From positions 5,435 to 69,434 of the forward strand of contig CAYYXE010000001.1 of the NCBI GenBank assembly GCA_964475655.1: a DNA stretch of 64,000 nt. The letters run 5' to 3'. Shown here one piece after another: positions 1 through 64,000 of this stretch. The position numbers and the translations under genes are program-made. Each line of letters begins with the position of its first letter. Position 1 is the stretch's first letter. Source of the stretch: an uncultured Candidatus Saccharibacteria bacterium. Lineage in GTDB: Bacteria > Patescibacteriota > Minisyncoccia > Phycocordibacterales > UBA9973. The notes beneath the pieces were generated by a model. That model was not told the DNA's origin and did no database searches. It worked only from the letters and a program-made list of their open reading frames with translations.

Positions 1-66
1 CACTATGGTATGGGGAGAGATGCGATCATCGCAGCGGTGATGAAAGTGATTGAGCGGAAGGGTTAG
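1..66 (+). CDS. 3' end of an unidentified CDS (partial, runs off window start); ends ...AIIAAVMKVIERKG*
   Basis: In-frame translation from base 1 ends at TAG 64-66; no start in window. Confidence 0.3.
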   Translation, partial: HYGMGRDAIIAAVMKVIERKG

Positions 67-503
67 TTGAGTCTCTTGTGAGAAGATGGTTTGTCGACTT
101 GGGCACTTTCTACGCCTATAATTTGTTCGGTTTTGTCGACGAGAATTTGGAGTTTCTTTTCTATTTCATCTATATCGGCTTGAATCAATATTTCATTTTG
201 CACTTTCAGGTCATGAATTTTATTTTCAAGTTTAGTAATCTCTTGATGCTTTTGTGCGATTTCTCGAGAAACGTCTCGTTTGTTTTGTTCACGGATCAAA
301 GAATCAATTTCATTATCTAGTCTATGTAATTTTTCTTTTGCTGCTAGAAAATTACTAATGTCGTCAATTTCTTTGGTGTACACCTCTTCTTTTTTGTAGA
401 GGAAATTTTTCATGGTGGTTGATGCATCTTCGGCTACTCTATTCTGACTATTTACCGCTTCTTTGAACTCTTTGCTGTTGAAATTAAATTTTTCGGATGA
501 CAT
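63..503 (-). CDS. hypothetical coiled-coil protein (146 aa)
   Basis: ORF with heptad-rich K/E/L composition; no recognisable catalytic motif. Confidence 0.5.
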   Translation of the reverse strand: MSSEKFNFNSKEFKEAVNSQNRVAEDASTTMKNFLYKKEEVYTKEIDDISNFLAAKEKLHRLDNEIDSLIREQNKRDVSREIAQKHQEITKLENKIHDLKVQNEILIQADIDEIEKKLQILVDKTEQIIGVESAQVDKPSSHKRLN

Positions 504-522
504 ACAGTATAGAAATTATCTA

Positions 523-1515
523 TTAAAACAACGGCTGTGGAGCATAGCTCGCAGGGGCCTTACTGATATATTCTTCAATTTTTTCTGGGTGAAGCAAGCC
601 TTCTTGTGCGCCCACATACTGCACGACTGACATAGAGTTTACGGGGCCCCACATGAGGGCTTCGGGGATCGACTTGCCCATGAGGAGTGCTGCAGAGACG
701 GTAGAGGCAAACGCATCGCCGGCACCGGTGCGTTCAAACGGATCGTGTGGATAGACTGGCATAAACCACGCTTGTACACCATCGGATGCATATGCGCCAT
801 TGATGCCGTCAGTGATAAAGACGAGCTTTGGGCCGAGCTTGTGAAGCGCCTTGATGAGCATGGGAAGCTCCTTTTCTTCAGTATTGAGGATCTTCTTTGC
901 TTCCTCCAGATTACAGAAAAACGCATATGTGTTGGCATAGAGGTCTTTGAGTACTTCAATTCCGAGTTTGATTTGAAACGTGCCAGGCTGAAAGACCAGC
1001 TTCATATCAAGATGTGCCTTTACATACTCAGCGATTTCTTGGTGGTACTTCTCGGTGTGGTCGCCAAGCGAGGAGAGGTAGAGCATCTTGGGAGCAACAG
1101 GGATGCTCGGCATCATGACGGGGTATGACTGATGCTTGACGAGGATGGTGCGCTCGACCCCGTACCAGAGCACGTAGTGGTAGTTGGTCGGGATGTTTTC
1201 GTGAGAGTAGACGTAGTGTGTATCAACGCCATTCTTTTTGAGCTCTTCGATCGCCTCCGTACCATGGAGGTCCTTGCCGACATGGGCAAGCAGCGATGAC
1301 TTTAGCCCGAGGCGTGCTGCGGCTACTGCTGCATTTGCACTGTTTCCCACAGCCCGGATTTCTTGGACTGATTCGTAGGGTACTTTGTCGCCAAAGCGAA
1401 CACAGAGCTTGCAGTTGGTCTGATCGAGATCGCAGTGCGCTTCGGCATCTTTGAGCTTGATAAATGCGTCAGTCACAATGTCCCCGATGGCGAGGAAGTC
1501 AATTTGGTTTTCCAT
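523..1515 (-). CDS. PfkB-family carbohydrate/ribokinase-like sugar kinase
   Basis: 330 aa; C-terminal anion-hole motif TGAGDAF typical of ribokinase/PfkB superfamily. Confidence 0.8.
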   Translation of the reverse strand: MENQIDFLAIGDIVTDAFIKLKDAEAHCDLDQTNCKLCVRFGDKVPYESVQEIRAVGNSANAAVAAARLGLKSSLLAHVGKDLHGTEAIEELKKNGVDTHYVYSHENIPTNYHYVLWYGVERTILVKHQSYPVMMPSIPVAPKMLYLSSLGDHTEKYHQEIAEYVKAHLDMKLVFQPGTFQIKLGIEVLKDLYANTYAFFCNLEEAKKILNTEEKELPMLIKALHKLGPKLVFITDGINGAYASDGVQAWFMPVYPHDPFERTGAGDAFASTVSAALLMGKSIPEALMWGPVNSMSVVQYVGAQEGLLHPEKIEEYISKAPASYAPQPLF

Positions 1516-1550
1516 GAAAGAAGTATATAAAATAAGCCTCTAAATATACA

Positions 1551-1579
1551 TTGACATTTAATATAATGTATGCTATTAT
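1551..1579 (+). promoter_or_regulatory. sigma70-like promoter (TTGACA-17nt-TATTAT) for lipoprotein gene 1620..1988
   Basis: -35 TTGACA 1551-1556, -10 TATTAT 1574-1579; region homologous to promoter upstream of 17278 gene. Confidence 0.5.
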
Positions 1580-1619
1580 ATAGATATAAAATTCTTTCCA
1601 AACACTTAAATAAACGATA

Positions 1620-1988
1620 ATGAAAAATGTAGTCTTTATTTTGTTTTTTGCAGTAGCATTTTCTTCTTGCAACACATCTTTTTCTGGCGACACTACTTGT
1701 TTAGTACAAATGTATGACCCATTCCAAATAGCTGGAATAAACAGCGAAGGTAAGGTTGTTCAAAAATTAACGCAGGTAAAAATCAGAAAGGCTGACACAG
1801 AGAAACTTCACGAAGGCCAGGATGTATGGTTGTATCAATATTACAACAGTAATATGGGTGAAGCATCAGAATGGAGGGTGGTAAAATATAACCGATACGG
1901 TATTGACACTACTATCATCGAAGAAGTTATGCCGAACTATGGCGCCAAGACCAGTACCTATAAAAAAGCAAGGTTGGTAAAACTGTAA
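1620..1988 (+). CDS. small putative lipoprotein (signal peptide + SSC lipobox), AT-rich
   Basis: MKNVVFILFFAVAFSSC...; low GC island between normal-GC genes. Confidence 0.55.
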   Translation: MKNVVFILFFAVAFSSCNTSFSGDTTCLVQMYDPFQIAGINSEGKVVQKLTQVKIRKADTEKLHEGQDVWLYQYYNSNMGEASEWRVVKYNRYGIDTTIIEEVMPNYGAKTSTYKKARLVKL

Positions 1989-2053
1989 AAATTACAAAAA
2001 ATCATTCATAAACCGGTTTAAAAGCCGGTTTATTTTTATGCTACACTTCCACT

Positions 2054-2920
2054 ATGAACACCCTTCGGGAGTACATCGCTGATGCGAAGGAAAGGAAGGT
2101 GGCGATCGGCCACTTCAACTTTTCCAACCTCGAAGGTCTTTATGCCATTGCGCGTGCAGCTCGTACGCTCAAGGTGCCAGTGATTGTCGGACTTTCCGAA
2201 GGCGAACAGGAAGCGATTGGTACCAAGCAAGCAGTTGCATTGGTGCATACTATTCGTGAAGCATGGGGCATCCCCATATTTCTCAATGCCGACCATCATT
2301 ATAGTTTTGCAACTGTCAAAGATGCGATCGATGCAGGATTTGATGCGGTGATCTACGATGGCGCGGCGCATCCATTTCAAGAAAATGTCGAAGCAGCAAA
2401 GCAGTGTGTCGACTATGCACGGCAAGTCACACGCGATACTGGACGAGATGTCATGGTCGAAGTTGAGCTCGGCTATATCGGAGAAGGGTCCAAACTTCGC
2501 GATGAGATCCCTGAAGGGCTTGCGGTGATTACCAAAGCATCTGATGCACAGGATTTTATCACTGCTACTGGGGCAGACATGCTCGCACCTGCAGTTGGCA
2601 ACTTTCATGGCATGCTCAAATCCGGTCCCAAGCCTCGACTCAATATCGACTGCATCCGAGAGATTGCATCTACGCTCGATGTGCCTCTGGTGCTCCATGG
2701 CGGAAGCGGAGAAGACGTCGACTTTGTCGCAGCTATAGATGCGGGGATTGCAATCATTCACGTGAACACCGAGCTACGTCGTGCATATACAAGTGCACTC
2801 AAGAATTATTTGCAAAACAATCCCGATGAGATTACACCGTACAAATACGGCACCAATGCTTCTCTTGCGATGGAGGCAGTGGTAACTGAGAAGCTCAAAA
2901 TTTTTAATAAGATTCCTTAG
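2054..2920 (+). CDS. fba: class II fructose/tagatose-bisphosphate aldolase
   Basis: HFNFSNLEG, LNADHH, LHGGSG, INVNTEL motifs matching FbaA/KbaY family. Confidence 0.85.
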   Translation: MNTLREYIADAKERKVAIGHFNFSNLEGLYAIARAARTLKVPVIVGLSEGEQEAIGTKQAVALVHTIREAWGIPIFLNADHHYSFATVKDAIDAGFDAVIYDGAAHPFQENVEAAKQCVDYARQVTRDTGRDVMVEVELGYIGEGSKLRDEIPEGLAVITKASDAQDFITATGADMLAPAVGNFHGMLKSGPKPRLNIDCIREIASTLDVPLVLHGGSGEDVDFVAAIDAGIAIIHVNTELRRAYTSALKNYLQNNPDEITPYKYGTNASLAMEAVVTEKLKIFNKIP

Positions 2921-4594
2921 ATGTATACCGAAGAATTACAAAAAATAATAAAAGGAGACATTGCGACCGATACTGCAACGCTCGACAAAGCATCGCGCGA
3001 CGCATCACTCTTTGAGATGCGGCCACAAATGGTCGTGTACCCCAAGGATAGCGCCGACGTGCAAGCACTGGTGAAATGGGTTGCCGAAAAAAAGAAAGAA
3101 GATCCAACGCTCTCTATCACTGCACGCGCAGCAGGCACTTGTATGTCTGGCGGATCGATCAATGAGTCGATCATTATGGATACGACGCGCTACATGATGG
3201 GCGTGCTTGAAGTGAATAAGGAAGAAAAGTGGGCACGGGTGCTCCCGGGGACGTACTATCGAGACTTTGATGTCGAGACCAAGAAGTCCGGCCTCATCAT
3301 GCCTGCATATACTGCATCGCGCGATCTGTGTGCAGTGGGTGGCATGGTCGGCAACAACGCCGGTGGCGAGAAATCCATTCACTATGGCAAGACCGAAAAC
3401 TATATACGCGAACTCAAGGTAGTATTTCGCGATGGATACGAGTACGTCGTGAAGCCCATGACGCGCAAGGAGCTTATGCAAAAGATCGGCACGGTAGGCT
3501 TTGAAGCGGAAATGTACAAAGAGCTCTACAAGCTCATCACTGACAACTGGAAGACTATCAGCAGTGCCAAGCCCAACGTTAGCAAAAACAGCGCCGGATA
3601 CTACCTCTGGAATGTATGGAATCCGGACACCGAAGTCTTTGATCTCTGCAGACTTATCGTGGGAAGTCAAGGGACGCTCGGCATTGTGACAGAAATTACA
3701 TTCAACCTCGTACCCGTGAAGCTATACTCCACGCTCTGCGTCGTCTTTCTCAAAGATCTCAAAGACATCGGTCGTATCGTCAACGTCGCGCTTGCACGAA
3801 GCCCCGAAAGCATCGAAAGCTATGACGACAACACACTCAAGGTCGCGGTGAAGTTTTTTGGAGATTTTCTCCGCAAAAAGAAATTGTGGGGCATGATCAA
3901 GTTTATGTTCTCATTTATTCCAGAATTCTTGCTCACGCTTCGTGGAGGCATCCCCAAGATGATACTCCTTATAGAATTTGCAGGAGATGATCGCGCTATC
4001 ATTCAGCAGGATGCAACGGCACTCGCCCAAGCCCTCAAAGATCAGTTCAACGTCCTCACGCATGTGACCCATAGCGAGGCCGAAGAAGGGAAGTACTGGG
4101 ACGTCCGCCATGAATCATTCAATCTGCTTCGCAAGCATGTGAAGGGCAAGCACACTGCGCCATTTATCGATGACTTTGTCGTACGCCCCGAATACTTGCC
4201 CGAGTTTATGCCCAAGCTCGAAAAGATTTTGGAAAAATATAATCTTACCTACACGATCGCAGGCCACCCCGGCGACGGCAACTTCCATATCATTCCGCTC
4301 ATGAATCTCAAAGATCTCAAGACGCGTGAAGTGATCCTGTCTCTCTCCGAAGAAGTGTATGATCTCGTGCTCGAGTTCAAAGGCTCCATCACTGCCGAGC
4401 ACAACGATGGCATCATCCGCTCTCCATATCTCGAGAAGCAGTACGGCTCCATCATCACCGGACTCTTTGAGGCAACCAAAAACATCTTTGATCCAATGGT
4501 TATCTTCAATCCGCACAAAAAGGTGGGCGTGACCAAAGACGATATTGCGAAGTATCTCTCAAAAGGAGATTACGGAGAAGCTACCAAGAAATAA
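2921..4594 (+). CDS. FAD-binding (PCMH-type) oxidase, GlcD/D-lactate dehydrogenase-like
   Basis: 557 aa; AAGTCMSGG / GGMVGNNAGGE FAD-binding signatures; start abuts aldolase stop (TAGATG). Confidence 0.75.
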   Translation: MYTEELQKIIKGDIATDTATLDKASRDASLFEMRPQMVVYPKDSADVQALVKWVAEKKKEDPTLSITARAAGTCMSGGSINESIIMDTTRYMMGVLEVNKEEKWARVLPGTYYRDFDVETKKSGLIMPAYTASRDLCAVGGMVGNNAGGEKSIHYGKTENYIRELKVVFRDGYEYVVKPMTRKELMQKIGTVGFEAEMYKELYKLITDNWKTISSAKPNVSKNSAGYYLWNVWNPDTEVFDLCRLIVGSQGTLGIVTEITFNLVPVKLYSTLCVVFLKDLKDIGRIVNVALARSPESIESYDDNTLKVAVKFFGDFLRKKKLWGMIKFMFSFIPEFLLTLRGGIPKMILLIEFAGDDRAIIQQDATALAQALKDQFNVLTHVTHSEAEEGKYWDVRHESFNLLRKHVKGKHTAPFIDDFVVRPEYLPEFMPKLEKILEKYNLTYTIAGHPGDGNFHIIPLMNLKDLKTREVILSLSEEVYDLVLEFKGSITAEHNDGIIRSPYLEKQYGSIITGLFEATKNIFDPMVIFNPHKKVGVTKDDIAKYLSKGDYGEATKK

Positions 4595-4607
4595 AGACCA
4601 GGACTTT

Positions 4608-4889
4608 TTAATGAGTACTGGTCTTGCTGCGTTTCTTTTTTACTCTTTCATATTGATAATCTACAAGACTTCTGAAAAAATCGTTCAATAAATCAAAAAT
4701 AATCCAAAATATTGATCCAACCAAAACAGAAGAAGAGATGAATACCCCTAAGGTATTTGCGTGTGTGCTTTTATCAGAAAAATAGTTTAGACAAACTAAT
4801 GAGCAAAATATGATGCCAATGCTAAATACTAATTTAAGGCTTGTAAAAAACAATCTACTACCAAGAGTAAATGAAGGATCTTGTTTCAT
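4608..4889 (-). CDS. hypothetical small membrane protein (AT-rich)
   Basis: 93 aa, two hydrophobic segments, AT-rich codon usage. Confidence 0.4.
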   Translation of the reverse strand: MKQDPSFTLGSRLFFTSLKLVFSIGIIFCSLVCLNYFSDKSTHANTLGVFISSSVLVGSIFWIIFDLLNDFFRSLVDYQYERVKKKRSKTSTH

Positions 4890-4943
4890 AATTTTTTCTT
4901 TACTATAAAATAATAAACCAATTAAGTCAATCCTATTGTCGAT

Positions 4944-4972
4944 TTTACAAACCTATCATTTTTGTGTATAGT
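4944..4972 (+). promoter_or_regulatory. promoter TTTACA-17-TATAGT upstream of rplY
   Basis: -35 4944-4949, -10 4967-4972. Confidence 0.45.
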
Positions 4973-4980
4973 AGTGCCCT

Positions 4981-5619
4981 ATGATTACATTAGCTGCTAC
5001 CAAGAGAACGAATGAAAGTCCGGCTGCACTCCGGGCAGAGGACAAGATCCCTGCGGTCTTTTATGGCAACAAGAAGGAAACGACTTCTATTGCGATCAGT
5101 GCGCGCGAATTTGCCAAAGTATGGAAGGAGGCAGGTGAGACTACGACCGTGACGCTCGATGTAGGAGGGGAGAAGGTAACGACGCTTATCCACGATATGC
5201 AGCTCGACCCGATCATGAATGTCCCTACTCACGTAGACTTCCTCGTCATCGACATGAAGAAGGAAATCGAAGTGGCAGTGCCAATCGAATTTGTCGGTCT
5301 TGCAGAAGCCGAAAAGGGCGGACTTGGTACGCTCGTGAAAGTACTTCACGAAGTGCAAGTACGCGCGCTTCCAAATGACTTACCACACGGCTTTGAGGTG
5401 GATGTGACGCCGCTTGCAAGTCTCGACATGCAGATCCACGTCAAGGATATCGCTCTTCCAAAGGGTGTGACCATGGTGACTGATGGCGAAGAAGTCGTAG
5501 CACTTGTCGCTGCATACAAAGAAGAAAAAGAAGAAGCGCCTGCTGCGATCGACTTTGATGCGATCCAGGTAGAAGAAAAGGGTAAGAAGGAAGAAGAAGG
5601 CGAAGCTGCTGCAGAATAA
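4981..5619 (+). CDS. rplY: 50S ribosomal protein L25 / general stress protein Ctc
   Basis: N-terminal IPAVFYG...TVTLDV...VDFL motif typical of L25; acidic C-tail. Confidence 0.85.
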   Translation: MITLAATKRTNESPAALRAEDKIPAVFYGNKKETTSIAISAREFAKVWKEAGETTTVTLDVGGEKVTTLIHDMQLDPIMNVPTHVDFLVIDMKKEIEVAVPIEFVGLAEAEKGGLGTLVKVLHEVQVRALPNDLPHGFEVDVTPLASLDMQIHVKDIALPKGVTMVTDGEEVVALVAAYKEEKEEAPAAIDFDAIQVEEKGKKEEEGEAAAE

Positions 5620-5691
5620 ACAACATTTTTCCACACAGCACAATAGAAAACGATGTAAGACTCTTGGTATACTGAGAGTCTTATTTCATAT

Positions 5692-7062
5692 ATGCTCAAA
5701 ACGTTTGGTATCGCAGCGATCATCGTACTTGGTATAGGGGTGTCGGCACACTTCTGGTACGCAGAGGCTGCAGATACACAGCCGGCAGTGTGCGTAAACC
5801 CAACCTCAGACGACATCGCACAGGCATGTAAAGACTATGCGGTAGAAACGGCCCGTCTCAAAGAGCTTCAAAATCAACTGAGTCAACAAAAGGCAAAGAG
5901 TGGGACACTGCAGTCTACGGTCAATGGCATTATCTCTCAGATCAACTCCACCCAGACCAAGATCCGCGACAAGATCAACACGATCGGCACACTCTCCAAG
6001 CAAATCGGTGAGAAGTCAAAGGCGATCAACGACCTTTCGGCTGAGCTTGATCGTGAACACGACTCGATGGCACAGCTCGTCAAGCGCACCAACGAGCTCG
6101 ATCAAAAGGGTGCTGCATATGTACTTCTTTCTACAGATTCTGTTACTGATTTTTATCAGGATCTCGACGACTTCATGTCGATCAAGCAGTCGCTCTATGC
6201 ATCGCTCGACAAGATCAAGCAGATCAAATCATTGACTGAGGACCAAAAGGAAGACCTCCAAAACAAGCAGGCCCAGACCCTCGATGCCAAGAACGCACTT
6301 GAGAGTGAAAAGAAGAAATTGAGCGTGTCTCAGGCTGAGGCAAAGAAGCTTCTCGATACCTCCAAGACCGAAGAGCAGCGCGTCGCCTCGACAGTGGCTG
6401 AGCAGCAAAAGAAAGTCTCAGCGATCGAAAGCAAGCTCTTTAGCTTTGCGGGAGGTGCGACCAAGGCGATCCCGTTTAAGGATGCATATGCCTATGCACA
6501 GGAAGCCTCAGGTGCCACCGGTGTGCGCCCTGCATTGATACTTGCGATTCTCACCCAGGAGTCAAACCTCGGATCAAACGTCGGTACGTGCAACCGCGCC
6601 GGCGACCCACCCTCCAAGAGCTACACCGCCGTGATGCATCCGACGCGCGACATCCCCGTCTTTTTGCGCATTACCAAGGCACTCGGACTCAATCCCGATA
6701 CGACTCCCGTATCGTGTCGTGTAGGCAATGTCGGCTACGGAGGCGCGATGGGACCTGCGCAGTTTATCCCGTCGACCTGGGTCATGTATGAAGGAAAGGT
6801 CGCCGCAGCGCTCGGCAAAAGCACTGCCAACCCTTGGGTAGCGCGTGATGCGATCATGGCCTCTGCAATGCTCATGAAGGCAAATGGTGCAACAGGGAGC
6901 GAAGCTGCAGAGCGCAACGCTGCCTGCCGCTACTACTCAGGACGTTCTTGCGATGGCAAAAAGCCTGCCAACAGCTTCTACGGCAACTCGGTGATGGCTC
7001 TTGCCCGCACCATCCAAGCCGATATCGACTATCTCGTGCAGTACGGGGTGTCGAGACGATAG
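5692..7062 (+). CDS. membrane-anchored coiled-coil protein with C-terminal lytic transglycosylase (MltB/SLT-like) domain
   Basis: N-terminal TM, ~200 aa coiled coil, C-terminal TQESNLG and GAMGPAQFIPSTW motifs. Confidence 0.7.
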   Translation: MLKTFGIAAIIVLGIGVSAHFWYAEAADTQPAVCVNPTSDDIAQACKDYAVETARLKELQNQLSQQKAKSGTLQSTVNGIISQINSTQTKIRDKINTIGTLSKQIGEKSKAINDLSAELDREHDSMAQLVKRTNELDQKGAAYVLLSTDSVTDFYQDLDDFMSIKQSLYASLDKIKQIKSLTEDQKEDLQNKQAQTLDAKNALESEKKKLSVSQAEAKKLLDTSKTEEQRVASTVAEQQKKVSAIESKLFSFAGGATKAIPFKDAYAYAQEASGATGVRPALILAILTQESNLGSNVGTCNRAGDPPSKSYTAVMHPTRDIPVFLRITKALGLNPDTTPVSCRVGNVGYGGAMGPAQFIPSTWVMYEGKVAAALGKSTANPWVARDAIMASAMLMKANGATGSEAAERNAACRYYSGRSCDGKKPANSFYGNSVMALARTIQADIDYLVQYGVSRR

Positions 7063-7084
7063 AAGCATCTGTCGCCTCGAGCCG

Positions 7085-7151
7085 CAATGATTTTTTTGGT
7101 CCTCGGGTCGGCCCGGCAGGGGACCCTCAACCAGACGCAAAAAAATCATTG
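7085..7151. other. nested inverted-repeat element (14-bp outer stem CAATGATTTTTTTG/CAAAAAAATCATTG enclosing GC-rich hairpin)
   Basis: Direct reading of perfect complementarity; no flanking U-tract. Confidence 0.5.
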
Positions 7152-7197
7152 TGGCTCTCAGCTCCAGCTTTGCAAGTATGAGGCGAGGTATGAGCCC

Positions 7198-7226
7198 TTG
7201 AATGAATTGAAGCTCTATGCTATAGT
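7198..7226 (+). promoter_or_regulatory. promoter TTGAAT-17-TATAGT for rpmE
   Basis: -35 7198-7203, -10 7221-7226. Confidence 0.5.
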
Positions 7227-7234
7227 AGCCTCCT

Positions 7235-7486
7235 ATGAAAAAGGACATCCATCCCACCAACTTCCGCCCCGTTATCTTTGTGGACAACTCTTCTGACACG
7301 CAGTTTTTGATCGGCTCAACCGTCAAGACCTCAGAAAAGGGCAAATACAATGGCCAAGAATACGATCTCTACCGAGTAGAAATCTCAAGTGCGTCGCACC
7401 CGTTTTACACTGGTACCGAAAAGGTGATCGACACTGCAGGACGCGTCGACCGCTTCAAAAAGCGCGCAGCAGCTGCAAAGAAATAA
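7235..7486 (+). CDS. rpmE: 50S ribosomal protein L31
   Basis: MKKDIHP start and HPFYTG motif. Confidence 0.85.
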
Positions 7487-7504
7487 CTACGTCAAACGCC
7501 GCTC

Positions 7505-8485
7505 TTGGAGTACACTGAGAGCGGCTTTTGCAGTACCATGGACCTCGACTCACTCAAACAAAATCACAAGACCCACTACCTCGCCACCGAATACGAGCGG
7601 CTCTTGAAACAAGAAGAAGAAGTGCACGCACTCATTGCAAGCGATGAGTCTATGAAGGACATCGCCGCTGACGAGCTTGCATCGCTCCAGGTCCAAAAGT
7701 CTGCCATAGAAGACCAGATCAAGGCTATCGAAGCTGCCGAAAAGGAGGAAGAAGAATTTCCCAACGAAATCATCCTCGAAGCGCGCTCGGGTGCAGGAGG
7801 AGATGAAGCAGCGCTCTTTGCGACCGAGCTTGTGGCCATGTATGAAAAGTTTGCTGATATGCGCGGGTGGAAGACCAAGCATATCGACGACTACACGCTT
7901 GAGATCCATGGCAAGGACGTGTACAAGCTCTTGCGCTACGAGACTGGCGTACACCGCGTCCAGCGAGTGCCGGTGACCGAAAAGATGGGTCGCATTCATA
8001 CGTCGACTGCATCGATCGCCATACTCCCGATCCGCAAAAAGACGAAGTTTGTGATCAATCCTGCAGATCTCGATATGGAGTACTCGCGCTCAGGAGGTGC
8101 GGGCGGCCAAAACGTCAACAAAGTCGAGACAGCGGTGCGTCTGATCCACAAGCCCACTGGTATTGATGTGCGCTCGACGAGTGAACGCAGCCAGCTTGCA
8201 AACAGAGAGAAGGCGCTCATGATCCTCACCGCCAAGCTCCAACAGCTCAAAGAAGAAGAAGAGGCGCAAAAGTACTCCGGCGACCGCAAAAATCAAATCG
8301 GCACTGCAGATCGCTCCGAAAAGATCCGCACCTACAACTTCCCCCAAGACCGCGTCACCGACCACCGCATCCGCCAAAACTTCTCCAATATCGAAGGCAT
8401 CATGCTCGGCAAAATAGACAAGATCATCGATGCCATGCAGGCCGGAGAGGTGGGTGAGGCGAGTGGTGACGACTCGGACGAATAG
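7505..8485 (+). CDS. prfA: peptide chain release factor 1
   Basis: GGQ motif ([11 protein letters not shown]) and RF1-type PVT tripeptide (RVPVTEK). Confidence 0.9.
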
Positions 8486-8593
8486 CATTTTTGGCGCCGA
8501 GCGACTTCTTCCTGCGGAAGTCGCTCTTGTCCTCAGAAAATCATTTTGCTTCACAAAAACCAAGCTGATTTTCTTGCGGCCGCGCCAAAAATG
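8486..8593. other. structured intergenic element: long-range inverted repeat (CATTTTTGGCGCC / GGCGCGCCAAAAATG) enclosing 10-bp hairpin GAGCGACTTC/GAAGTCGCTC
   Basis: Direct complementarity; lies between prfA stop and tRNA promoter. Confidence 0.45.
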
Positions 8594-8619
8594 CTATTCG
8601 TCCTTTGTTTGACTATGAC

Positions 8620-8647
8620 TTGAAAATCTGCCTGAAATAAGTATAAT
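8620..8647 (+). promoter_or_regulatory. promoter TTGAAA-16-TATAAT for tRNA-Ile/rsmI
   Basis: -35 8620-8625, -10 8642-8647. Confidence 0.5.
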
Positions 8648-8658
8648 GATCCCACCAC

Positions 8659-8730
8659 GCGTGTATAGTTCAGTGGTAGAACGCTGTCCTGATAAGACAG
8701 AGGTCCATGGTTCGATTCCATGTACACGCA
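8659..8730 (+). tRNA. tRNA-Ile (anticodon GAT), CCA not encoded
   Basis: Cloverleaf readable: acceptor GCGTGTA/TACACGC, anticodon loop CTGATAA, T-arm CATGGTTCGATTCCATG. Confidence 0.85.
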
Positions 8731-8734
8731 CAAC

Positions 8735-9430
8735 ATGCAGCTCTCCATTGTCGCAACTCCCATCGGCAATCTCAAAGACATCTCACTTCGTGCAAAAGAA
8801 GTGCTTACAGAGGCGACGTTGATCGTAGCAGAAGACACGCGGACGACAGGGCAGCTGTTGAAATTACTCGAGATCTCGTCTGAGGGTAAAACATTTCGAT
8901 CTTCGCATGCACAGTCGAGCGATATGTCGCTTGCAAAGCTTCTGGTAGAATGCTCGGAGCACGAACACATCGCACTCGTCACCGATGCAGGTACGCCAGC
9001 TATCTCTGACCCCGGTTCGCAGTTTATTGATGAATTTCGTAAGGCGTATCCAGAGGCAACTGTGGTGCCGCTTCCGGGCCCGTCAGCTGCGATCGCAGCA
9101 CTCTCGATATCAGGGTTTCCGGTCAACCACTTCGAATTTGTAGGATTTGTACCGCACAAAAAGGGGAGGCAGACACTCTTTGCAAAAATAGCTGAAACTG
9201 AGCACGCAGTCGTGCTGTACGAATCTCCACACCGCATTTTGAAGACATTGGAATCGCTCGTCGAAGTACTAGGCGAGAGACAGCTCATGGTGGGTCGCGA
9301 AATGACCAAGGCCTTCGAAGAATACAAACGCGGCACCACACAACAGTTATTTGAATACTACAGAAATAATCCTGATAAAGTCCGCGGAGAATTTGTCATC
9401 GTCATTGCTCCTATTCATTACCGTACGTGA
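8735..9430 (+). CDS. rsmI: 16S rRNA (cytidine1402-2'-O)-methyltransferase RsmI
   Basis: Tetrapyrrole-methylase fold motifs IVATPIGNL, AEDTR, DAGTP; start chosen at MQLSIV because upstream ATG lies inside tRNA. Confidence 0.85.
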   Translation: MQLSIVATPIGNLKDISLRAKEVLTEATLIVAEDTRTTGQLLKLLEISSEGKTFRSSHAQSSDMSLAKLLVECSEHEHIALVTDAGTPAISDPGSQFIDEFRKAYPEATVVPLPGPSAAIAALSISGFPVNHFEFVGFVPHKKGRQTLFAKIAETEHAVVLYESPHRILKTLESLVEVLGERQLMVGREMTKAFEEYKRGTTQQLFEYYRNNPDKVRGEFVIVIAPIHYRT

Positions 9431-9444
9431 TATACTAGCCGTAT

Positions 9445-9663
9445 ATGAAAGGGAAACTGAGGCTCTTGCTTTGGATAGGGATCGTGGTGCTATTTTTGCC
9501 GTTTGTGGGAGTACCCGACTGGCTCCGGACCGCACTTACGATAGTTATCGGTCTTGTGCTTATTTATCTTTCGTACACGATCAAATATGCGTACAAGAAG
9601 CTCAAGTTTGAACTTCGTCCACAGGCGCATGAGCCCCTCGCTACAGACATTCACCATGCATAA
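9445..9663 (+). CDS. hypothetical small membrane protein (2 TM)
   Basis: 72 aa hydrophobic ORF. Confidence 0.4.
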   Translation: MKGKLRLLLWIGIVVLFLPFVGVPDWLRTALTIVIGLVLIYLSYTIKYAYKKLKFELRPQAHEPLATDIHHA

Positions 9664-10879
9664 CACCACACCACAGACACATATCACCACTGGATTTCGC
9701 ATTGCGGCAGGACTTGTGCTGATGGTCGGCATCTTTTTTGGCGGGGTATACATAGGCTATGCCAACAGGCCTGCAAGCGACAAGATAGTGGCAGTCGTCA
9801 ATAAAGATTCTCCTATCACAAGCAAGGCTGACTTTGAGACGTTTTGGAAGGCGTGGCAGATCGTCGAGAGCAAGCTTCCTGATGCAGACAAGACTGCCGC
9901 GCAAGACCGCATCTACGGCGCCATCAAAGGCATGCTCGGATCATTTGGTGATCCGTATACGACGTTCTTCCCACCAAGTGAAAACACGGCATTTGAGACA
10001 GAAATATCGGGCACGTTTAGCGGCATCGGGGCTGAGATAGGGGAGAAGGATGGGGTGCTCACCGTGATCGCACCGCTGAAGGATACACCCGCCGAGAAAG
10101 CGGGTATGGAAAGTGGTGACAAGATTATCGCGATTGATGGCACGAGTACTATCGATATGACCGTAGATAAGGCCATCTCATTGATTCGCGGCAAGTCCGG
10201 CACGACTGTGACGCTGACCATCATCCATGCAGGCGGGCAAAAGGACCTCAAGATTGTGCGGCAGCAAATCGATCTTCCGACCGTAAAAACTGAGAAGCGG
10301 GAGAATGATCGCGTCTTTATCATTCACCTATACAACTTTTCGGCCAAATCTGCATCATACTTTTATGATGCAATGCAAGAATACCTGGCCTCCGGCTATC
10401 CCAATCTCATCATTGATCTGCGCGGCAATCCCGGCGGGTATCTTGATGCTGCTGTAAAGATCGGTGGATGGTTCATCCCTGAAGGCAAGACCATAGTCAA
10501 AGAAGTCGGAAAGACCTCAACTGACGTCAGTGTGCATACCAGTGCTGGACCAGTACTCTTCCCTCGAAACGCACGTTTGATCGTATTGGTGGACAAGGGG
10601 TCTGCATCAGCATCTGAGATCCTTGCAGGAGCACTTGCGGACCATCGCATCGGGGTCATCGCAGGGGAGCAGACCTACGGCAAGGGATCCGTGCAAGAGC
10701 TTATCAAGGTGACCCAAGACACATCGCTGAAGGTCACGATCGCCAACTGGTATACCCCCAATGGCACCTCGATCAGCAAGAGCGGCCTAACCCCTTCCGT
10801 AAAGATTTCTCCCGATAAAGACGAAAAGTCTGGCGTGGATTCGCAGCTTGAGGCAGCAGTTGCACTCTTTAAAAAATAA
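9656..10879 (+). CDS. ctpA: carboxy-terminal processing protease (S41) with PDZ domain
   Basis: N-terminal TM, PDZ (GDKIIAIDG), S41 motifs (DLRGNPGG, GSASASEI); start set at MHNTT after long hydrophilic N-extension. Confidence 0.8.
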   Translation: MHNTTPQTHITTGFRIAAGLVLMVGIFFGGVYIGYANRPASDKIVAVVNKDSPITSKADFETFWKAWQIVESKLPDADKTAAQDRIYGAIKGMLGSFGDPYTTFFPPSENTAFETEISGTFSGIGAEIGEKDGVLTVIAPLKDTPAEKAGMESGDKIIAIDGTSTIDMTVDKAISLIRGKSGTTVTLTIIHAGGQKDLKIVRQQIDLPTVKTEKRENDRVFIIHLYNFSAKSASYFYDAMQEYLASGYPNLIIDLRGNPGGYLDAAVKIGGWFIPEGKTIVKEVGKTSTDVSVHTSAGPVLFPRNARLIVLVDKGSASASEILAGALADHRIGVIAGEQTYGKGSVQELIKVTQDTSLKVTIANWYTPNGTSISKSGLTPSVKISPDKDEKSGVDSQLEAAVALFKK

Positions 10880-10880
10880 G

Positions 10881-11315
10881 ATGAAAGTACTTCTCCTCAA
10901 AAACGTCCCCAAGGTAGGCAAGAAAGATGAGGTAGTCGAAGTCGCCGAAGGCTATGCCAACCACGCACTCTTTCCCAAGAAGCTTGCCGTGCCTGCAACC
11001 GCTGCAGCAGTTGCATCGCGTGATCGCCGTCGCCAAAACGTCGCCGCAGAACAGGAGATTCGTCACCGACTGCTCGATACGATGATCCAAGGACTTGCAA
11101 GCAAGGAGTTGTCCATGAAAGTGAAGGCAAACGGCCAGGGCCATCTCTTTTCTAAGGTGCATCCTGCTGATATTGTAAAATTTTTGGCAACCCATCGTAT
11201 CGAAGTAAGCGAAGCATCGCTCGTGCTTCCTGAAATCAAAACGCTTGGCGCGTATACGATCGGAATACAAGATGGGGACTACCGTGCATCGTTTGCTCTC
11301 ACGCTCACAACATAA
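10881..11315 (+). CDS. rplI: 50S ribosomal protein L9
   Basis: MKVLLLKNVPKVGKKDEVVEVAEGYANHALFP. Confidence 0.85.
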   Translation: MKVLLLKNVPKVGKKDEVVEVAEGYANHALFPKKLAVPATAAAVASRDRRRQNVAAEQEIRHRLLDTMIQGLASKELSMKVKANGQGHLFSKVHPADIVKFLATHRIEVSEASLVLPEIKTLGAYTIGIQDGDYRASFALTLTT

Positions 11316-11342
11316 AAGCCTCTCAGTTCGAGAGGCTTTTAA

Positions 11343-11624
11343 TTATTTAGTATCGATGATGTTTGCTGCTTTGCGTACAGTAGTGGTGCCGTCAAAGTTG
11401 TGTTTGCGCTTTGAGGTAAATTTTACAAAGCCTTCTTTGAGCGCAAAGAGGGTGTGATCCTTGCCGAGGCCTACTGATGTGCCAGGAAGGATTTTGGTGC
11501 CGCGCTGGCGCACGATAATAGACCCAGCAGTTGCAAACTGACCATCATAGAGCTTGGTGCCGAGATATTGTGGATTTGAATCCGTTAGGTTTTTTGCTGC
11601 GCCTTGCGCTTTCTTATGTGCCAT
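11343..11624 (-). CDS. rpmA: 50S ribosomal protein L27
   Basis: [12 protein letters not shown]...[11 protein letters not shown]. Confidence 0.9.
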
Positions 11625-11682
11625 AGAGAAGACTATCTTAGCCTAAAATCCCCCCATAGTCAAGGTAAGAAAGGGGAGCGGA

Positions 11683-12078
11683 ATGGGTAATGATACACTA
11701 GGAGCTATGGAAGACTTTGTATCCCGACACTACCGCGTACTCTTTGCGCTGCTTTTGGGCACCATTGTCATTTTGGCTTTTTATGTTGGAATGTTGCAGG
11801 GGAGAAAGGGGGGAACGTCGGGAGTCATTCTCTCCTGCACCGACGAAGTACTCAGTAGTCTCAAGATCGTATCTCCTGTGGAAGCAAAGGCTGAGTATAC
11901 CGCAGAGGCGACTGCTGTCCCCGATGCGCCCCAGGGTGCCTTTGCTGGCTCCAAAAACGGCACCAAGTACTACGCACCAGGATGTGCAGGGCTTGAGCGC
12001 ATCAAGCCTGAGAACCGCGTGTGGTTCAAGAGCGTAGAAGATGCTACGCTGCAGGGATATACGGCCGCGGCCTGCTAA
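11683..12078 (+). CDS. membrane-anchored protein with C-terminal Ada-like zinc-binding domain
   Basis: TM helix then YYAPGCAGLERIKPENRVWFKSVEDATLQGYTAAAC, matching Ada N-terminal metal-binding pattern (Y-x-PGC...EN..WF.S...A...GY...C). Confidence 0.45.
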   Translation: MGNDTLGAMEDFVSRHYRVLFALLLGTIVILAFYVGMLQGRKGGTSGVILSCTDEVLSSLKIVSPVEAKAEYTAEATAVPDAPQGAFAGSKNGTKYYAPGCAGLERIKPENRVWFKSVEDATLQGYTAAAC

Positions 12079-12083
12079 TCACT

Positions 12084-12968
12084 ATGACTTTTTCTATCAA
12101 AACATTCACTGCCATACTCGCACTGCTCATCACGGTACTGGCCATTCGTCCGACCGTAGTGAAGGATATCCTCGGATCTGCCATCGTACAGAGTTCGACA
12201 GAGACCGTGCAGACGATTGGAAGCCTTATTCCCTCAAACATCATTTCATACATTGAGCCCATCAAACCAGTCTCTGTCACGAGAAGTGACGCCGAGCTCT
12301 CGGTCGAAGCCATCATCGACGCCACCAACAAAGAGCGCATCAAAGCAGGCCTCATACCGCTTCGTTCAAATGCGCGCCTTACGCAGTCTGCGACCACCAA
12401 GACCCGTGACATGATCACACGCGACTACTTCGAACACCAATCTCCCGATGGCAAAGGGGTAGCTGACCTTGCGCTTGCAGCCGGGTATGACTATGTAATC
12501 GTAGGCGAAAATTTGGCACGTGGGGGATTTGCCAGTGCAAGCGATCTGGTCAATGAATGGATGAATAGTCCCGGCCACCGAGCAAATATGCTCAGCTCCA
12601 AATACGAAGAGATTGGAGTCTATGCCGCGCAAGGTATGTATGACGGTCATGAGGTATGGTTTGCGGTCCAACACTTTGGGACGAGTCGTGCGACGTGTCC
12701 CGTCATCAGTGAGCGTCTCAAGATCGAAATCGACACCATGAATGCTGACCTGGGCAATCGCCGTGCCCAGATCGCAAGTGAAAAGGCGGCACTCGAAGCA
12801 CCAAACCATCCCGAGGGCGACGAGTATCGAGCGCGCGTCACGACATTTAATGCACTCGTCGCCGAGTACAATACCATCCTCGTCATTTCCCAAGAAAAGA
12901 TCAAAGCCTACAACGCCCAAGTCGCAGCCTTCAACAATTGCCTCACTGTATACAAACCAGTCAAATAA
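12084..12968 (+). CDS. secreted/anchored CAP (SCP/YkwD-like) domain protein with C-terminal coiled coil
   Basis: NSPGHRANMLS and HYTQVVW-like (EVWFAVQHFG) CAP motifs; start at MTFSIKTF after previous stop. Confidence 0.65.
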   Translation: MTFSIKTFTAILALLITVLAIRPTVVKDILGSAIVQSSTETVQTIGSLIPSNIISYIEPIKPVSVTRSDAELSVEAIIDATNKERIKAGLIPLRSNARLTQSATTKTRDMITRDYFEHQSPDGKGVADLALAAGYDYVIVGENLARGGFASASDLVNEWMNSPGHRANMLSSKYEEIGVYAAQGMYDGHEVWFAVQHFGTSRATCPVISERLKIEIDTMNADLGNRRAQIASEKAALEAPNHPEGDEYRARVTTFNALVAEYNTILVISQEKIKAYNAQVAAFNNCLTVYKPVK

Positions 12969-13564
12969 ATATAAAGAAGCCCCAGTAGAAACCGGGGCCG
13001 TTTACCAAAATTAACTGCTTTAAAAAAACTTACGATTTTTATTATCGTTAAGTATACTCCTAGGTGAGGTGTAGGGCCTCACACCGGAGAACTTGTAGTG
13101 TATAGATCTTGCTATATTTTCTTACGATACAAAAGCGCTATTTCACTGCTAGGGAGAAGTGGTCTGTATAATATAAACAACGTCGCACAATATATCTTTA
13201 CGACATATACACAGAGAGAAAGGATCCGTCTATATACCCAAGCACTTCCCCTTGGCTTTTTTATAAATGGCGGGATAGTGCCGACAAATCTTTGATCCAT
13301 ATCTACATGTCCACACTAGTTCTCTGTTGTATATTTTATGTACAGTATTTCTTGCGTAGAAATTCGATAAAAATACAGGCAACCCAAAAAGAACGTATCA
13401 GGGGAGTACTTCCCTATTTTTGACCAAACAAAAAGCCCCCATAAGAGATATGGCGGCTTAATTATCAAAACCAACTGTATGTACTTTTTAAAACTGGAAT
13501 CCTAACTGCATGTATAAAACCGGATCCCAGCCTATGAAAACTTACTAGAAACTATAGCAACTAC

Positions 13565-13942
13565 CTAGCTACAAGGCAAGCCAGTGGTAGTACTTACGGG
13601 ACTGGTGAGTGTGCAACCGTCTGGAAATACGGTACCGTTGTCATACTGCTGGTAGCTGTAGTCCACGTACTGGGTTTGCGGATAGGTGTAGTAGGTGTAA
13701 GTAGAACCGCTTGAGTAGGTCTGTGCGGTACGCGGTACGTAGCGGACAATCGAGTACGTGCCAGTCGCTGGACCAACGTTTACATTGAGCGGAAGCGCGC
13801 TTGCAGCATACTGCGTGCCTCGGTATGAGTAACCTACTGTGGTATTTGATCGGCTGAGCAAAATCACCACGATAATGATACCGATGATAAGGATTGCGCC
13901 GAGGAGTGTCTTGTGAGAATTGTCTTGCATAGAATGACTCAT
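13565..13942 (-). CDS. small Tyr/Thr/Ser-rich membrane-anchored protein
   Basis: Only the 3' ~125 codons of the 244-aa ORF are plausible; rest overlaps rluB-like gene on opposite strand. Confidence 0.4.
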   Translation of the reverse strand: MSHSMQDNSHKTLLGAILIIGIIIVVILLSRSNTTVGYSYRGTQYAASALPLNVNVGPATGTYSIVRYVPRTAQTYSSGSTYTYYTYPQTQYVDYSYQQYDNGTVFPDGCTLTSPVSTTTGLPCS

Positions 13943-14035
13943 GGGGTTACGTTGGGATACTACCATTACTTCCCCGCTTCGCCTACAGTATTGACTATTT
14001 CGTATAAAGTGTGTTCTAATGATGATATGCAAAAA

Positions 14036-14707
14036 GAACGACTCGAAAAGATCATCGCACAGCGCGGCCTTGCATCGCGCCGTGAAGCAAAGGCGCTCAT
14101 CGGTGAAGGAAAGGTGACGGTCAATGGCAAGGTGGTCACTGAGCCTGGCTTTGGTATCGACCCTGATACAGCCCACATCGAGCTCAAAGATACTACCACC
14201 AAAGAATCCTACCTCTTGTACAAGCCACGTGGTATCGAGACGAGTAAGACGAACAGGAATTCTAAAGATATTCATGATGTCTTTCCGAAGCTTGCGCACC
14301 TCTCGCCTATTGGCCGGCTCGACAAAGATTCCGAAGGGTTGATTATTCTTTCAAATGACGGCACGCTTACCAAAGCGCTTACTCAAGAACATTTTTCAGT
14401 CGGCAAAACATATCGAGTCACCGTCAAAGAATTCGTATCAGATGCTGCCTTGCAAAAGATGTCGCACGGCATTGTGCTCGACAAAGTAAAAACGAAGCCG
14501 GCTGTTACGAAGCGCGTATCGCGCATGGTCTTTGATATCACGCTTCACGAAGGCCGCAAGCACCAGATCAGGCGCATGTGTGATGCGTGCAAGCTTACGA
14601 TCGAGTCGCTCGTGCGCATCGGCATCGGACATCTCAAGAGTACAGGCATGAAGGCTGGTAATGTAAAAAAGTTGAGCCCCCAAGATATCGCAGATCTGAA
14701 AGCTTAA
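14036..14707 (+). CDS. pseudouridine synthase, RsuA/RluB family (S4 domain + catalytic domain)
   Basis: S4 motif QRGLASRREAKALIGEGKVTVNG; catalytic GRLDKDSEGL; start placed at MQKERLEK. Confidence 0.8.
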   Translation, partial: ERLEKIIAQRGLASRREAKALIGEGKVTVNGKVVTEPGFGIDPDTAHIELKDTTTKESYLLYKPRGIETSKTNRNSKDIHDVFPKLAHLSPIGRLDKDSEGLIILSNDGTLTKALTQEHFSVGKTYRVTVKEFVSDAALQKMSHGIVLDKVKTKPAVTKRVSRMVFDITLHEGRKHQIRRMCDACKLTIESLVRIGIGHLKSTGMKAGNVKKLSPQDIADLKA

Positions 14708-15222
14708 ATCGCGCGACTATCGTACGCCCAGTGCAGGAGTGCTTGGCGTTGCTTGGGTCGGCAGTGTATGTCCCCTGGTCTGCAATGCGCCTGTACTTGC
14801 CCAACGTGTCTGCGGATCGCCTTCCAACGCTTGATCTGACGTGCGTCTTCGATAGGTATGCGCCGGCCCATGTAGTAGCGGCAGTACCACTGAAACCATC
14901 CTCTAGGATCGTCCTTGTATATCCATCCCTTTGCTTGCCACACTGAGAGCGGCTGGCTTGCATTTACTCCAAAGTAGTTGATCGACTTTTCGTGATGGGT
15001 GCTACAGAGTTTGGACTGCTTGAACCAACTTTTGGGAAATTCGTCCTGACAATCAGTCATATACTTGCCGCCAAACACGCCGAGGTGCAGCATCTCTTTG
15101 GGGGTAAGTGATGGTCGAAATTCTGGGTCAAAATGTTTACCCATAGGCTCAGAAAGCACGTACGTGTACTTCTTTTGCATTTTGTCGTTGACTACTACTT
15201 TTTTCATATACGCAGTATACAC
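14704..15222 (-). CDS. conserved hypothetical protein (GWFQWYCRYYMGRR motif), family not assigned
   Basis: 172 aa ORF with Trp-rich conserved-looking core; 4-nt overlap with rluB-like stop. Confidence 0.5.
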   Translation of the reverse strand: MYTAYMKKVVVNDKMQKKYTYVLSEPMGKHFDPEFRPSLTPKEMLHLGVFGGKYMTDCQDEFPKSWFKQSKLCSTHHEKSINYFGVNASQPLSVWQAKGWIYKDDPRGWFQWYCRYYMGRRIPIEDARQIKRWKAIRRHVGQVQAHCRPGDIHCRPKQRQALLHWAYDSRAI

Positions 15223-15274
15223 AACGAAGGTTTTAACTCCTCCATGTGTTGGTGCAAAATTGCTATACTAAAGC

Positions 15275-15892
15275 ATGTTCAACCTCACTCCATCCGAAGC
15301 AAAGCTTTTCAAGAAGCTCAATACCCCTGCCAAGATTCAGGACTTTTTGAATTCTATTTCATACAACTTTGAGAAAGGTGGTGAGACGTGCAGGAGTCCT
15401 CGAGAAGTGCTCAAGGTAAAGTGTGCGCATTGCCTCGAGGGTGCGTACTTTGCGGCAGCGGTGCTGTGGTATCACGGAGAGAAGCCACTACTCCTTGATC
15501 TCCGGAGTACCAAGCATGATCTCGATCATGTAGTTGCAGTATTCCGAAGGAATGGGTGCTATGGAGCAATATCGAAGACCAATCACGCAGTGCTCCGCTA
15601 TCGTGAGCCCATCTATCAGACACTGCATGAGCTCGTACTCTCCTACTTTCACGAATATTTCCTCGATGATGGGCAAAAGACGCTGCGTGAATACTCCAAG
15701 CCATTTGATCTGTCAAAGTTTGGAGACGAGTGGATTACCAGTACGGATGACCTGTGGGAGATCGGAGCCTTACTCGACGATGCGCCACACAACGCTATCT
15801 TGCCGCAACGTATGAATCCTAAGTCTCTTCGTAAGGCTGACAAGGTTGAGATAGAGGCGGGTAAGCTAGTAGAATATACATCGTCTCTATGA
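15275..15892 (+). CDS. hypothetical protein with papain/C39-like Cys-His arrangement (putative cysteine peptidase fold)
   Basis: KCAHCLEGAYFAAAVLWYHG ... DLDHVVAVF ... spacing like C39/transglutaminase-like domains; inference only. Confidence 0.4.
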   Translation: MFNLTPSEAKLFKKLNTPAKIQDFLNSISYNFEKGGETCRSPREVLKVKCAHCLEGAYFAAAVLWYHGEKPLLLDLRSTKHDLDHVVAVFRRNGCYGAISKTNHAVLRYREPIYQTLHELVLSYFHEYFLDDGQKTLREYSKPFDLSKFGDEWITSTDDLWEIGALLDDAPHNAILPQRMNPKSLRKADKVEIEAGKLVEYTSSL

Positions 15893-16830
15893 GTATGAAG
15901 AAAAAGAAGCACATAGCTCTTAGCCTTCTTGCACTTGGTGCGGCTGTTGTCATTGGTGGGTACGTGGTGACAAAGCAGGACCAGGTCGCTCCGCAACCTG
16001 CAATATCTGATGTGCAGACAGACGTACTCCCTACTACCCCTGAGCCTACACAAACTGTAGACGAAGTCGTACCACCTGATGGTCAGACATATAGATCGAT
16101 CAAAGTCGTCACCGATCAGCCGGGCTATGAGATCTCACGCGAAGTCGGACTTGCCAATGTCCCCTTTGTGCTGAGCTTCAACCGCATGGACGAAAAGCAT
16201 ATCCAAAAGAACTCCACAATCACCATCCCTCCGACATTTACGGATTGGGATTCACTTTCCCCCTTCCCCCGAGAGCTTCCTGTCGCACAAGATATCGACA
16301 AGCTTCTCTTGGTCTCGCAGCGCATCCAGGCAGTCGGCGCATATGAGCGCGGCACGCTCGTGCGTTGGATGGTCACCAGTACGGGCAAGAAAGAAACGCC
16401 GACCCCAAGCAAGCTCTACTTTACCAACTGGAAGGGTAAGCTCGTGACAAGTACGCTCGAAGGCGGCTACATCTTGCCGTGGGCATTCAACCTCGACAGT
16501 ATGGAAGGTATTGCGATGCACCAATTTGATCTGCCCGGATTTCCTGCAAGTCACGCATGTGTGAGACTACTGGAAGCGGATGCAATGTGGATCTATGATT
16601 GGGCAAATCAATGGATACTCGATGCAAGCGGTCAAAATGAGCTCGCGAAAGGCACCCCAGTCATCATCTTTGGCAAATATGCCTATGACAAACGAGCTCC
16701 TTGGAAAAACCTTGCCACTGATCCAACCGCGACGACACTTACGGTAGCTGAGCTGACTGAAGTCCTAAACAAAAATATCAATGAGATCAAAGCTGCTGCG
16801 GAGAAAAGAGTGGATGTAGAAAATCAATAA
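15889..16830 (+). CDS. L,D-transpeptidase (YkuD domain) with N-terminal membrane anchor
   Basis: Catalytic HxxSHACVRL motif (MHQFDLPGFPASHACVRL); 4-nt overlap with upstream gene. Confidence 0.75.
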   Translation: MSMKKKKHIALSLLALGAAVVIGGYVVTKQDQVAPQPAISDVQTDVLPTTPEPTQTVDEVVPPDGQTYRSIKVVTDQPGYEISREVGLANVPFVLSFNRMDEKHIQKNSTITIPPTFTDWDSLSPFPRELPVAQDIDKLLLVSQRIQAVGAYERGTLVRWMVTSTGKKETPTPSKLYFTNWKGKLVTSTLEGGYILPWAFNLDSMEGIAMHQFDLPGFPASHACVRLLEADAMWIYDWANQWILDASGQNELAKGTPVIIFGKYAYDKRAPWKNLATDPTATTLTVAELTEVLNKNINEIKAAAEKRVDVENQ

Positions 16831-16840
16831 AGAAGAAATA

Positions 16841-16868
16841 AAAAAGCTGCAAATTTGCAGCTTTTAAT
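16841..16868. terminator. bidirectional rho-independent terminator (AAAGCTGCAAA/TTTGCAGCTTT)
   Basis: Perfect 11-bp palindrome flanked by A- and T-runs between convergent genes. Confidence 0.7.
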
Positions 16869-16885
16869 GAAATTAAACAAAATTT

Positions 16886-17278
16886 TTATTTGCCAGCTTC
16901 TCTAACCACTGGAATACCCCAATCATCAATGATTACTCCTTTCCGCACTATGTAAGTCATAGATGTATCGATAGGAAGATCTTTAATAATTGCAACCCTG
17001 AATTCAGGTTTTCCGGGACCCTCACTTACCAAGGCCTGATAGTAGTGTTTTTCATCCTTTAAATGAAAGTGTGTTGTTACAGCATCTTTAAATGTTAGTT
17101 TAACACGAAGATTGTCTTTTAAGTTTCCGTATAAACTTTTGTAGGCATTTAAGGAGTCACGGCATTCTTGAATTTCTTTTTGTAATTGAGAAATCCCCTT
17201 ATTATCTTCATTGTCCTCGCAGGATACAAATAATGTTGTAATAGCTGCAAAAAGCAGAAATAAAAATACTTTTTTCAT
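16886..17278 (-). CDS. small putative lipoprotein (LFVSC lipobox), AT-rich
   Basis: MKKVFLFLLFAAITTLFVSC...; driven by repeated promoter module. Confidence 0.55.
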   Translation of the reverse strand: MKKVFLFLLFAAITTLFVSCEDNEDNKGISQLQKEIQECRDSLNAYKSLYGNLKDNLRVKLTFKDAVTTHFHLKDEKHYYQALVSEGPGKPEFRVAIIKDLPIDTSMTYIVRKGVIIDDWGIPVVREAGK

Positions 17279-17318
17279 GTTTATCGTTTTTATTTTTTAC
17301 AAAGAATTTTATAAATAT

Positions 17319-17347
17319 ATAATATCACATTTACTTATAAAAGTCAA
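17319..17347 (-). promoter_or_regulatory. promoter TTGACT-17-TATTAT for lipoprotein gene 17278
   Basis: minus-strand -35 at 17342-17347, -10 at 17319-17324; homologous to promoters at 1551 and 45157. Confidence 0.5.
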
Positions 17348-17351
17348 TACA

Positions 17352-17382
17352 CAAAAAAGCCCTATCGCTAAGGCTTTTTTGA
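17352..17382 (-). terminator. terminator downstream of lexA (AAAAAAGCC...GGCTTTTTT), part of repeated terminator-promoter module
   Basis: Short GC stem with A/U extension plus U-tract; near-identical copy at 45193. Confidence 0.5.
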
Positions 17383-17393
17383 CTGAGTATTCT

Positions 17394-17957
17394 TTAATAT
17401 TTCCGTATCACTCCTCGTATGATAGCTATCACCTGCAAGTCGTGTTTGGGATGCATGGGTTTAAACTTTTTGTTGGCGGGTTCGAGCCAGGATTTCTTGC
17501 CGTCGGTACGAAGGTATTTCATCGTGTGCTCCCCGTCGATTTGTGCGATCACGATATCGCCATCCTTGGCCACAGAGGTACGCTCTGCGATCACGATATC
17601 GCCGTCACAGATGTGCTCGTCGATCATGGAATCTCCATCGACTTCTACCATATAGGTCTCCTTCTTCTTTTTGACCAGATAGCTTTCGAGGTTGAGTGTC
17701 TCGAGTACTTCGTCGACTGCTGATGGGAATCCCGCTTTGACTGAGCCGAGCAGCGGCAAGCTATCAAATGAATTGGTCGGCAGAAGCTTGCCAAGCTTGT
17801 CTTTGGTGACGATACCGGCATCGATGAGCTTCTCCACAAGTCGTGCCACCGCATTCTTGCTTTTGTACCCAAAGAGCTTCATCATCTCGGTGTACGTCGG
17901 CATACGCTTGTGTGACTCGTGGAAGTCTATGAGTTGTTGTTTGTGGTTGCCTTCCAT
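17394..17957 (-). CDS. lexA: LexA repressor
   Basis: wHTH N-domain, Ala-Gly cleavage site (VKAGFP), S24 peptidase Ser (GDSM) and Lys. Confidence 0.85.
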   Translation of the reverse strand: MEGNHKQQLIDFHESHKRMPTYTEMMKLFGYKSKNAVARLVEKLIDAGIVTKDKLGKLLPTNSFDSLPLLGSVKAGFPSAVDEVLETLNLESYLVKKKKETYMVEVDGDSMIDEHICDGDIVIAERTSVAKDGDIVIAQIDGEHTMKYLRTDGKKSWLEPANKKFKPMHPKHDLQVIAIIRGVIRKY

Positions 17958-18503
17958 ATCCTAAAAGAGAAATTGTACCACGCGCATAAAGGAGAACCAT
18001 CGAGTATAGGGGCTCGGTTGCTTTTTTGCAGGTAGTGATCGGTATGAGTGAAATGCGACTGGATAAGAATGTAATTCGTTGAGCGCTATCACCCCTTCGA
18101 GGCGCTTGAGCTCTGTTTGGACTAAGGATTTGAATTGGGTGTTGATCTGTAGATTGTTTGGTTTCATATTAGGCAAAGGAAAATAGCTTGCTAAAGAGTC
18201 CGCGTTTGGTTTGGCGAGACATATATCGAGTGAGTGCCTTGTGGCGGCGTGATTCTTGCGAGTAACGCTCTCCACGCAGGATCTTGTAATCGATTTGTTC
18301 GTTGAGCATGCGAAGCTCGCGTCGGATATTTTGTTTGAATTGTTGCTGTGTCATAAATGTTGTTTGTGTGGACGTTACTTGATAATCGCGACCTGTATCT
18401 AGTATACGTGAACGATCGTTCACCATGCAAGTACAATACTGTGGATAACGTGCTGTGTATAAAAAATCTTTAAATATAAGCGTATTTTCGATATACTTGA
18501 TCT

Positions 18504-19358
18504 ATGAAATCTCTGGTCCAAGAAACACTCCAACATTGGCGCACTCACAATGCGCCGCGTATGGGAGCCGCACTCTCCTACTACGCGATGCTCTCCTTTG
18601 TCCCACTTCTCCTTCTCCTTGTGACGTTTGCAAGCTCGCTCTTTAGCAAGGATCTCGTCCAAGGTACGCTCGTATCTGAGCTCAGCAAGATCTTGGGTAC
18701 GGATGCAGCGCATTATATCGGAGAGATCCTTCGCAGTCGATCAATCCAGGGCATTACCCTCGCAACAACAATCATCACTGCTGCAGTGACTCTCTTTGGT
18801 GCAATGGGAGTATTTGCAGAGCTTGATCAAGACTTTGATGCACTGTGGGATACGCCCAAGGCTCGCAAAGTACACACGACCTTTATCACAACTGTATGGG
18901 CATATGCACACCGCAAACTCATTGCGTTTTCGTTTGTACCACTTCTTGTACTTGTCCTGCTCGTGATCATCGGCGTAACGGTATTCTTTGGGGCGATAGA
19001 GCGTGTCGTTGCCTTTCCTGACTCAGTGACACTCGTCGTGCAGATAGTGCAAGTGGTTGCACCGCTCGTGCTCGGCACCGCACTCTTTGCGACTATCTAC
19101 CGCATCTTGCCCAACCGCAAGCTTCCCTGGTGCGTGCTGCTGCTCGGAGCGCTTGCCACCACGGTACTCTTTGTGATCGGCAATTTCCTCATACTCGAGT
19201 ACATCAAGCTCCTCGTGCACACCGACGTCTTTGGGGGCGCAGCGTCACTTGTGGGACTTCTGGTATGGGTGTACTACTCTTCGCAGGTATTTTTTATCGG
19301 TGCGTCATTTACGTATGTGTATGCGCGGCATGAAGGATTTATTCCTTCAGGTGACTGA
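18504..19358 (+). CDS. YihY/BrkB family membrane protein
   Basis: 6 TM; FGGAASLVGLLVWVYYSSQVFFIGA signature of YihY family. Confidence 0.8.
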   Translation: MKSLVQETLQHWRTHNAPRMGAALSYYAMLSFVPLLLLLVTFASSLFSKDLVQGTLVSELSKILGTDAAHYIGEILRSRSIQGITLATTIITAAVTLFGAMGVFAELDQDFDALWDTPKARKVHTTFITTVWAYAHRKLIAFSFVPLLVLVLLVIIGVTVFFGAIERVVAFPDSVTLVVQIVQVVAPLVLGTALFATIYRILPNRKLPWCVLLLGALATTVLFVIGNFLILEYIKLLVHTDVFGGAASLVGLLVWVYYSSQVFFIGASFTYVYARHEGFIPSGD

Positions 19359-20475
19359 GCGCGATCTTGATTGCTTCGGTCGCGATCTTGCGGGCTGCAT
19401 CGGGTGTGGCAAAGGCCTTGGCATGAGAAGACATGGCGTCGTATCGGTCTTTGTTTTCGAGAATTGATTCTAGTTCGTTGAGCAGCACTGATGGCGTGAG
19501 ATTTGCTTCTTCGATCACGACACAGGCACCGGTACGCGCGTAGTGGTACGCATTTTTGCGCTGGTGATCGCCATGTGCGTGTACATAGGGCACGAGGATA
19601 CTCGGCTTGCCCCATGATGCGATCTCAAAGAGTGATGAGCCTGCACGCGATACGACGATGTCGACTGCGCCGCCAAACATTTTGGTCTGGACGTCGTTGA
19701 GGAAAGTAAATGCCTTGTAGCGGCTACGCTTGGTATTGTCGCCAAGCGCGATCCGGACTTCGGTCGTTACATCATCAAAGTCTGCGGCACCAGTCTGGTG
19801 AAGTACCTGATATTTTTGTATAAGATGCGGCACGATCGATACGACTGCGTCATTGATACCTTTTGCGCCTTGTGAGCCGCCCCAGATGCCGATGGTCCGT
19901 AGCCCAGTGTCAGGAAGTTCAAAGAATTCCTCTGCACCGTCCTTTACAGGATGAAGGAGGTTGCGGCGAATGGGCTGCCCCGTCACTGCTACCTTACTCT
20001 TATCAAAGTACTCCGCAGCTTCGGGAAACGACAGTGCAACTTTCTTGGCAAACTTGCCAGACCATTTGCTTACGCGTCCGGGTACAGTGTCTGACTCATG
20101 GATAATCACAGGGATGCGCAATATTCGCGCAGCAAAGAGTACAGGGAACGCCACATAACCACCCTTACTGATGATCACATCTGGATAAAGCTTAAATACT
20201 TTGCGGATTGCACCGATCGTGCCAAAGAGTGTCTTGAAGATATCGACAAAGTTCTTGAACGAAAAGTACACACGGAGCTTGCCGGCAGTGATCGGGATAA
20301 AGGTGATGAATTGATCTTCAAACAGTTGCGGATCAAGCGACATCTTGTCTGCCATGTAGTACAGTTTCATGTCGGGAATGCGTTCTTCGTCGGCAATGTG
20401 GTTGAGCTCTTCGGCAATGGCCACCAGCGGATAAATATGCCCGCCAGTCCCCCCGCCTGTTAATAGGATTTTCAT
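19339..20475 (-). CDS. murG: UDP-GlcNAc:lipid I N-acetylglucosaminyltransferase MurG
   Basis: MKILLTGGGTGGHIYP N-terminal G-loop, GT28 architecture. Confidence 0.9.
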   Translation of the reverse strand: MKILLTGGGTGGHIYPLVAIAEELNHIADEERIPDMKLYYMADKMSLDPQLFEDQFITFIPITAGKLRVYFSFKNFVDIFKTLFGTIGAIRKVFKLYPDVIISKGGYVAFPVLFAARILRIPVIIHESDTVPGRVSKWSGKFAKKVALSFPEAAEYFDKSKVAVTGQPIRRNLLHPVKDGAEEFFELPDTGLRTIGIWGGSQGAKGINDAVVSIVPHLIQKYQVLHQTGAADFDDVTTEVRIALGDNTKRSRYKAFTFLNDVQTKMFGGAVDIVVSRAGSSLFEIASWGKPSILVPYVHAHGDHQRKNAYHYARTGACVVIEEANLTPSVLLNELESILENKDRYDAMSSHAKAFATPDAARKIATEAIKIALSHLKE

Positions 20476-20567
20476 ATAGTGAGTACAGTATAGCGATTTT
20501 GGAGCGAGCGGACAATGAATATTGACAATTAATTTAAGTCATGTTAATATATTAAAAATTTACAATA

Positions 20568-20975
20568 ATGAAAATACGAACAATAACTACTGAAGCAGAA
20601 ATGAGTCTTGAACAACTAACTGCTGTTTTAAGACATGCTGGATTGTTGGTTAGAAATCAAGTAATCCACGAAATCAGCAGAGATTTAAATGGAATCCGAT
20701 TCACAATTACTGAGCAGGTTGATCAAGAATTTACAACATCCGGCCGAGTATTTACTGAAAAAGAAGAAAAAATTATTTGCAGTAAATCACTCGAGGATTT
20801 AAATCTTAGTGTGAGAGCGTTTAATTGCCTAAAAGCTTCCAAGATAAATTCTTTAAGACAACTTCTGGATTATTCAGAGGAAGACTTAACAAAATTTCGA
20901 AATTTTGGAATGAAATCTATTTCAGAAATTAAAGAAGTTCTTACCAAGCTAGGGTTAAGCCTCAATTCTAATTGA
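20568..20975 (+). CDS. stand-alone RNA polymerase alpha C-terminal-domain (alphaCTD)-like protein with unknown 70-aa N-domain
   Basis: C-terminal LEDLNLSVRAFNCLKASKINSLRQLLDYSEEDLTKFRNFGMKSISEIKEVLTKLGLSL matches alphaCTD (ELTVRSANCLK...GKKSLTEIK...GLSL); AT-rich. Confidence 0.7.
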   Translation: MKIRTITTEAEMSLEQLTAVLRHAGLLVRNQVIHEISRDLNGIRFTITEQVDQEFTTSGRVFTEKEEKIICSKSLEDLNLSVRAFNCLKASKINSLRQLLDYSEEDLTKFRNFGMKSISEIKEVLTKLGLSLNSN

Positions 20976-20986
20976 AAAAACTTTCA

Positions 20987-21026
20987 AACCACTTTACTTT
21001 TAAATAAGTCGAGTGGTTTTTTTTAT
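20987..21026 (+). terminator. rho-independent terminator (AACCACT...AGTGGTT + T8)
   Basis: 7-bp stem plus TTTTTTTT after alphaCTD-like gene. Confidence 0.7.
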
Positions 21027-21159
21027 TATCCATCTTTGGGAGCAAAACCCTCGCCTTCAGGCGATCCCTTCAGGATATTGTGGTTTGTGAGTGTCGTTCG
21101 AAAAAGAATGTCTCTAGACACTAAGTCACTCTTTGTGACTATACTTCGCACTTCAGTGC

Positions 21160-21189
21160 AAAACTGAAACTTCCGTCTTTAGACGGAAG
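21160..21189 (-). terminator. terminator of ftsW (CTTCCGTC/GACGGAAG stem + U-tract on minus strand)
   Basis: 8-bp perfect stem 4 nt after ftsW stop. Confidence 0.6.
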
Positions 21190-21193
21190 TGGT

Positions 21194-22315
21194 TCATTTC
21201 TCCCCTCTTTGAAACCTCGACACATTGAGTACTATTCCCACCATAAAGAGCGCGATAAAGAGCGAGGTGCCACCGTGGGAGATGAAGACGAGCGGGACAC
21301 CAGTGAGTGGGAAAAGGCCGACGAGAGATGCGATATTGAGAAATGACTGCGCGACGATCAGCGTCACGATGCCGACTACTAAGTACTGCCCAAACTTATC
21401 CGGCGCAAGGATCGCGATCTTGTAGCCGCGAATGGCAAAGAAGACATAGAGGACGACGAGTATCGCACTTCCGATAAAGCCAAATTCTTCGCCTATCACC
21501 GCAAACACTGAGTCACCTTGGGGTTCGGGGAGGTAGTTAAATTTCTGCACGCTTTGCCCCAGTCCGCGCCCAAAGACACCTCCAGAGCCGATGGCAATGA
21601 GTGATTGTTGGAGTTGGTACGACGAGCCACGGGGGTCTGATGCGGGGTTGAGGAACGTTTTGGCGCGTTCCATGAGATACGGTCGGACAAATGCAAGCGC
21701 AATGATGCCAAGCGCACCGATGCCTGCAATCATCGCGATCTTTTTCCATGATACACCTGAGACAAACAGCATGCCACACGCTGCGCACGTGATGAGGACG
21801 AGGCTTTTGGTGTCCGGCTGCTTCAGCAAAATGACGGAGACGATGCCGAGGAGCACGACGAGCGGAATGATCTTGAACTTGATGTCCTGTTGCTTCTTTT
21901 GGGTCCAGGCAAGCCAGGTCGCAAAGTAGATGACGAAGCCGATCTTGAGGATTTCTGCCGGCTGGAATGATACCGGACCGATCGAGATCCACCGCTGTGC
22001 GCCGCCGTGGCTAAATCCGAGTGCCGGCACAAAGACAAGTATGGTGAGGATGAGGCTTGCGAGAAAGAGATAGAAGGCATTCTTCTTCCAAAAGGTATAT
22101 GGAATGCGCATCGCAAGCCACAATCCCCCAAAGCCCCCCACAAGTCCGAGCACGAGCTGGTTGAAGAGCACGCCATAAAACTTCCCTTCGCTCTTGGCAT
22201 AGATGCCCAGACTTGCCGAGACAAACGAAAAGAGTCCGATCACTGCAATCAAAATCACGATACTGAGGAAGTATCGATCAAATGGCTTTTGAGGTTTTTT
22301 GAGCGCTTGCAACAT
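21194..22315 (-). CDS. ftsW: SEDS-family peptidoglycan glycosyltransferase / cell-division protein FtsW
   Basis: 10-TM FtsW/RodA/SpoVE profile; located next to mraY. Confidence 0.85.
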   Translation of the reverse strand: MLQALKKPQKPFDRYFLSIVILIAVIGLFSFVSASLGIYAKSEGKFYGVLFNQLVLGLVGGFGGLWLAMRIPYTFWKKNAFYLFLASLILTILVFVPALGFSHGGAQRWISIGPVSFQPAEILKIGFVIYFATWLAWTQKKQQDIKFKIIPLVVLLGIVSVILLKQPDTKSLVLITCAACGMLFVSGVSWKKIAMIAGIGALGIIALAFVRPYLMERAKTFLNPASDPRGSSYQLQQSLIAIGSGGVFGRGLGQSVQKFNYLPEPQGDSVFAVIGEEFGFIGSAILVVLYVFFAIRGYKIAILAPDKFGQYLVVGIVTLIVAQSFLNIASLVGLFPLTGVPLVFISHGGTSLFIALFMVGIVLNVSRFQRGEK

Positions 22316-22327
22316 TTGTATGGTGTC

Positions 22328-23383
22328 TTATCGACTAATGAATGTTATCACGACACCAAGGAGGGCGCAGATGATGGAGACGACCCAGTAGCGCATGACG
22401 ACCTTTTCGCGCGACCAGCCGAGCGCATGAAAGTGATGGTGTAGTGGTGCGATCCGGAAGACGCGCCGTTTGCCAAAGTATTTGTAGCTCGTGATCTGGA
22501 TGATGTTTGAGGCAACAGTAGCTACGAGCGGTAGTGCAATCAGCGGCAAGATAAGGACGGTGTCTGTGAGAAATGCGATCACCGTGAGTACGACCGTGAG
22601 ACCCAGGATGCCTGTCTCTCCCATATAAAACCGCGCGGGTGGGATGTTGAACCACAGAAATGCCAGGATGGAGCCTGCGAGCACACCAGAGAGTGCGGCG
22701 ATGTCGATCTGGTTTTGACCGAATGCGATGATCGAGTATGCTGCAAAGATCACGGCAAAGACGCCGCCGGCCAGGCCATCCATGCCATCGATCACTGAGC
22801 TCGAAAAGACGGCAAGGAGTACTGTGACAAAAAACGGCACAAACATCACCCCGAGATAGAGTGGTGTGGTACTAAACGGCACACTCACCGCATTTACCCC
22901 AAGTTTGGTATAAAACCACGCGCCCACGAGTGCGCCGATGGCAATGACGATGAGTATCTTGATGTATCGGTGCGAAATGCGCTCAACGACGCCTTTGATC
23001 TGCGCCATATCGTCTACGAATCCGATGAGTGCACCCACGACGAGTGCGGCAAGCGGCACGAGCGTCTGGCTACGGCTATAAAAGTCGAGCTTGGCAGTGA
23101 GCTCTGATGGTACGACTTTTGAGACCAGCCAGATAAGTCCGATACACAACAATGTCGAAAGCCAGATGATGATCCCGCCGACGCGTGGAGTCGAGATTTC
23201 TGCGTCGGTGTTTTGGATCTTTTTGAAGTCGTCGTTGGTGATCTCGGCATCCTCCACCCGCTTCTTTTTGCGCCAGAGCTTGTGCGCGTACATGTACGTG
23301 GTGAGGCGTGGGGTGAGCGCAATGCCGATCAAAAAGGCAAGGGTCGTGGGCAAGAAGATTTTGATGACGTTTGCAATAATCAT
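22328..23383 (-). CDS. mraY: phospho-N-acetylmuramoyl-pentapeptide transferase MraY
   Basis: MraY TM profile with DDxxD-like (GFVDDMAQIKG) and HHH (APLHHHF) motifs. Confidence 0.9.
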   Translation of the reverse strand: MIIANVIKIFLPTTLAFLIGIALTPRLTTYMYAHKLWRKKKRVEDAEITNDDFKKIQNTDAEISTPRVGGIIIWLSTLLCIGLIWLVSKVVPSELTAKLDFYSRSQTLVPLAALVVGALIGFVDDMAQIKGVVERISHRYIKILIVIAIGALVGAWFYTKLGVNAVSVPFSTTPLYLGVMFVPFFVTVLLAVFSSSVIDGMDGLAGGVFAVIFAAYSIIAFGQNQIDIAALSGVLAGSILAFLWFNIPPARFYMGETGILGLTVVLTVIAFLTDTVLILPLIALPLVATVASNIIQITSYKYFGKRRVFRIAPLHHHFHALGWSREKVVMRYWVVSIICALLGVVITFISR

Positions 23384-23384
23384 G

Positions 23385-23924
23385 TTATTCGGCGTTGGCT
23401 TCTACACCATTGAGGAGCCCATCGATCTTGGCTTTGGTGGCTGCGTAGTCCGGAAGTTGGGTGAGGTCGGTGATACCGAAGTGTTGCAAGAGCTCGAGTG
23501 TTGGATAGTACCCCACTGCTCTTCCCTGCCCCTTCGACTCTATAAGTCCACGCATCGACAGTGCTCGAAGCGAGTATGAGACATTCACCCCGCGGATGAA
23601 TTCTATCTGGCTTTTGCTGACCCCGGGCGCGTATGCGATCACCGCAAGGGTCTCCGCCGAGGCCTTGGTGAGCTCTTTTGACAATTCTTCTTTGCGGATG
23701 CTTTCAATCAAACTGCTATATTCAGGTTTGGTTGCGAGTGTTGCCACTTCATTAAGTACCATAAGTGTCATGCCATGCCCTCCAAGCGACTTCGCAAGCT
23801 CGTCTACTGCACCAGAGACCTCTTCGATCGAAGCATTGAGCAGCTTGCCAAGCTCGGCAAAGGTATGTGGCTCTGCAGTGGCAAAGAGGATTGCTTCGAT
23901 TTGTTGAGAAAGGTTTGACTGCAT
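23385..23924 (-). CDS. scpB: segregation and condensation protein B
   Basis: QIEAILFAT...wHTH tandem typical ScpB. Confidence 0.85.
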   Translation of the reverse strand: MQSNLSQQIEAILFATAEPHTFAELGKLLNASIEEVSGAVDELAKSLGGHGMTLMVLNEVATLATKPEYSSLIESIRKEELSKELTKASAETLAVIAYAPGVSKSQIEFIRGVNVSYSLRALSMRGLIESKGQGRAVGYYPTLELLQHFGITDLTQLPDYAATKAKIDGLLNGVEANAE

Positions 23925-23926
23925 AA

Positions 23927-24676
23927 TTACTCGGTAGATTGGGCGCGCTCAAGTGCAATGTCGCCAAACTGGTCGCTTTGTTCAGCTTGCACCAGTCCGC
24001 GTCTGACAAGCTCTAGCATACCAAGAAACGACACGATCGTATAGACTTTTTGGGCCTTGTCGTCTCCGTCAGGTGCGTGGACGCGCAGGCTGTTGAATGA
24101 CCCACTTGTCATCTTATTTATTCTTTCTATAAGAGTATCGATGACCTCTCCGATCGATATGGTCACCGTCACGCGAGCCTCAGGCTTCACAGGCGTAGGT
24201 GGCGGGATGCGTCCGATGATCGATGCGATAAGGTGCGGAAGTTGCTCTACGGTAAGTGAGGGATCTGGTGCAAAGATGACCCCAGTCTTTTGTGGCTTCC
24301 CTTCAAACGACACTTTCTTGCCGTATTGCTTGATGAGGTCGTTGGATACATGCGAGATGATCTGATAGAGCGCGAGGCGGCGTTCGAGGTCGGTGATGGA
24401 CTCGGATTCTTCGGCAGTGAGCTCGAGATTTGGCAACAATGAGCGCGCCTTTATCAGGATAAGTGTCGCTGCAACTGCAAGGAAATTTGCAACCAGATCC
24501 GGGTGCATGCCCTTGCTTTGTATAAAAGAAATGAAGTCATCAGTGACCGACGCGAGCGAGACGTCGTTGACAAAGAGCTTTCGCTTCTCGATAAGCTCAA
24601 GCAGTACCTCGATTGGTCCTTCGAAGGCGTCGTGTTTGACTTGAAATTGCGCTGCAAGATCGCTCTGGGTTTCCAT
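23927..24676 (-). CDS. scpA: segregation and condensation protein A
   Basis: FEGPIEVLLELIEKRKL motif of ScpA kleisin. Confidence 0.85.
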   Translation of the reverse strand: METQSDLAAQFQVKHDAFEGPIEVLLELIEKRKLFVNDVSLASVTDDFISFIQSKGMHPDLVANFLAVAATLILIKARSLLPNLELTAEESESITDLERRLALYQIISHVSNDLIKQYGKKVSFEGKPQKTGVIFAPDPSLTVEQLPHLIASIIGRIPPPTPVKPEARVTVTISIGEVIDTLIERINKMTSGSFNSLRVHAPDGDDKAQKVYTIVSFLGMLELVRRGLVQAEQSDQFGDIALERAQSTE

Positions 24677-24711
24677 TGGGATAAGTATAGCAAAAAGCCC
24701 GTCCGAAGGGC

Positions 24712-24954
24712 CTAGTGTGCGAGTTTGATCTTGAGATCTTTTTCAAATGCAGTGTCGATAATCCGTACTTTGTCTTCTAGATTAGCAATGCGGTTCTCAT
24801 GATTGTTAGAAAGTTTATTGAGTTCTTCGTGTACTCGGTCAAACTCGTTTTTGGTAGATTGAGCCAAGGTATCAACTGATACCGAGAGGTCTGCGATCAT
24901 GCGTGCAAGATCAGCATTAGTCACCTCTGTAGTTGTAGGCTTTTGGTCGCTCAT
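24712..24954 (-). CDS. small coiled-coil hypothetical protein (80 aa)
   Basis: Only the 3' third of the 186-aa ORF looks protein-like; start at MSDQKPTT. Confidence 0.4.
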   Translation of the reverse strand: MSDQKPTTTEVTNADLARMIADLSVSVDTLAQSTKNEFDRVHEELNKLSNNHENRIANLEDKVRIIDTAFEKDLKIKLAH

Positions 24955-25447
24955 GAAGCTATAGTATACCCGCGTCATACTGTCGCGCAACTGTATATAA
25001 AAGATGGAGCCCCTACATTGGTATGAGGGGCTTGGCGATGTGTACAGAGTACACGGGACGATGTTGAATTGTGATAAAGGTAAAGAAATGAAAGAACAAG
25101 GATAAGAAATAAGGGCAAAATGAATCGCGAATGATGGAGAAAGAGGTAGAAGGTATAGACAAATATTTGTATATACCACCCGCCTGCAAAAGCTATGCGT
25201 TAGCATTGCGGGCAGGGAGAAAAGAAAAGCTTCGCTGGCGTCGGATGTATAGAGATACTCCGAATGGTTCATTTATGAAGCACGCCGGTTTGAGACCTAA
25301 ATGGTGGTGTGTACAAAGTGATATAGAAATATCGAACCCTGTACCCTCAAAATAGTGTGTTCAATGGCCCTTGGCAAAGAACTAATGGAAGCAGAGAAAC
25401 TACCTACTTCCATCTTAGAGACGAAATACTTCCCTTTTTATTACATA

Positions 25448-25480
25448 TTGACAAATTCAAATTTGAAAGTACTATATAAT
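25448..25480 (+). promoter_or_regulatory. promoter TTGACA-16-TACTAT(ATAAT) for small membrane gene
   Basis: -35 25448-25453; extended TATATAAT at 25473-25480. Confidence 0.4.
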
Positions 25481-25493
25481 AAAACTTAGATTT

Positions 25494-25799
25494 ATGTATA
25501 TGTTCTTTATGTTCAGATTTGTATACAGAGTCATTATTCCAATCATCATTACATGTGTAACCGCAATTGAATTTTTCGATAAAAGAGCTACTACAGATAT
25601 TACAAAATATCCTGTTTTGGGTGAAAAAACTTTTGTATTATTTGTATTTATGACATTTTGGTCATGGATTCAAATGTCTATACTCAGTGATGAGGGTCAA
25701 GACGATAGAGTAAGAGCTCGCAATATAATAAAACTCATTTATTTTGTGGGCCTTATCGCAATGATTGTTGTTTGGAAAAATAATTTGTATATGTACTAA
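25494..25799 (+). CDS. hypothetical small membrane protein (AT-rich)
   Basis: 101 aa, 3 predicted TM segments. Confidence 0.45.
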   Translation: MYMFFMFRFVYRVIIPIIITCVTAIEFFDKRATTDITKYPVLGEKTFVLFVFMTFWSWIQMSILSDEGQDDRVRARNIIKLIYFVGLIAMIVVWKNNLYMY

Positions 25800-25800
25800 A

Positions 25801-25830
25801 ATCCCCCGTTTTGGACGGAGGATTTTTTTA
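25801..25830 (+). terminator. rho-independent terminator (TCCCCCGT...ACGGAGGA + T7)
   Basis: 8-bp stem (1 mismatch) + TTTTTTT; overlaps aspS stop on the other strand. Confidence 0.65.
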
Positions 25831-27264
25831 TTTCTTCTCTACTTTTTTGAGCACGATGTTGAGCTCGTCGAGTTGTTTTTGGGAGACTTCGCTTGGTGCG
25901 TGCATCATAGGGTCCTTCCCTTCTCCAGTTTTCGGGAATGCCATGACTTCGCGGATGTTGGGTTCGTCAAGGAGAAGCATCATGAGGCGGTCAAATCCCC
26001 ATGCGATGCCTCCGTGTGGAGGGGTGCCGGTCTTAAACGCCGTGAGCATGTGAGAGAAGTTTGCCTCAATGTCTTCCATACTATGACCGAGGATTTCAAA
26101 TACCTTTGCGAGTGCGTCATAGGTGTGATTGCGGATTGATCCCCCGCCGATCTCGTAGCCGTTGAGCACGATGTCGTACTGAGTCGTGAGGATAGATCCG
26201 ATATCTTTTTTGTTCATGAGGTTGTCCATATGCTCAGGGATGGGGCGAGAAAACGGGTTGTGTGTGTAGGTCCATGAACCAGTTGCATCAGGATTGTCAG
26301 ACTTACTGGTCTCTTCAAAAAATGGGAAATCTACTACCCAACAAAATGCGAGCGTGTTGGGATCGTTTTTGTCTTGACGAATGTCTGGTCGGTCAGTACC
26401 GTACTTGCTCATGGCATCGGCATATGAAATGCGTGGGAATGGGATTTGCTGGATCTTCTTTTCTGGGAAAAACTTCTGCACGATGTCGATCAGGAGCTTT
26501 TCGTTGACGTTCATCACATCATCACGGTCGACAAAGGAGAGTTCCATATCGAGCTGGGTGAACTCTGGCTGGCGATCACCGCGTCCGTCTTCGTCGCGCA
26601 TGCACTTGGCAAATTGGAAGTATCGTTCCACACCTGCGCTCATCAGGAGCTGCTTGTACTGCTGCGGAGACTGCGGGAGTGCATAAAACGTGCCTGGGTA
26701 GAGACGTGCAGGGACGATGTAGTCACGCGCACCTTCCGGAGTAGACTTGGTAAGGATGGGCGTTTCTACTTCGATAAATTTCTCTGCATGGAGTGCATTG
26801 CGCAAATGCTGTACTACGGTGTCGCGCATGCGCATGTTGCGTTGCATGCGAGCACTTCTGAGGTCAAGGTAGCGGTGTGCAAGGCGTACTTCTTCGCTCA
26901 CTTCTCGTGTGTCGACGTTGATCTCAAATGGAAGCGGCTCGGCGTAGTTGAGGATTTCGATACCAGTCACTTCAAGCTCGATGTCGCCGTTTTGTTTGTC
27001 AGCTTGCACATTGCGTTCGGGGCGCTTGTTCACGATGCCTTCTACTCGCACTACGGTCTCAGGACGCGCAGTCTTGGCTATCTCGATCACCTCAGGACGA
27101 TTGGGCAGCACGACGCCTTGAATGTAGCCAGTCATATCTCGGAAGTCAAAAAAGACCATTTTGCCCTGGTCGCGGCGGACGTCGATCCATCCTTTGATCA
27201 CTACTGTCTCCCCTGCTTTCGCTCCCAAATCGCTAATATATGTGCGCTCCATAGTGCTTTCCAT
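25828..27264 (-). CDS. aspS: aspartate--tRNA ligase, compact bacterial-type (no GAD insertion domain evident)
   Basis: Class II motifs FYALPQSPQQYKQLLM, FRDEDGRGDRQPEFTQLDME, GGIAWGFDRL; start at MESTMERTY (ORF upstream extension looks non-coding). Confidence 0.85.
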   Translation of the reverse strand: MESTMERTYISDLGAKAGETVVIKGWIDVRRDQGKMVFFDFRDMTGYIQGVVLPNRPEVIEIAKTARPETVVRVEGIVNKRPERNVQADKQNGDIELEVTGIEILNYAEPLPFEINVDTREVSEEVRLAHRYLDLRSARMQRNMRMRDTVVQHLRNALHAEKFIEVETPILTKSTPEGARDYIVPARLYPGTFYALPQSPQQYKQLLMSAGVERYFQFAKCMRDEDGRGDRQPEFTQLDMELSFVDRDDVMNVNEKLLIDIVQKFFPEKKIQQIPFPRISYADAMSKYGTDRPDIRQDKNDPNTLAFCWVVDFPFFEETSKSDNPDATGSWTYTHNPFSRPIPEHMDNLMNKKDIGSILTTQYDIVLNGYEIGGGSIRNHTYDALAKVFEILGHSMEDIEANFSHMLTAFKTGTPPHGGIAWGFDRLMMLLLDEPNIREVMAFPKTGEGKDPMMHAPSEVSQKQLDELNIVLKKVEKK

Positions 27265-27299
27265 AGTTTTTGCATTGTGCCATAAAATGAGGAATAAAA

Positions 27300-27327
27300 A
27301 AAGCCCCGCGGGATATCGGGGCCTAAC
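27300..27327 (-). terminator. hairpin GCCCCG...CGGGGC + U7 on minus strand, 35 nt upstream of aspS start
   Basis: 6-bp GC stem followed (minus strand) by TTTTTTT. Confidence 0.55.
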
Positions 27328-27356
27328 TACTGATGAATCAGTGGTTTGTAATGTTT

Positions 27357-27599
27357 TTACGCAATTTCTATTCGCCAAAATACCAAAATGCTTTTTACAA
27401 TAGCAATAAATTGTTTTGATGCACATTCTCTTTTTTCTTTGAAATGTGCAAAGTAAGATTCTTTTGCTATCGAAAGATTAGTTATATTTTTGGGGATCGA
27501 AACGTGCTCTCCTTCTGTTTGTGCTTTTTGGAGATCACGTATGGGGACACCGGTGGCGAGGTTGATGTCAGAGAGATTAAGATTTTGGAGTATGTTCAT
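27357..27599 (-). CDS. candidate small protein (80 aa) downstream of M16 peptidase; coding status uncertain
   Basis: ORF MNILQNLNLSDINLATGVPIRDLQKAQTE... bounded by two terminator hairpins; no obvious SD. Confidence 0.25.
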   Translation of the reverse strand: MNILQNLNLSDINLATGVPIRDLQKAQTEGEHVSIPKNITNLSIAKESYFAHFKEKRECASKQFIAIVKSILVFWRIEIA

Positions 27600-27651
27600 A
27601 AAGAGTTGGTTTTTTAAAAATATTACCACCCGTACATTTTTTGTCAAAAAA

Positions 27652-27671
27652 CCCGGGACTGTGTCCCGGGG
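27652..27671 (-). terminator. terminator hairpin CCCGGGAC/GTCCCGGG + U-tract immediately after M16 peptidase stop
   Basis: 8-bp perfect stem then TTTTTTG on minus strand. Confidence 0.65.
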
Positions 27672-27676
27672 ATACT

Positions 27677-28954
27677 TTAAAAATACTTTTCTGAACATTT
27701 TTTACCATTAACGATAATATGACAGTTATCGAGAGTAATATACTTTTTTAAAACTTCATGTATTTCTTCTGGACTTACGTTTTCCATAAAGTTATACCAA
27801 TCAGTGAAATCTTCTATCAAAGGGGTATCCTCAGGATATAAGTCAGAAAATTCATTTACAAAGTTTCTTGATGTTTGAATCTCTCGTATATCTGAAAACC
27901 ATTCCGTAACAAGTTTATCACGGTATTCTTTTTGAGATATTCCCTCTGAAAGAAGTTCTGTATAGCATTCAAAGATCGAATCAAGCAACAGGTCTGTTTT
28001 TTCGGGAGCAGTACCTGCAGTAGTCCCAGTGTACATCAAATGGTTAAGTGCAATTCTGGGAGAACCTAGACCATATACCAAGCCACGTTCATTCCGAAGT
28101 TTTTTGTAAAACCTTGAAGATAAACCGTCATGTGCATACTCTAGAGCAAATCTAAGAATAATACTCTCTCTCGAAGCTAAAACTGGTCCATCAAACCCAA
28201 CTACTACTCTTGTTTGCTCAAGATTCTGTTCAAGAAAAATTCTTGAACCCGAAGCAATCCGCTTGGGAGGGTCTGGGAGAAATTTTTTAATACCACACAA
28301 GAAATTGATATCTGAAAATGTTTTTTTGACATCGTCTACAGTACATCCACCAGCTATAACAAGTAGCATATTTTCAACAGTACAATGAGATCTAAAAAAA
28401 TTTTCAACGTTGATTGGCAACATAGCTACTATTGATTCTTTTGTACCCAAATTTGAATTACTCCAATTGGTACCATTTCCCCAAATAGACGCAAAAGAGA
28501 GACTTGAAATATACTCAGATTTCGAAAGATTTTGAAGTAACTCAGAAGTTATCACACCGATTTCTTTTTGATGTGACTGGGGAGTTATATATAATCCTGA
28601 CAAAGCTTCAGAGTAGTATTCTTTCATATTACTCATATGTTCAGGTATCGCCACTTCACATTCAATAGACATTTGGTCACGACCTGTGCGTGCGTTTGAG
28701 TGTCCACCGATTGAATCTATTATTCCTGCAAATGCTTCCTTTGTAGGATATTTGTTTGATCCAGATACAATAACGTGTTCTGTAAAGTGCGCCAGGCCAC
28801 TATCTCCATCATTAAATACAGATCCTGCACGCATGAGAATATTGGCAAAAATAGGACCGGAGGATCTTTGGATAAAAACAACCTTCAATCCATTTTCTAA
28901 TACGAGCTCGTGCTTCGTAACACCAAAATCATCGAGTGAATAGTTTCTTTTCAT
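27677..28954 (-). CDS. M16-family zinc peptidase (insulinase/pitrilysin-like)
   Basis: Inverted zinc motif HFTEH with downstream Glu; 425 aa; AT-rich. Confidence 0.75.
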   Translation of the reverse strand: MKRNYSLDDFGVTKHELVLENGLKVVFIQRSSGPIFANILMRAGSVFNDGDSGLAHFTEHVIVSGSNKYPTKEAFAGIIDSIGGHSNARTGRDQMSIECEVAIPEHMSNMKEYYSEALSGLYITPQSHQKEIGVITSELLQNLSKSEYISSLSFASIWGNGTNWSNSNLGTKESIVAMLPINVENFFRSHCTVENMLLVIAGGCTVDDVKKTFSDINFLCGIKKFLPDPPKRIASGSRIFLEQNLEQTRVVVGFDGPVLASRESIILRFALEYAHDGLSSRFYKKLRNERGLVYGLGSPRIALNHLMYTGTTAGTAPEKTDLLLDSIFECYTELLSEGISQKEYRDKLVTEWFSDIREIQTSRNFVNEFSDLYPEDTPLIEDFTDWYNFMENVSPEEIHEVLKKYITLDNCHIIVNGKKCSEKYF

Positions 28955-29022
28955 TATTTAAGTTTTTAACGTTTTACAAAATTGTTTATTAAAATAATAA
29001 CATAAATTTATTAAAAAGCAAA

Positions 29023-29601
29023 TTAAGATTTTTGGGCTATGAAATGAAACACATGCCAGTGTTTCGGGGTACCTACAGCAGTAGTTCCGTCTTTTTCTTC
29101 TTCTACAAATTCAATAAGTTCGAGATCTGACAGCATGTTTTGAGCTTCTTCTTTGGTTTGAAATGCAAGAGCTGCATCCGGTGTATTCCACTGGTCTCGA
29201 TCCCCAAATAATTGTCCAACAAATATCCCTTCTCGCTTTAGAGACACAACACAATTTTTCATAAATGCAGCAAAGCCGTCTTTTCCATAAAACGGAAGTG
29301 CGTATTGAGCATTAATAAGGTCATACGTATTGGGTACAAGTGTAAAATCTTGAAATGGTACATTTGCTAATGTAAATTTTGCAGAAGTAATACACATCGC
29401 AAATTCTTTGGATTGTGGTGAGCTATCGACTGCCGTCACCTGGTCAAAGCCTGCTTCCAAAAGATACTTTGATTCGATTAGTGTTCCGGCGCCAAGATCG
29501 AGAGCAGAGTTTCTATCTGGACAAATTTCAACAGCACGAACAAGTTGTTCTCGAGGCTTACGAGTTGCGTGTACTTTTGCGTATGTTTCCCAGTTTGCCA
29601 T
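29023..29601 (-). CDS. small class I SAM-dependent methyltransferase (TehB-like size/architecture)
   Basis: Motif I LDLGAGTL; acidic motif II VDSS; 192 aa. Confidence 0.7.
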   Translation of the reverse strand: MANWETYAKVHATRKPREQLVRAVEICPDRNSALDLGAGTLIESKYLLEAGFDQVTAVDSSPQSKEFAMCITSAKFTLANVPFQDFTLVPNTYDLINAQYALPFYGKDGFAAFMKNCVVSLKREGIFVGQLFGDRDQWNTPDAALAFQTKEEAQNMLSDLELIEFVEEEKDGTTAVGTPKHWHVFHFIAQKS

Positions 29602-29605
29602 ATGT

Positions 29606-31408
29606 TTACGCCATTAAGATCTGATTCTTAATCAATTTCTGATATTCTTTATTTTTCTTTTCAAGCTCAGCATGGGTTCCCTGTCCGACGATCTTACCTT
29701 CTGATACGACAAAGATAATATCAGCATCCATTACGGTGGAAAGTCGATGTGCAATGATAATCGTGGTGCGACCAGCTGCTGATCGGTTGATCGCATCATG
29801 GATGAGCTTCTCATTGATCGAGTCGAGTGCTGAGGTTGCCTCGTCAAAGATGAGGATCTTGGGGTCTTTGATAAGTGCTCGTGCGATGCCGATGCGTTGA
29901 CGTTCTCCACCTGAGACTTTGATACCACCTTCACCTATCACAGTGTCGAGTCCGTGATCTTTGAGCTTGACGACAAAGTCAGTAAGCGATGCATCCTCGA
30001 CTGCTTTTTGAAGTTTCTCTTCACTTACTTCTACCCCCGAAGGAATTCCAAACAATATGTTGTCTCTGATACTTCGGTCAAAGAGTTCAATCTTTTGTTC
30101 GACGTTGCCGATCTGAGAGCGAAGCCAGTGAAGGTCAAGCTCCTTGAGTGGCTCGCCATCAATCAAGATCTCACCTTCTGTGGCGTCATAATAGCGACGC
30201 ATAAGGTTTACGATAGTACTCTTGCCAGATCCAGATACACCGACAAATCCCACTTTTGCTCCGGGAGGGATTTTGAAACTTACCTCTGCAATCGTATGCT
30301 CAAGTTCATTTCCATCTGATTCTTCTTCATTTTCAATTTGCTGCGCTGATTGCCGGTATGGGTATGCGAAGCTTACCTTCTTGAATTCAATTTCACCTTT
30401 GAGCTCAGAGATAGTCTTGCCACCGATGTTGGGATTTATATCTGGTTCTATATCAAGAAGATCAAAATACTTTTTAATTTCAACTGTTTGGAACATTAGT
30501 CGACGCTGTGTATTCATAATATTATTGATATTGTCAAAAATTGATCCTGTCCATGCGTAAAATGTTACAAACATACCGACTGAGTGATATCCCTTAAAAA
30601 TAAAATAAATACCGACACCTAATGTTAGATATCTTCCGAGAAGAAGAATAATTTTGGAGCCATAGTATTCTTTTATATATGTGAGCCATGTTTTAATTGT
30701 AAAATCAGTAACTTTTTCGTACGCTATTTCGAAATCGCTCACTGTTTTATCTTCCTGTGCTTCTGCAATAACAAGCGTTGAATTTCTAAAAAGTTCTGAC
30801 TGCAACTTTGATTGCGATTGGTTCTTTTTACGCACTTCGTCCACTCGAGGGTAGTATCGAATATTTCGGTTGTATGCAATAAGTATGTGGAGCAATACAA
30901 ATATAAATGCTACTAATCCAGCTTTCCAATCAAATATAAAAAGAATGACAAATGTTACCAAAATCTGAATACCTGTTTGGAGCAGATCATAAATAAACAT
31001 ATTTACTGTATTGATCAGTGAATTCTGTCCTTTATTAACTATGGTCTGCTTCACACCTGAGTGTTCGTTGATGTGTTGACCTATCGAGAATTGAAACATT
31101 CTCTTGAGTGAGATCACAGAGAGTGCCTTATCGATATTTGCGTCGAGTTTTTTGATGTCAATGTATTCTTTGATATACCAGACAACCTGCTGCTGCAAAA
31201 TTGCAATGCCAAATGATGTGGCTAAAAAGATAATAGTGAGCCGAGCATCTCCTTTAATGATTGCATCAACACCCTTTCCAAATAAATATGGAGTAAATGT
31301 TGCAAATACCTGAACAATAGCAATTAAAGCTGCTGTAATAATGAAATATTTCCAAAAAGGTTTAAAAAATTGTATTGTTCTGTGCAAAAAACTTTTCTTT
31401 TTATTCAT
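29606..31408 (-). CDS. ABC exporter, fused permease + ATPase (type I exporter, MsbA/MdlB-like)
   Basis: 6-TM N-domain; Walker A GVSGSGKST, signature VSGGERQR, Walker B ILIFDEATSALD, H-loop IIAHRL. Confidence 0.85.
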   Translation of the reverse strand: MNKKKSFLHRTIQFFKPFWKYFIITAALIAIVQVFATFTPYLFGKGVDAIIKGDARLTIIFLATSFGIAILQQQVVWYIKEYIDIKKLDANIDKALSVISLKRMFQFSIGQHINEHSGVKQTIVNKGQNSLINTVNMFIYDLLQTGIQILVTFVILFIFDWKAGLVAFIFVLLHILIAYNRNIRYYPRVDEVRKKNQSQSKLQSELFRNSTLVIAEAQEDKTVSDFEIAYEKVTDFTIKTWLTYIKEYYGSKIILLLGRYLTLGVGIYFIFKGYHSVGMFVTFYAWTGSIFDNINNIMNTQRRLMFQTVEIKKYFDLLDIEPDINPNIGGKTISELKGEIEFKKVSFAYPYRQSAQQIENEEESDGNELEHTIAEVSFKIPPGAKVGFVGVSGSGKSTIVNLMRRYYDATEGEILIDGEPLKELDLHWLRSQIGNVEQKIELFDRSIRDNILFGIPSGVEVSEEKLQKAVEDASLTDFVVKLKDHGLDTVIGEGGIKVSGGERQRIGIARALIKDPKILIFDEATSALDSINEKLIHDAINRSAAGRTTIIIAHRLSTVMDADIIFVVSEGKIVGQGTHAELEKKNKEYQKLIKNQILMA

Positions 31409-31411
31409 GTT

Positions 31412-32380
31412 TTATTCTGTAAGCCCTACCACCTCATACACATCCGTCAGCTTCTTCATTGCGATCTCATTCGCCTTCATCGCGCCCTGAAGCAGTATTT
31501 CTTGTACAAGCTTGGGATCATCTTCATACTTTTTGCGGCGTTCGCGCATGGGGGTGACGAAGGAGATGATGTCCGCTATGAGCATCTTTTTGGCATCGCC
31601 ATAGCCGAGGCCTTGTCGATACTGCGATTTGAGTTCGTCAGATGAGTTGAAGAGTTTGTGGATCTGGTAGAGCACCATGTCGTCGGGGTTCTTTTCTTCA
31701 TCTTTGCCTCGAGAGTCAGTCGGGATACTCATGACAGCCTTTGTGATTTCCTCGTCAGTACCAAAGAGTGGAATCGTGTTGCTGTAACTTTTGCTCATCT
31801 TTTGTCCATCGGTACCGGGGACTGTCGCAACTTCTTCCATAATGAGTTCGTTTGGAAGTTTGAAAAGCTCAGCGTATTGGAAGTTGAACTTCCCTGCGAT
31901 GTCGCGCGTGTATTCGATGTGCTGCTTTTGGTCTTTGCCGACCGGTACGACGTCTGCATCGTAGAGCAAAATATCGGCAGACATGAGCACTGGGTAGTTG
32001 AAGAGTCCCATGCCTGGCTCGATGTCTTTGGCGACAGCGTCTTTGTAGGCATGCGCTCGCATCATAAATGGTACCGTGACGAGCGTATCAAATATCCAGG
32101 TGAGCTGCGTGTGTGCAGGCACGGCGGATTGCTTAAACAATGTCACCTTGGCAAGATCAAGGCCGATGCCGAGATAGTCGAGGACGAGATCATACGAGAG
32201 CTTCTTCATTTCCTCGGCGTCTTGGATGGTATTGAGCGCATGGAGATCTGCAAGAAAGATAAATGTTTCGTATTCATCCTGGAGATCGACAAATTGCTTC
32301 ATTGCGCCAAAGTAATTGCCGATATGCGGACGACCGGTTGGTTTGACACCTGAAACAAGGCGCTTTTTTGTGGAAGACAT
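31412..32380 (-). CDS. trpS: tryptophan--tRNA ligase
   Basis: HIGH-like PTGRPHIGNY and KMSKS motifs. Confidence 0.9.
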   Translation of the reverse strand: MSSTKKRLVSGVKPTGRPHIGNYFGAMKQFVDLQDEYETFIFLADLHALNTIQDAEEMKKLSYDLVLDYLGIGLDLAKVTLFKQSAVPAHTQLTWIFDTLVTVPFMMRAHAYKDAVAKDIEPGMGLFNYPVLMSADILLYDADVVPVGKDQKQHIEYTRDIAGKFNFQYAELFKLPNELIMEEVATVPGTDGQKMSKSYSNTIPLFGTDEEITKAVMSIPTDSRGKDEEKNPDDMVLYQIHKLFNSSDELKSQYRQGLGYGDAKKMLIADIISFVTPMRERRKKYEDDPKLVQEILLQGAMKANEIAMKKLTDVYEVVGLTE

Positions 32381-32464
32381 GTGGATATAGTATCAAAAAT
32401 AAGGCTCAAATGCCACGTTTCTGTGCATTTCGTCCCGCGTGTGCCGGGTGCTACAATCAATCCT

Positions 32465-33847
32465 ATGAATAAGCCTCAAGGCCTCGCCAACCTCCGCGTC
32501 CCACCTCACTCGCTCGAAAGCGAGCAGGCAGTGCTCGGTGCGCTCATGCTCCGCCCCGCTGCAATCCACGAGATCGTCGACCTCCTTACGCCAGATATGT
32601 TTTATGCCAAGAAGCATTCGATTATCTTTAAGACGATCCTTGAGCTTTCGATGAAAAACGAACCGATCGATGTCCTCTCGCTTGCAAACTCCCTCAAAGA
32701 AAAGAAAGACCTCGCGGGCATCGGCGGCAACACGTATCTCAATGAGCTCATGAGCAATGTCCCTTCGACGGTCAACATCCGCCACTACGCCGATATCGTC
32801 TACAAGAAATTCATTTTGCGAAGCTTGATCGATGCATCTGAGTCTATCGCCACGCTTTCGTACGAAGAAAACGAGCTTCCTGCAGCCGAGATCCTCGATG
32901 CTGCCGAGAAAAGCATCTTTCGTATTTCTTCGACTATGAATACCAAAAATGCCTTTGTATCGATCAAGCAGTCGCTCATGGACACCGTCGAGCAGATCGA
33001 GCACCTTCGCGAACACAAAGATGAGATCCGCGGCGTACCAACGGGCTTCCCTGATCTCGACAACCTCCTTGCCGGCCTGCAAAAAAGCGACCTTATCATC
33101 CTTGCGGCGCGACCAAGTATGGGTAAGACGACGTTTGCGCTCGATATTGTGCGCAATGTTGCGCTCTCAGGCACACCTGTGGGCATCTTTTCACTTGAAA
33201 TGTCATCGCAGCAGCTCGTGCAGCGCATGCTCTCTGCAGAAAGTCGTGTCGATGCATGGGCGATCCGTACCGGACACGGCCTTACCAACGCTCACTTCAC
33301 CACACTCCAAGAAGCAGCAAGTAGACTGCAAAAGGCGCCGATCTATATCGATGACCAAGCTGGCAACTCCATTGTCAAAATGCGCTCTGTCGCACGCCGC
33401 CTCAAAGCCGAACACGGTCTCGGACTCATCGTCGTCGACTACCTCCAACTCATGACGACTAGCAAAAACTACGACAACATGGTCAACCAAGTCACCGAAA
33501 TCTCTCGCTCGCTCAAGCAGCTTGCCCGCGAGCTCGACGTGCCCGTGCTTGCACTCTCCCAGCTCTCTCGTGCCGTCGAAAGCCGTGGCGGCAAACCTCG
33601 CCTTTCCGACCTTCGTGACTCAGGATCTATCGAGCAAGACGCTGATCTCGTGATGTTTATCCATCGCGAAGATAGATTTAAGGATGAAAAGGACTTCATC
33701 ACCGACATCCTGATCGAAAAGCACCGCAATGGTGCAGTCGGATCGGTGCAGCTTCTTTTTGATGCCAAGACGACGTCATTTATCTCCATCGACAAGGCAC
33801 ACGCGCAAGGATTGGTCAGCAAGCCCACAACATTTGACGACTTTTAA
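32465..33847 (+). CDS. dnaB: replicative DNA helicase DnaB
   Basis: N-terminal DnaB domain, Walker A ARPSMGKTTFAL, RecA-fold motifs; start at MNKPQGL. Confidence 0.9.
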   Translation: MNKPQGLANLRVPPHSLESEQAVLGALMLRPAAIHEIVDLLTPDMFYAKKHSIIFKTILELSMKNEPIDVLSLANSLKEKKDLAGIGGNTYLNELMSNVPSTVNIRHYADIVYKKFILRSLIDASESIATLSYEENELPAAEILDAAEKSIFRISSTMNTKNAFVSIKQSLMDTVEQIEHLREHKDEIRGVPTGFPDLDNLLAGLQKSDLIILAARPSMGKTTFALDIVRNVALSGTPVGIFSLEMSSQQLVQRMLSAESRVDAWAIRTGHGLTNAHFTTLQEAASRLQKAPIYIDDQAGNSIVKMRSVARRLKAEHGLGLIVVDYLQLMTTSKNYDNMVNQVTEISRSLKQLARELDVPVLALSQLSRAVESRGGKPRLSDLRDSGSIEQDADLVMFIHREDRFKDEKDFITDILIEKHRNGAVGSVQLLFDAKTTSFISIDKAHAQGLVSKPTTFDDF

Positions 33848-34440
33848 TGGAACGAAATCTTGAACAACTCGCAAACCTCTTTCTCAAATTCCCGGGCATC
33901 GGGAGACGGCAGGCCATGCGCTTTGCGTACTTTATATTGACCCAGCCGGAAAGCTACGTGGCAAGCCTCGCACGCGAGCTCACCAGTGCCCGCAGTCAGG
34001 CACACACCTGTACCAAGTGTCAGCGGATCTTTGAAGGAAATGCCGGACTCTGTGAGATCTGTAGCAATCCATCGCGTGACCAATCCCAGCTTCTCATAGT
34101 GGAAAAAAGTCAGGACATCGATAGCTTCGGCAAGACCGACTACCACGGGCTCTTCTTTGTACTCGGCGGGCTCATCCCGATCGTCCAAAAGAACGTCCTC
34201 GCCGGCACCAACATCGCCCTTCTCAAGGAGCGCGTATCCAAGGAAAGCACCAGTCCCTATGAGGTCATCCTCGCCTTCCCCATCACCCCCAATGGCGAAC
34301 ACACCGATACCGTCGTCCGCGAAATGCTCGCCGTTTACCCGATCTCTATCTCAAGTCTCGGTCGCGGCCTCTCTGCAGGAGCAGAGCTTGAATACGCCGA
34401 TGCAGAGAGTTTGAATGCGTCGCTTAAGAAGAGAGAATAA
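33847..34440 (+). CDS. recR: recombination protein RecR
   Basis: HhH (KFPGIGRRQAMR), C4 zinc finger CTKCQ...CEIC, Toprim. Confidence 0.9.
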   Translation: MERNLEQLANLFLKFPGIGRRQAMRFAYFILTQPESYVASLARELTSARSQAHTCTKCQRIFEGNAGLCEICSNPSRDQSQLLIVEKSQDIDSFGKTDYHGLFFVLGGLIPIVQKNVLAGTNIALLKERVSKESTSPYEVILAFPITPNGEHTDTVVREMLAVYPISISSLGRGLSAGAELEYADAESLNASLKKRE

Positions 34441-34441
34441 A

Positions 34442-34473
34442 AAAATCCCTTCGTTACTGAAGGGATTTTTTTA
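34442..34473. terminator. bidirectional terminator (AATCCCTT...AAGGGATT flanked by A/T runs)
   Basis: 8-bp stem between convergent recR and rplU. Confidence 0.7.
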
Positions 34474-34839
34474 TTATATAGAAAGGATCTTTACCTTAAG
34501 GTATGGTTGGCGGTGGCCATTCTTCTTTTGATAGCGGCTTTTTTGCTTGTATTTCAGCACGATGACCTTGGGTGAGCGGCCGACTACGGTGACTTCGCCA
34601 GTTACAGATGCGCCAGCAATGTATGGAGTACCGATCACGGTATCTGCACCGCTGTCAGTGAGGAGTACCTTGTCAAAGGTAACAGAGTCGCCCTTTTTGA
34701 GGCCTTCGATCTTTTCGATCTGGATGGTCTCGCCGACTGTTACCTGGTACTGCTTGCCGCCAGTTGCAATCACTGCAAATCCTTCAGCTTTTGGAGCCTT
34801 GGGAGCTGTCTTTTTGGTTGGTGTGGTCGCGGTTGCCAT
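34474..34839 (-). CDS. rplU: 50S ribosomal protein L21
   Basis: FAVIATGGKQYQV motif; Ala/Lys-rich N-extension. Confidence 0.85.
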   Translation of the reverse strand: MATATTPTKKTAPKAPKAEGFAVIATGGKQYQVTVGETIQIEKIEGLKKGDSVTFDKVLLTDSGADTVIGTPYIAGASVTGEVTVVGRSPKVIVLKYKQKSRYQKKNGHRQPYLKVKILSI

Positions 34840-34947
34840 ATAGGTATTTGAGGCCCTTATTATACTTATTTCCCGCTTGATTGCAAGTCATACCCGCGAA
34901 GTGCTGCTATAGATCAGGGCGAAGAGGGATATGGTATAATAATTTCC

Positions 34948-35856
34948 ATGATTTCACGCTACAGCGCGCATGGGCTTACCTGGATCGACCTCGTATCCCC
35001 TACTGCCGACGAGACTGCGCACATTGCCGAAGAATTTGAGATCCCAAGTCTGGTCAGCCAAGAGCTCATCGACCACACCTTGCGCTCCAAGGTAGACATG
35101 TACCCTAGTTTCCTTTATCTCGTACTCCACTTTCCGCTTATCGACGCAGAAGACAAGGAACAGGAAGTCGACTTCATCGTCGGAGAAAAGTTTATGATCA
35201 CGGTGCGCTATGAGCAGATGCGCGCGATCGACAGCTTTGCAAAGATCTTTGAACGGCACACGCTGGGCACCCAGATGGCGATGACGGCACACGGGACGTT
35301 CTTGTTTATGCAGCTCATTAAGCTCCTCTACCGTTCACTCCTGCATCAGCTCGAGACCATGACCGACGAGCTCAAGCACATCGAGTCACGTATCTTTACC
35401 AACAACCAAGTCTCGATCGTCCGCGATATCTCTCGGGCATCGCGCAAGCTGCTTGACTTCAAGCAGTCCACGAGATTTCATGCAGAAGTCCTCGCCTCTT
35501 ACGAATCTGCAAGCAAGCGACTCTTTGGAGATGAGTACGTCTACTATGGCGAAGTCGTCAACGGCGAATACAAAAAGGTTGCCTCCATTCTCGAAAGTCA
35601 CCGTGACGTAGTCGCCGAGCTCCAGCGTACCAACGACTCACTCCTCTCTACGAAGTCCAACGAAATCATGAAAAACTTCACCATCATGACCTTTGTCATG
35701 CTCCCACTCACGCTCATCACGGGCATCTTTGGGATGAACACCACAAGCGATCTTATCTTTATCAAGTCGATCGATAGCTTCTTCTTTGTGATTGGCGTCA
35801 TGGGCATTACTGGTCTTGTGCTCTTCTTATTCTTCAAGCTTCGTCGCTGGATCTAG
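34948..35856 (+). CDS. corA: CorA-family Mg2+/Co2+ transporter
   Basis: Two C-terminal TM with GMN motif (GIFGMNTTS). Confidence 0.8.
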   Translation: MISRYSAHGLTWIDLVSPTADETAHIAEEFEIPSLVSQELIDHTLRSKVDMYPSFLYLVLHFPLIDAEDKEQEVDFIVGEKFMITVRYEQMRAIDSFAKIFERHTLGTQMAMTAHGTFLFMQLIKLLYRSLLHQLETMTDELKHIESRIFTNNQVSIVRDISRASRKLLDFKQSTRFHAEVLASYESASKRLFGDEYVYYGEVVNGEYKKVASILESHRDVVAELQRTNDSLLSTKSNEIMKNFTIMTFVMLPLTLITGIFGMNTTSDLIFIKSIDSFFFVIGVMGITGLVLFLFFKLRRWI

Positions 35857-35859
35857 TCT

Positions 35860-37248
35860 ATGTCTCTCAAGCTCTACAACACCAAATCTCGCAGTATTGA
35901 GGAATTCGTCCCGCTCAATGGCAACACCGTCACCATGTATGCCTGTGGTCCGACCGTCTACGACTACACGCACATCGGCCATATGCGCAAATACATTGGA
36001 GATGATATCTTGCGCCGTACACTGACTCTGCTCGGATATGAGGTGAAGCATGTGATGAATATCACTGATGTAGGGCACCTTTCAGATGATGCAGATAACG
36101 GAGATGACAAGCTCGACAAAAAGGCGCGCGCAGAAGGCAAGACTGTCTGGGATATTGCGGCGTTTTATACTGACTACTTCCATACGACGATGCGTGAAGT
36201 AAACGTGCTTTCCCCGACTATTGAATCGAAGGCTACCGAACACGTAGAGCAGATGAAATCGCTTGTGGAGAAGCTGCTCGAAAAGGGCTTCGCGTATGAG
36301 ACCCCACATGCAATCTACTTTGATGTCTCCAAGGACCCACACTACGGTGTGCTCTCAGGACAAAAGATTGCGGAGAAAGAAGTAGCGGTGCGTGACGATG
36401 TAGTAGTAGATCCTGACAAAAAGCACCCAGCAGACTTCTCTCTGTGGTTTAAGCGGGTTGGGCACTTTGCAGATCATGCAATGCATTGGCCAAATCCCAA
36501 AGGAGTAGAACAAGGTGACGGATTTCCTGGATGGCATATCGAGTGCTCGGCGATGGCGATGCACTATCTCGGTGAGACGATCGACATCCATACGGGCGGT
36601 ATCGACCATATCCCTGTGCACCACGAAAACGAAATTGCACAGAGTGAATGCGCGACAGGGCACGACTTTGTGAAGTACTGGGTACACCACGACTTCCTTA
36701 CGGTAGATGGTGTAAAGATGTCCAAAAGTCTCGGAAACTTCTACAACATCGATGACATCATCGCGCGAGGTATCAATCCGCTCGCCACTCGCCTCCTCTT
36801 CATGCAGACAAGCTATCGCAAGCCACTCAATTTCTCTTGGGAAGCACTTGAGACTTCAAACATGCAGCTCAAAAAGCTCTATAAATTTGCATCGCACCAA
36901 AATGATATTGGCGGTATAAGCTCCATGCACAAGGAGCAATTTATTGAGGCACTGAGTGATGATCTTAATACGGCACGCGCTATTGCTGTCGTATGGGATA
37001 CAGTCAATTCTTTTGCACTTCCTGACGAGGTTAAGTGGGCAACACTCCTCTATTTCGACCAAATACTCGGTCTCAAACTCGACACCGTGCCAAAGTTTGC
37101 TATTACCGATGAAGCAAAAAGTCTTGTGCAAAAGCGTGATGAAGCCAAAGCCTCCAAAGATTTTGCGACTTCAGATCAGATCCGCAATGAACTTATTGCA
37201 CTTGGATACGACGTGCTTGATACCGCAGAAGGTACGAGGCTTCAGTAA
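35860..37248 (+). CDS. cysS: cysteine--tRNA ligase
   Basis: HIGH (HIGHMRKY), KMSKS, zinc-binding Cys residues. Confidence 0.9.
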   Translation: MSLKLYNTKSRSIEEFVPLNGNTVTMYACGPTVYDYTHIGHMRKYIGDDILRRTLTLLGYEVKHVMNITDVGHLSDDADNGDDKLDKKARAEGKTVWDIAAFYTDYFHTTMREVNVLSPTIESKATEHVEQMKSLVEKLLEKGFAYETPHAIYFDVSKDPHYGVLSGQKIAEKEVAVRDDVVVDPDKKHPADFSLWFKRVGHFADHAMHWPNPKGVEQGDGFPGWHIECSAMAMHYLGETIDIHTGGIDHIPVHHENEIAQSECATGHDFVKYWVHHDFLTVDGVKMSKSLGNFYNIDDIIARGINPLATRLLFMQTSYRKPLNFSWEALETSNMQLKKLYKFASHQNDIGGISSMHKEQFIEALSDDLNTARAIAVVWDTVNSFALPDEVKWATLLYFDQILGLKLDTVPKFAITDEAKSLVQKRDEAKASKDFATSDQIRNELIALGYDVLDTAEGTRLQ

Positions 37249-37279
37249 AAATTGAATTTGAACCTGCTATACTTGAGCG

Positions 37280-37693
37280 GTGAAAACACTAACTCCTCGA
37301 GAGCAGTTCATGATGTTCTCAAATCTCTTTCTCATACTTCCTGTTATATCTGCCGCACAGTATCATGAGTGGTTATACTGTTTCTTTGCGAGTGGATTAT
37401 TTATATTCTCGCCACTTTTTCACTGGTATAGAATCAGTGATACTTCATCAATATATTTTCGTGTATTCAAAAAAGCTGATTGGATATTTGCGATTGGCGC
37501 ATTTCTGTATATGTACTATTACATCTATGCCTTTATTTCTGGAAGACAACAACTCGCTTTATTTATACTTCTCACGCTTGTTGTATGGTTCTTCTGGTAT
37601 GGATGGAGACGTGGTGAATATGACACATGGCACCCATGGTTTCATATCGTTGCCCCGATTGTATCATCAGTTATTCTTATCGTTGCGAATTAG
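37280..37693 (+). CDS. hypothetical membrane protein (AT-rich, Trp/Tyr/Phe-rich)
   Basis: 137 aa, 4 TM. Confidence 0.45.
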   Translation: MKTLTPREQFMMFSNLFLILPVISAAQYHEWLYCFFASGLFIFSPLFHWYRISDTSSIYFRVFKKADWIFAIGAFLYMYYYIYAFISGRQQLALFILLTLVVWFFWYGWRRGEYDTWHPWFHIVAPIVSSVILIVAN

Positions 37694-37706
37694 ACTAATA
37701 CCCTTA

Positions 37707-39407
37707 CTAACTCGCCATTGCCGGAAGCCTGACCGTAAATGTCGCTCCTTTGCCTAACCCCTCACTCTCGATCGTGATGTCGCCCTTGTGGGCTATCGCA
37801 ATCTGCTTTGCGAGGTAGAGCCCGAGACCGCTTCCGCCCGTGTTTACCTTGCCTCCCTCGCCGCGTGAGAACTTCTCAAAGAGCTTGTCCTTGGTCTCTG
37901 GCGAGATGCCCATGCCGGTGTCTTTCACGGCAAATACGATCTGCTCTTTGCCGATGCGTGAGAGCGAGATCGCGACGGTGCCGCCTTCGGGTGTGTACTT
38001 GATGCTGTTGTCGACGAGATTGAGGAAGACTTGCTTGAGCTTGGTCGGGTCGGCAGTTGCCGCAAAGTCGTCACCATGCGCTACAGAGAGCGTGAGGTTG
38101 ATCTGTTTGCTTTGTGCCGGGATCTGCATTTCGCCATAGAGCGTCTGGACGATGTCGGCTACTTTGGTCGGCATAAATTCGTACTTCATGCCGCCCTGCT
38201 CGATTTTGGAGACATTGAGGAGGTCTTCGACGATGTTTGAGAGCCCTTGTGCAGAGGTGTAGATGCGCTGGATCGGCTCGGTGGTCTTGACCGCAAGCTT
38301 GCCAAACGAGCCTTCGATCAGCATCGATGCATACCCCTTGATCGCCGTGAGCGGACTGCGCAGCTGGTGGGATGCGAGCGAGAGGAATTCTGTCTTGAGC
38401 TTGTCGAGACTCTTGAGCTTGGTGTTTGCAACCTCCAGATCGAGATTGGTTTGTTCGAGGCGCATGCTGAGCTTTTGGAGATTTTCTTTTTGCTGGACTT
38501 CTATACGCACTGATCGTACAAGGAAATATCCACTGATCACAAAGAAGATGAGTGTCACCGAACTCAACACGAGGTCAGTTGTATTTGCATTATAAAAGAA
38601 TCGTGCACCGATCAAGATCGTGATCAGCAGTACGAGTGCCTGCGTTCCAAACAATTTGATGTTGAATGTACGAAACTTCACCATGAGATATCCAAGCAAG
38701 ATAAAGAATGCGAGCATGCCGACAGGTCCCCATAGGTTGAATTCGTATACTCCAGTGAGCTCTCCATAAAAGTTGGAAAGGAAGAATGTGGCGAGGAGTG
38801 CTACTATACCCATAGCAAAAAGCTTGATCTGTTTGCGGTACATAAACGAAGTTTCCTTGTGATATGCGTGTACCCCCAACATCCCAATGAGTACGATGCT
38901 CGCCGCCTCGAGTCCATAAATGATATTCCACAAGGGCCCGACTACGCCTTCACAGTTGACGACATCATATGCCGCGACATTTACCGTACTCGGTATAAGG
39001 CATGCGGTTAGCGTCCATATACCCACTACGATATATTGCCCGGCTCGCGTGAGATTTCTTTTGTATACAAAAACATACGCCAGACAAAATGCGCTCAAAA
39101 ACAGTCCGACTTCAAAGAGTGCGGTAAGCTGCCACGCAAACATAAGCACGCTGTGATATGAAGCAACCCACTGCACAAGTATGTTGATCACCCACAAGAA
39201 AAAGAACCCTGTCATCGCAAGGAGCATGCGGGACTTGAGGGAGTGATTGTCCTTTTTGTACACGAGCAGTCCAATGATGAGCGAAATGAGGGCGATCGGA
39301 ATGTATGAATAAAAGAGAAGCTTCGGAGCAGTCGAAAAGTCAAACAATCCCAATACCTGAGGTATTTCGGTGCCACACAAGGCTTGGTTGTACTGTGAAA
39401 ATAGCAT
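37707..39407 (-). CDS. sensor histidine kinase with large polytopic N-terminal membrane domain (orphan; no response regulator adjacent)
   Basis: H-box LSLASHQLRSPLTAIKGY; HATPase N/G1/G2 boxes (VDNSIKYT, DTGMGI, GGSGLGL). Confidence 0.8.
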   Translation of the reverse strand: MLFSQYNQALCGTEIPQVLGLFDFSTAPKLLFYSYIPIALISLIIGLLVYKKDNHSLKSRMLLAMTGFFFLWVINILVQWVASYHSVLMFAWQLTALFEVGLFLSAFCLAYVFVYKRNLTRAGQYIVVGIWTLTACLIPSTVNVAAYDVVNCEGVVGPLWNIIYGLEAASIVLIGMLGVHAYHKETSFMYRKQIKLFAMGIVALLATFFLSNFYGELTGVYEFNLWGPVGMLAFFILLGYLMVKFRTFNIKLFGTQALVLLITILIGARFFYNANTTDLVLSSVTLIFFVISGYFLVRSVRIEVQQKENLQKLSMRLEQTNLDLEVANTKLKSLDKLKTEFLSLASHQLRSPLTAIKGYASMLIEGSFGKLAVKTTEPIQRIYTSAQGLSNIVEDLLNVSKIEQGGMKYEFMPTKVADIVQTLYGEMQIPAQSKQINLTLSVAHGDDFAATADPTKLKQVFLNLVDNSIKYTPEGGTVAISLSRIGKEQIVFAVKDTGMGISPETKDKLFEKFSRGEGGKVNTGGSGLGLYLAKQIAIAHKGDITIESEGLGKGATFTVRLPAMAS

Positions 39408-39408
39408 A

Positions 39409-39534
39409 TTACTCTTCTTCTACCGAAGACTCGTCAATAATAGCGAAATCTTTGTGTATCACAGTCTTGTAATACGTGAGCCCAATACTTACGACAACCA
39501 CAACAATGATAAGTGCCTTGATGATCGGCTTCAT
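39409..39534 (-). CDS. possible 41-aa single-TM peptide immediately upstream of histidine kinase
   Basis: ATG...TAA ending 1 nt before kinase ATG; MKPIIKALIIVVVVVSIGLTYYKTV...; below ORF-track size cutoff. Confidence 0.25.
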   Translation of the reverse strand: MKPIIKALIIVVVVVSIGLTYYKTVIHKDFAIIDESSVEEE

Positions 39535-39554
39535 GTATCAAGTATAGCGCATCG

Positions 39555-40460
39555 CTACGGCAATGTAACCATTATTTTTTTGAGCAAAAAGTATGGGCGG
39601 TACTTTTCTTTGGCATGGCGAAGTCCTGGGATGCCCAGATCCTGTTCCCAGTTGAGAAACTTTACCCCCTTGGCGTGCATGACTTTTCCTTCTTCCCAGT
39701 TGAGGATTTCATATACACCGGGATACACCGATGTGTGTGCCTTCGAAAAGTGTGCGACTGCGTAATGTTTCGGGAGCAACTCGTATGCCGAAAATCCTGC
39801 AAGCTCGTCTCCTACATAGAGCGATACAAATACGATATGTGTGTCAGCGAGCCCAAGAAAACGCTCAAATGCCTTAAATTCATTGAGATCAAATGCATGG
39901 TTGCCATGCTTTTCGAGTGACCATTTGTGAAATACATCCAAATAATGGTCTTTATTAATCTTGCTGAGCGGTGCGACGACGACCTTGTGCTCTGGAAAGG
40001 TACTCAAATACTTGCGGAGCGCTTTGCCTTTGGGGTTTTTGCTCCACTCTCGCATAGTCATGAGGTGATCTGAAAGATATATATAATCCGCATCTGCTCT
40101 GTCGTGATGCACGATAAACGGCGAATCTTTGAATGAAAAGTATGGTGCCAATTCTTCGGGGATAAGCTTCAAGAAATTCTGTTTGAAATGTACCTTTGCA
40201 TACGAAAGAAGTTGGAAGGCAGTTGCGGATACCTTTTTGTCCCCAATGAACGAGAGGAATGGTTCGCCGGTGACATAGTCAGCAAAGAGTACGACGAGAT
40301 TGCCATTGAGCTTGCTTATCTTGACGGCGTTTTTGATATTCCATACCCAGAGACTTGTGAAGTTGAAATCCGAATACGCTGGAAATACTTTGGTAAGACG
40401 TTCAACTGCGCGTTTGTCGGGTAGTTCGAGTGATTTAAACGTAGGAAAGGTTGGGATCAT
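39555..40460 (-). CDS. putative aminoacyl-tRNA-dependent transferase, DUF2156 (MprF C-domain)/Fem-like GNAT-fold protein
   Basis: 301 aa; C-terminal GLRHAKEKYRPYFL resembles the G-L-R-x-F-K-E-K-F-x-P tail of lysyl-PG synthase C-domains; assignment from recall, not a search. Confidence 0.45.
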   Translation of the reverse strand: MIPTFPTFKSLELPDKRAVERLTKVFPAYSDFNFTSLWVWNIKNAVKISKLNGNLVVLFADYVTGEPFLSFIGDKKVSATAFQLLSYAKVHFKQNFLKLIPEELAPYFSFKDSPFIVHHDRADADYIYLSDHLMTMREWSKNPKGKALRKYLSTFPEHKVVVAPLSKINKDHYLDVFHKWSLEKHGNHAFDLNEFKAFERFLGLADTHIVFVSLYVGDELAGFSAYELLPKHYAVAHFSKAHTSVYPGVYEILNWEEGKVMHAKGVKFLNWEQDLGIPGLRHAKEKYRPYFLLKKIMVTLP

Positions 40461-40467
40461 ACACCTT

Positions 40468-41388
40468 TTATATCAAAAACAGCGCACCGGTAATCATAAT
40501 ACACAGCGAGATACCTTTATGGATTAAGGATCTCTTTGAAATGTCTTCTGTTAGTATGCGCGGGAAAAATATAGTGCATACAATGCCTAGCAAAAATACG
40601 ATAAGGGGTTGCGCGACTTCAATGACAAGTACCAACACAATTGGCACAGATAAGATAGCGTAATTTACAAGCAGGTTTCCGATAATCGTCGTAGACTCTG
40701 AAGCAATATTCACTAGGAGTATCTTTTTGCCTGATGTCCGCACCATGCTGAAAAATGCTTCTCGATACTTCTTTATCAACACAAGTACAACTATCCCTGC
40801 TATACCCAATCCCAAATGTTCCCAAAATGTTGCCGCCCAAAATCCGCTATCTCTTCCTACAAATTTAAAAAGTACTATCCATATCGCAATAAAGAGCGAT
40901 GCAAACAGCATGTACAATACTGACCTCCATTTTACGTGGTACCGGATAGATACTGCGGATTTTTCTGTACGGATAGAAAGCACAACACCACCCAATACAA
41001 CAATGGCGCCCCCGATCATTTGTATATACGTAATAGTTTCTCCTAAGAAAAAATAGCCCAGAATATAGCCGAACAATGGCAGAGTCAAAAACCACGGAAT
41101 AACACTCGATACATCATCGACGGCAAGGGCCTTGAAGTAGAACATAAGCCATACCAAGTTACAAAACCCAGCAACAAGAAGGATAAGAATGTCGCGGGCA
41201 CTGAGCGCAAAATTTTTTCCACCAACTAGATAGATAACACCTGCAGCAACCAGTGCAAAAAGACTCGAAAACAACACAAGTGCTCCAATCGAACGGCTTA
41301 CATTTTTATTTTTTTCAACCAAATAATTGTCCGTAATATTTACTAGGGAATAAAGAAATACGGCAATAAAGGTTAGGAGTATCCACAT
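40468..41388 (-). CDS. EamA/DMT-superfamily transporter (10 TM)
   Basis: Two EamA-like 5-TM repeats. Confidence 0.7.
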   Translation of the reverse strand: MWILLTFIAVFLYSLVNITDNYLVEKNKNVSRSIGALVLFSSLFALVAAGVIYLVGGKNFALSARDILILLVAGFCNLVWLMFYFKALAVDDVSSVIPWFLTLPLFGYILGYFFLGETITYIQMIGGAIVVLGGVVLSIRTEKSAVSIRYHVKWRSVLYMLFASLFIAIWIVLFKFVGRDSGFWAATFWEHLGLGIAGIVVLVLIKKYREAFFSMVRTSGKKILLVNIASESTTIIGNLLVNYAILSVPIVLVLVIEVAQPLIVFLLGIVCTIFFPRILTEDISKRSLIHKGISLCIMITGALFLI

Positions 41389-41393
41389 AGCTT

Positions 41394-42851
41394 TTACTCC
41401 CTTGGCTTAAGCAATGGGAACAGCTGCGTCTCGCGGAGGGGCTTGTCGACGAGAAATGCGAAGAGTCTTTCTCCAAAGCCAAAGCCGAACGTTGGCGGCA
41501 TACCATGCTCAAGCATGCCGACAAACTCGTCGTCTGCCATCATTGCCTCGTCATCCCCTTCCGCAATGAGCCCTTGCTGAATATCAAATCGGCGCTTTTG
41601 TTCGATAGGATCATTGAGTTCGGCATGTGCACGACCCATTTCGCTCCCTCCAATAATGACTTGAAACATGTCGGTTTTGCGTGGATCCTTTTCGCTTGTC
41701 TTTGAAAGCGGTGCAACAACGAGAGGATGGTTTATGAGAAATGCCGGCCCACTCACTTGCTTGCGGCAATATTTCCACAATGAATCAGTCATGCGCTCTT
41801 TATTCTTGCCATCGTATTTGACGCCGAGTTCGGCAAGTTTTACAGCCATATCTTCAACGGAAGCAGCGAAAATATCGATACCGGTTCGCTTTTGTATTTC
41901 ATCAGCATAATCGATCTCTACCCACTCATCCTCAAGGTTGAATGTATGACCACGCGTCGTAAACGTCGTCGTACCAGCAACTTCTTTGGCAATCGTTATG
42001 AAGAGGTTTTTTACAAGCTCTTTCCCTGTACCTAGATTCATATACGCCGCATAGCACTCCATATTGGTGAACTCTTGTACATGATCAGGACTACTTCCTT
42101 CATTGCGATACACCCGACCGATCTCAAAGGTCTTGGGAAATCCTGCAGCCATGAGACGCTTCTGCCAGAGTTCTCCGACTGAGATGCGCATGAAGACATC
42201 GAGTGCAAAGTCTTTGTGATGTGTCTTGAATGGATTTGCTTCGGCACCGCCAGTGGTGACTTCGAGCGTCGGTGTTTCGACTTCCATAAAGCCTCGCTCT
42301 TTCATAAACGTGCGCGTCACGTCCCAAAACTTCGCTTTCTTTTTAAACATGTCTTGAAGCTCAGGATCAGTCAGGATGTCGAGATATCGCTTGCGGTAGC
42401 GTTCGTCTTCGTCAGTGAGGCCGTGCCATTTCTCAGGAAGCGGCAGAAGCGACTTTGCAAGCATGTTCCAGCCAGATACAAATAGTGCTTTCTCTCCGCG
42501 CTTAGTGGTGTACGCGATGCCGGTCGCTTCGACAAAGTCGCCAACGTCAGTCGTCTCGTTCCAGAGCTCGTATGCAGCAGTGTCCATCTCATCAGACTTG
42601 AGGAAGAGCTGCATGGTGCCCGTGCCATCAAATATATCTGCAAATGCAAGTCCGCCCTGCCCGCGCTTCGACATAATACGCCCTGCGAGTACGGCCGTGT
42701 CTTTGGTGCCTTCGTAGAGCGAAAAGCGGTCGATAAACACCTCGATTGTGTCGGTGCGGTTGGTATGAGCGGGATAGGGATTGATACCTTTCTCCTCAAG
42801 TATCGCCTTCTTTTTCAGCCGTTCGTCCCGCAGTTCTGGAATGGATGCCAT
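41394..42851 (-). CDS. lysS: lysine--tRNA ligase (class II)
   Basis: OB-fold N-domain, class II motifs (FMEVETP, RNEGSSPDHVQEFTNMECY, GGSEMGRAHAEL). Confidence 0.9.
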   Translation of the reverse strand: MASIPELRDERLKKKAILEEKGINPYPAHTNRTDTIEVFIDRFSLYEGTKDTAVLAGRIMSKRGQGGLAFADIFDGTGTMQLFLKSDEMDTAAYELWNETTDVGDFVEATGIAYTTKRGEKALFVSGWNMLAKSLLPLPEKWHGLTDEDERYRKRYLDILTDPELQDMFKKKAKFWDVTRTFMKERGFMEVETPTLEVTTGGAEANPFKTHHKDFALDVFMRISVGELWQKRLMAAGFPKTFEIGRVYRNEGSSPDHVQEFTNMECYAAYMNLGTGKELVKNLFITIAKEVAGTTTFTTRGHTFNLEDEWVEIDYADEIQKRTGIDIFAASVEDMAVKLAELGVKYDGKNKERMTDSLWKYCRKQVSGPAFLINHPLVVAPLSKTSEKDPRKTDMFQVIIGGSEMGRAHAELNDPIEQKRRFDIQQGLIAEGDDEAMMADDEFVGMLEHGMPPTFGFGFGERLFAFLVDKPLRETQLFPLLKPRE

Positions 42852-42887
42852 AGTGACTTTAGTATAACAAAATAAGTCTTTTTTGCC

Positions 42888-43358
42888 TTATTCTAATTTT
42901 CTCCCAGGAATAATAGCTGCCAAAATAAGTATAATTGATGTAATACTAATATGAGATGTGTTGAATAAGCTCAAATCGTACCCATATTGTTTATGAACAA
43001 AAATACTTACTATTTTTAACAAAAGGAAAAGAATAGCAATAGATACGGCGATCCAATTTTTAGTGAAATCTCGATATCGCTTATATGTTGTGTATGAAAT
43101 TAATAACACTCCAATAATAAAGACAGGGACGAAATTATTATAAATATCTGAACCTGGATACACGAAAGACAACAAATCGCCACCAAAAAGACCTCCTAAT
43201 GACCAGAAGAAAAACGAGATCCCAATTCCATATATAATAAATTGAAATCTATTAAACGTTTTATTCTTTAAAAAACTTGATAATCCTTTTACAGTATCAA
43301 TTTGCGGTACTTGCCAACCTAAATCTGTCCCTTCTTCTTTTGGATCTTGTACAAACAT
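42888..43358 (-). CDS. hypothetical membrane protein (AT-rich)
   Basis: 156 aa, 4 TM. Confidence 0.45.
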   Translation of the reverse strand: MFVQDPKEEGTDLGWQVPQIDTVKGLSSFLKNKTFNRFQFIIYGIGISFFFWSLGGLFGGDLLSFVYPGSDIYNNFVPVFIIGVLLISYTTYKRYRDFTKNWIAVSIAILFLLLKIVSIFVHKQYGYDLSLFNTSHISITSIILILAAIIPGRKLE

Positions 43359-43359
43359 A

Positions 43360-44427
43360 TTATATATTCTCTTTTTTTAGTTCTTCTATTAATTCTTTAG
43401 CATGCTTACTCAGTTTCTCCGGCAGCTTGATGTCGAGTTTGATGATGAAATTGCCGCGTTTGCTACCAGAGGTTGGTACACCTTTGTGTTTGAGTGTGAT
43501 AGTGTCGCCTACTCGTGTACCAGTCGGGATCGACACTTGCTCCATACCATCGAGTGTCTCGACTGCATAGGTCGCACCGAGAAGAGCGTCGGTGAGCTTG
43601 ATCGGAAGCGTCATGTACAGGTCTTGCCTGTCGCGCTTGATCGTCTTGTGTGGAACGACGGTGACGTGCACGTACAAGTCGCCTGACTGTCCGCCACTGA
43701 TCGCTTCACCCATACCTGCAAGTCGGAGTGTTTCGCCATTTTGAATACCAGCAGGGACAGTGAGTTTGATCGTGCGTTCTTCGTTGACCACGCCTTTGCC
43801 GCGGCAGGTCGCACAAGGATCCTTGGGGATCTTGCCGACGCCATGACATTTGTCACAGATTTGGTTGGTCGCGATCGAGCCGAGGATCGTGCGCTGGATG
43901 TTGCGCACTTGGCCCTTGCCGTTACATTGGCTACAGGTCTCGAGACTTGTACCAGGCTTTGCGCCGTTGCCCTTACAGGTGTTGCAAGTACTTGGCTTTT
44001 TGATCCTGAGCTCGCGTTCGACACCAAAGATTGCATCCTTGAAGTCAAGCGAGATAGTGGTCTGCAGATCCGCTCCGCGCTGTATGCGACTGCGTCGTCC
44101 ACCACCAAAGATGTCGCCAAACATATCGCCCAGATCGAATTCGAAGCCCCCGGCACCTTGCTGGAAACCACTAAAATCGAAACCTCCGAAGCCTTGGCTC
44201 CCTCCGCCAAAGGCGGACGGCCCTTCAGAGCCGAACTGATCATACTGCGCACGCTTCTGATCATCTGAGAGTACTTGATATGCTTCGTTTACTTCCTTAA
44301 ACTTTGCCTCGTCGCCGGTGGATTTATCAGGATGGTATTTATGCGCCATTTTGTGGAAGGCCTTTTTGATCTCATCCTTTGACGCACCCTTTTCGATGCC
44401 CAGCGTCTTGTAATAGTCCTTACTCAT
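43360..44427 (-). CDS. dnaJ: chaperone DnaJ
   Basis: J-domain HPD (KYHPDKS), G/F region, four CxxCxGxG repeats. Confidence 0.9.
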   Translation of the reverse strand: MSKDYYKTLGIEKGASKDEIKKAFHKMAHKYHPDKSTGDEAKFKEVNEAYQVLSDDQKRAQYDQFGSEGPSAFGGGSQGFGGFDFSGFQQGAGGFEFDLGDMFGDIFGGGRRSRIQRGADLQTTISLDFKDAIFGVERELRIKKPSTCNTCKGNGAKPGTSLETCSQCNGKGQVRNIQRTILGSIATNQICDKCHGVGKIPKDPCATCRGKGVVNEERTIKLTVPAGIQNGETLRLAGMGEAISGGQSGDLYVHVTVVPHKTIKRDRQDLYMTLPIKLTDALLGATYAVETLDGMEQVSIPTGTRVGDTITLKHKGVPTSGSKRGNFIIKLDIKLPEKLSKHAKELIEELKKENI

Positions 44428-44758
44428 ATAGTGATTATACCACGAATGTCAAATAAAGAAACCACCCAGAAACTGAGTGGTTTTTTCTCAAACAATAAAA
44501 CTTGCAATGAAACAAAATTTACACCTCCCCGAAGGATCTAATCATAGGCTGATGGGTTTAGTGAGAGATATTTCAAAACAAAATAGCACTCGAGGTGCTA
44601 TTTGTCAATTATCGATGACGCATTGAGACGGTCTTGCCATCTCGCTTTGCCTTCTTCTTTGCAGCAATTTTTCTCTTTTTGTTCATGGAAATACTATAGC
44701 ATAAATTGGAAATAAAAAAAGCCTTTTAGTTTTTCAAAAGGCTTTTAATGAGGCGTTT

Positions 44759-45121
44759 TTAAATGAGGAAAAATTTATTTCGGAATAGTCCAACTATTCT
44801 TTGCAGAAAATGTTTTATTTTAAAAACCCATTTTTTAAAAAAAGGAGTCAATAAAACAGTAAAGAATAGACTAAAGAACCCAATGCCTGCATTTGCAAGA
44901 AAAGCTGCTAGTGCAGGAGTAAAAGCAATGACGGTAACAGTGTAGTTCAAATCTTTTTCATCCAGATACCATAATATTACCAATGAAAAAATTACTATCG
45001 GTACAGGTATGCAGGATTGATTTTCTTGGAAGAAAACAATACTAAATCCGAAGAAAAGTATCCAAATTATAAACAAGATGACACCGAGTATTTCCTTGAG
45101 AAGTGGCAATAACTTTTTCAT
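44759..45121 (-). CDS. hypothetical membrane protein (AT-rich) between dnaK and dnaJ
   Basis: 120 aa, 3-4 TM; preceded by repeated terminator-promoter module. Confidence 0.45.
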   Translation of the reverse strand: MKKLLPLLKEILGVILFIIWILFFGFSIVFFQENQSCIPVPIVIFSLVILWYLDEKDLNYTVTVIAFTPALAAFLANAGIGFFSLFFTVLLTPFFKKWVFKIKHFLQRIVGLFRNKFFLI

Positions 45122-45156
45122 ATTTAAGATTTTTAGTTAAATAACTTATTTTTTAT

Positions 45157-45185
45157 AAAATACAATATTTTAAAATAAAAGTCAA
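45157..45185 (-). promoter_or_regulatory. promoter TTGACT-17-TATTTT (module copy) for 45121 gene
   Basis: minus-strand -35 at 45180-45185; homologous to 17319..17347. Confidence 0.4.
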
Positions 45186-45192
45186 TACATAC

Positions 45193-45218
45193 AAAAAGCC
45201 CTATTTCTAAGGCTTTTT
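45193..45218 (-). terminator. terminator after dnaK (module copy: AAAAAGCC..GGCTTTTT)
   Basis: Near-identical to hairpin at 17352..17382. Confidence 0.5.
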
Positions 45219-45242
45219 GTGAGGTTTGTATTTGAATATCGA

Positions 45243-47144
45243 TTATTCCTTTGGAGCTTCTTCTGTCGTATCAGTCGCCTCAGCATCTTTGGGAGCTGAC
45301 TCTGCACCTGCTGGAGCTTCTTCTTTTGGTGCATTCTTTGCGATATGTTCGCCGATCTTTTGCATTTCGGTTGAGAGGGCGTTTACCGCCGCATCAAGTG
45401 CTGCCTTATCACTTCCCTCCTTTGCTTTCTTTGCTTCATCGATCTTGGCCTGCACCGAAGTCTTGATCTCGTCTGGTATATTTGCGCCGTGTTCTTGCAA
45501 AGCTTTCTCAGCTGAGAAGATCATCATATCTGCAGTGTTCTTAGCGTCCGCCATCTCTTTTTTCTTGGCATCATCTGCTGCATTCATCTCTGCATCTTTC
45601 TTCATCTTTTCGATGTCTTCTGGAGTGAGGCCACTTGAGGCTTCGATACGGATAGATTGCTCTTTGCCGGTTGCCTTATCCTTTGCTTTGACTGCGAGAA
45701 TGCCGTTGGAGTCCACATCAAAGGTCACCTCGATCTGTGGAAGTCCGCGGGGAGCTGGCGCAATACCGTCGAGCACAAATCGTCCAAGAGATTTGTTGTC
45801 TGCTGCCATTGGGCGCTCACCTTGCGTGATATGGATCTCAACAGACGGCTGGTTATCGGTCGCAGTGGAGAAGATCTGACTCTTTGAACTTGGGATAGTC
45901 GTGTTGCGTTCGATGAGCTTGGTCGACACACCGCCCATAGTCTCAATACCGAGACTGAGCGGGATCACATCGAGCAAGAGCACGTCGCGCACATCACCTT
46001 GAAGCACACCACCTTGGACTGCCGCACCGAGTGCAACCACTTCGTCTGGGTTGATTGAACGATTGGGTTCTTTGCCAAAGAGCTTCTTTACTTCTTCGAC
46101 GATCTTGGGCATGCGCGTCTGACCTCCCACAAGGATCACTTCATTGATGTCACTCATCTTGAATCCTGAGGCTTCCACTGCGCGCTTGGTGATGTCGATA
46201 GAGCGCGTAATGAATTCGTCTGCGATCTCTTCGAGCTTTGCGCGAGTCATTTTGAGCAAGAGGTGTTGTGGTCCTGCATCGGTACTCGTGATGAACGGGA
46301 TGTTGATCTCGGTCTCTGTTGTCGTACTGAGCTCGATCTTTGCCTTCTCAGCCGCTTCGTCGAGTCGCTGGCGGGCAAGGGCGTCCTTCATCACGTCGAT
46401 GCCGGTATCCTTTTTGAATTCGTCGGCGATCCACTGCATGATCTTGAGATCGATGTCGCGTCCTCCCATGAGCGCGTCTCCGTCAGTCGACTTCACTTCG
46501 ATCGATTGCATGTCGTCGACATCGGACACCTCGAGGATCGAGATATCAAACGTTCCACCTCCGAGGTCGTACACGGCGATCTTTTCATTCTTTTTGCTGT
46601 TAAATCCGTATGCGAGTGCTGCAGCAGTTGGTTCGTTGATGATGCGCTTGACGTCAAGACCGGCGATTGCACCCGCGTCTTTGGTCGCCTTGCGCTGTGC
46701 GTCGTTGAAGTATGCAGGCACGGTAATGATCGCTTCCGTGATCTTTTCACCGAGCTTTGCTTCGACGTCTGCCTTAATCTTCTGCAAGATCATCGCAGAG
46801 ACTTCTTCGGGGCGGTATTCTTTGCCGTTCATGGTGACGAGCGCGCCACCATCTGCGCCACTCGTAACCTTAAATGCAGAAGACTTCACTACCTTTTCGA
46901 TGCCTTCGTCTGAGGCCTTGTGACCCATGAAGCGCTTGATACCGTAGATCGTGTTCTCCGGGTTCGTCACGGCCTGGCGCTTTGCGAGGAGTCCCACGAG
47001 TCGGTCACCGTTTTTGCCCACTGCGACGATAGACGGTGTCGTACGTGCACCTTCGATGTTTTCGATAATTTTGGGCTGGCCACCTTCGATGATGGCTACC
47101 GCTGAGTTTGTCGTTCCAAGGTCAATTCCAATGATTTTTGGCAT
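45243..47144 (-). CDS. dnaK: chaperone DnaK (Hsp70)
   Basis: [27 protein letters not shown] signatures. Confidence 0.95.
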
Positions 47145-47264
47145 AGTTTGAATATATAAATAATTTATAAATATAAGTATTTTGGAGGAATTTCTGTAAT
47201 TTTACGATAATTTCGCGACCGCAAAATACTTGTACAAAAAGGAGTATAGTGCTACGATTTTGCT

Positions 47265-47795
47265 ATGTCAAGTAATTCTATACGACAAAGCTATTCCAAA
47301 AAGCTATTGGCCCTCCTCGGGTCCAAACCAGCCCTCCCAGTAGAGAAACTAGGCGACTGGATAGACGTCTCAGGCACCGAAAAGTATGCGCTTACACGGT
47401 CACTGAAGGGCCTCAGGGAAGCAGGACTCGTCGAGTACCACGACTCAGGACAGCAAGAGTATGCCCGTCTCACCCGCGATGGCCGCAAGAAGGCGCACAG
47501 CCTCAAGCTCGATGAAGATACCGCCGTGCTAAACCCCAACTGGGATGGCAAATGGCGCATCATCATGCTCGACCTCCCCGAAGACCGCAAAAGCGATCGT
47601 GATGGCCTGCGCTATCTGCTCAAAAAGGCAGGCTTTATCCTCCTCAAAAACTCCGTCTGGATCTCTCCCCACCCCTTCGAACACTTCTTTGCAAATATCA
47701 AAAAAGACCTCGGTCTAACGACAGAGATCATGATTTTTGTGACGGATACGCTGGATAGCGAAACTGAGAAAGAGTTTTTGAAACTATTAAAATAA
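47265..47795 (+). CDS. PaaX-family-like transcriptional regulator (wHTH + PaaX C-domain)
   Basis: C-terminal WDGKWRIIMLDLPEDRKSDRDGLRYLLKKAGFILLKNSVWISP matches PaaX_C pattern W-G-W-hhh-LPE-R-R-LR-L-GF-L-VW. Confidence 0.55.
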   Translation: MSSNSIRQSYSKKLLALLGSKPALPVEKLGDWIDVSGTEKYALTRSLKGLREAGLVEYHDSGQQEYARLTRDGRKKAHSLKLDEDTAVLNPNWDGKWRIIMLDLPEDRKSDRDGLRYLLKKAGFILLKNSVWISPHPFEHFFANIKKDLGLTTEIMIFVTDTLDSETEKEFLKLLK

Positions 47796-48041
47796 ATGAA
47801 ATGGGTTTATAAAGACAAGATAAATTATTATAATAATAAGCAATCCAAGAGCTACCCCAAGAACAATATTAATTGCCCTATATACTTTTTGATTTCTAGT
47901 GAAAATACCAATAAGAGAAATTAGTATAAAAACTCCAGACCAAAAAACTTCAGCAAAATTAGCAGTCCCTGTACTATGAAAAGAATCCATTAGAAGAAAT
48001 ATAGGGTATCCAAGACCTATAATTGGTAAAATATATCTCAT
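47787..48041 (-). CDS. hypothetical small membrane protein (AT-rich)
   Basis: 84 aa, 3 TM. Confidence 0.4.
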   Translation of the reverse strand: MRYILPIIGLGYPIFLLMDSFHSTGTANFAEVFWSGVFILISLIGIFTRNQKVYRAINIVLGVALGLLIIIIIYLVFINPFHLF

Positions 48042-48042
48042 A

Positions 48043-48363
48043 TTATTTCACTTTTGATTCTAATTTTTCGACACGAATAAGCATGTGCTCTATCTTTTCG
48101 TCGTGCTTGGAAGCGGTCATTTCGTTTTGAAACATCCTTTTCCTAAAGTCTTCATGATCAGTATGGATCACTTGAATTTCTTTTAGAATAGAAGTTAGTA
48201 CTTTCGCTTGTCTTTCAAGTGCATCATTAACAGCCGCAAAAGACTTCGCAATAGACATCATCGCTTTCTCAAAGGTCTTTTCGGTCACATACTTTTCAGT
48301 TGTTTTGGCAGCAGCTTTCTTCATTGTTGAGACAGTATACTCCCCGCTTCTGGCAAGGTGCAA
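48043..48363 (-). CDS. hypothetical coiled-coil protein
   Basis: 106-aa ORF directly downstream of grpE. Confidence 0.4.
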   Translation of the reverse strand: MHLARSGEYTVSTMKKAAAKTTEKYVTEKTFEKAMMSIAKSFAAVNDALERQAKVLTSILKEIQVIHTDHEDFRKRMFQNEMTASKHDEKIEHMLIRVEKLESKVK

Positions 48364-48374
48364 ACTGGGGATAA

Positions 48375-48935
48375 TTACGCCTTGAGAACGAGCACTGTCA
48401 CCCTCGCCGGCCGAAGCACCGTCTCCCCGAGCTTATAGCCTTGCTGGAGGATGGTATCGATACGCTGATCAAAGCGTTTGTCCCCTGTCTCTACTTCAGA
48501 CACCGCTTCATGGTACTTGGGGTCAAAGACATCACCCTTCTCTGCTATAGGCTCGAGGTTGTGCTCCTTGAGCGCATTCATGAGCTGGCTGTAGATATAC
48601 TCGACACCAGTGCGCCAAGTTGGCTCTACCTTCTCCCAGGCCTCCTTGTTGGACATTGCCATATTGAAGCTATCCACTACCGGAAGCAAGTCTTCGACAA
48701 ACCGCACGGCAAAGTGCTCACGGAAGCGCTTCTTGTCTTCGTCAGTAGACTTCTGGAGATTGGCATAGTCGGCACGCGCACGCTGCCAGCCGTCGAGATA
48801 CTCGGTCTTTTCTTTCTCAAGAGTCTTGATCTTTTCTTGGAGTTTTTTGAGCTTGGCGTCCCCAGGGAGCTCATCCCCATCTTCATTGGACTCGACAAAC
48901 TCAGGGTCGAGCACTACATCTTCATCGTCTTTCAT
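48375..48935 (-). CDS. grpE: nucleotide exchange factor GrpE
   Basis: Long N-terminal helix + C-terminal beta-domain motifs (ARADYANLQK, GDVFDPKYHEA). Confidence 0.85.
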   Translation of the reverse strand: MKDDEDVVLDPEFVESNEDGDELPGDAKLKKLQEKIKTLEKEKTEYLDGWQRARADYANLQKSTDEDKKRFREHFAVRFVEDLLPVVDSFNMAMSNKEAWEKVEPTWRTGVEYIYSQLMNALKEHNLEPIAEKGDVFDPKYHEAVSEVETGDKRFDQRIDTILQQGYKLGETVLRPARVTVLVLKA

Positions 48936-49020
48936 ACGGCATCATTATACTGAAAATTGGGAATAAAAAAAGAGCTTGGTTAGAGCTCTTGGGAAGGTAA
49001 TGTTCTATTGTGTTACTGAA

Positions 49021-49488
49021 TCATTTTGCAGGTTGCACAGTATTGTCGGAAATCGGTATTTGATAGTTCTTTGGGGAAAGGCTGATACCAGATTTTGGGC
49101 GACGCACAAATACAACAGCGGTAGACAATTTGTACCAACACTTCTGTAGCACCTTCACTAACAAATGGTAGAAGCTCTTCTTCGCCCGCATCGGCAGAAG
49201 AGAATGCAGTTTCTTTTCGCATAAGAAATAGGTGACAACAAAGCCGGGATCTCCCTTGTGCATATGAACGGTACCACCGATCAAATCGGCGGAGAGACTT
49301 CCTTCTTCGTCGGATTTGATTTCGAGATGTACAACCTTTTTGGTCAGCAGACCGACCTTTTCGTAATCGGGTACATAAATATCTAAGGTTGCTTTAAGTA
49401 AACCACACCCGTCTTCTATTGTTCTTTCACTTGCAATAGACTGCTCCTTCAGAAATTTTTCCCATTCTTCCAGATTTTTCTTTTCCAT
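49021..49488 (-). CDS. hypothetical protein (155 aa)
   Basis: ORF with own terminator (49531-49566 hairpin upstream, AAGAGC..GCTCTT hairpin downstream). Confidence 0.45.
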   Translation of the reverse strand: MEKKNLEEWEKFLKEQSIASERTIEDGCGLLKATLDIYVPDYEKVGLLTKKVVHLEIKSDEEGSLSADLIGGTVHMHKGDPGFVVTYFLCEKKLHSLLPMRAKKSFYHLLVKVLQKCWYKLSTAVVFVRRPKSGISLSPKNYQIPISDNTVQPAK

Positions 49489-49748
49489 GAGTGTTTTCCT
49501 TTATTGTACATGGAAAATGGCAAAAGAAAAAAGCCTGGTCTATGTACCCAGGCCGAGAAGGCTTACGTATAACCGCGACATGCATGGCACGTAACTTGAG
49601 TCACCTTTTATTGAAGCTTCGTATCTATAATACCACACAAAAATCCCCTTTCGGGACTTAGTTGTTTCTTAACGCTTTGTCCACCTTCAGCCTGTCTGGC
49701 GACAACGGCTGATGCCCTCTTCGGGGCACCGGAGTAAACGCTAAGTAG

Positions 49749-50153
49749 TTAACGCTTACTCCACTGTGGACTCTTACGAGCCTTCTTGAGACCGAATTTG
49801 CGGCGCTCCTTACTTCGTGGGTCACGCTTGAGGAATCCTTCGCCTTTGAGCTTGGTCTTGTCAGCTTCGTCCTCCTTCACAAGGCCGCGAGAGATGCCGT
49901 GACGGACTGCTTCAGCCTGTGAGTGGATGCCTGAGCCAGCCACCTTCACTGATACGGCGTATGCCTTCTCGGTGACTTTAAACGGATCAGTAACGATCTT
50001 TTGGAGTTCACTTGTCGGGAAGTATGCCGCAAGATCCTTGTCGTTGATTGTGTAGCTTGCCTTCGTAGCAGGTGTGAGGCGCACGCGAGCAGTTGCAGTC
50101 TTGCGTCGGCCGATAGTTTCGATGTATTTCTTTGATGCGGTAGCTGATGCCAT
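49749..50153 (-). CDS. rpsI: 30S ribosomal protein S9
   Basis: GGGIHSQAEAVRHGISRGL core; C-terminal ...KKARKSPQWSKR. Confidence 0.9.
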   Translation of the reverse strand: MASATASKKYIETIGRRKTATARVRLTPATKASYTINDKDLAAYFPTSELQKIVTDPFKVTEKAYAVSVKVAGSGIHSQAEAVRHGISRGLVKEDEADKTKLKGEGFLKRDPRSKERRKFGLKKARKSPQWSKR

Positions 50154-50176
50154 ATGTATAAAAAGTATTTGGGCTG

Positions 50177-50521
50177 TTATTCGGTAATAGTGAGGTGCTT
50201 CATCATGTCGCGCTTGAGCTTGTTGTCAGGAAGCATGCCCTTCACTGCCTTTTCGATGACTTCCTTGAAGCCTTTGGTAGCTACGACGTGTGCCATAGTG
50301 CTCTGCTTGAGACCGCCTGGGTAGCCAGAAAATGAATTGTACGTCTTGGTGAGCATTTTGCGGGGATCGGTCTTGATCTTGGATGCGTTGGTCACGGTCA
50401 CGAGATGGTTGGGCACGGCGTTCTTTACGAAGTCAGCAGAATTCTTGCCCATGAGAATGCTTGCCACTTCTGTAGCGAGTCGTCCGAGTGATTTATTTGT
50501 TGCGTCGATGGTGTAGTTCAT
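50177..50521 (-). CDS. rplM: 50S ribosomal protein L13
   Basis: L13 N-terminal motif MNYTIDA..SLGRLATEVA. Confidence 0.9.
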   Translation of the reverse strand: MNYTIDATNKSLGRLATEVASILMGKNSADFVKNAVPNHLVTVTNASKIKTDPRKMLTKTYNSFSGYPGGLKQSTMAHVVATKGFKEVIEKAVKGMLPDNKLKRDMMKHLTITE

Positions 50522-50532
50522 ATCTATTTGGG

Positions 50533-50889
50533 TTACTGGACGAATTCGATCACTGCCATCGGAGAGCCGTCACTGAGGCGCTGTACGACCTTGGTGATGC
50601 GGGTATAGCCACCTGCACGATCTGCAAACTTGGGGGCAACATCGTCGATGAGGCGAGATACGACTGCTTCGTTGTTGTAGAGACCTGAGAGGAGGACGCG
50701 GCGGTTGGCAAGGGTAGGATTTTTGGCCTTCGTCACCATCTTTTCTACCACTGGGCGGATTTCCTTTGCCTTTGCTTCAGTCGTGAGCATGCGTCCGTGC
50801 TCGATGAGAGATGCAGCAAGACCGCGGATGAGCGCTACTCGTCCGTTCTTTTCTCGCCCAAATTTTCGTACATTTACATGATGACGCAT
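50533..50889 (-). CDS. rplQ: 50S ribosomal protein L17
   Basis: MRHHVNVRKFGRE...GGYTRI. Confidence 0.9.
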   Translation of the reverse strand: MRHHVNVRKFGREKNGRVALIRGLAASLIEHGRMLTTEAKAKEIRPVVEKMVTKAKNPTLANRRVLLSGLYNNEAVVSRLIDDVAPKFADRAGGYTRITKVVQRLSDGSPMAVIEFVQ

Positions 50890-50911
50890 AGATGACCCTT
50901 GTTATACCGTA

Positions 50912-51925
50912 TTATTCCTTCAAAGACAAGCCGAGGGCTCCGAGTGCGTCACGGATCTCTGTGATACCCTTGTCGCCGATACCGTCGATCTCGAGGAGAT
51001 CAGCTACGTGCTTGCGCGCAACACCGCCGACTGTGCGGATGTTTGCTGCAGTGAGGGCATTGAGGGTACGGGTCGAGAGGCCGATCGTATCGATGCGGTT
51101 CTTGAGCACATCGGTAACGTCGACTGAGTCTTCACTCTCTGTCATAGAAGCTGCCCCAGCAGCATCAGTAGCCGCTTCTGCCATCAGAGGAGCCTTCATG
51201 CTCATGCGTGACTGTACTTCTTCGATCACGCCAGGAGCGCTGATAGAAACGATCGCTGCGAGCTGCTCGATCATAGTGCCGACTGACTGCTCGAGCGCTT
51301 CGCGAGGAGAGATCGTGCCGTCGGTCTCGATGGTCATGCGGAGGCGGTTGAAGTTGGTCTTGTCGCCGACACGCATTTCTTCGACATCGTATGAGACGCG
51401 TCGGATAGGAGAAAAGATCGCATCAAGAAAGATCGTACCGATATCAGCCTTTTGCTTGTGGTGTGCTTCGCGAGAGACAAATCCGAGACCCTTTTCGATA
51501 GTAAGCTCGATGGTGAGAGATGCCTTGCCGGTGATCTCGCAGATGTACTGGTCAGGATTTGCAACCGTTGCCGCACCCTTTGCGGAGATATCTGCTGCCG
51601 TTACCACCTTGGGACCCTTGACTGAAAGGGTGACCTTTTGGGGCTCGTCAGTGGTGAGTGCAAAGCGCACGTTCTTGAGGTTGAGAAGGATTGTGATCAC
51701 GTCTTCTTTGACGCCGTCGATCGTTGCAAACTCATGACTTACTCCATCGATCTTTACTGCAGTGATCGCAGTACCCGTAAGAGACGAGAGGATGATGCGA
51801 CGCAGAGAGTTGCCGAGCGTATAGCCGTATCCTGGCACGAGACCGTCTATTTCAAATACGCCTTTGTTGCCTTCTTCGAAGGTAGCTTTTGGTTTGGATG
51901 GGAGCATGATGTTGTGTTGGGTCAT
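50912..51925 (-). CDS. rpoA: DNA-directed RNA polymerase subunit alpha
   Basis: NTD GNSLRRIILSSL and own CTD (LSTRTLNALTAANIRTVGGV...GLSL). Confidence 0.9.
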   Translation of the reverse strand: MTQHNIMLPSKPKATFEEGNKGVFEIDGLVPGYGYTLGNSLRRIILSSLTGTAITAVKIDGVSHEFATIDGVKEDVITILLNLKNVRFALTTDEPQKVTLSVKGPKVVTAADISAKGAATVANPDQYICEITGKASLTIELTIEKGLGFVSREAHHKQKADIGTIFLDAIFSPIRRVSYDVEEMRVGDKTNFNRLRMTIETDGTISPREALEQSVGTMIEQLAAIVSISAPGVIEEVQSRMSMKAPLMAEAATDAAGAASMTESEDSVDVTDVLKNRIDTIGLSTRTLNALTAANIRTVGGVARKHVADLLEIDGIGDKGITEIRDALGALGLSLKE

Positions 51926-51973
51926 ATGAAAATAAACTATACCATTATTTTGTAAAATCTCCTAATCTGTGTC

Positions 51974-52576
51974 CTAACGACTGTAGAACTCAAGCACCGT
52001 GTCGAGCTGCAGAAATGCTTCGTCGTTCTTGGGCTTGGCGGTGACTTCAGCCGTAAGTGCTTCGGGGCTCCATTTGAGCCAGTTGGGCACGGTGTGTGTT
52101 TCACCCTTTTTCTTCATATCTGCAAAGATAACGCTTTTCTTGCTTCCTTCACGCACTGCGATCTTGTCGCCGATACGTACCGCAAGGGACGGGATCGTCA
52201 CCTTGGTACCATTGACGGTGATGTGACCGTGAGATGCAAGCTGTCGCGCAAAGCGTCGAGTACTTGCAAGGCCGAGACGGTATACGACGTTGTCGAGGCG
52301 CGTCTCGAGGAGCTCAAAGAGCTTGTCGGTCACGGGCATACCTTTGGTACTCGTTGCCTTTTGGACGTAGTTGCCGAGCTGGCGCTCTGAAATACCATAT
52401 GAGAAGCGGACCTTTTGCTTCTCAATGAGCTGGCGGCCGTAGTCAGAGAGCTGCTTGGGGCGCTTGCCTTTTGCGGCTGACTTTTTCATTTCTGATTGGG
52501 TGTATTTGGCAGTCTGGCACTTTTCGTATACTCCCGGGCCGAGACGGCGACACATTTTGTATTTTGCAGTAGTCAT
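51974..52576 (-). CDS. rpsD: 30S ribosomal protein S4
   Basis: N-terminal KYKMCRRLG zinc-ribbon-like, S4 RNA-binding domain. Confidence 0.9.
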   Translation of the reverse strand: MTTAKYKMCRRLGPGVYEKCQTAKYTQSEMKKSAAKGKRPKQLSDYGRQLIEKQKVRFSYGISERQLGNYVQKATSTKGMPVTDKLFELLETRLDNVVYRLGLASTRRFARQLASHGHITVNGTKVTIPSLAVRIGDKIAVREGSKKSVIFADMKKKGETHTVPNWLKWSPEALTAEVTAKPKNDEAFLQLDTVLEFYSR

Positions 52577-52587
52577 ATAGATGTAGA

Positions 52588-53022
52588 TTATACTCGTCGA
52601 GGTTTCTTGGGTTTAGGACCATTGTGCGGCACGGGGGTCCGGTCTTTGATCGATACAAGCTCAATGCCGGTGCCGATAAATCCTCGGATCAAGGGCTCGC
52701 GACCAGACCCTACTCCGCGCACAACGACTGCTACATCTTTGATGCCTGCAGCGGTTGCTTTCTCAGCGAGCACTTCACCTACCTTTGAGGCTGCAAAGGG
52801 AGTACCTTTCTTGGCCCCCTTAAATCCAAGCGAGCCGGATGATGACCAAAAGAGCGCATTGCCCTTCATGTCTGATACGACTGCCTTGGTGTTGTTAAAC
52901 GTTGCTTCGATAGAAAGCATGGCGCTCGTCACCTTTTTCTTGGTGGTACGCGCAACTGCTCGACCGCGCATTTGTGCATCGACGAGTTGTCCTTCTTGAT
53001 TTGTGATACGCTTTTTACCCAT
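52588..53022 (-). CDS. rpsK: 30S ribosomal protein S11
   Basis: S11 core (TFNNTKAVVSD...GSGREPLIRG). Confidence 0.9.
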   Translation of the reverse strand: MGKKRITNQEGQLVDAQMRGRAVARTTKKKVTSAMLSIEATFNNTKAVVSDMKGNALFWSSSGSLGFKGAKKGTPFAASKVGEVLAEKATAAGIKDVAVVVRGVGSGREPLIRGFIGTGIELVSIKDRTPVPHNGPKPKKPRRV

Positions 53023-53034
53023 ATAAATTAGTGA

Positions 53035-53415
53035 TTATGTCTTACTCTCCTTTCGGCGGCCGCTACCCATCGTGTTGCGGACGTTGCCTCGGACCGTGCG
53101 AGAGTTGGTCTTGGTGCGCTGGCCGTTGACCGGGAGGCGGCGCATATGGCGGATACCGCGGTATGCTTTGATGTCTTTGAGGCGCTTGATGTTGCCGGCG
53201 ATTTCACGCTTGAGGTTGCCTTCGATGGTGCGCTCTTCGATAGCCTTGGTGATCGTCTTTTCTTGATCAATAGAGATCTCGGTGGGCTTCGTAGAAGGAC
53301 TTACTCCTGCATCCTTGAGAATCTTGTGGGCAGTAGTCGTGCCGATACCATAGAGGGTGGTGAGACCGATGTCGAGACGCTTGTCGTTGGGGATGTTGAT
53401 ACCGAGGATACGCAT
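53035..53415 (-). CDS. rpsM: 30S ribosomal protein S13
   Basis: MRILGINIP...YGIG motif. Confidence 0.9.
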   Translation of the reverse strand: MRILGINIPNDKRLDIGLTTLYGIGTTTAHKILKDAGVSPSTKPTEISIDQEKTITKAIEERTIEGNLKREIAGNIKRLKDIKAYRGIRHMRRLPVNGQRTKTNSRTVRGNVRNTMGSGRRKESKT

Positions 53416-53438
53416 GAATGATAGAATTATTGTGTTGC

Positions 53439-53549
53439 CTATTGCTTTTGCTTGTGCTTAGGGTTGTCACAGATCACGACCAAATGGCGATTGCGCTTTA
53501 CAATCTTGCACTTATCACACATCTTTTTTACGGTTGATCTGATCTTCAT
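53439..53549 (-). CDS. rpmJ: 50S ribosomal protein L36
   Basis: Hand translation: [36 protein letters not shown] (C-x2-C...C-x4-H zinc ribbon); below ORF-track cutoff. Confidence 0.8.
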
Positions 53550-53588
53550 AAAACGCCTAAAATTTGTAGCCGGGGGATTATATACTAT

Positions 53589-53798
53589 TTATATTCGTCT
53601 GACAATACGTCCCTTCCCACCATACGGATCCATGACGACTTCGACGGTATCTCCGATCAATACCTTGATGCGGTGAAGGCGCATTTTGCCTGCCAGGTAC
53701 GCGATCACGCTTTCGCCTCCCTCGAGTTCAAGCCTGAACATGGTGTTCGGGAGCGCTTCGGTTACGGTTGCTTTGACTGCGTCTTCTGGTGTAGGCAT
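53589..53798 (-). CDS. infA: translation initiation factor IF-1
   Basis: S1-like OB fold, GKMRLHRIKVLIGD. Confidence 0.9.
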   Translation of the reverse strand: MPTPEDAVKATVTEALPNTMFRLELEGGESVIAYLAGKMRLHRIKVLIGDTVEVVMDPYGGKGRIVRRI

Positions 53799-53839
53799 TA
53801 AGGGGTTTATAATAACACAAACTTTTGCTCTCGGTCAAC

Positions 53840-55084
53840 TTATCGTGCTTCGACGGTGATCCGCTGCTCTTTGGTAGGGAAAAAGGGCGCCCAAAAGGGG
53901 TAGAAATGGTACTCGGCAGTGTCGATCTCGGGGACTGCATTGATGATCTCTCCAAAGGCAGCTTTGCGAGTGCCGACAAGCGAGTCTCGGAGGGATGCAA
54001 GCGGCGCCTTGGTGATAATGACACCTTCTCCGCTCACGCGTACATGGATCGTGTCGGGAGTATTTTTGGCATCGGCTGGAAGTGCCGTCACGGGAGTAAC
54101 TACGAGGTCGCCAAGTGCCGGGATAGAGACGTCGGTATAGGTGTGGTCATTGAGCACATGGTTGGCAATGGCAGTCTCAAAGAGCTCGCGCGGGATGAGA
54201 TACGTCGTCATCGTACCCTTCATAGTGGCGGGAAATTTCACACTATCGCCACGGAGGTTGACCGAACCTGAGTCAATACTCGGCACCTGGAGGTCGGGAT
54301 ACGTGATGAGCGTCTCGGGGATCTGGGTGCGTGTCTCGCGCTTGAGGCGCTCGGTGAGTTGGGCCTGGAGAGTGGCAATGACATCGCCTTGCTCATCGGC
54401 ACTGACACTGTGCTTCATACCTTCTTCACCACCTGTGATCGCTCCCGCAGACTGCGCATAGAGACTTTTGCCCCACCCAGCGACAGAGAAGCTTGTACCA
54501 GTTGTGTTGTAGGTCGGGCCGACTGCGGTCGCAACTATTGCCGTTGCAGGAGAGGTGCCCGCCGTCTTTACTTTGCCTTTGAGTGTATAGCCAGGGACCG
54601 TGACCACTGCGGTGGTTTGATACTTTTTGCCATTTGCGGCAGTGAGCGTCGTCTTGGCCTTGATGGTCTGGGCCTTGGTGCTGTATTCATTAAAGAAGAC
54701 GACTTTGCCCCGGGCCGTGCTCGTGCTCTGCTCTACCTTTGAGCCATAGACTTGACGCGTCGCTTCACTGGAGACAAGCATGGTCTGAAACGTAAGCCTG
54801 CCGACACTCGCCTCCCCTTCATGCGTGAGCTCAAATTCTGCATTCTCCAGCACAAACGGTATGCGACGCTCAGTCACGACTACCTTTACACGAGCGACCT
54901 TCATCCCCAGCACATAGAGTATGACTACAAAGATAAGTGCACACCCAAGTATCAGGAGTTTGCGCCACCTGACCGGATGATGATGGCGCGTGATCACGGG
55001 ACGAGTTACTTCTTCGAGTATAGGATCTTCTGCACCCTTTTTCTTCTTTGCGTTTTCGCTTTGGATGATGTCGTAGAGTTTCAT
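53840..55084 (-). CDS. single-pass membrane protein with large extracytoplasmic domain, co-transcribed with PilM-like gene (possible PilN/PilO-like)
   Basis: 44-aa cytoplasmic N-term, one TM, Thr/Val-rich beta-looking ectodomain; ATGA overlap with upstream gene. Confidence 0.45.
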   Translation of the reverse strand: MKLYDIIQSENAKKKKGAEDPILEEVTRPVITRHHHPVRWRKLLILGCALIFVVILYVLGMKVARVKVVVTERRIPFVLENAEFELTHEGEASVGRLTFQTMLVSSEATRQVYGSKVEQSTSTARGKVVFFNEYSTKAQTIKAKTTLTAANGKKYQTTAVVTVPGYTLKGKVKTAGTSPATAIVATAVGPTYNTTGTSFSVAGWGKSLYAQSAGAITGGEEGMKHSVSADEQGDVIATLQAQLTERLKRETRTQIPETLITYPDLQVPSIDSGSVNLRGDSVKFPATMKGTMTTYLIPRELFETAIANHVLNDHTYTDVSIPALGDLVVTPVTALPADAKNTPDTIHVRVSGEGVIITKAPLASLRDSLVGTRKAAFGEIINAVPEIDTAEYHFYPFWAPFFPTKEQRITVEAR

Positions 55085-56214
55085 AGGTGTACCGTCTGCT
55101 GTGCAAATACTGCGGCGGTTGCAAGGGGGACATCGAGTGCCGTCTGGTCGGCAGTGCGCACAAGCCCGGCAAGCACTGACTCATCGAGGTACTTCACCGT
55201 CACCTCTCCGACCGTGCAGCGATGCTTGAGAAATTCATCGGTCGTGAGCACTCGCGTAAAGAGCTGCTGAAACTTGGGATCGGCAGTCACCGTACACTGG
55301 GACGGCACACAAAAGCCATAGTGGCCGCCTTCGAGGATCTCGCGAAATGCTGCGCGCCATGTACCAAGAAATGCTTCGATCGCCTTCTCTACGGGCACCA
55401 CTGCCGACGTATCGAGTTTGCCCAAGCGGTATGCTTCGAGCATGCTGTGCGCTTCGGCAGTGGTGTGCCGACCGATGCTTGCGAGGGTGCGATAGAGCTC
55501 AAACGTACCGACCGGAAATGAATGCTGATAGAGCATGATGCCACCCTTGATAAAGGCAACATCGGTGATCTCTTCGCCTACGTCGATGATGATGGACTCT
55601 GCGATGCTCGGCATGACGTCTCGCATGACGACATAGGTCGCAAAGGGACTCGTGGTAAAGCTGATGGTGCGCGTACCGTATGCGCGCTGGAGCACGTCGG
55701 TAAATCGCTCGAGCACGGGCTTGGGTGCGACGGTAACACTGAGGAAGAGCTCAAGGCTGGTGGCGTGCTTACCAAAGGGTGTGCTCGTCTCGTAGCCGTT
55801 GAGCAAGATGCTCGAGATCTGCTTTTCGACAACGACTGAATCGGGGCCAAACGACCCGCCTTCTGCCAGTATCGCCTCGACTTCACGATCGACGAGTCCG
55901 TCTACGAGCTTTGAGGTACAGGTAAATGCCTTCTCTTGCTTGTACACTATCGTGCGTGTCTGCGACACATACCAGGGAGATGCGAGGATGACTTGGATAT
56001 GAGTGGGATGGTGTGCGTCCTTTGCTTTGATCTGCTCCACAATCTGCCCGAGATGCTTCACACCTTCTTCGACAAAGCGCGACATGTTGATGTCGTCTTG
56101 GAGCGGGATGTTGGTACGCGCACTTGCAAGCATGACCGGAGCCGCATCCGTCCGCACTACATGCGCACCCGCAACAGAGCTCGAACTGATGTCATACACC
56201 GCAAGGACGTTCAT
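55081..56214 (-). CDS. actin-like (ASKHA) ATPase, PilM/FtsA-like
   Basis: N-terminal phosphate-1 like VLAVYDISSSSV; IIIDVGEEITDVAFIKGG...FPVG pattern as in PilM/FtsA. Confidence 0.45.
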   Translation of the reverse strand: MNVLAVYDISSSSVAGAHVVRTDAAPVMLASARTNIPLQDDINMSRFVEEGVKHLGQIVEQIKAKDAHHPTHIQVILASPWYVSQTRTIVYKQEKAFTCTSKLVDGLVDREVEAILAEGGSFGPDSVVVEKQISSILLNGYETSTPFGKHATSLELFLSVTVAPKPVLERFTDVLQRAYGTRTISFTTSPFATYVVMRDVMPSIAESIIIDVGEEITDVAFIKGGIMLYQHSFPVGTFELYRTLASIGRHTTAEAHSMLEAYRLGKLDTSAVVPVEKAIEAFLGTWRAAFREILEGGHYGFCVPSQCTVTADPKFQQLFTRVLTTDEFLKHRCTVGEVTVKYLDESVLAGLVRTADQTALDVPLATAAVFAQQTVHL

Positions 56215-56246
56215 ACAGCAAGTATACCAAAAGAATGTATAGACAA

Positions 56247-57983
56247 CTACGAAAGTGTTGCCTTAATACGTCGCACGCCTGCACTTGATGCTTCTTCTTT
56301 CTGTATTTTGAACGTGCCAAGCACTCCAGTGCGCTCGACGTGTGGTCCTCCGCAAAATTCTTGGGAGAAAACTTTGTCGCTTGCGTCATGGATCATGTAC
56401 ACAGACACCATGTCAGGATATTTGGTGCCAAATTCCATTTCTGCACCCAGTGCCTTTGCCTCCTCGAGGGGCATTTCGCGACGGGTCACGGTGAGGTCTT
56501 CGCGGATCTTTTCATTTACCAAGTCTTCTACCTTTTGGAGCTCTTCACTGGTAAGCTTGCGGTCGAAGTTGAAGTCGATGCGAAGTCTCTCCTCTGTAAT
56601 ATTACTCCCCTTTTGGTGAATGTCGGGAGAGACGACTTCTTGTAAAGCCTTGAGAAGCAAGTGATGTGCAGTGTGAAGCTTCGTGGTCATCTCTGAGGTG
56701 TTGGCAAGGCCACCCTTAAACTTTTGCTCAGCACCTGCGCGAGATGCGTCTTGGTGAGCCTTCATTTGTGCGTCAAATGCTGCACGATCAATAGAAATTC
56801 CCTTTTCTTTTGCGAGTTCTTCGGTGAGTTCTATTGGGAAGCCATAGGTGGTCGCCAAAAGAAACGGGTCTGCACCTTTTTCAAATTCTTTGAGACCGGA
56901 TTCGAGTGTTTTGGAAAATTTACTTTTTTCAGCAAGAAAAATATCTACTAAATCTTGTTTATTCACTTCAGGATAGTGAGTTTGGTAGTGCCGTTGATAA
57001 AGTTCGGGAAGCGAATCAAAAGTTTCGTCTCGCAACCGTATCTTCTTTGATTGCATAACTGCACGCCTAATAATCCGACGAAGAACATACCCTTGATCCT
57101 TACTACTTGGAAACACTCCATCAGCAATCAAAAATACAGCGGTTCTGACATGATCTGCAATAATGCGCCCACTTCTTTCATTGTAATCTATTGCGCCCTG
57201 TTTTATGTCTGACAGTATAGAAGAAAACATATCCGCCTCGTACACATTGGACTTCCCTTGTACGATCATTGCGATTCTTTCCAAACCTGAACCTGTATCA
57301 ATGTTTTTTTGGGGAAGCTGTCCGACGACTTTGCCACCCTGTGAGAGATACTGCATAAATACATCGTTCCAAATCTCCACTACATCTCCTCGATCATCCG
57401 CAGCCACGTACTCCTCATGCGTCATATCACCGAGCGTGCCGGTCACATCATAAAACATCTCCGTATCGGGTCCGCACGGACCGTTGTCACCAGCGCTCCA
57501 CCAGTTGTTCTTTTTGGGAAGGAAATAAATTCTGTTTTCTGGAATATATTGCTTCCATATCTCTACCGCCTCCATATCGCGCGGTGCATCCGCATCACCT
57601 TCAAACACCGTCACATAGAGTCGTGCTGGATCAAGGCCAAGCCCTTCTTCTTTCGACGTAAGGAATTCATAGCTCCACTTGATCGCGTCGGGTTTGAAAT
57701 AATCACCAAGCGACCAGTTGCCAAGCATTTCAAAAAATGTGAGGTTTTTATTATTTCCCACTTCTTCGATATCGCCCGTGCGCACGCACTTTTGGCAACT
57801 CGCCAGACGAGTGCCTTGCGGATGCTTTTCACCCAAGAGGTATGGCACGAGCGGCTGCATACCTGCGGTATTGAAGAGTACTGAAGGATCGTTTTTGGGT
57901 ACGAGAGATGCACTGGGCAAAATAGCGTGTCCGCGTGCAGCAAAAAAGTCGAGGAAACGCTGGCGGATCTGAGAGCTTGTCAT
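56247..57983 (-). CDS. alaS: alanine--tRNA ligase, short form (catalytic + editing domains, no C-Ala domain)
   Basis: N-terminal FLDFFAARGH...LLFNTAGM class II motifs; editing-domain CGGPHV near C-terminus; 578 aa. Confidence 0.85.
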   Translation of the reverse strand: MTSSQIRQRFLDFFAARGHAILPSASLVPKNDPSVLFNTAGMQPLVPYLLGEKHPQGTRLASCQKCVRTGDIEEVGNNKNLTFFEMLGNWSLGDYFKPDAIKWSYEFLTSKEEGLGLDPARLYVTVFEGDADAPRDMEAVEIWKQYIPENRIYFLPKKNNWWSAGDNGPCGPDTEMFYDVTGTLGDMTHEEYVAADDRGDVVEIWNDVFMQYLSQGGKVVGQLPQKNIDTGSGLERIAMIVQGKSNVYEADMFSSILSDIKQGAIDYNERSGRIIADHVRTAVFLIADGVFPSSKDQGYVLRRIIRRAVMQSKKIRLRDETFDSLPELYQRHYQTHYPEVNKQDLVDIFLAEKSKFSKTLESGLKEFEKGADPFLLATTYGFPIELTEELAKEKGISIDRAAFDAQMKAHQDASRAGAEQKFKGGLANTSEMTTKLHTAHHLLLKALQEVVSPDIHQKGSNITEERLRIDFNFDRKLTSEELQKVEDLVNEKIREDLTVTRREMPLEEAKALGAEMEFGTKYPDMVSVYMIHDASDKVFSQEFCGGPHVERTGVLGTFKIQKEEASSAGVRRIKATLS

Positions 57984-58250
57984 GCGCCCATACTAGCAAA
58001 AAATGGCTAATAAAAAAAGCGCTCCTGTGCGGGCGCCTTAAATCAAAACCTGTGGAAATAGTTTAGCTCACGAAAAAACAAAATACAACAGTAGCTATTA
58101 CAGCACAAACTACTATCTCTGCGCACTTTATAAAAAGTGGCGATTCTTTTGAAAAAATCGGAATGTGACGAAACATAGGCTGAATTGGTTTAATTAGTGA
58201 AAAAAATAACAATCCTTTTTCCACTATACAACATATGCATGGTTTTGCAA

Positions 58251-60038
58251 TTATTTCTTTTTTGACTTCAGCCAATTCTTCGAAAGCTTCTCGAGGCGGT
58301 CGATATCTGCTTCGATCCCCTTAAGTCCTGCTTCAAAAAACTTTTTGTCAGTGTTAATGCCAATACTTTTGAATATATCTTTGGGACTCATAGAGTTTCC
58401 GGCGGAAAGAAATTGTTCGATTTTTAATTTAAATGAATGATCTTTTTTCCAGTTTTCATATAATGCACGGCTCACAAGTAACCCATAGACATAGGTATAC
58501 ACATAGAACGAATAACGCAAATGCGACCATGCCGTAAATACATACCCATCATCTTCTGTTATTTCAACCGCATTTCCAATATACGATTTAAGATGTTTTT
58601 GCATGATCCGTGCCATTTCTTCTTTTGAAAGGTATGCTTTTGATCTGACCCCTTCCTGCAGTTCTTTTTCGCAATTAAAGCATGCTATCTGACGGAACGT
58701 CGTAGCGATATCGCGATTGATTCTATCGTGTAAAACGATTATTTGTTGATCATCAGGCAAACCTTTGAGAATTTCATCGACTACAAATTGCTCAAAAAAC
58801 GTACTCGCGACTTCCGCTACCGAAATCGTATAGTCACCATAGAGCGGATCAAGTGGCTTGCTGAGTTCGGTATGGATTGCATGTCCCATTTCATGAGCAA
58901 GTGTTTCAACTGACTTGAGATTATTAACATGATTGAGAAAAACAAAGACAGGCAGTTTACCAAGCCCTGAGCAAAATGCTCCGCCCTTTTTGCCAGTCCG
59001 AGGCGACACATCGATTTGTCCTTGTTGTAAGTAAGTATCCAATAGGTCACTATACTTTTGATCAAATTTTGCAAATGCACTTTTTACAATCGACACAGCT
59101 GAGTCGAAATTAAATTCTTTTTTTATTTCACCCAAATGAAGATACAGGTCAGAAATTGTAAGTTTTTGTTCTTTTGTTAGTTTTTTGTGAAGAGTGTAAT
59201 ATCGATTGCTAATCGGAAATAGCTTTGTGGTAACCTCAACCAAATCGTTTACTTCCTTTTCATCATTTTCATATTTAAGCACTGTCGCACTATACGGTGT
59301 TTTGTATCCACGCAACTCATCACTTACTTTTTGAGTTGCATATATAGCGTTTAACTCTGCTTCAGCAAGGTTTGCAGTGTTTTTGCGAGCAGCAATTACT
59401 TTGTAATAAAGCGCGTGTCGTTCATCTTTTTTACGTAAACTCGTATATATCTCAGTTGCTTGAGATAACGATATTTTTTTACCCTTATATTCAACAAGCT
59501 GCTCACTGAGTAGCTTAACTTGTGCGTCATACCACATCTTTTCTGCAGGCTGAGAAAGAAGCGAAAAGAGCTGTTCTTCTTTTTCAGTCAAATTATGTGA
59601 TGCTCGAACAAAGACTTTTTGCAAATAATACCAAAAATGTTTCAATATTTTATCTTGCAGATATTTCTTTTGATTTTCTTTTGGGATTTTTGCAAGTGTC
59701 AATTCAAAAAATAACACTTTATTGAATGCTTTACGTTGGCGTTCATTCATCTTAGTTTCCATTGCTGCGGCGTATGTGTTGCTAGTATTGATGCTTTTAC
59801 ACAAACCAAAATACCAAAGTGGTTTATACGTAGAATCTGATAAGAACAACTCATAGTCTTTCAGCGCCTGAAGAAGTTTTGATGTAGTGCTTATAAAGTC
59901 CTTTTCTTTATATTTTTTCTCAAAACGTGCACAAGCAGCTTCAATAAATTGCATATCCTTCTCAATAGCAGGGTCCTTTTCGTTTTTATAAAGGAGGCCG
60001 AGATTCCATTCAGTCTTATATTTCATACCCGCCATCAT
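58251..60038 (-). CDS. pepF: oligoendopeptidase F (M3B)
   Basis: HEMGHAIH zinc motif; M3 architecture; AT-rich. Confidence 0.85.
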   Translation of the reverse strand: MMAGMKYKTEWNLGLLYKNEKDPAIEKDMQFIEAACARFEKKYKEKDFISTTSKLLQALKDYELFLSDSTYKPLWYFGLCKSINTSNTYAAAMETKMNERQRKAFNKVLFFELTLAKIPKENQKKYLQDKILKHFWYYLQKVFVRASHNLTEKEEQLFSLLSQPAEKMWYDAQVKLLSEQLVEYKGKKISLSQATEIYTSLRKKDERHALYYKVIAARKNTANLAEAELNAIYATQKVSDELRGYKTPYSATVLKYENDEKEVNDLVEVTTKLFPISNRYYTLHKKLTKEQKLTISDLYLHLGEIKKEFNFDSAVSIVKSAFAKFDQKYSDLLDTYLQQGQIDVSPRTGKKGGAFCSGLGKLPVFVFLNHVNNLKSVETLAHEMGHAIHTELSKPLDPLYGDYTISVAEVASTFFEQFVVDEILKGLPDDQQIIVLHDRINRDIATTFRQIACFNCEKELQEGVRSKAYLSKEEMARIMQKHLKSYIGNAVEITEDDGYVFTAWSHLRYSFYVYTYVYGLLVSRALYENWKKDHSFKLKIEQFLSAGNSMSPKDIFKSIGINTDKKFFEAGLKGIEADIDRLEKLSKNWLKSKKK

Positions 60039-60075
60039 ACCAAAAAGCCCCTCGTAGGGCTAATGGCGTGAAGTG

Positions 60076-60552
60076 CTAGAGGGTGGGGTTTTGTTCGTCG
60101 TGATCAAAGGGTAATTTGCGGATCTGGCGTTCGAGGAACCACATGACGACAAAGGTGAACAGTGCGAGCACGGTGACCACAACGGCGAGCTTGTAGAGTC
60201 CAAAGCCGGCAGCCATGCCGATCCCTGCTGCCACCCAAAGCCCCGACGCAGTCGTGATACCCGAGACGCGTTCACGGTGATGAAAGATTGCACCGACACC
60301 GAGAAATCCCGCTGCAGCCACTACTTGTGCGGCGATGCGCATCGGGTCAAAGGTCGCAAACTGATACTGCGCCGTCACCATTTGCGAGATGATCACAAAC
60401 ATCGCAGCACCCATCGAGATGAGCGTGTATGTGCGCATGCCCGCAGTCTTGTGCGCGAGAAATCGCTCGATACCGAGCACCATGCCAAGCAGCATCGCAA
60501 CGAGCAGACTCAAGATCATCGGATCATTTAGCAAGCTTTGTATCATATGCAC
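60076..60552 (-). CDS. mgtC: MgtC/SapB-family membrane protein
   Basis: N-terminal LGMVLGIERF...RTYTLISMGAA motif of MgtC family. Confidence 0.7.
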   Translation of the reverse strand: MHMIQSLLNDPMILSLLVAMLLGMVLGIERFLAHKTAGMRTYTLISMGAAMFVIISQMVTAQYQFATFDPMRIAAQVVAAAGFLGVGAIFHHRERVSGITTASGLWVAAGIGMAAGFGLYKLAVVVTVLALFTFVVMWFLERQIRKLPFDHDEQNPTL

Positions 60553-60567
60553 AAAGTATATCGCACT

Positions 60568-61623
60568 TTATACGACTTCATCAATGATCCCGCCGCCCAC
60601 AAGCACCTCACCATCATAGATCACAAGCGATTGTCCGAGTGCGATGAGCCCGTCATAGGCAAGCTGTACTTCCCTATCGCTTAATATTTTTGCTTCGATC
60701 AATGTTCCGTGATAGCGGATTTGTGCAGTGTATTTTTTGCTCGTATCAATAGTCTCAATCCAATTTACATCACGAAGCTTGAGTTTTTGTACTCCCGAAA
60801 CGACAGTTTGAGACTTTGGTGTATGCGAAACAATTACTCTGTTGTGTTCAATATCTTTGCCGATTACATAATATGGCCGATCATCAGAAGTCTTGGCAGT
60901 GATAGTAAATCCATGCCGTTCTCCCAGTGTATGGAACCATACGCCATCATGGGTACCGATCACAGCCCCCTTTTCATCGACGACTTCTCCCTGCTTTTGC
61001 TCTATATAGTGTGAGAGAAACTCTCGCATATCGACGTCTCCGAGGAAGCAGATACCCTGGCTATCCTTTTTGGTACTTGTAAAAAGCTTTGCTTCTGCTG
61101 CAAGCTTGCGTACCTCACCTTTGGGCAAATGTCCGATGGGAAATTGCACATGTGTCAATTCCTCTTTCTGCAACATCCACAAGAAGTATGATTGATCTTT
61201 TGATTTATCAATCCCCTTCAGTAATTTTTTGCCGTCAGTTTGCGCATAATGCCCTGTCGCGACTGCATCAGCCCCGAGAGACTGCGCATACTCCCACAGG
61301 ACGCCAAACTTGATCACACGATTGCACAGCACATCAGGGTTGGGTGTGCGACCTGCGCGGTATTCATTGATCATATACTCGGCCACGCCGTCCTTGTACG
61401 CTTGCTCTGCATCGAGGAAGTGGAATGGAATATCAAGGGAGGCACACACTCGCATCGCATCGCGCTTTTCATCAAGCCATGTGCACGGCAACCACTCAGG
61501 TGACCACGTCTTTACAAAGACGCCATGGACGTCATGGCGTTGCTGCTTGAGTAGATATGCCACAACAGACGAGTCTACTCCGCCTGATACGCCGACTACA
61601 ATTTTTTGCTTTCGCTTATTCAC
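60568..61623 (-). CDS. mnmA: tRNA-specific 2-thiouridylase MnmA
   Basis: PP-loop VGVSGGVDSSV and catalytic Cys motifs. Confidence 0.9.
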   Translation of the reverse strand: MNKRKQKIVVGVSGGVDSSVVAYLLKQQRHDVHGVFVKTWSPEWLPCTWLDEKRDAMRVCASLDIPFHFLDAEQAYKDGVAEYMINEYRAGRTPNPDVLCNRVIKFGVLWEYAQSLGADAVATGHYAQTDGKKLLKGIDKSKDQSYFLWMLQKEELTHVQFPIGHLPKGEVRKLAAEAKLFTSTKKDSQGICFLGDVDMREFLSHYIEQKQGEVVDEKGAVIGTHDGVWFHTLGERHGFTITAKTSDDRPYYVIGKDIEHNRVIVSHTPKSQTVVSGVQKLKLRDVNWIETIDTSKKYTAQIRYHGTLIEAKILSDREVQLAYDGLIALGQSLVIYDGEVLVGGGIIDEVV

Positions 61624-61688
61624 GAACTGATACTACCATATATTTGACAAAATAACGATTTGAGTTAGAGTATGAAAAATAATTCACT

Positions 61689-61946
61689 ATGCTAAAAATT
61701 CAAATTCGTAGGACTATTACAACTCTTATCAATCCTTCAAACTTCACCGTTGACAGCAACAGTCACGACAAAAAAGTAAATGAATTCCTGGAAAAACTTA
61801 CAGCAACAGACGACTTTGAAACATCTGTTCGACACGAGGAAATAGGTATACAGAATGGAGTATTTTTCGTTTCAGTTTTTCTCAGCAGTTTTTATAAGAA
61901 CAAGAAAGAGTTATACGAAAAAATCGTCAGCGAAGCTGCAAAATAA
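61689..61946 (+). CDS. hypothetical small protein (AT-rich)
   Basis: 85-aa ORF followed by strong terminator. Confidence 0.35.
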   Translation: MLKIQIRRTITTLINPSNFTVDSNSHDKKVNEFLEKLTATDDFETSVRHEEIGIQNGVFFVSVFLSSFYKNKKELYEKIVSEAAK

Positions 61947-61952
61947 CCTTTT

Positions 61953-61985
61953 AACACACCGTCATTAATTGGTGTGTTTTATTTT
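61953..61985. terminator. bidirectional terminator (AACACACC...GGTGTGTT + T-run)
   Basis: 8-bp perfect stem between convergent genes. Confidence 0.7.
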
Positions 61986-62521
61986 AAATTCAAAAGTTTC
62001 TTAAATACCTCAAAAGTAGCATAGGCGTCTGCAAAGGCACTATGCGCTTTTTTATTTTCGATGCCGTACTTTTCACAAAGCGCGCGGAGTGAGAGCTTGC
62101 CCATGTCGTCGTTGTTCTGCAAGATGCCAAATGCAAGTGCGAGCGTGTCGAGCTTGTGATAGTGAAATTTATCCTCGATGCCATAGCGCTTGAGATTTGC
62201 TTCGATAAATCCATAATCAAACACGATATTGTGCGCGACAAACACTGCTCCCTCAGTCTTCTTTACAAATGTATTGAGCGCGTCTTCGATCGATACTGCA
62301 AATATCCAATCAGCTTCGTTGTAGCCGTTGATCCGCAGTGCCTGTGCATCGGCAGTCTCGATGTGCTTGGGCATGATCTTGAGATCGAGCTGATCGATGA
62401 CTTCCAGTGTGTCATCTCGCAGGCGCGCGATGACGACCCCGAGTTCGATGATCTCACCCTTTTCATGATCAAGGCCAGTCGTTTCGATGTCGACAAATGC
62501 GAGCGGTTGCTGAAGTATCAT
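61979..62521 (-). CDS. DEDDh 3'-5' exonuclease (DNA polymerase III epsilon-like)
   Basis: Exo I FVDIETTGL, Exo II VAHNIVFDYGF, Exo III HSAFADAYAT; ORF N-terminal 148 codons judged non-coding. Confidence 0.7.
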   Translation of the reverse strand: MILQQPLAFVDIETTGLDHEKGEIIELGVVIARLRDDTLEVIDQLDLKIMPKHIETADAQALRINGYNEADWIFAVSIEDALNTFVKKTEGAVFVAHNIVFDYGFIEANLKRYGIEDKFHYHKLDTLALAFGILQNNDDMGKLSLRALCEKYGIENKKAHSAFADAYATFEVFKKLLNLK

Positions 62522-62540
62522 AGGAAGCTGAGTATAGCGT

Positions 62541-63488
62541 TTATCTGAGATACTTTGCAATGTTGGCTTGGTGTTCCTTGTAGGTCTTGGCAAAGTGCAC
62601 ACCACCGTCTCGATCGTGGAGATAATAGTAGTAGTCAGATGGCACTGGAGCTGCGGCAGCCTTGATCGCATCGAGTCCGGGATTGCTGATCGGGCCGGGT
62701 GGGAGGCCTTTGTTCTTGTAGGTATTGTACGGAGAGTTTGAGGCGAGGTCTTTGCGCGTGAGTTCACTCGACTCCTTGCCAAGCGTGTACAAGAACGGTG
62801 CATCCACTTGCATCGCCATACCTTCATCAATGCGCTTCCACAGGATGCCTGAGATGATCGGCATTTCTTCGGCCTTGTTTGCTTCTTTCTCGATGATAGA
62901 GGCCATGATGATGATGTCCTTTTGACTTCGACCAGAAGTACGCATGCTCTGCTGAAGTGGGACAAGCTGCTCTTCGAAGTTGCGCTTCAAGAGCGCCACC
63001 ACGACATCCGGCGTCACTGAGGGGAAGAAGCTGTAGGTGTCTGGGAAGAGATAGCCTTCGGACTCTTTGGCAAGCGTCAAGAAGAGTGCCGTATCAAAGT
63101 CTGGAAGTGTTGCACCAAGCCGATCGCTCATTTGCTTGGCAGTGAAGCCTTCGGGAAAGGTTACCTTTTTGCGATCGATCCCAAACTGCCGTCCCGAGAT
63201 GCGAAGCGCAATCTCAAGCGCAGACGCCGGCTTTTTGAAATAGTATTCGCCTTCGCTCGTGCGCCGCTCGCTCCCAAGTGCGATCATAAGCATCTCAAAC
63301 GGCTTTGTGTATCTGATGGCGTGGGCATCTTGGAGCTCATGCGATATGGAGAAGAGGCTCTGCCCTTCTTCGATCGTGAGGCGATACGGGACCGGGAAAT
63401 CGCTTGGCGGCGCAATAAGTGCACGCACGCCGATCCAGATTGCTGCGAGTACTATGATGATCCCAATGAGTTTCAATAGTCGTCTCAT
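62541..63488 (-). CDS. mltG: endolytic murein transglycosylase MltG (YceG-like)
   Basis: N-terminal TM, YceG core (GYLFPDTY, LPPGPISNPG). Confidence 0.85.
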   Translation of the reverse strand: MRRLLKLIGIIIVLAAIWIGVRALIAPPSDFPVPYRLTIEEGQSLFSISHELQDAHAIRYTKPFEMLMIALGSERRTSEGEYYFKKPASALEIALRISGRQFGIDRKKVTFPEGFTAKQMSDRLGATLPDFDTALFLTLAKESEGYLFPDTYSFFPSVTPDVVVALLKRNFEEQLVPLQQSMRTSGRSQKDIIIMASIIEKEANKAEEMPIISGILWKRIDEGMAMQVDAPFLYTLGKESSELTRKDLASNSPYNTYKNKGLPPGPISNPGLDAIKAAAAPVPSDYYYYLHDRDGGVHFAKTYKEHQANIAKYLR

Positions 63489-63490
63489 AC

Positions 63491-64000
63491 TTAGATAGGG
63501 AGGTTTGCAGGCGGTTCGCCTTTCTTGGACTCGATGCGCGTAAACGTCGGCGTCTCTGCAACACGTCCTGGGAGGTGGAAGAGCGTAGCGAGCTCTTCAC
63601 TCGTAAGCAAAAATCCATCACTGCCGCCCTTTTCAGGATGACTGAAGTATCGTTCGATCTTGTCAAAGCGAAATGGCCGATAGAAATATTCGCGGTCTTT
63701 GTAGTCGCCAAGATAGTGCTTTTTCATCTTTTTTACTTTGCGATCAAAGGGATCTTTCCATGGCATGGCGTCGGGCGTCTTGGTAAGGTCAAACATAGAG
63801 AGCGCGTTCATATCTTCTGACGTGCTGTACTGGCGAAACATTGCCGTGAACGCAGAGATAGTGTTGCCACTAAAGTTTTCCTTTTTGGCGACGTAGAGCA
63901 CTCTGATACCACAATCAAACCCTGCCTTGTTGCGATGGCGCTCGATCGACTCGATCACCTGTTGTTCGCCTTTGGTGAGTCTGCCGCTGACTGTCTTGCC
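63491..64000 (-). CDS. C-terminal part of a larger unidentified protein (partial, continues beyond window)
   Basis: Open frame continues to window edge (…GKTVSGRLTKGEQQVIESIERHRNKAGFDCGI…); no family assigned. Confidence 0.35.
   Translation of the reverse strand, partial: GKTVSGRLTKGEQQVIESIERHRNKAGFDCGIRVLYVAKKENFSGNTISAFTAMFRQYSTSEDMNALSMFDLTKTPDAMPWKDPFDRKVKKMKKHYLGDYKDREYFYRPFRFDKIERYFSHPEKGGSDGFLLTSEELATLFHLPGRVAETPTFTRIESKKGEPPANLPI

Follow-up and report, generated by a model that had tools for sequence, protein, structure and literature searches.

A conserved cassette of a DUF2156 transferase gene and an EamA/DMT permease gene inside a sensor-kinase locus of ultra-small (CPR) bacteria

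The locus is a string of genes, all on the minus strand of the window (the whole 64-kb stretch of DNA analyzed). In the direction of transcription lysS (41394..42851) comes first, and is followed by the genes of an EamA/DMT permease (40468..41388) and of a DUF2156 transferase (39555..40460); 5 nt separate the first gene from the second, and 7 nt the second from the third. The three genes had been correctly assigned to one strand in an earlier note made from the sequence, but listed in the inverse of their transcription order. Further downstream are found the ORF of a single-TM micro-protein of 41 codons (39409..39534; MKPIIKALIIVVVVVSIGLTYYKTVIHKDFAIIDESSVEEE), which identical contigs carry as a called gene, and the gene of a 566-aa sensor histidine kinase (37707..39407), whose start codon lies 1 nt past the micro-protein stop. 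Promoter and terminator scans gave counts no higher than those obtained with shuffled sequence, and do not set operon boundaries. Genes of small membrane proteins flank the locus on both sides (42888..43358 and 37280..37693), and have no homologues in any of the 79 related loci used for comparison, a set in which many loci are mutually related by phylogeny, and those from MAGs can be mis-binned.

The 301-aa product of 39555..40460 is, on its sequence, a bona fide member of the PF09924/DUF2156 family, related to MprF. The gene, initially proposed as an ORF, is real: 402 homologues were found, the nearest being 58-65% identical across 100% of the length. At E<=1e-3 the family profile collects 5887 cluster representatives; confirmed loci in species-representative genomes number 372. 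Pfam LPG_synthase_C (PF09924) matches the protein with an E value of 1.7e-16 (60.6 bits vs. a cut-off of 27.5), in an alignment which spans residues 29-298 and positions 7-297 of the 298 of the profile, and is thus full-length. Since the match runs to position 297, the C-terminal motif GLRHAKEKYRP aligns with the profile end, and the likeness of this tail to LPG synthase C-domains, pointed out in the earlier note, holds true. The note had also named the Fem family, and this was not borne out, as PF02388 gave no match at E<=1. The protein shows PF09924 only, with no hydrophobic segment and no N-terminal multi-TM flippase domain. No fused second domain occurs in the best 150 family representatives, which are all close to 300 aa in length (range 290-389 aa). 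Rosetta-stone fusions of DUF2156 to EamA or an aaRS (an aminoacyl-tRNA synthetase) were rejected, the best 120 and best 150 members being all ~300 aa long; the longer ORFs called in this analysis were start-codon artefacts.

The AF2 model of the protein (pLDDT 93.8) features two tandem GNAT domains and a joining helix with basic residues, the architecture by which PF09924 superfamily members are recognized. Basic residues on this helix are kept in the family (K146, 82%, and R149, 79% K/R), and an inter-domain basic helix has been described as a tRNA-binding feature of the DUF2156-type fold. The predicted fold is nearer to aminoacyl-tRNA transferases (MprF, FemX, Sbb17) than to acetyl-CoA tandem GNATs, and MprF-type domains outscore Fem proteins in structure comparison. 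In profile searches of structures, the family detects BT_3689 of Bacteroides thetaiotaomicron (2HQY) at E 1e-33, and none of the MprF, L-PGS and A-PGS chains even at E<=10. Identity in structural alignments is 24% to 2HQY and 10-14% to MprF structures. Being ~300 aa long, devoid of extra domains and similar to 2HQY in a colinear fashion over the full length, the protein belongs to the BT_3689/2HQY-like subfamily, for which tRNA dependence is uncertain. Its pI is 9.2, vs. 5.0-5.6 for LysRS, CysRS and DnaK.

The 306-aa product of 40468..41388 contains two EamA stretches (PF00892, E 2.1e-12). Its hydropathy scan shows 9 clear TM peaks, consistent with the 10 TM helices predicted in the earlier note, and two EamA repeats plus ~10 TM helices assign it to the EamA type of the DMT superfamily. 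TIGR00950 (carboxylate/amino acid/amine transporter; NCBIfam) matches it weakly. The partnership of the EamA and DUF2156 genes is conserved. The two adjoin in 48 of the 79 related loci, EamA being on either side (29 upstream, 28 downstream), are on the same strand in 53 cases out of 57, and lie at most two genes apart in 46 of the 66 loci having both flanks. Of 14 sequence clusters (>=50% identity), 9 or more show the linkage, which is also present in high-GC non-CPR genomes, including Rhodocyclaceae loci. In a Bacteroidetes locus (L043) the DUF2156 gene shares 4 nt with a gene that has a single EamA domain. The Bacteroides BT_3689 orthologue similarly resides downstream of membrane transporter genes (lrgA-lrgB-DUF2156-GNAT).

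The situation of lysS is different. Its product is a full class II LysRS of housekeeping type, in which Pfam recognizes both the OB anticodon domain and the catalytic core, scoring 459 bits with NCBIfam PRK00484, slightly below the 468-bit cut-off. Only 4 of the 79 related loci contain lysS, and the three closest relatives (L001-L003) have an AdoMet_dc-family gene interposed between lysS and EamA; lysS is therefore not part of the conserved unit, and its juxtaposition to EamA arose, as the gene order of these relatives indicates, by loss of the AdoMet_dc-family gene. Other lineages exhibit the order dnaK-dnaJ-x-DUF2156-EamA, without lysS. In L001-L003 lysS is 76-79% identical, vs. 52-63% for cassette genes, as expected for a housekeeping gene. 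With the genes for Lys, Cys and Ala, one for a class Ib enzyme and one for a class II enzyme of D/K/N type, the 64-kb window totals five aaRS genes, so that closeness to some aaRS is unremarkable in this genome. A LysX-type arrangement, in which LysRS is fused to the transferase or conserved beside it, is not seen, the genes being separate. lysS beside the cassette is a local accident or rearrangement, and not a component. Of the refuting outcomes named in the earlier note, the absence of a DUF2156 match did not occur, whereas the lack of a conserved neighbourhood holds for lysS but not for EamA.

Downstream of the cassette, the kinase gene is conserved: 63 of the 79 loci have it, in 61 of them downstream and on the same strand. 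About 8-10 TM helices are predicted in the first ~300 residues of the protein, followed by HisKA (1.4e-15) and HATPase_c (2.4e-29) domains. A tblastn search with a response regulator from a related locus found no receiver-domain match in the 64-kb window. The micro-protein is a shortened form of the N-terminus of c3, a Cys-rich membrane protein of 130-150 aa encoded ahead of the kinase gene in 29 other loci. Similar ORFs of 34-50 aa are found in L001, L003, L007, L019, L027 and L037, align to the c3 N-terminus, and share the motif Y-x-K/Q-T-hydrophobic-hydrophobic-x-x-D/N/K-F. Some loci encode a separate multi-TM protein of 276 aa, c4; its homology to the TM portion of the long kinase was rejected (hhalign probability 0.5%).

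Additional neighbors vary among the related loci. Genes of AdoMet_dc-family pyruvoyl decarboxylases lie within three genes in 24 of the 79 loci, are adjacent in 18, and overlap by 4 and 1 nt in L036, and by 4 nt in L039. The CPR homologues of AdoMetDC include ornithine decarboxylases, and arginine-decarboxylase forms have been shown in other phyla (PMC10407285). The unrelated decarboxylase PvlArgDC is encoded in 3 loci and agmatinase in 4, and L070 has a PAD_porph agmatine-deiminase-like gene. SET genes are inside the locus in 8 cases, PrmA/PRMT-like genes in 5, a Fmt/ArnA-like formyltransferase gene in 3 lineages. No cell-wall genes recur beside the cassette across the 79 loci. Elsewhere in the window, tblastn detected at E<=0.01 neither AdoMet_dc, SET, methyltransferase, agmatinase, PvlArgDC and formyltransferase genes, nor the c3, c4, c6 and response regulator genes of relatives.

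Several known systems resemble the cassette in part. BT_3689 and HPB8_1270 of Helicobacter pylori are also free-standing DUF2156 proteins of ~300 aa. Yet 2HQY is acidic (pI 5.4), has LrgAB in place of EamA as partner, and is only distantly related to the CPR protein (see the identity above); pta-ackA and a second GNAT gene adjoin BT_3689, and neither adjoins the CPR gene. The putative function of BT_3689 rests on the acetyl-CoA reported for the crystal, and on indirect genetics in H. pylori. MprF/aaPGS and LysX have in common with the CPR protein PF09924, the tandem-GNAT fold, the inter-domain basic helix and the C-terminal motif GLRxxKxK(Y/F)xP, and MprF, like the CPR pair, brings together a transferase and an integral membrane protein. 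The CPR protein, however, lacks both the fused flippase domain of MprF and the fused LysRS of LysX, has a DMT/EamA partner unrelated to the MprF N-terminal domain, and has no HMM-level match to MprF structures. Fungal ErgS, Streptomyces VlmA and Sbb17/Orf11-type peptide synthases are soluble proteins with the same fold, proven users of aminoacyl-tRNA found in biosynthetic clusters or alone; they show that the flippase domain is not needed, and that sterols, hydroxylamines and amines can serve as acceptors, but for none of them has a DMT partner or a sensor kinase been described. In the PA4773(speD)-PA4774(speE)-PA4775-pmrAB locus of Pseudomonas aeruginosa an AdoMetDC-family gene is coupled to a two-component sensor, as it is to the kinase in relatives of the CPR locus, and negative surface charge is masked through speD/speE, which lie directly upstream of pmrAB (PMC3572637). 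This locus has no DUF2156 or DMT gene; in turn, spermidine synthase and response regulator genes are not adjacent in the CPR locus, and the window has no decarboxylase.

The best reading of the data is that of a DUF2156 transferase-plus-DMT cassette set inside a sensor-kinase locus across CPR bacteria. For its role we tentatively favor amine modification and export, at somewhat less than even chances for the reading as a whole. The free-standing soluble DUF2156 enzyme would work as a unit with the adjoining permease, moving an acyl group, in the cytoplasm or on the inner side of the membrane, to an acceptor that bears an amino or a hydroxyl group; the permease would then carry the product across the membrane, or supply the substrate. 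The pair belongs to a conserved locus with the single-pass membrane peptide and the multi-TM sensor kinase. The acyl donor may be an acyl-CoA, for which chances are close to even, or an aminoacyl-tRNA, for which they are a little lower. The acceptor judged most likely is a small cationic arginine/ornithine-derived amine of the polyamine type (agmatine, putrescine or similar), as suggested by the AdoMet_dc-family, PvlArgDC, agmatinase and PAD_porph neighbors in relatives, and by the metabolite-exporter type of the weak TIGR00950 match. Acceptors other than lipids are plausible, since VlmA and Sbb17, which have the DUF2156 fold, act on hydroxylamine or amine acceptors. The module would plausibly serve surface-charge or polyamine homeostasis, the decarboxylase gene that goes with the cassette in the closest relatives having been lost in this lineage.

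Some data do not fit amine modification well. The link to amines comes from the relatives, because the window has none of the accessory amine-metabolism genes. A pI of 9.2 is more natural in a protein whose partner is polyanionic (tRNA, or an anionic membrane) than in an acetyltransferase binding polycations. All the PF09924 enzymes proven biochemically use aminoacyl-tRNA, and most act on lipids. SET and PRMT-like neighbors are not accounted for by simple polyamine acetylation. A search of the literature on DUF2156, BT_3689 and MprF in CPR bacteria found neither a description of the cassette nor biochemistry on the subfamily.

The combination of a transferase with a membrane protein mirrors the design of MprF, which leaves room for a lipid acceptor. 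The locus might accordingly encode a split MprF analogue independent of lysS, in which the DUF2156 enzyme esterifies the head group of a membrane lipid (phosphatidylglycerol, or a lipid scavenged from the host) from some aminoacyl-tRNA, the DMT protein acts as flippase, and the kinase controls remodelling of envelope charge. ArnE/ArnF, which flip a lipid-linked amino sugar, provide the model for a DMT flippase. PF09924 membership, the conserved tRNA-binding-type helix, the basic character of the protein, an obligate membrane-protein partner along with a membrane kinase, and the Fmt/ArnA-like formyltransferase of 3 lineages all agree with such an analogue. We nonetheless regard it as rather unlikely: the family profile misses all MprF structures, the closest solved relative reportedly binds acetyl-CoA, the one subfamily-level match of the DMT protein is weak and of metabolite-exporter type, with no lipid-flippase signature, and decarboxylase and agmatinase neighbors are left unexplained. 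The Bacteroides relative, moreover, pairs with LrgAB, a family carrying small carboxylates. Rated equally unlikely is a broader version, according to which EamA-DUF2156 would be an unrecognized, widespread split MprF analogue, whose soluble aminoacyl-tRNA transferase and DMT translocator would jointly aminoacylate and expose a lipid that the lipid-auxotrophic CPR cells take from their host, or a secreted cationic amine, the pair of micro-peptide and multi-TM kinase controlling or sensing the process.

The proposal of the earlier note, a split LysX/MprF whose transferase would receive Lys-tRNA from LysRS and whose product would leave through EamA, survives in its DUF2156 and EamA parts, and fails in its lysS part. 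The three genes are co-directional and, given the short gaps, probably co-transcribed here, and aaRS fusion or proximity improves DUF2156 activity in ErdS (PMC7334510). As lysS linkage is not conserved, lysine specificity and the synthetase-transferase-exporter design find no comparative support; the rarity of lysS, the AdoMet_dc-family gene splitting it from EamA, the dnaK-dnaJ lineages devoid of it, its housekeeping-like conservation and the abundance of aaRS genes in the window make the three-part system highly improbable. Nearly as improbable is a protein lysine acetyltransferase dependent on acetyl-CoA, working alongside SET/PRMT-like methyltransferases and functionally unrelated to EamA. 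Lysine acetylation has been proposed for HPB8_1270, four RNase J lysines being less acetylated in the H. pylori deletion mutant, and the same source reports acetyl-CoA in the 2HQY active site (PMC10700544); SET and methyltransferase genes inside the locus and the pta-ackA/GNAT context in Bacteroides would fit. But the effect seen in H. pylori is incomplete and indirect, identity to 2HQY is low, and EamA adjacency is far more common than SET/methyltransferase adjacency and survives changes in gene order, which argues for a function coupled to membrane transport. The chances are slimmest for a Fem-like enzyme that extends a peptidoglycan precursor (lipid II or UDP-MurNAc-pentapeptide) by an amino acid, at odds with the missing PF02388 match, the higher scores of MprF-type domains and the lack of recurrent cell-wall genes.

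The genomes of CPR bacteria (Patescibacteria) are tiny, and it is believed that these cells do not synthesize lipids themselves. To our knowledge, almost nothing is known of the way they tailor their envelope or exchange small molecules with hosts. Kept in many CPR lineages as well as in several other phyla, a transferase-transporter-sensor cassette offers a concrete candidate for either process. The cassette also raises the question of whether the large free-standing BT_3689-like branch of the DUF2156 family uses aminoacyl-tRNA, as MprF, or acyl-CoA, as GNATs. For annotation, the name 'phosphatidylglycerol lysyltransferase domain protein' and a nearby lysS do not amount to evidence of lysyl-lipid synthesis.

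The genes around the 301-aa protein form a string on the minus strand, transcribed in the order lysS (41394..42851, 485 aa, a complete class II LysRS), EamA permease (40468..41388, 306 aa, two EamA repeats and about 10 hydrophobic helices), transferase (39555..40460) and histidine kinase (37707..39407, 566 aa). Gaps of 5 nt (41389..41393) and 7 nt separate lysS from EamA and EamA from the transferase, and the 147-nt spacer between transferase and kinase hosts a micro-ORF of 41 codons (39409..39534), the stop of which lies 1 nt before the kinase start. The co-directional genes for LysRS and a ~10-TM EamA protein, noticed earlier near the transferase, are thus confirmed. The DUF2156 assignment also holds, as the protein matches PF09924 (LPG_synthase_C/DUF2156; E 1.7e-16, 60.6 bits against a Pfam cut-off of 27.5 bits), whereas the Fem family, envisaged as well in the earlier note, gave no match in the Pfam search. 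Since the PF09924 match spans profile positions 7-297 of 298, the C-terminal GLRHAKEKYRP motif is the conserved tail of the family. The organism is a member of the CPR/Patescibacteria; the closest related loci are found in Paceibacterota MAGs, and contigs identical to that of the window are present in several metagenomes.

Relatives of the transferase were sought by combined pattern and tblastn scanning, with each species represented by one genome; 372 loci encoding such relatives were found, of which 80 were retrieved and 79 were usable. Window proteins were searched against the retrieved loci, and all ORFs were then called and clustered. EamA adjoins the DUF2156 gene in 48 of the 79 loci, and is nearby in 57 (29 upstream, 28 downstream; same strand in 53 of the 57). 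Among the 66 loci having at least 1.2 kb on both flanks, the two genes are at most two genes apart in 46. The association is found in at least 9 of 14 DUF2156 clusters (50% identity clustering), and extends to high-GC Rhodocyclaceae contigs, where mis-binned CPR DNA is impossible. In a Bacteroidetes locus the DUF2156 gene shares 4 nt with a gene encoding a single EamA domain; in a locus of 65% GC, delta-proteobacterial by its label, 28 nt separate the DUF2156 gene from a small upstream gene with weak EamA similarity. A multi-TM histidine kinase was found in 63 of the 79 loci, 61 of which have it downstream and co-directional. What is conserved is the set of EamA, DUF2156 and kinase, not that of lysS, EamA and DUF2156; there is good support for placing the protein in DUF2156 and for a functional pairing with the EamA permease. 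The taxonomic labelling of several loci as "non-CPR" calls for caution. The L012 locus (JAMPXW010000002.1, labelled Burkholderiales) resides on a 268-kb contig of 35% GC, probably a mis-binned CPR contig, and carries a typical CPR-type cassette in the order DUF2156-EamA-c3-kinase, c3 being a Cys-rich membrane protein of 130-150 aa.

The earlier note had read lysS, EamA and transferase as a split, Lys-tRNA-dependent envelope aminoacylation system. The EamA-DUF2156 half of this neighborhood is conserved, but lysS occurs in 4 of the 79 loci only, and neither the lysS component nor the Lys specificity is supported; in that exact form the three-part system is very improbable. The three nearest relatives (L001-L003, transferases 58-63% identical) do carry lysS, followed by an AdoMet_dc-family gene, EamA, DUF2156 and kinase. 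In these loci the 130-aa pyruvoyl decarboxylase gene (4285..4701 in L001) separates lysS from EamA; no homologue was found anywhere in the 64-kb window, and the 5-nt lysS-EamA junction is attributed to loss of this gene in the window's lineage. Other lineages feature the order dnaK-dnaJ-x-DUF2156-EamA, without lysS. Moreover, the window has five aaRS genes, lysS being accompanied by those for a D/K/N-type class II enzyme (25828..27426), a class Ib enzyme (31412..32380), CysRS (35860..37248) and AlaRS (56247..57983), so that closeness of the transferase to one of them is unremarkable. The AlaRS, at 578 aa, appears to be markedly shorter than usual bacterial AlaRS. Two adjacent ORFs upstream of alaS (53840..55084, 414 aa, and 55081..56214, 377 aa, both minus strand) have no significant Pfam match.

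The 120 listed homologues, as the best 150 of 5887 cluster representatives, are all free-standing proteins of about 300 aa. Sequence searches matched one solved structure only, 2HQY (BT_3689 from Bacteroides thetaiotaomicron), at E 3e-15 when queried with the protein alone and 1e-33 when queried with the family profile; MprF, A-PGS and L-PGS chains were not matched, even at E<=10. The transferase is a member of a separate, BT_3689-like branch. Residues invariant in 118 homologues include K9, D15, D31, W40, D125-Y126, W180, K184, E194, E227, K240 and the motif N270-x-E-Q-D-L-G-x-x-G-L-R281-x-x-K284, and most are shared by 2HQY. Fold comparison gave 29.2 for 2HQY, 15.9-17.9 for L-PGS and MprF, 15.6 for the aminoacyl-tRNA-dependent peptide synthase Sbb17, 14.7-14.8 for FemX, 11.7-11.9 for FemA and ATE1, and 11.4 or lower for acetyl-CoA-dependent tandem GNATs, values by which the predicted architecture is that of aminoacyl-tRNA transferases.

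Evidence on the acyl donor points both ways. Aminoacyl-tRNA is the substrate of every biochemically proven PF09924 enzyme, and a basic helix is regarded as the tRNA-binding element of the fold (PMC6103681); basic residues occupy positions 146 and 149 of the inter-domain helix in about 80% of the 118 homologues. The calculated pI of 9.2 for the window transferase (5.0-5.6 for LysRS, CysRS and DnaK, 5.4 for 2HQY) would mildly favor a polyanion as partner, for example tRNA or an anionic membrane. On the other side, 2HQY is reported to have acetyl-CoA bound in the active site, and deletion of the H. pylori homologue reportedly reduces acetylation of four RNase J lysines (PMC10700544). In Bacteroides ovatus-type contigs (L084/L085, 4809..7948) the BT_3689 orthologue lies in an lrgA-lrgB-DUF2156-Acetyltransf_9 string divergent from pta-ackA, a context of acetyl-CoA flavor and a second transporter-plus-DUF2156 pairing, beside acetyl-CoA/acetyl-phosphate metabolism genes. 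An acyl-CoA donor has nearly an even chance; aminoacyl-tRNA is a serious candidate, short of even.

The commonest neighbor after EamA and kinase is the AdoMet_dc-family decarboxylase, at most three genes away in 24 of the 79 loci, 18 of which have it as the immediate neighbor; in L036 (overlaps of 4 and 1 nt) and L039 (4 nt) the overlapping genes indicate a single operon. CPR members of this family include demonstrated ornithine decarboxylases, and arginine-decarboxylase forms are known from other phyla (PMC10407285). The unrelated pyruvoyl arginine decarboxylase PvlArgDC is found inside or beside the cassette in three loci, and the occurrence of two analogous families at the same position suggests that the cassette is functionally linked to amines derived from arginine or ornithine. 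Agmatinase (four loci), an agmatine-deiminase-like PAD_porph protein (L070), MetK (four), SET-domain proteins (eight), PrmA/PRMT-like methyltransferases (five) and an Fmt/ArnA-like formyltransferase (three) are similarly placed; the methyl- and formyl-transferases suggest further modification of a free amino or guanidino group. In the non-CPR Rhodocyclaceae/Sulfuritalea loci (L030, L031, L035; 60-63% GC) SET and methyltransferase genes sit between DUF2156 and EamA, suggesting methylation of the product before transport; L034, from the same group, lacks the insertion. SET or methyltransferase genes adjoin the kinase in CPR loci L013, L018, L028, L047, L074 and L080. None of these accessory genes was found anywhere in the 64-kb window, which holds a minimal version of the locus.

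The micro-ORF is already called as a gene on the identical contigs. Its product combines one TM helix with the motif Y-Y-K-T-V-I-H-K-D-F and an acidic tail, a layout loosely recalling signalling-peptide precursors. Equivalent ORFs of 34-50 aa occur in six loci (L001, L003, L007, L019, L027, L037), and are homologous to the N-terminus of c3, which is encoded ahead of the kinase in 29 other loci, mostly with a 4-nt overlap. In a second architecture (18-24 loci) micro-peptide or c3 and long kinase are replaced, downstream of DUF2156, by a 276-aa multi-TM protein and, in most loci, a 95-aa protein and a shorter kinase of 280-480 aa (L026, L045-L046, L048, L050-L051, L054, L058-L060, L062-L068, L076-L079). 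Neither the 276-aa nor the 95-aa protein has a Pfam match; the former shows no detectable relationship to the membrane half of the long kinase, and was rejected as its relative. The kinase of the window is apparently an orphan: a search of the 64 kb with a response regulator from related loci as query revealed no receiver-domain gene, and a small CheY-like receiver is nearby in only four related loci.

The best explanation, tentatively held, is that the transferase would acylate a cationic amine-type acceptor, and the DMT permease would move the acylated amine across the membrane, the cassette being set in a sensor-kinase locus. Polyamine genes are coupled to a sensor system, with masking of surface charge, in the PA4773-PA4775-pmrAB region of P. 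aeruginosa (PMC3572637), which offers a precedent. The main rival, a true split-MprF system aminoacylating and flipping lipids, fits the permease pairing and the PF09924 membership; the BT_3689-like branch and the amine-related neighbors sit less well with it, and we regard it as unlikely. No description of a DUF2156-EamA cassette was found in the literature searched. The amine-acylating cassette would represent a CPR module for the envelope or for metabolites that is widely conserved and open to testing, and it bears on which donor the free-standing DUF2156 proteins use.

Follow-up and report, generated by a model that had tools for sequence, protein, structure and literature searches.

The 64-kb window analysed here (the whole stretch of DNA that was read) comes from a Nomurabacteria-like member of the Patescibacteria/Paceibacteria and holds a chaperone locus in which lysS, dnaJ, dnaK and grpE lie on the minus strand and the gene of a short PaaX-like protein, hereafter the regulator, lies on the plus strand (Table 1). 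ORF coordinates and domain matches confirm the minus-strand gene order given in the first-pass annotation. The core genes have a GC content of 0.50-0.55, and small genes of variable presence fill most of the gaps between those of the locus.

Table 1. Genes and sequence elements of the chaperone locus (window coordinates).
Feature	Position	Strand	Details
lysS	41394-42851	-	
156-aa ORFan	42888-43358	-	4 predicted TM; AT-rich (GC 0.30); 1 nt downstream of dnaJ
dnaJ	43360-44427	-	Pfam DnaJ, DnaJ_CXXCXGXG, DnaJ_C; leaderless-type promoter of its own; without operator copy
dnaJ promoter		-	TGGTATAAT; ATG 6 nt downstream
Second terminator-like hairpin	44459-44483	-	directly upstream of dnaJ promoter
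"CIRCE-like" palindrome, intrinsic terminator of micro-gene	44581-44603	-	AAATAGCAC-CTCGA-GTGCTATTT, then TGTTTTG
Conserved 25-aa basic micro-gene	44609-44686	-	MNKKRKIAAKKKAKRDGKTVSMRHR; extended -10 TGCTATAGT 6 nt upstream of ATG
120-aa accessory gene	44759-45121	-	3 TM; GC 0.31; own promoter-like site and terminator
Terminator-like hairpin 3' of dnaK	45192-45219	-	AAAAAGCC-N9-GGCTTTTT; read from sequence; missing from terminator scan list
dnaK (Hsp70), proposed target	45243-47144	-	Pfam HSP70, E 1.9e-235
Candidate operator, 16-bp palindrome	47211-47226	strandless	TTTCGCGACCGCAAAA; family consensus TTTCGYG-RY-CRCGAAA
Predicted regulator promoter	47227-47258	+	TAC; -35 TTGTAC 47230-47235; 17-nt spacer; -10 TACGAT 47253-47258
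Predicted dnaK promoter	47243-47271	-	-35 TTGACA 47271-47266; 17 nt; -10 TATACT 47248-47243
Short PaaX-like regulator gene, 176 aa	47265-47795	+	monocistronic; N-terminal winged helix-turn-helix, then Cas2-like PaaX_M
84-aa accessory gene	47787-48041	-	2 TM; GC 0.27; GC3 0.13; last in grpE transcription unit
106-aa coiled-coil-like ORF	48043-48363	-	downstream of grpE; GC 0.39; not TM
grpE	48375-48935	-	Pfam GrpE, E 2.7e-40; without operator copy
grpE promoter TATAAT	48949-48944	-	ATG 8 nt downstream; own promoter, directly 3' of terminator 48990-48970

The short PaaX-like protein and its position

The sole Pfam match of the regulator is PaaX_M (PF20803, E 4.5e-22). Its reading as PaaX-like holds for that domain but not for PaaX_C, which the Pfam scan did not find in the 176-aa protein, nor for PaaX proper, as the TIGR02277 score of 39.5 bits is far under the equivalog cut-off of 264.55. 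The protein is a truncated member of the PaaX superfamily, in which the PaaX C-terminal domain was lost or never present. An AF2 model (pLDDT 75) places a winged helix-turn-helix at residues 10-82 and a beta-alpha-beta-beta-alpha-beta domain after it. The top PDB fold match of this model is E. coli PaaX (8a39, E 7e-8, 179 aligned columns), and the next are 3l09, 3kfw and then MarR/ArsR-type repressors.

PaaX, the repressor of the phenylacetate (paa) genes in E. coli and Pseudomonas, shares with the regulator its superfamily and its N-terminal winged helix joined to a Cas2-like PaaX_M, and for both, repression through binding of palindromic DNA is expected. However, PaaX is ~305-316 aa long and carries an entire C-terminal domain that the regulator lacks, and the two are 17% identical in structural alignment. 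Further, the neighbour of the regulator is dnaK, with no paa genes nearby, and its operator sequence is its own.

The two-domain architecture of the regulator, at a length of about 170-210 aa, recurs in short winged-helix plus Cas2-like proteins of other Patescibacteria, which also share its motif set WDGxWR...LRxxLKKxGF...SVW and amount to 2973 representative clusters at E <= 1e-3. Pipelines often label these proteins 'CRISPR-associated endonuclease Cas2' or 'PaaX'. Distant paralogues, about 30-35% identical, do not stand beside dnaK; examples follow a PIF1 helicase gene or a histidine-kinase-like gene, or lie between rpsG and fusA, so the short family as such is not chaperone-specific. The dnaK-linked proteins are a distinct orthologous subgroup within it. 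The regulator has more than 1500 homologues, and with the best 120 listed sharing 61-94% identity, its conservation is high for a regulator.

We compared 160 related loci, 80 from genomes and 80 from metagenomes, the latter found via distant alignment. The regulator and the leading gene of the chaperone operon are transcribed divergently in 128 of the 131 evaluable loci, which belong to uncultivated bacteria, the partner of the regulator being dnaK in 108 and grpE-dnaK-dnaJ in 20. The dnaK arrangement occurs in all of the 80 genome loci with enough contig, and the second arrangement is seen among the metagenome loci. Taken together, the regulator keeps to the head of the chaperone operon though grpE switches sides. 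The spacer between dnaK and the regulator is uniformly short (median 158 nt), whereas all other slots of the locus are highly variable. The usual place of hrcA is upstream of grpE, and the regulator had been described as standing where hrcA would be. In the window it does not, lying between grpE and dnaK and divergent from dnaK, but in the 20 more distant loci it is indeed directly upstream of grpE, in divergent orientation.

The candidate operator and its promoters

The intergenic region common to the regulator and dnaK contains a palindrome, one copy per locus. In the 64-kb window, TTTCGCGACCGCAAAA is the sole match with fewer than two mismatches. By chance, ~3.8 matches at up to two mismatches are expected per 64 kb, counting both strands. 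At this threshold 75 of the 81 first-set sources, and 127 of all 161 sources (77 distinct variants), carry the palindrome upstream of the regulator gene. In most loci it keeps a fixed distance of about 45-57 nt to the regulator start. Many loci have it at the centre of a 36-bp symmetric element, TTGACAAGTWTTTC-N8-GAAAWACTTGTCAA, which carries two outward-facing -35 boxes (82/161 sources at up to six mismatches). The central 8 bp of this element differ between clades with different recognition helices: TRSLKGL pairs with CGYGRYCRCG, and NR[TA]IK[KN]M with CAT.T...TG.

The promoters of the regulator and of dnaK are consensus-based predictions. In the window the palindrome abuts the regulator -35 at a distance of 3 bp, and the regulator mRNA is probably leaderless, because the ATG lies only 6 nt past the predicted -10. 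In the alignment of loci the TACTTGT flank is nearly invariant and a TAnnAT hexamer stands at a constant distance from the regulator ATG. The predicted dnaK promoter matches the consensus at 11 of 12 positions in a consensus scan, its -35 overlaps the regulator ATG, and its ATGTCAAG and (c)actatact are kept at the nucleotide level in relatives. The predicted dnaK transcript starts near 47236 and passes through the palindrome at about +11 to +26.

An operator shared by grpE, dnaK and dnaJ had been envisaged; in the window-type arrangement the motif search places the site only at dnaK and the regulator, with no copy upstream of grpE or dnaJ. As grpE and dnaJ have separate, site-free promoters, the local regulon would comprise only dnaK and the regulator itself.

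A putative dnaK repressor

The first-pass proposal that the PaaX-like protein is a candidate stress regulator is strengthened by its divergent placement and by the conserved palindrome common to both promoters. We consider it likely that the protein is an autoregulated repressor of dnaK, of a new family. From comparative evidence, namely its fold and domain content, the conserved divergent arrangement, the conserved palindrome with its placement among promoter-like elements, and the lack of CIRCE, HAIR and hrcA in the locus, we infer binding to the palindrome, repression, and a heat or unfolded-protein signal. We propose a model where the dimeric winged-helix regulator binds the palindrome in the gap that separates dnaK from its own gene. 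From this position it would cover the -35 of its own leaderless promoter, resulting in autoregulation, and would block the dnaK promoter, whose transcription crosses the palindrome. The regulator would be a dedicated dnaK repressor here and a repressor of grpE-dnaK-dnaJ in relatives with grpE heading the operon. Release may occur under heat or proteotoxic stress, either through thermolability of the small dimer or through titration of DnaK off the repressor.

If this is true, the regulator fills the role held by HrcA/CIRCE or HspR/HAIR in other bacteria, and it is probably the heat-shock regulator that this large Paceibacteria group seemed to lack. Like HrcA, it would be a dedicated repressor at the head of grpE-dnaK-dnaJ, acting via an inverted repeat at the promoter. 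The two proteins nonetheless belong to unrelated families, and the regulator gene is divergent whereas hrcA is co-transcribed. The 7-2-7 operator consensus likewise differs from CIRCE, TTAGCACTC-N9-GAGTGCTAA, which is absent from all loci examined. HspR of Actinobacteria, Helicobacter and Deinococcus is likewise a small repressor that mainly serves the dnaK operon, to which it is genetically linked. It requires DnaK as co-repressor, a feedback whose logic is the one proposed for the regulator. Unlike the regulator, HspR belongs to the MerR family and its gene comes last in the dnaK operon, and its HAIR site is CTTGAGT-N7-ACTCAAG.

Adjacency alone could be inherited gene order, because the entire block lysS-dnaJ-dnaK-X-grpE-rpsI-rplM is syntenic, and lysS, rpsI and rplM are as syntenic in the related loci as the chaperone genes while being unrelated to them in function. 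The regulator might thus only autoregulate or act on genes elsewhere, beside dnaK through frozen synteny and with no control over it; the fixed distance of the palindrome from the regulator start, as expected of an autoregulatory site, and the paralogues in unrelated contexts would suit this. We regard it as unlikely, since the regulator stays divergent from the first chaperone gene when grpE switches sides and the dnaK spacer resists the insertions that fill all other slots. Many loci, moreover, have the mirror-symmetric element with a -35 box pointing at the chaperone gene, and in the window a strong predicted dnaK-directed promoter reads through the site.

It is rather doubtful that the regulator binds the palindrome as a stress-responsive activator of dnaK and of itself. 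The symmetric architecture, which centres the site ~46-47 bp before each predicted start and beside each -35, would allow for this, but the best dnaK promoter of the window type lies upstream of the site and leaves bound protein within the transcribed region, a repressor position. The two -35 boxes next to the site already resemble the consensus TTGACA closely, arguing against a need for activation. Among the structural matches of the regulator, PaaX is a repressor, and so are most of those of MarR/ArsR-like type.

A role of the palindrome as nucleic-acid structure, be it a cruciform or a hairpin that acts in the dnaK leader as RNA thermometer or attenuator, is highly improbable. In the window-type arrangement the element would be part of the predicted dnaK 5' UTR, but its 2-nt centre gives no loop unless the stem opens, and it lies ~65 nt away from the dnaK start codon. 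In folding, the predicted 92-nt leader has no significant advantage over shuffles (z -0.96), and its minimum-energy fold leaves the palindrome unused. What is conserved is sequence and not merely pairing. The two half-sites change independently of each other, and covariation of the paired positions does not exceed chance (Watson-Crick pairs 46 vs 42 expected and 40 vs 35 expected), which fits a protein-binding site and not a hairpin.

That a classical HrcA/CIRCE or other known system encoded elsewhere controls the chaperone genes, with the PaaX-like gene irrelevant, is just as improbable; the sequence read, 64 kb of this genome and ~6-10 kb per side (up to 20 kb) of each relative, gives it some room, but CIRCE at up to three mismatches is absent from 161 sequences (1.75 Mb) covering the regions upstream of dnaK, grpE and dnaJ, and the three 4-mismatch matches there are not close to these genes. 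HAIR gave four matches at up to two mismatches in the window and the 1.75 Mb of loci, scattered and not recurring at the operator position. The window itself, as first noted, has no canonical CIRCE (none at up to three mismatches) and no local hrcA, the HrcA domain being absent from the window ORFs scanned.

Accessory genes in the slots

The AT-rich small membrane-protein genes seen in the slots on first reading are real. The 106-aa ORF, which is not TM, probably starts at the ATG at 48324, giving 93 aa; it has homologues between the regulator and grpE in L002, L013, L062, L063, L068 and L136, and no family match in domain and profile scans. The 84-aa ORF, which the 3' end of the regulator gene overlaps tail-to-tail by 9 nt, has no homologue among the 160 related loci, and the 120-aa ORF has a single one, in the same slot of L002 (77% aa, 82% nt). 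The 156-aa ORF matches only itself in a database of 5.8 billion protein clusters; 15 contigs carry it in identical form, and all 6 places shown are between dnaJ and lysS.

Across 80 relatives the slots lysS-dnaJ, dnaJ-dnaK, regulator-grpE and grpE-rpsI are between 4 nt and 8.9 kb long, and their ORFs vary, mostly on the same strand and low in GC (mean 0.35 vs 0.45 in the flanking chaperone genes). Repeated insertion of small genes is borne out by these slots, but specificity for the chaperone locus is not, as ~16 low-GC genes are dotted singly over the 64-kb window, mostly small and many with TM or lipoprotein-like signals. The small membrane-protein genes are unrelated cargo, lineage-specific accessory genes that gather in gaps between syntenic core genes, both throughout the window and in the corresponding slots of relatives.

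The palindrome near 44590 had been likened to CIRCE and given a 6-nt centre; its centre is 5 nt (plus strand ATAGCAC-TCGAG-GTGCTAT). A T-run follows on the minus strand and it is scored as an intrinsic terminator. A regulatory meaning is not supported, as the palindrome is a terminator and is not conserved; relatives have unrelated hairpins there. The micro-gene that it ends, in the dnaK-dnaJ slot, was missed by the first-pass annotation. It has no match in Pfam or NCBIfam and is found 3' of dnaK in 26 loci, with 258 synonymous vs 96 non-synonymous codon differences.

The PaaX-like protein and its place beside the chaperone genes

The minus-strand gene order described in the first-pass annotation, in which grpE, dnaK, dnaJ and lysS alternate with small genes and a PaaX-like gene faces the other way, is borne out by a six-frame ORF list combined with Pfam scans. 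Judging by the names of homologues and the titles of their records, the source organism lies near 'Nomurabacteria', in the patescibacterial class Paceibacteria (Minisyncoccia). We refer to the PaaX-like gene product, encoded head-to-head with dnaK, as the regulator.

Genes and predicted elements of the chaperone locus, in window coordinates
Feature	Position	Strand	Basis or properties
lysS	41394-42851	-	ORF list and Pfam
156-aa ORF	42888-43358	-	GC 0.30, GC3 0.24, 4 predicted membrane segments
dnaJ	43360-44427	-	ORF list and Pfam
TATAAT-like -10, dnaJ	44434-44439	-	
25-codon micro-gene	44609-44686	-	
TATAAT-like -10, micro-gene	44693-44698	-	
120-aa ORF	44759-45121	-	GC 0.31, GC3 0.29, 3 predicted membrane segments
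dnaK	45243-47144	-	ORF list and Pfam
Candidate operator	47211-47226		16-bp palindrome
Predicted regulator promoter	-35 TTGTAC 47230-47235; 17-nt spacer; TATAAT-like -10 TACGAT 47253-47258	+	Consensus and conservation; ATG 6 nt on
Predicted dnaK promoter	47271-47243	-	TTGACA-17-TATACT; consensus scan, 11 of 12 matches
PaaX-like gene, 176 aa	47265-47795	+	ORF list and Pfam
84-aa ORF	47787-48041	-	GC 0.27, GC3 0.13, 2 predicted membrane segments
106-aa ORF	48043-48363	-	ORF list
grpE	48375-48935	-	ORF list and Pfam
TATAAT-like -10, grpE	48944-48949	-	
155-aa ORF, rpsI, rplM	beyond grpE, closing the listed order	-	ORF list

The AlphaFold2 model of the regulator (mean pLDDT 75) has two parts, a winged helix at residues 10-82 and, after it, a domain of beta-alpha-beta-beta-alpha-beta topology. 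The N-terminal part is a winged helix-turn-helix (wHTH), with helices at residues 10-20, 26-32 and 39-52 and a beta wing at 56-69, and residues 91-170 match the Cas2-like PaaX_M family (PF20803, E 4.5e-22) over profile positions 2-81 of 83. PaaX_C, which adds some 100-130 residues in PaaX (the chain in 8a39 has 305), is absent, giving no Pfam hit in a protein that ends at residue 176. The regulator also fails the NCBIfam PaaX equivalog TIGR02277, reaching 39.5 bits where the cut-off is 264.55. Its top PDB fold match in Foldseek is E. coli PaaX (8a39, E 7e-8, 179 columns), ahead of two PaaX-like structural-genomics proteins and then MarR/ArsR wHTH repressors; a profile search of PDB sequences returned nothing significant, and PaaX was recovered by fold comparison only. 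Domain content, TIGR02277 score and fold matches together indicate a truncated two-domain member of the PaaX superfamily rather than a PaaX orthologue. PaaX is linked with phenylacetate catabolic (paa) genes, whereas the regulator neighbours dnaK, grpE, dnaJ, lysS and rpsI in 128 of 131 evaluable loci, and there are no paa genes among the window ORFs scanned.

Conservation is unusually high for a regulator, the best 120 listed of more than 1500 homologues being 61-94% identical. The short wHTH plus Cas2-like family is large in Patescibacteria (2973 representative clusters at E <= 1e-3). Its distant members, from Kaiserbacteria and others, share ~30-35% identity, often carry the annotation 'Cas2' and do not adjoin dnaK, so the dnaK-linked proteins form a distinct orthologous subgroup. 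Among the loci compared with the window, such distant paralogues are named 'CRISPR-associated endonuclease Cas2' in NCBI at L161 and L162 (Kaiserbacteria, between rpsG and fusA), L163 and L164, a label that is probably wrong because their contexts are unrelated and non-CRISPR. The assignment made here corrects a common mis-annotation, since proteins of this kind often carry the name 'Cas2' or 'PaaX, phenylacetate regulator'.

Scanning one genome per species yielded a first set of 80 loci, whose neighbours were assigned by tblastn. In every locus with contig room, dnaK directly adjoins the regulator gene (X) on its upstream side and is divergent from it, in the order lysS-dnaJ-dnaK <-> X <- grpE-rpsI-rplM. 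For a second set of 80 metagenome loci, the query was an alignment of distant members 28-40% identical to the lead sequence. Many of these keep the first-set order, and 20 have dnaJ-dnaK-grpE <-> X <- rpsI, with the regulator divergent from grpE (grpE-first loci: L082, L084, L086-L088, L090-L093, L095, L097, L101, L105, L106, L109, L113, L114, L125, L144, L160). One or other arrangement fits 128 of 131 evaluable loci (108 + 20); in the remaining three, over 1.2 kb of the upstream sequence is unassigned. The regulator therefore tracks the head of the chaperone operon even when grpE lies on the other side. Between it and dnaK lies a short spacer of stable length (120 nt in the window, median 158 nt across loci), and all other slots of the block, the gaps between syntenic core genes, vary from a few nucleotides to several kilobases.

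A candidate operator and two predicted promoters

Alignment of the regulator-dnaK spacers uncovered a 16-bp palindrome, TTTCGYG-RY-CRCGAAA. The window copy, TTTCGCGACCGCAAAA, begins 54 nt before the regulator ATG and is the sole match with fewer than two mismatches in 64 kb. Of the 81 first-set sources, 75 carry the palindrome ahead of the regulator gene, the others being truncated, insert-bearing or, in one case, without a hit; overall it is found in 127 of 161 sources, as 77 distinct variants. In grpE-first loci this position is taken by a related element, TTTC-N8-GAAA. The right flank of the operator, TACTTGT, is nearly invariant across loci and is mirrored on the left in many of them, which creates TTGACAAGTWTTTC-N8-GAAAWACTTGTCAA, a symmetric element of 36 bp whose two -35 boxes face outward and are separated by 22 bp (82/161 sources at up to 6 mismatches). 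In loci arranged like the window, the left flank (AAGTATTT) is apparently shifted 9-30 nt from the palindrome (47184-47192 and 47223-47231 in the window; also L001, L009, L013, L015, L017 and others), and a conserved GTAGAAATAC motif lies beyond the palindrome on the dnaK side. This may be what is left of the symmetric 36-bp element, or else a further element for binding or for promoter function.

The central 8 bp of the palindrome differ among clades with different recognition helices: a TRSLKGL helix goes with a CGYGRYCRCG core and an NR[TA]IK[KN]M helix with CAT.T...TG. This pairing, suggestive in a small sample, is what co-evolution of regulator and site would give, and it lends indirect support to binding of the putative operator by the regulator. 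In grpE-first loci the operator core is altered (e.g. TTTCATGTAGGTGAAA) together with the recognition helix.

Promoters were predicted from consensus and conservation. The regulator -35 begins 3 bp past the palindrome end, and the regulator mRNA is probably leaderless. The predicted dnaK -35 overlaps the regulator start codon, a possible reason for the nucleotide-level conservation of ATGTCAAG despite variable N-terminal residues, and the predicted dnaK transcript starts near 47236 and crosses the palindrome at about +11 to +26. As the palindrome sits close to the regulator -35 and downstream of the predicted dnaK promoter or adjacent to it, a bound dimer would be expected to hinder both promoters. 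With its divergent gene pair, short spacer and palindrome at the promoter elements, the locus has the layout of a divergently encoded autoregulated repressor with a shared operator, a functional class and not a homology family.

Further operator copies in the window were sought and dismissed, the 5 hits found against 3.8 expected being at chance level; the only other hits, with 2 mismatches at ~60270 and 17541, fall inside ORFs for MgtC and an S24 peptidase. The 20-kb loci hold no extra palindrome at 0 mismatches and only scattered hits at 1-2 mismatches, none upstream of grpE or dnaJ. An operator common to grpE, dnaK and dnaJ, a prospect raised in the first-pass annotation, was thus not found in the window-type arrangement, where the palindrome precedes neither grpE nor dnaJ. 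There, each of these two genes has its own promoter directly behind a terminator, and TATAAT precedes the ATG by 6-9 nt. Because these promoters are without the palindrome, the local regulon would be limited to dnaK and the regulator, and would take in grpE and dnaJ only in loci where the operon is shared.

The genes grpE and dnaJ, the regulator gene and a micro-gene downstream of dnaK each have a TATAAT-like -10 element at 6-9 nt from the ATG and lack a Shine-Dalgarno sequence, and the placement of these elements is the same in related loci. This pattern suggests that leaderless mRNAs are common in the source clade. Many such promoters directly follow a terminator T-run and carry TTATT(T/C/G)CCAA 6-7 nt before the -10.

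A model for dnaK repression and its alternatives

The best-supported reading of these comparisons is that the regulator is a putative autoregulated repressor of dnaK (of grpE-dnaK-dnaJ in some relatives), drawn from the PaaX superfamily and acting at a new palindromic operator. Synteny and operator thus favour the protein as a candidate stress regulator, much as the first-pass annotation had supposed, and its missing C-terminal domain and low equivalog score (39.5 bits) set it apart from true PaaX. We propose a model where a regulator dimer, seated on the palindrome common to the two divergent promoters, would hinder transcription of dnaK and of its own gene. The stress signal may be chaperone titration or thermal lability of the small dimer, which appear likeliest given that the regulator is without the PaaX C-terminal domain. 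In chaperone titration, DnaK acts for HspR and GroEL for HrcA. The HrcA/CIRCE and HspR/HAIR systems resemble the role proposed for the regulator, although it belongs to neither family. Comparative support is strong for what would be a dedicated chaperone-operon repressor made from a different protein family.

Pure autoregulation, with the synteny to dnaK simply inherited, is an unlikely alternative, and activation in place of repression slightly more so. That the palindrome works as an RNA or DNA structure is very improbable: variation at its symmetric positions is independent, with Watson-Crick pairs no commoner than expected, and the predicted dnaK leader folds no better than shuffles (z -0.96). 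The lack of covariation and the unremarkable folding argue for a protein-binding site rather than a hairpin, and on these grounds an RNA thermometer was rejected. An Rfam scan of the window at gathering thresholds returned one tRNA only and no known RNA element in the locus. We give just as little credence to control of the chaperone genes by a classical system encoded elsewhere in the genome, since CIRCE (TTAGCACTC-N9-GAGTGCTAA) is matched nowhere in the window and 160 related loci (1.75 Mb) even when 3 mismatches are allowed, and Pfam detected no HrcA domain (HrcA_DNA-bdg or C-terminal) in the locus ORFs or the other large window ORFs, in agreement with the earlier report of neither hrcA nor CIRCE locally. 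With 2 mismatches allowed, the HAIR sequence, CTTGAGT-N7-ACTCAAG, turns up only four times in the same 1.75 Mb, at scattered places, and does not recur at the operator position; one HAIR-like match, in related locus L027, falls inside the dnaK-regulator spacer.

It is tempting to extend the repressor model and speculate that the truncated PaaX-like protein is the master proteotoxic-stress repressor of Paceibacteria, having replaced HrcA/CIRCE and sensing stress without a small-molecule ligand, via DnaK titration or thermal unfolding of the Cas2-like dimerisation domain. We regard this extension as a real possibility that stops somewhat short of probable. If true, HrcA, HspR, CtsR and RheA would be joined by a fifth family of heat-shock repressors in bacteria, one not recognised before. 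The repressor model itself would show how a ligand-sensing repressor family can be trimmed to a two-domain core and then redeployed. Paceibacteria are a very large uncultivated class, among the most abundant groundwater and soil lineages, and to our knowledge almost nothing is known of gene regulation in Patescibacteria (candidate phyla radiation). A full-text literature search, with subscription journals outside its coverage, returned nothing linking PaaX-like proteins with dnaK or Patescibacteria and nothing relevant on HrcA or heat-shock regulation in Patescibacteria. The locus offers a candidate regulator-operator pair for a core stress gene, conserved in at least 128 genomes and contigs.

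AT-rich small genes and a conserved micro-gene

The conserved genes of the locus have GC 0.50-0.55 and GC3 0.54-0.64, in large contrast with the small ORFs between them. These small AT-rich ORFs are real genes: by a base-composition estimate, an open frame of 120-156 codons is highly improbable by chance in 30% GC DNA; the 120-aa ORF has a homologue, 77% identical, in the same slot of L002; and the 156-aa ORF is identical across 15 contigs from several samples, six of which are shown to place it between dnaJ and lysS. The 156-aa ORF has no homologue but itself among 5.8 billion protein clusters, all-against-all BLASTP detected no paralogy among the small ORFs, and neither they nor the micro-protein described below have a Pfam or NCBIfam match reaching cut-off. 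Nothing connects the small genes with the regulator. The first-pass annotation had proposed repeated small-gene insertions into the chaperone locus; the insertion pattern was rightly recognised, but it is not particular to the chaperone genes. About 16 low-GC genes are dotted singly along the 64-kb window, and the corresponding slots in relatives contain either nothing or different ORFs, low in GC, often of membrane type and for the most part co-oriented. Such single-gene inserts of varying content between syntenic core genes are a lead for studies of genome dynamics in Patescibacteria.

Gene GC in the window is bimodal, at 0.48-0.56 for core genes versus 0.27-0.41 for the low-GC set (GC3 down to 0.13; examples at 63-503, 1620-1988, 4608-4889, 16886-17278, 20568-20975, 25494-25799, 27677-31408, 37280-37693, 58063-60038 and 61689-61946). 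Most of the set are small membrane or lipoprotein-like ORFs; genes for an M16 peptidase, an ABC transporter and an M3 oligopeptidase belong to it as well. The gene at 20568-20975 (+; GC 0.33) encodes a free-standing 135-aa RNA polymerase alpha C-terminal domain (PF03118, E 1.1e-23), distinct from full-length rpoA at 50912-51925, and might modulate transcription as an accessory or mobile-element factor. Directly downstream of grpE, the 106-aa ORF represents a coiled-coil-like type of ~93-106 aa, without a family match, that occurs at the same place in L002, L013, L062, L063, L068 and L136.

The CIRCE-like palindrome reported near 44590 reads ATAGCAC-TCGAG-GTGCTAT on the plus strand, its centre being 5 nt and not the 6 nt originally given. 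On the minus strand it becomes AAATAGCAC-CTCGA-GTGCTATTT followed by TGTTTTG, and scores as an intrinsic terminator. It directly follows a 25-codon ORF, MNKKRKIAAKKKAKRDGKTVSMRHR, after which relatives carry hairpins of unrelated sequence. We therefore rejected it as an operator or degenerate CIRCE. Two terminator-like hairpins ~100 nt apart lie between the micro-gene and dnaJ (44459-44603, minus strand). The sequence separating these hairpins lacks conservation among relatives and has no Rfam match.

The micro-gene occurs in 26 related loci (L001, L002, L004-L007, L009-L013, L015, L018, L023, L025, L027, L031, L034, L036, L041, L044, L062, L066, L069, L120, L155), always downstream of dnaK, even where dnaJ is 2-6 kb away. 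Its codon differences are 258 synonymous versus 96 non-synonymous. It has its own terminator and an extended -10, TGCTATAGT, 6-7 nt before the ATG, and appears to be leaderless; it is probably too short for gene callers. The product is rich in Lys and Arg (consensus MNKKRK[IV]AAKKK.K..GKTV..RHR) and might be a ribosome-associated or nucleic-acid-binding peptide. A conserved 25-aa micro-gene beside dnaK is a lead for small-protein studies in Patescibacteria.
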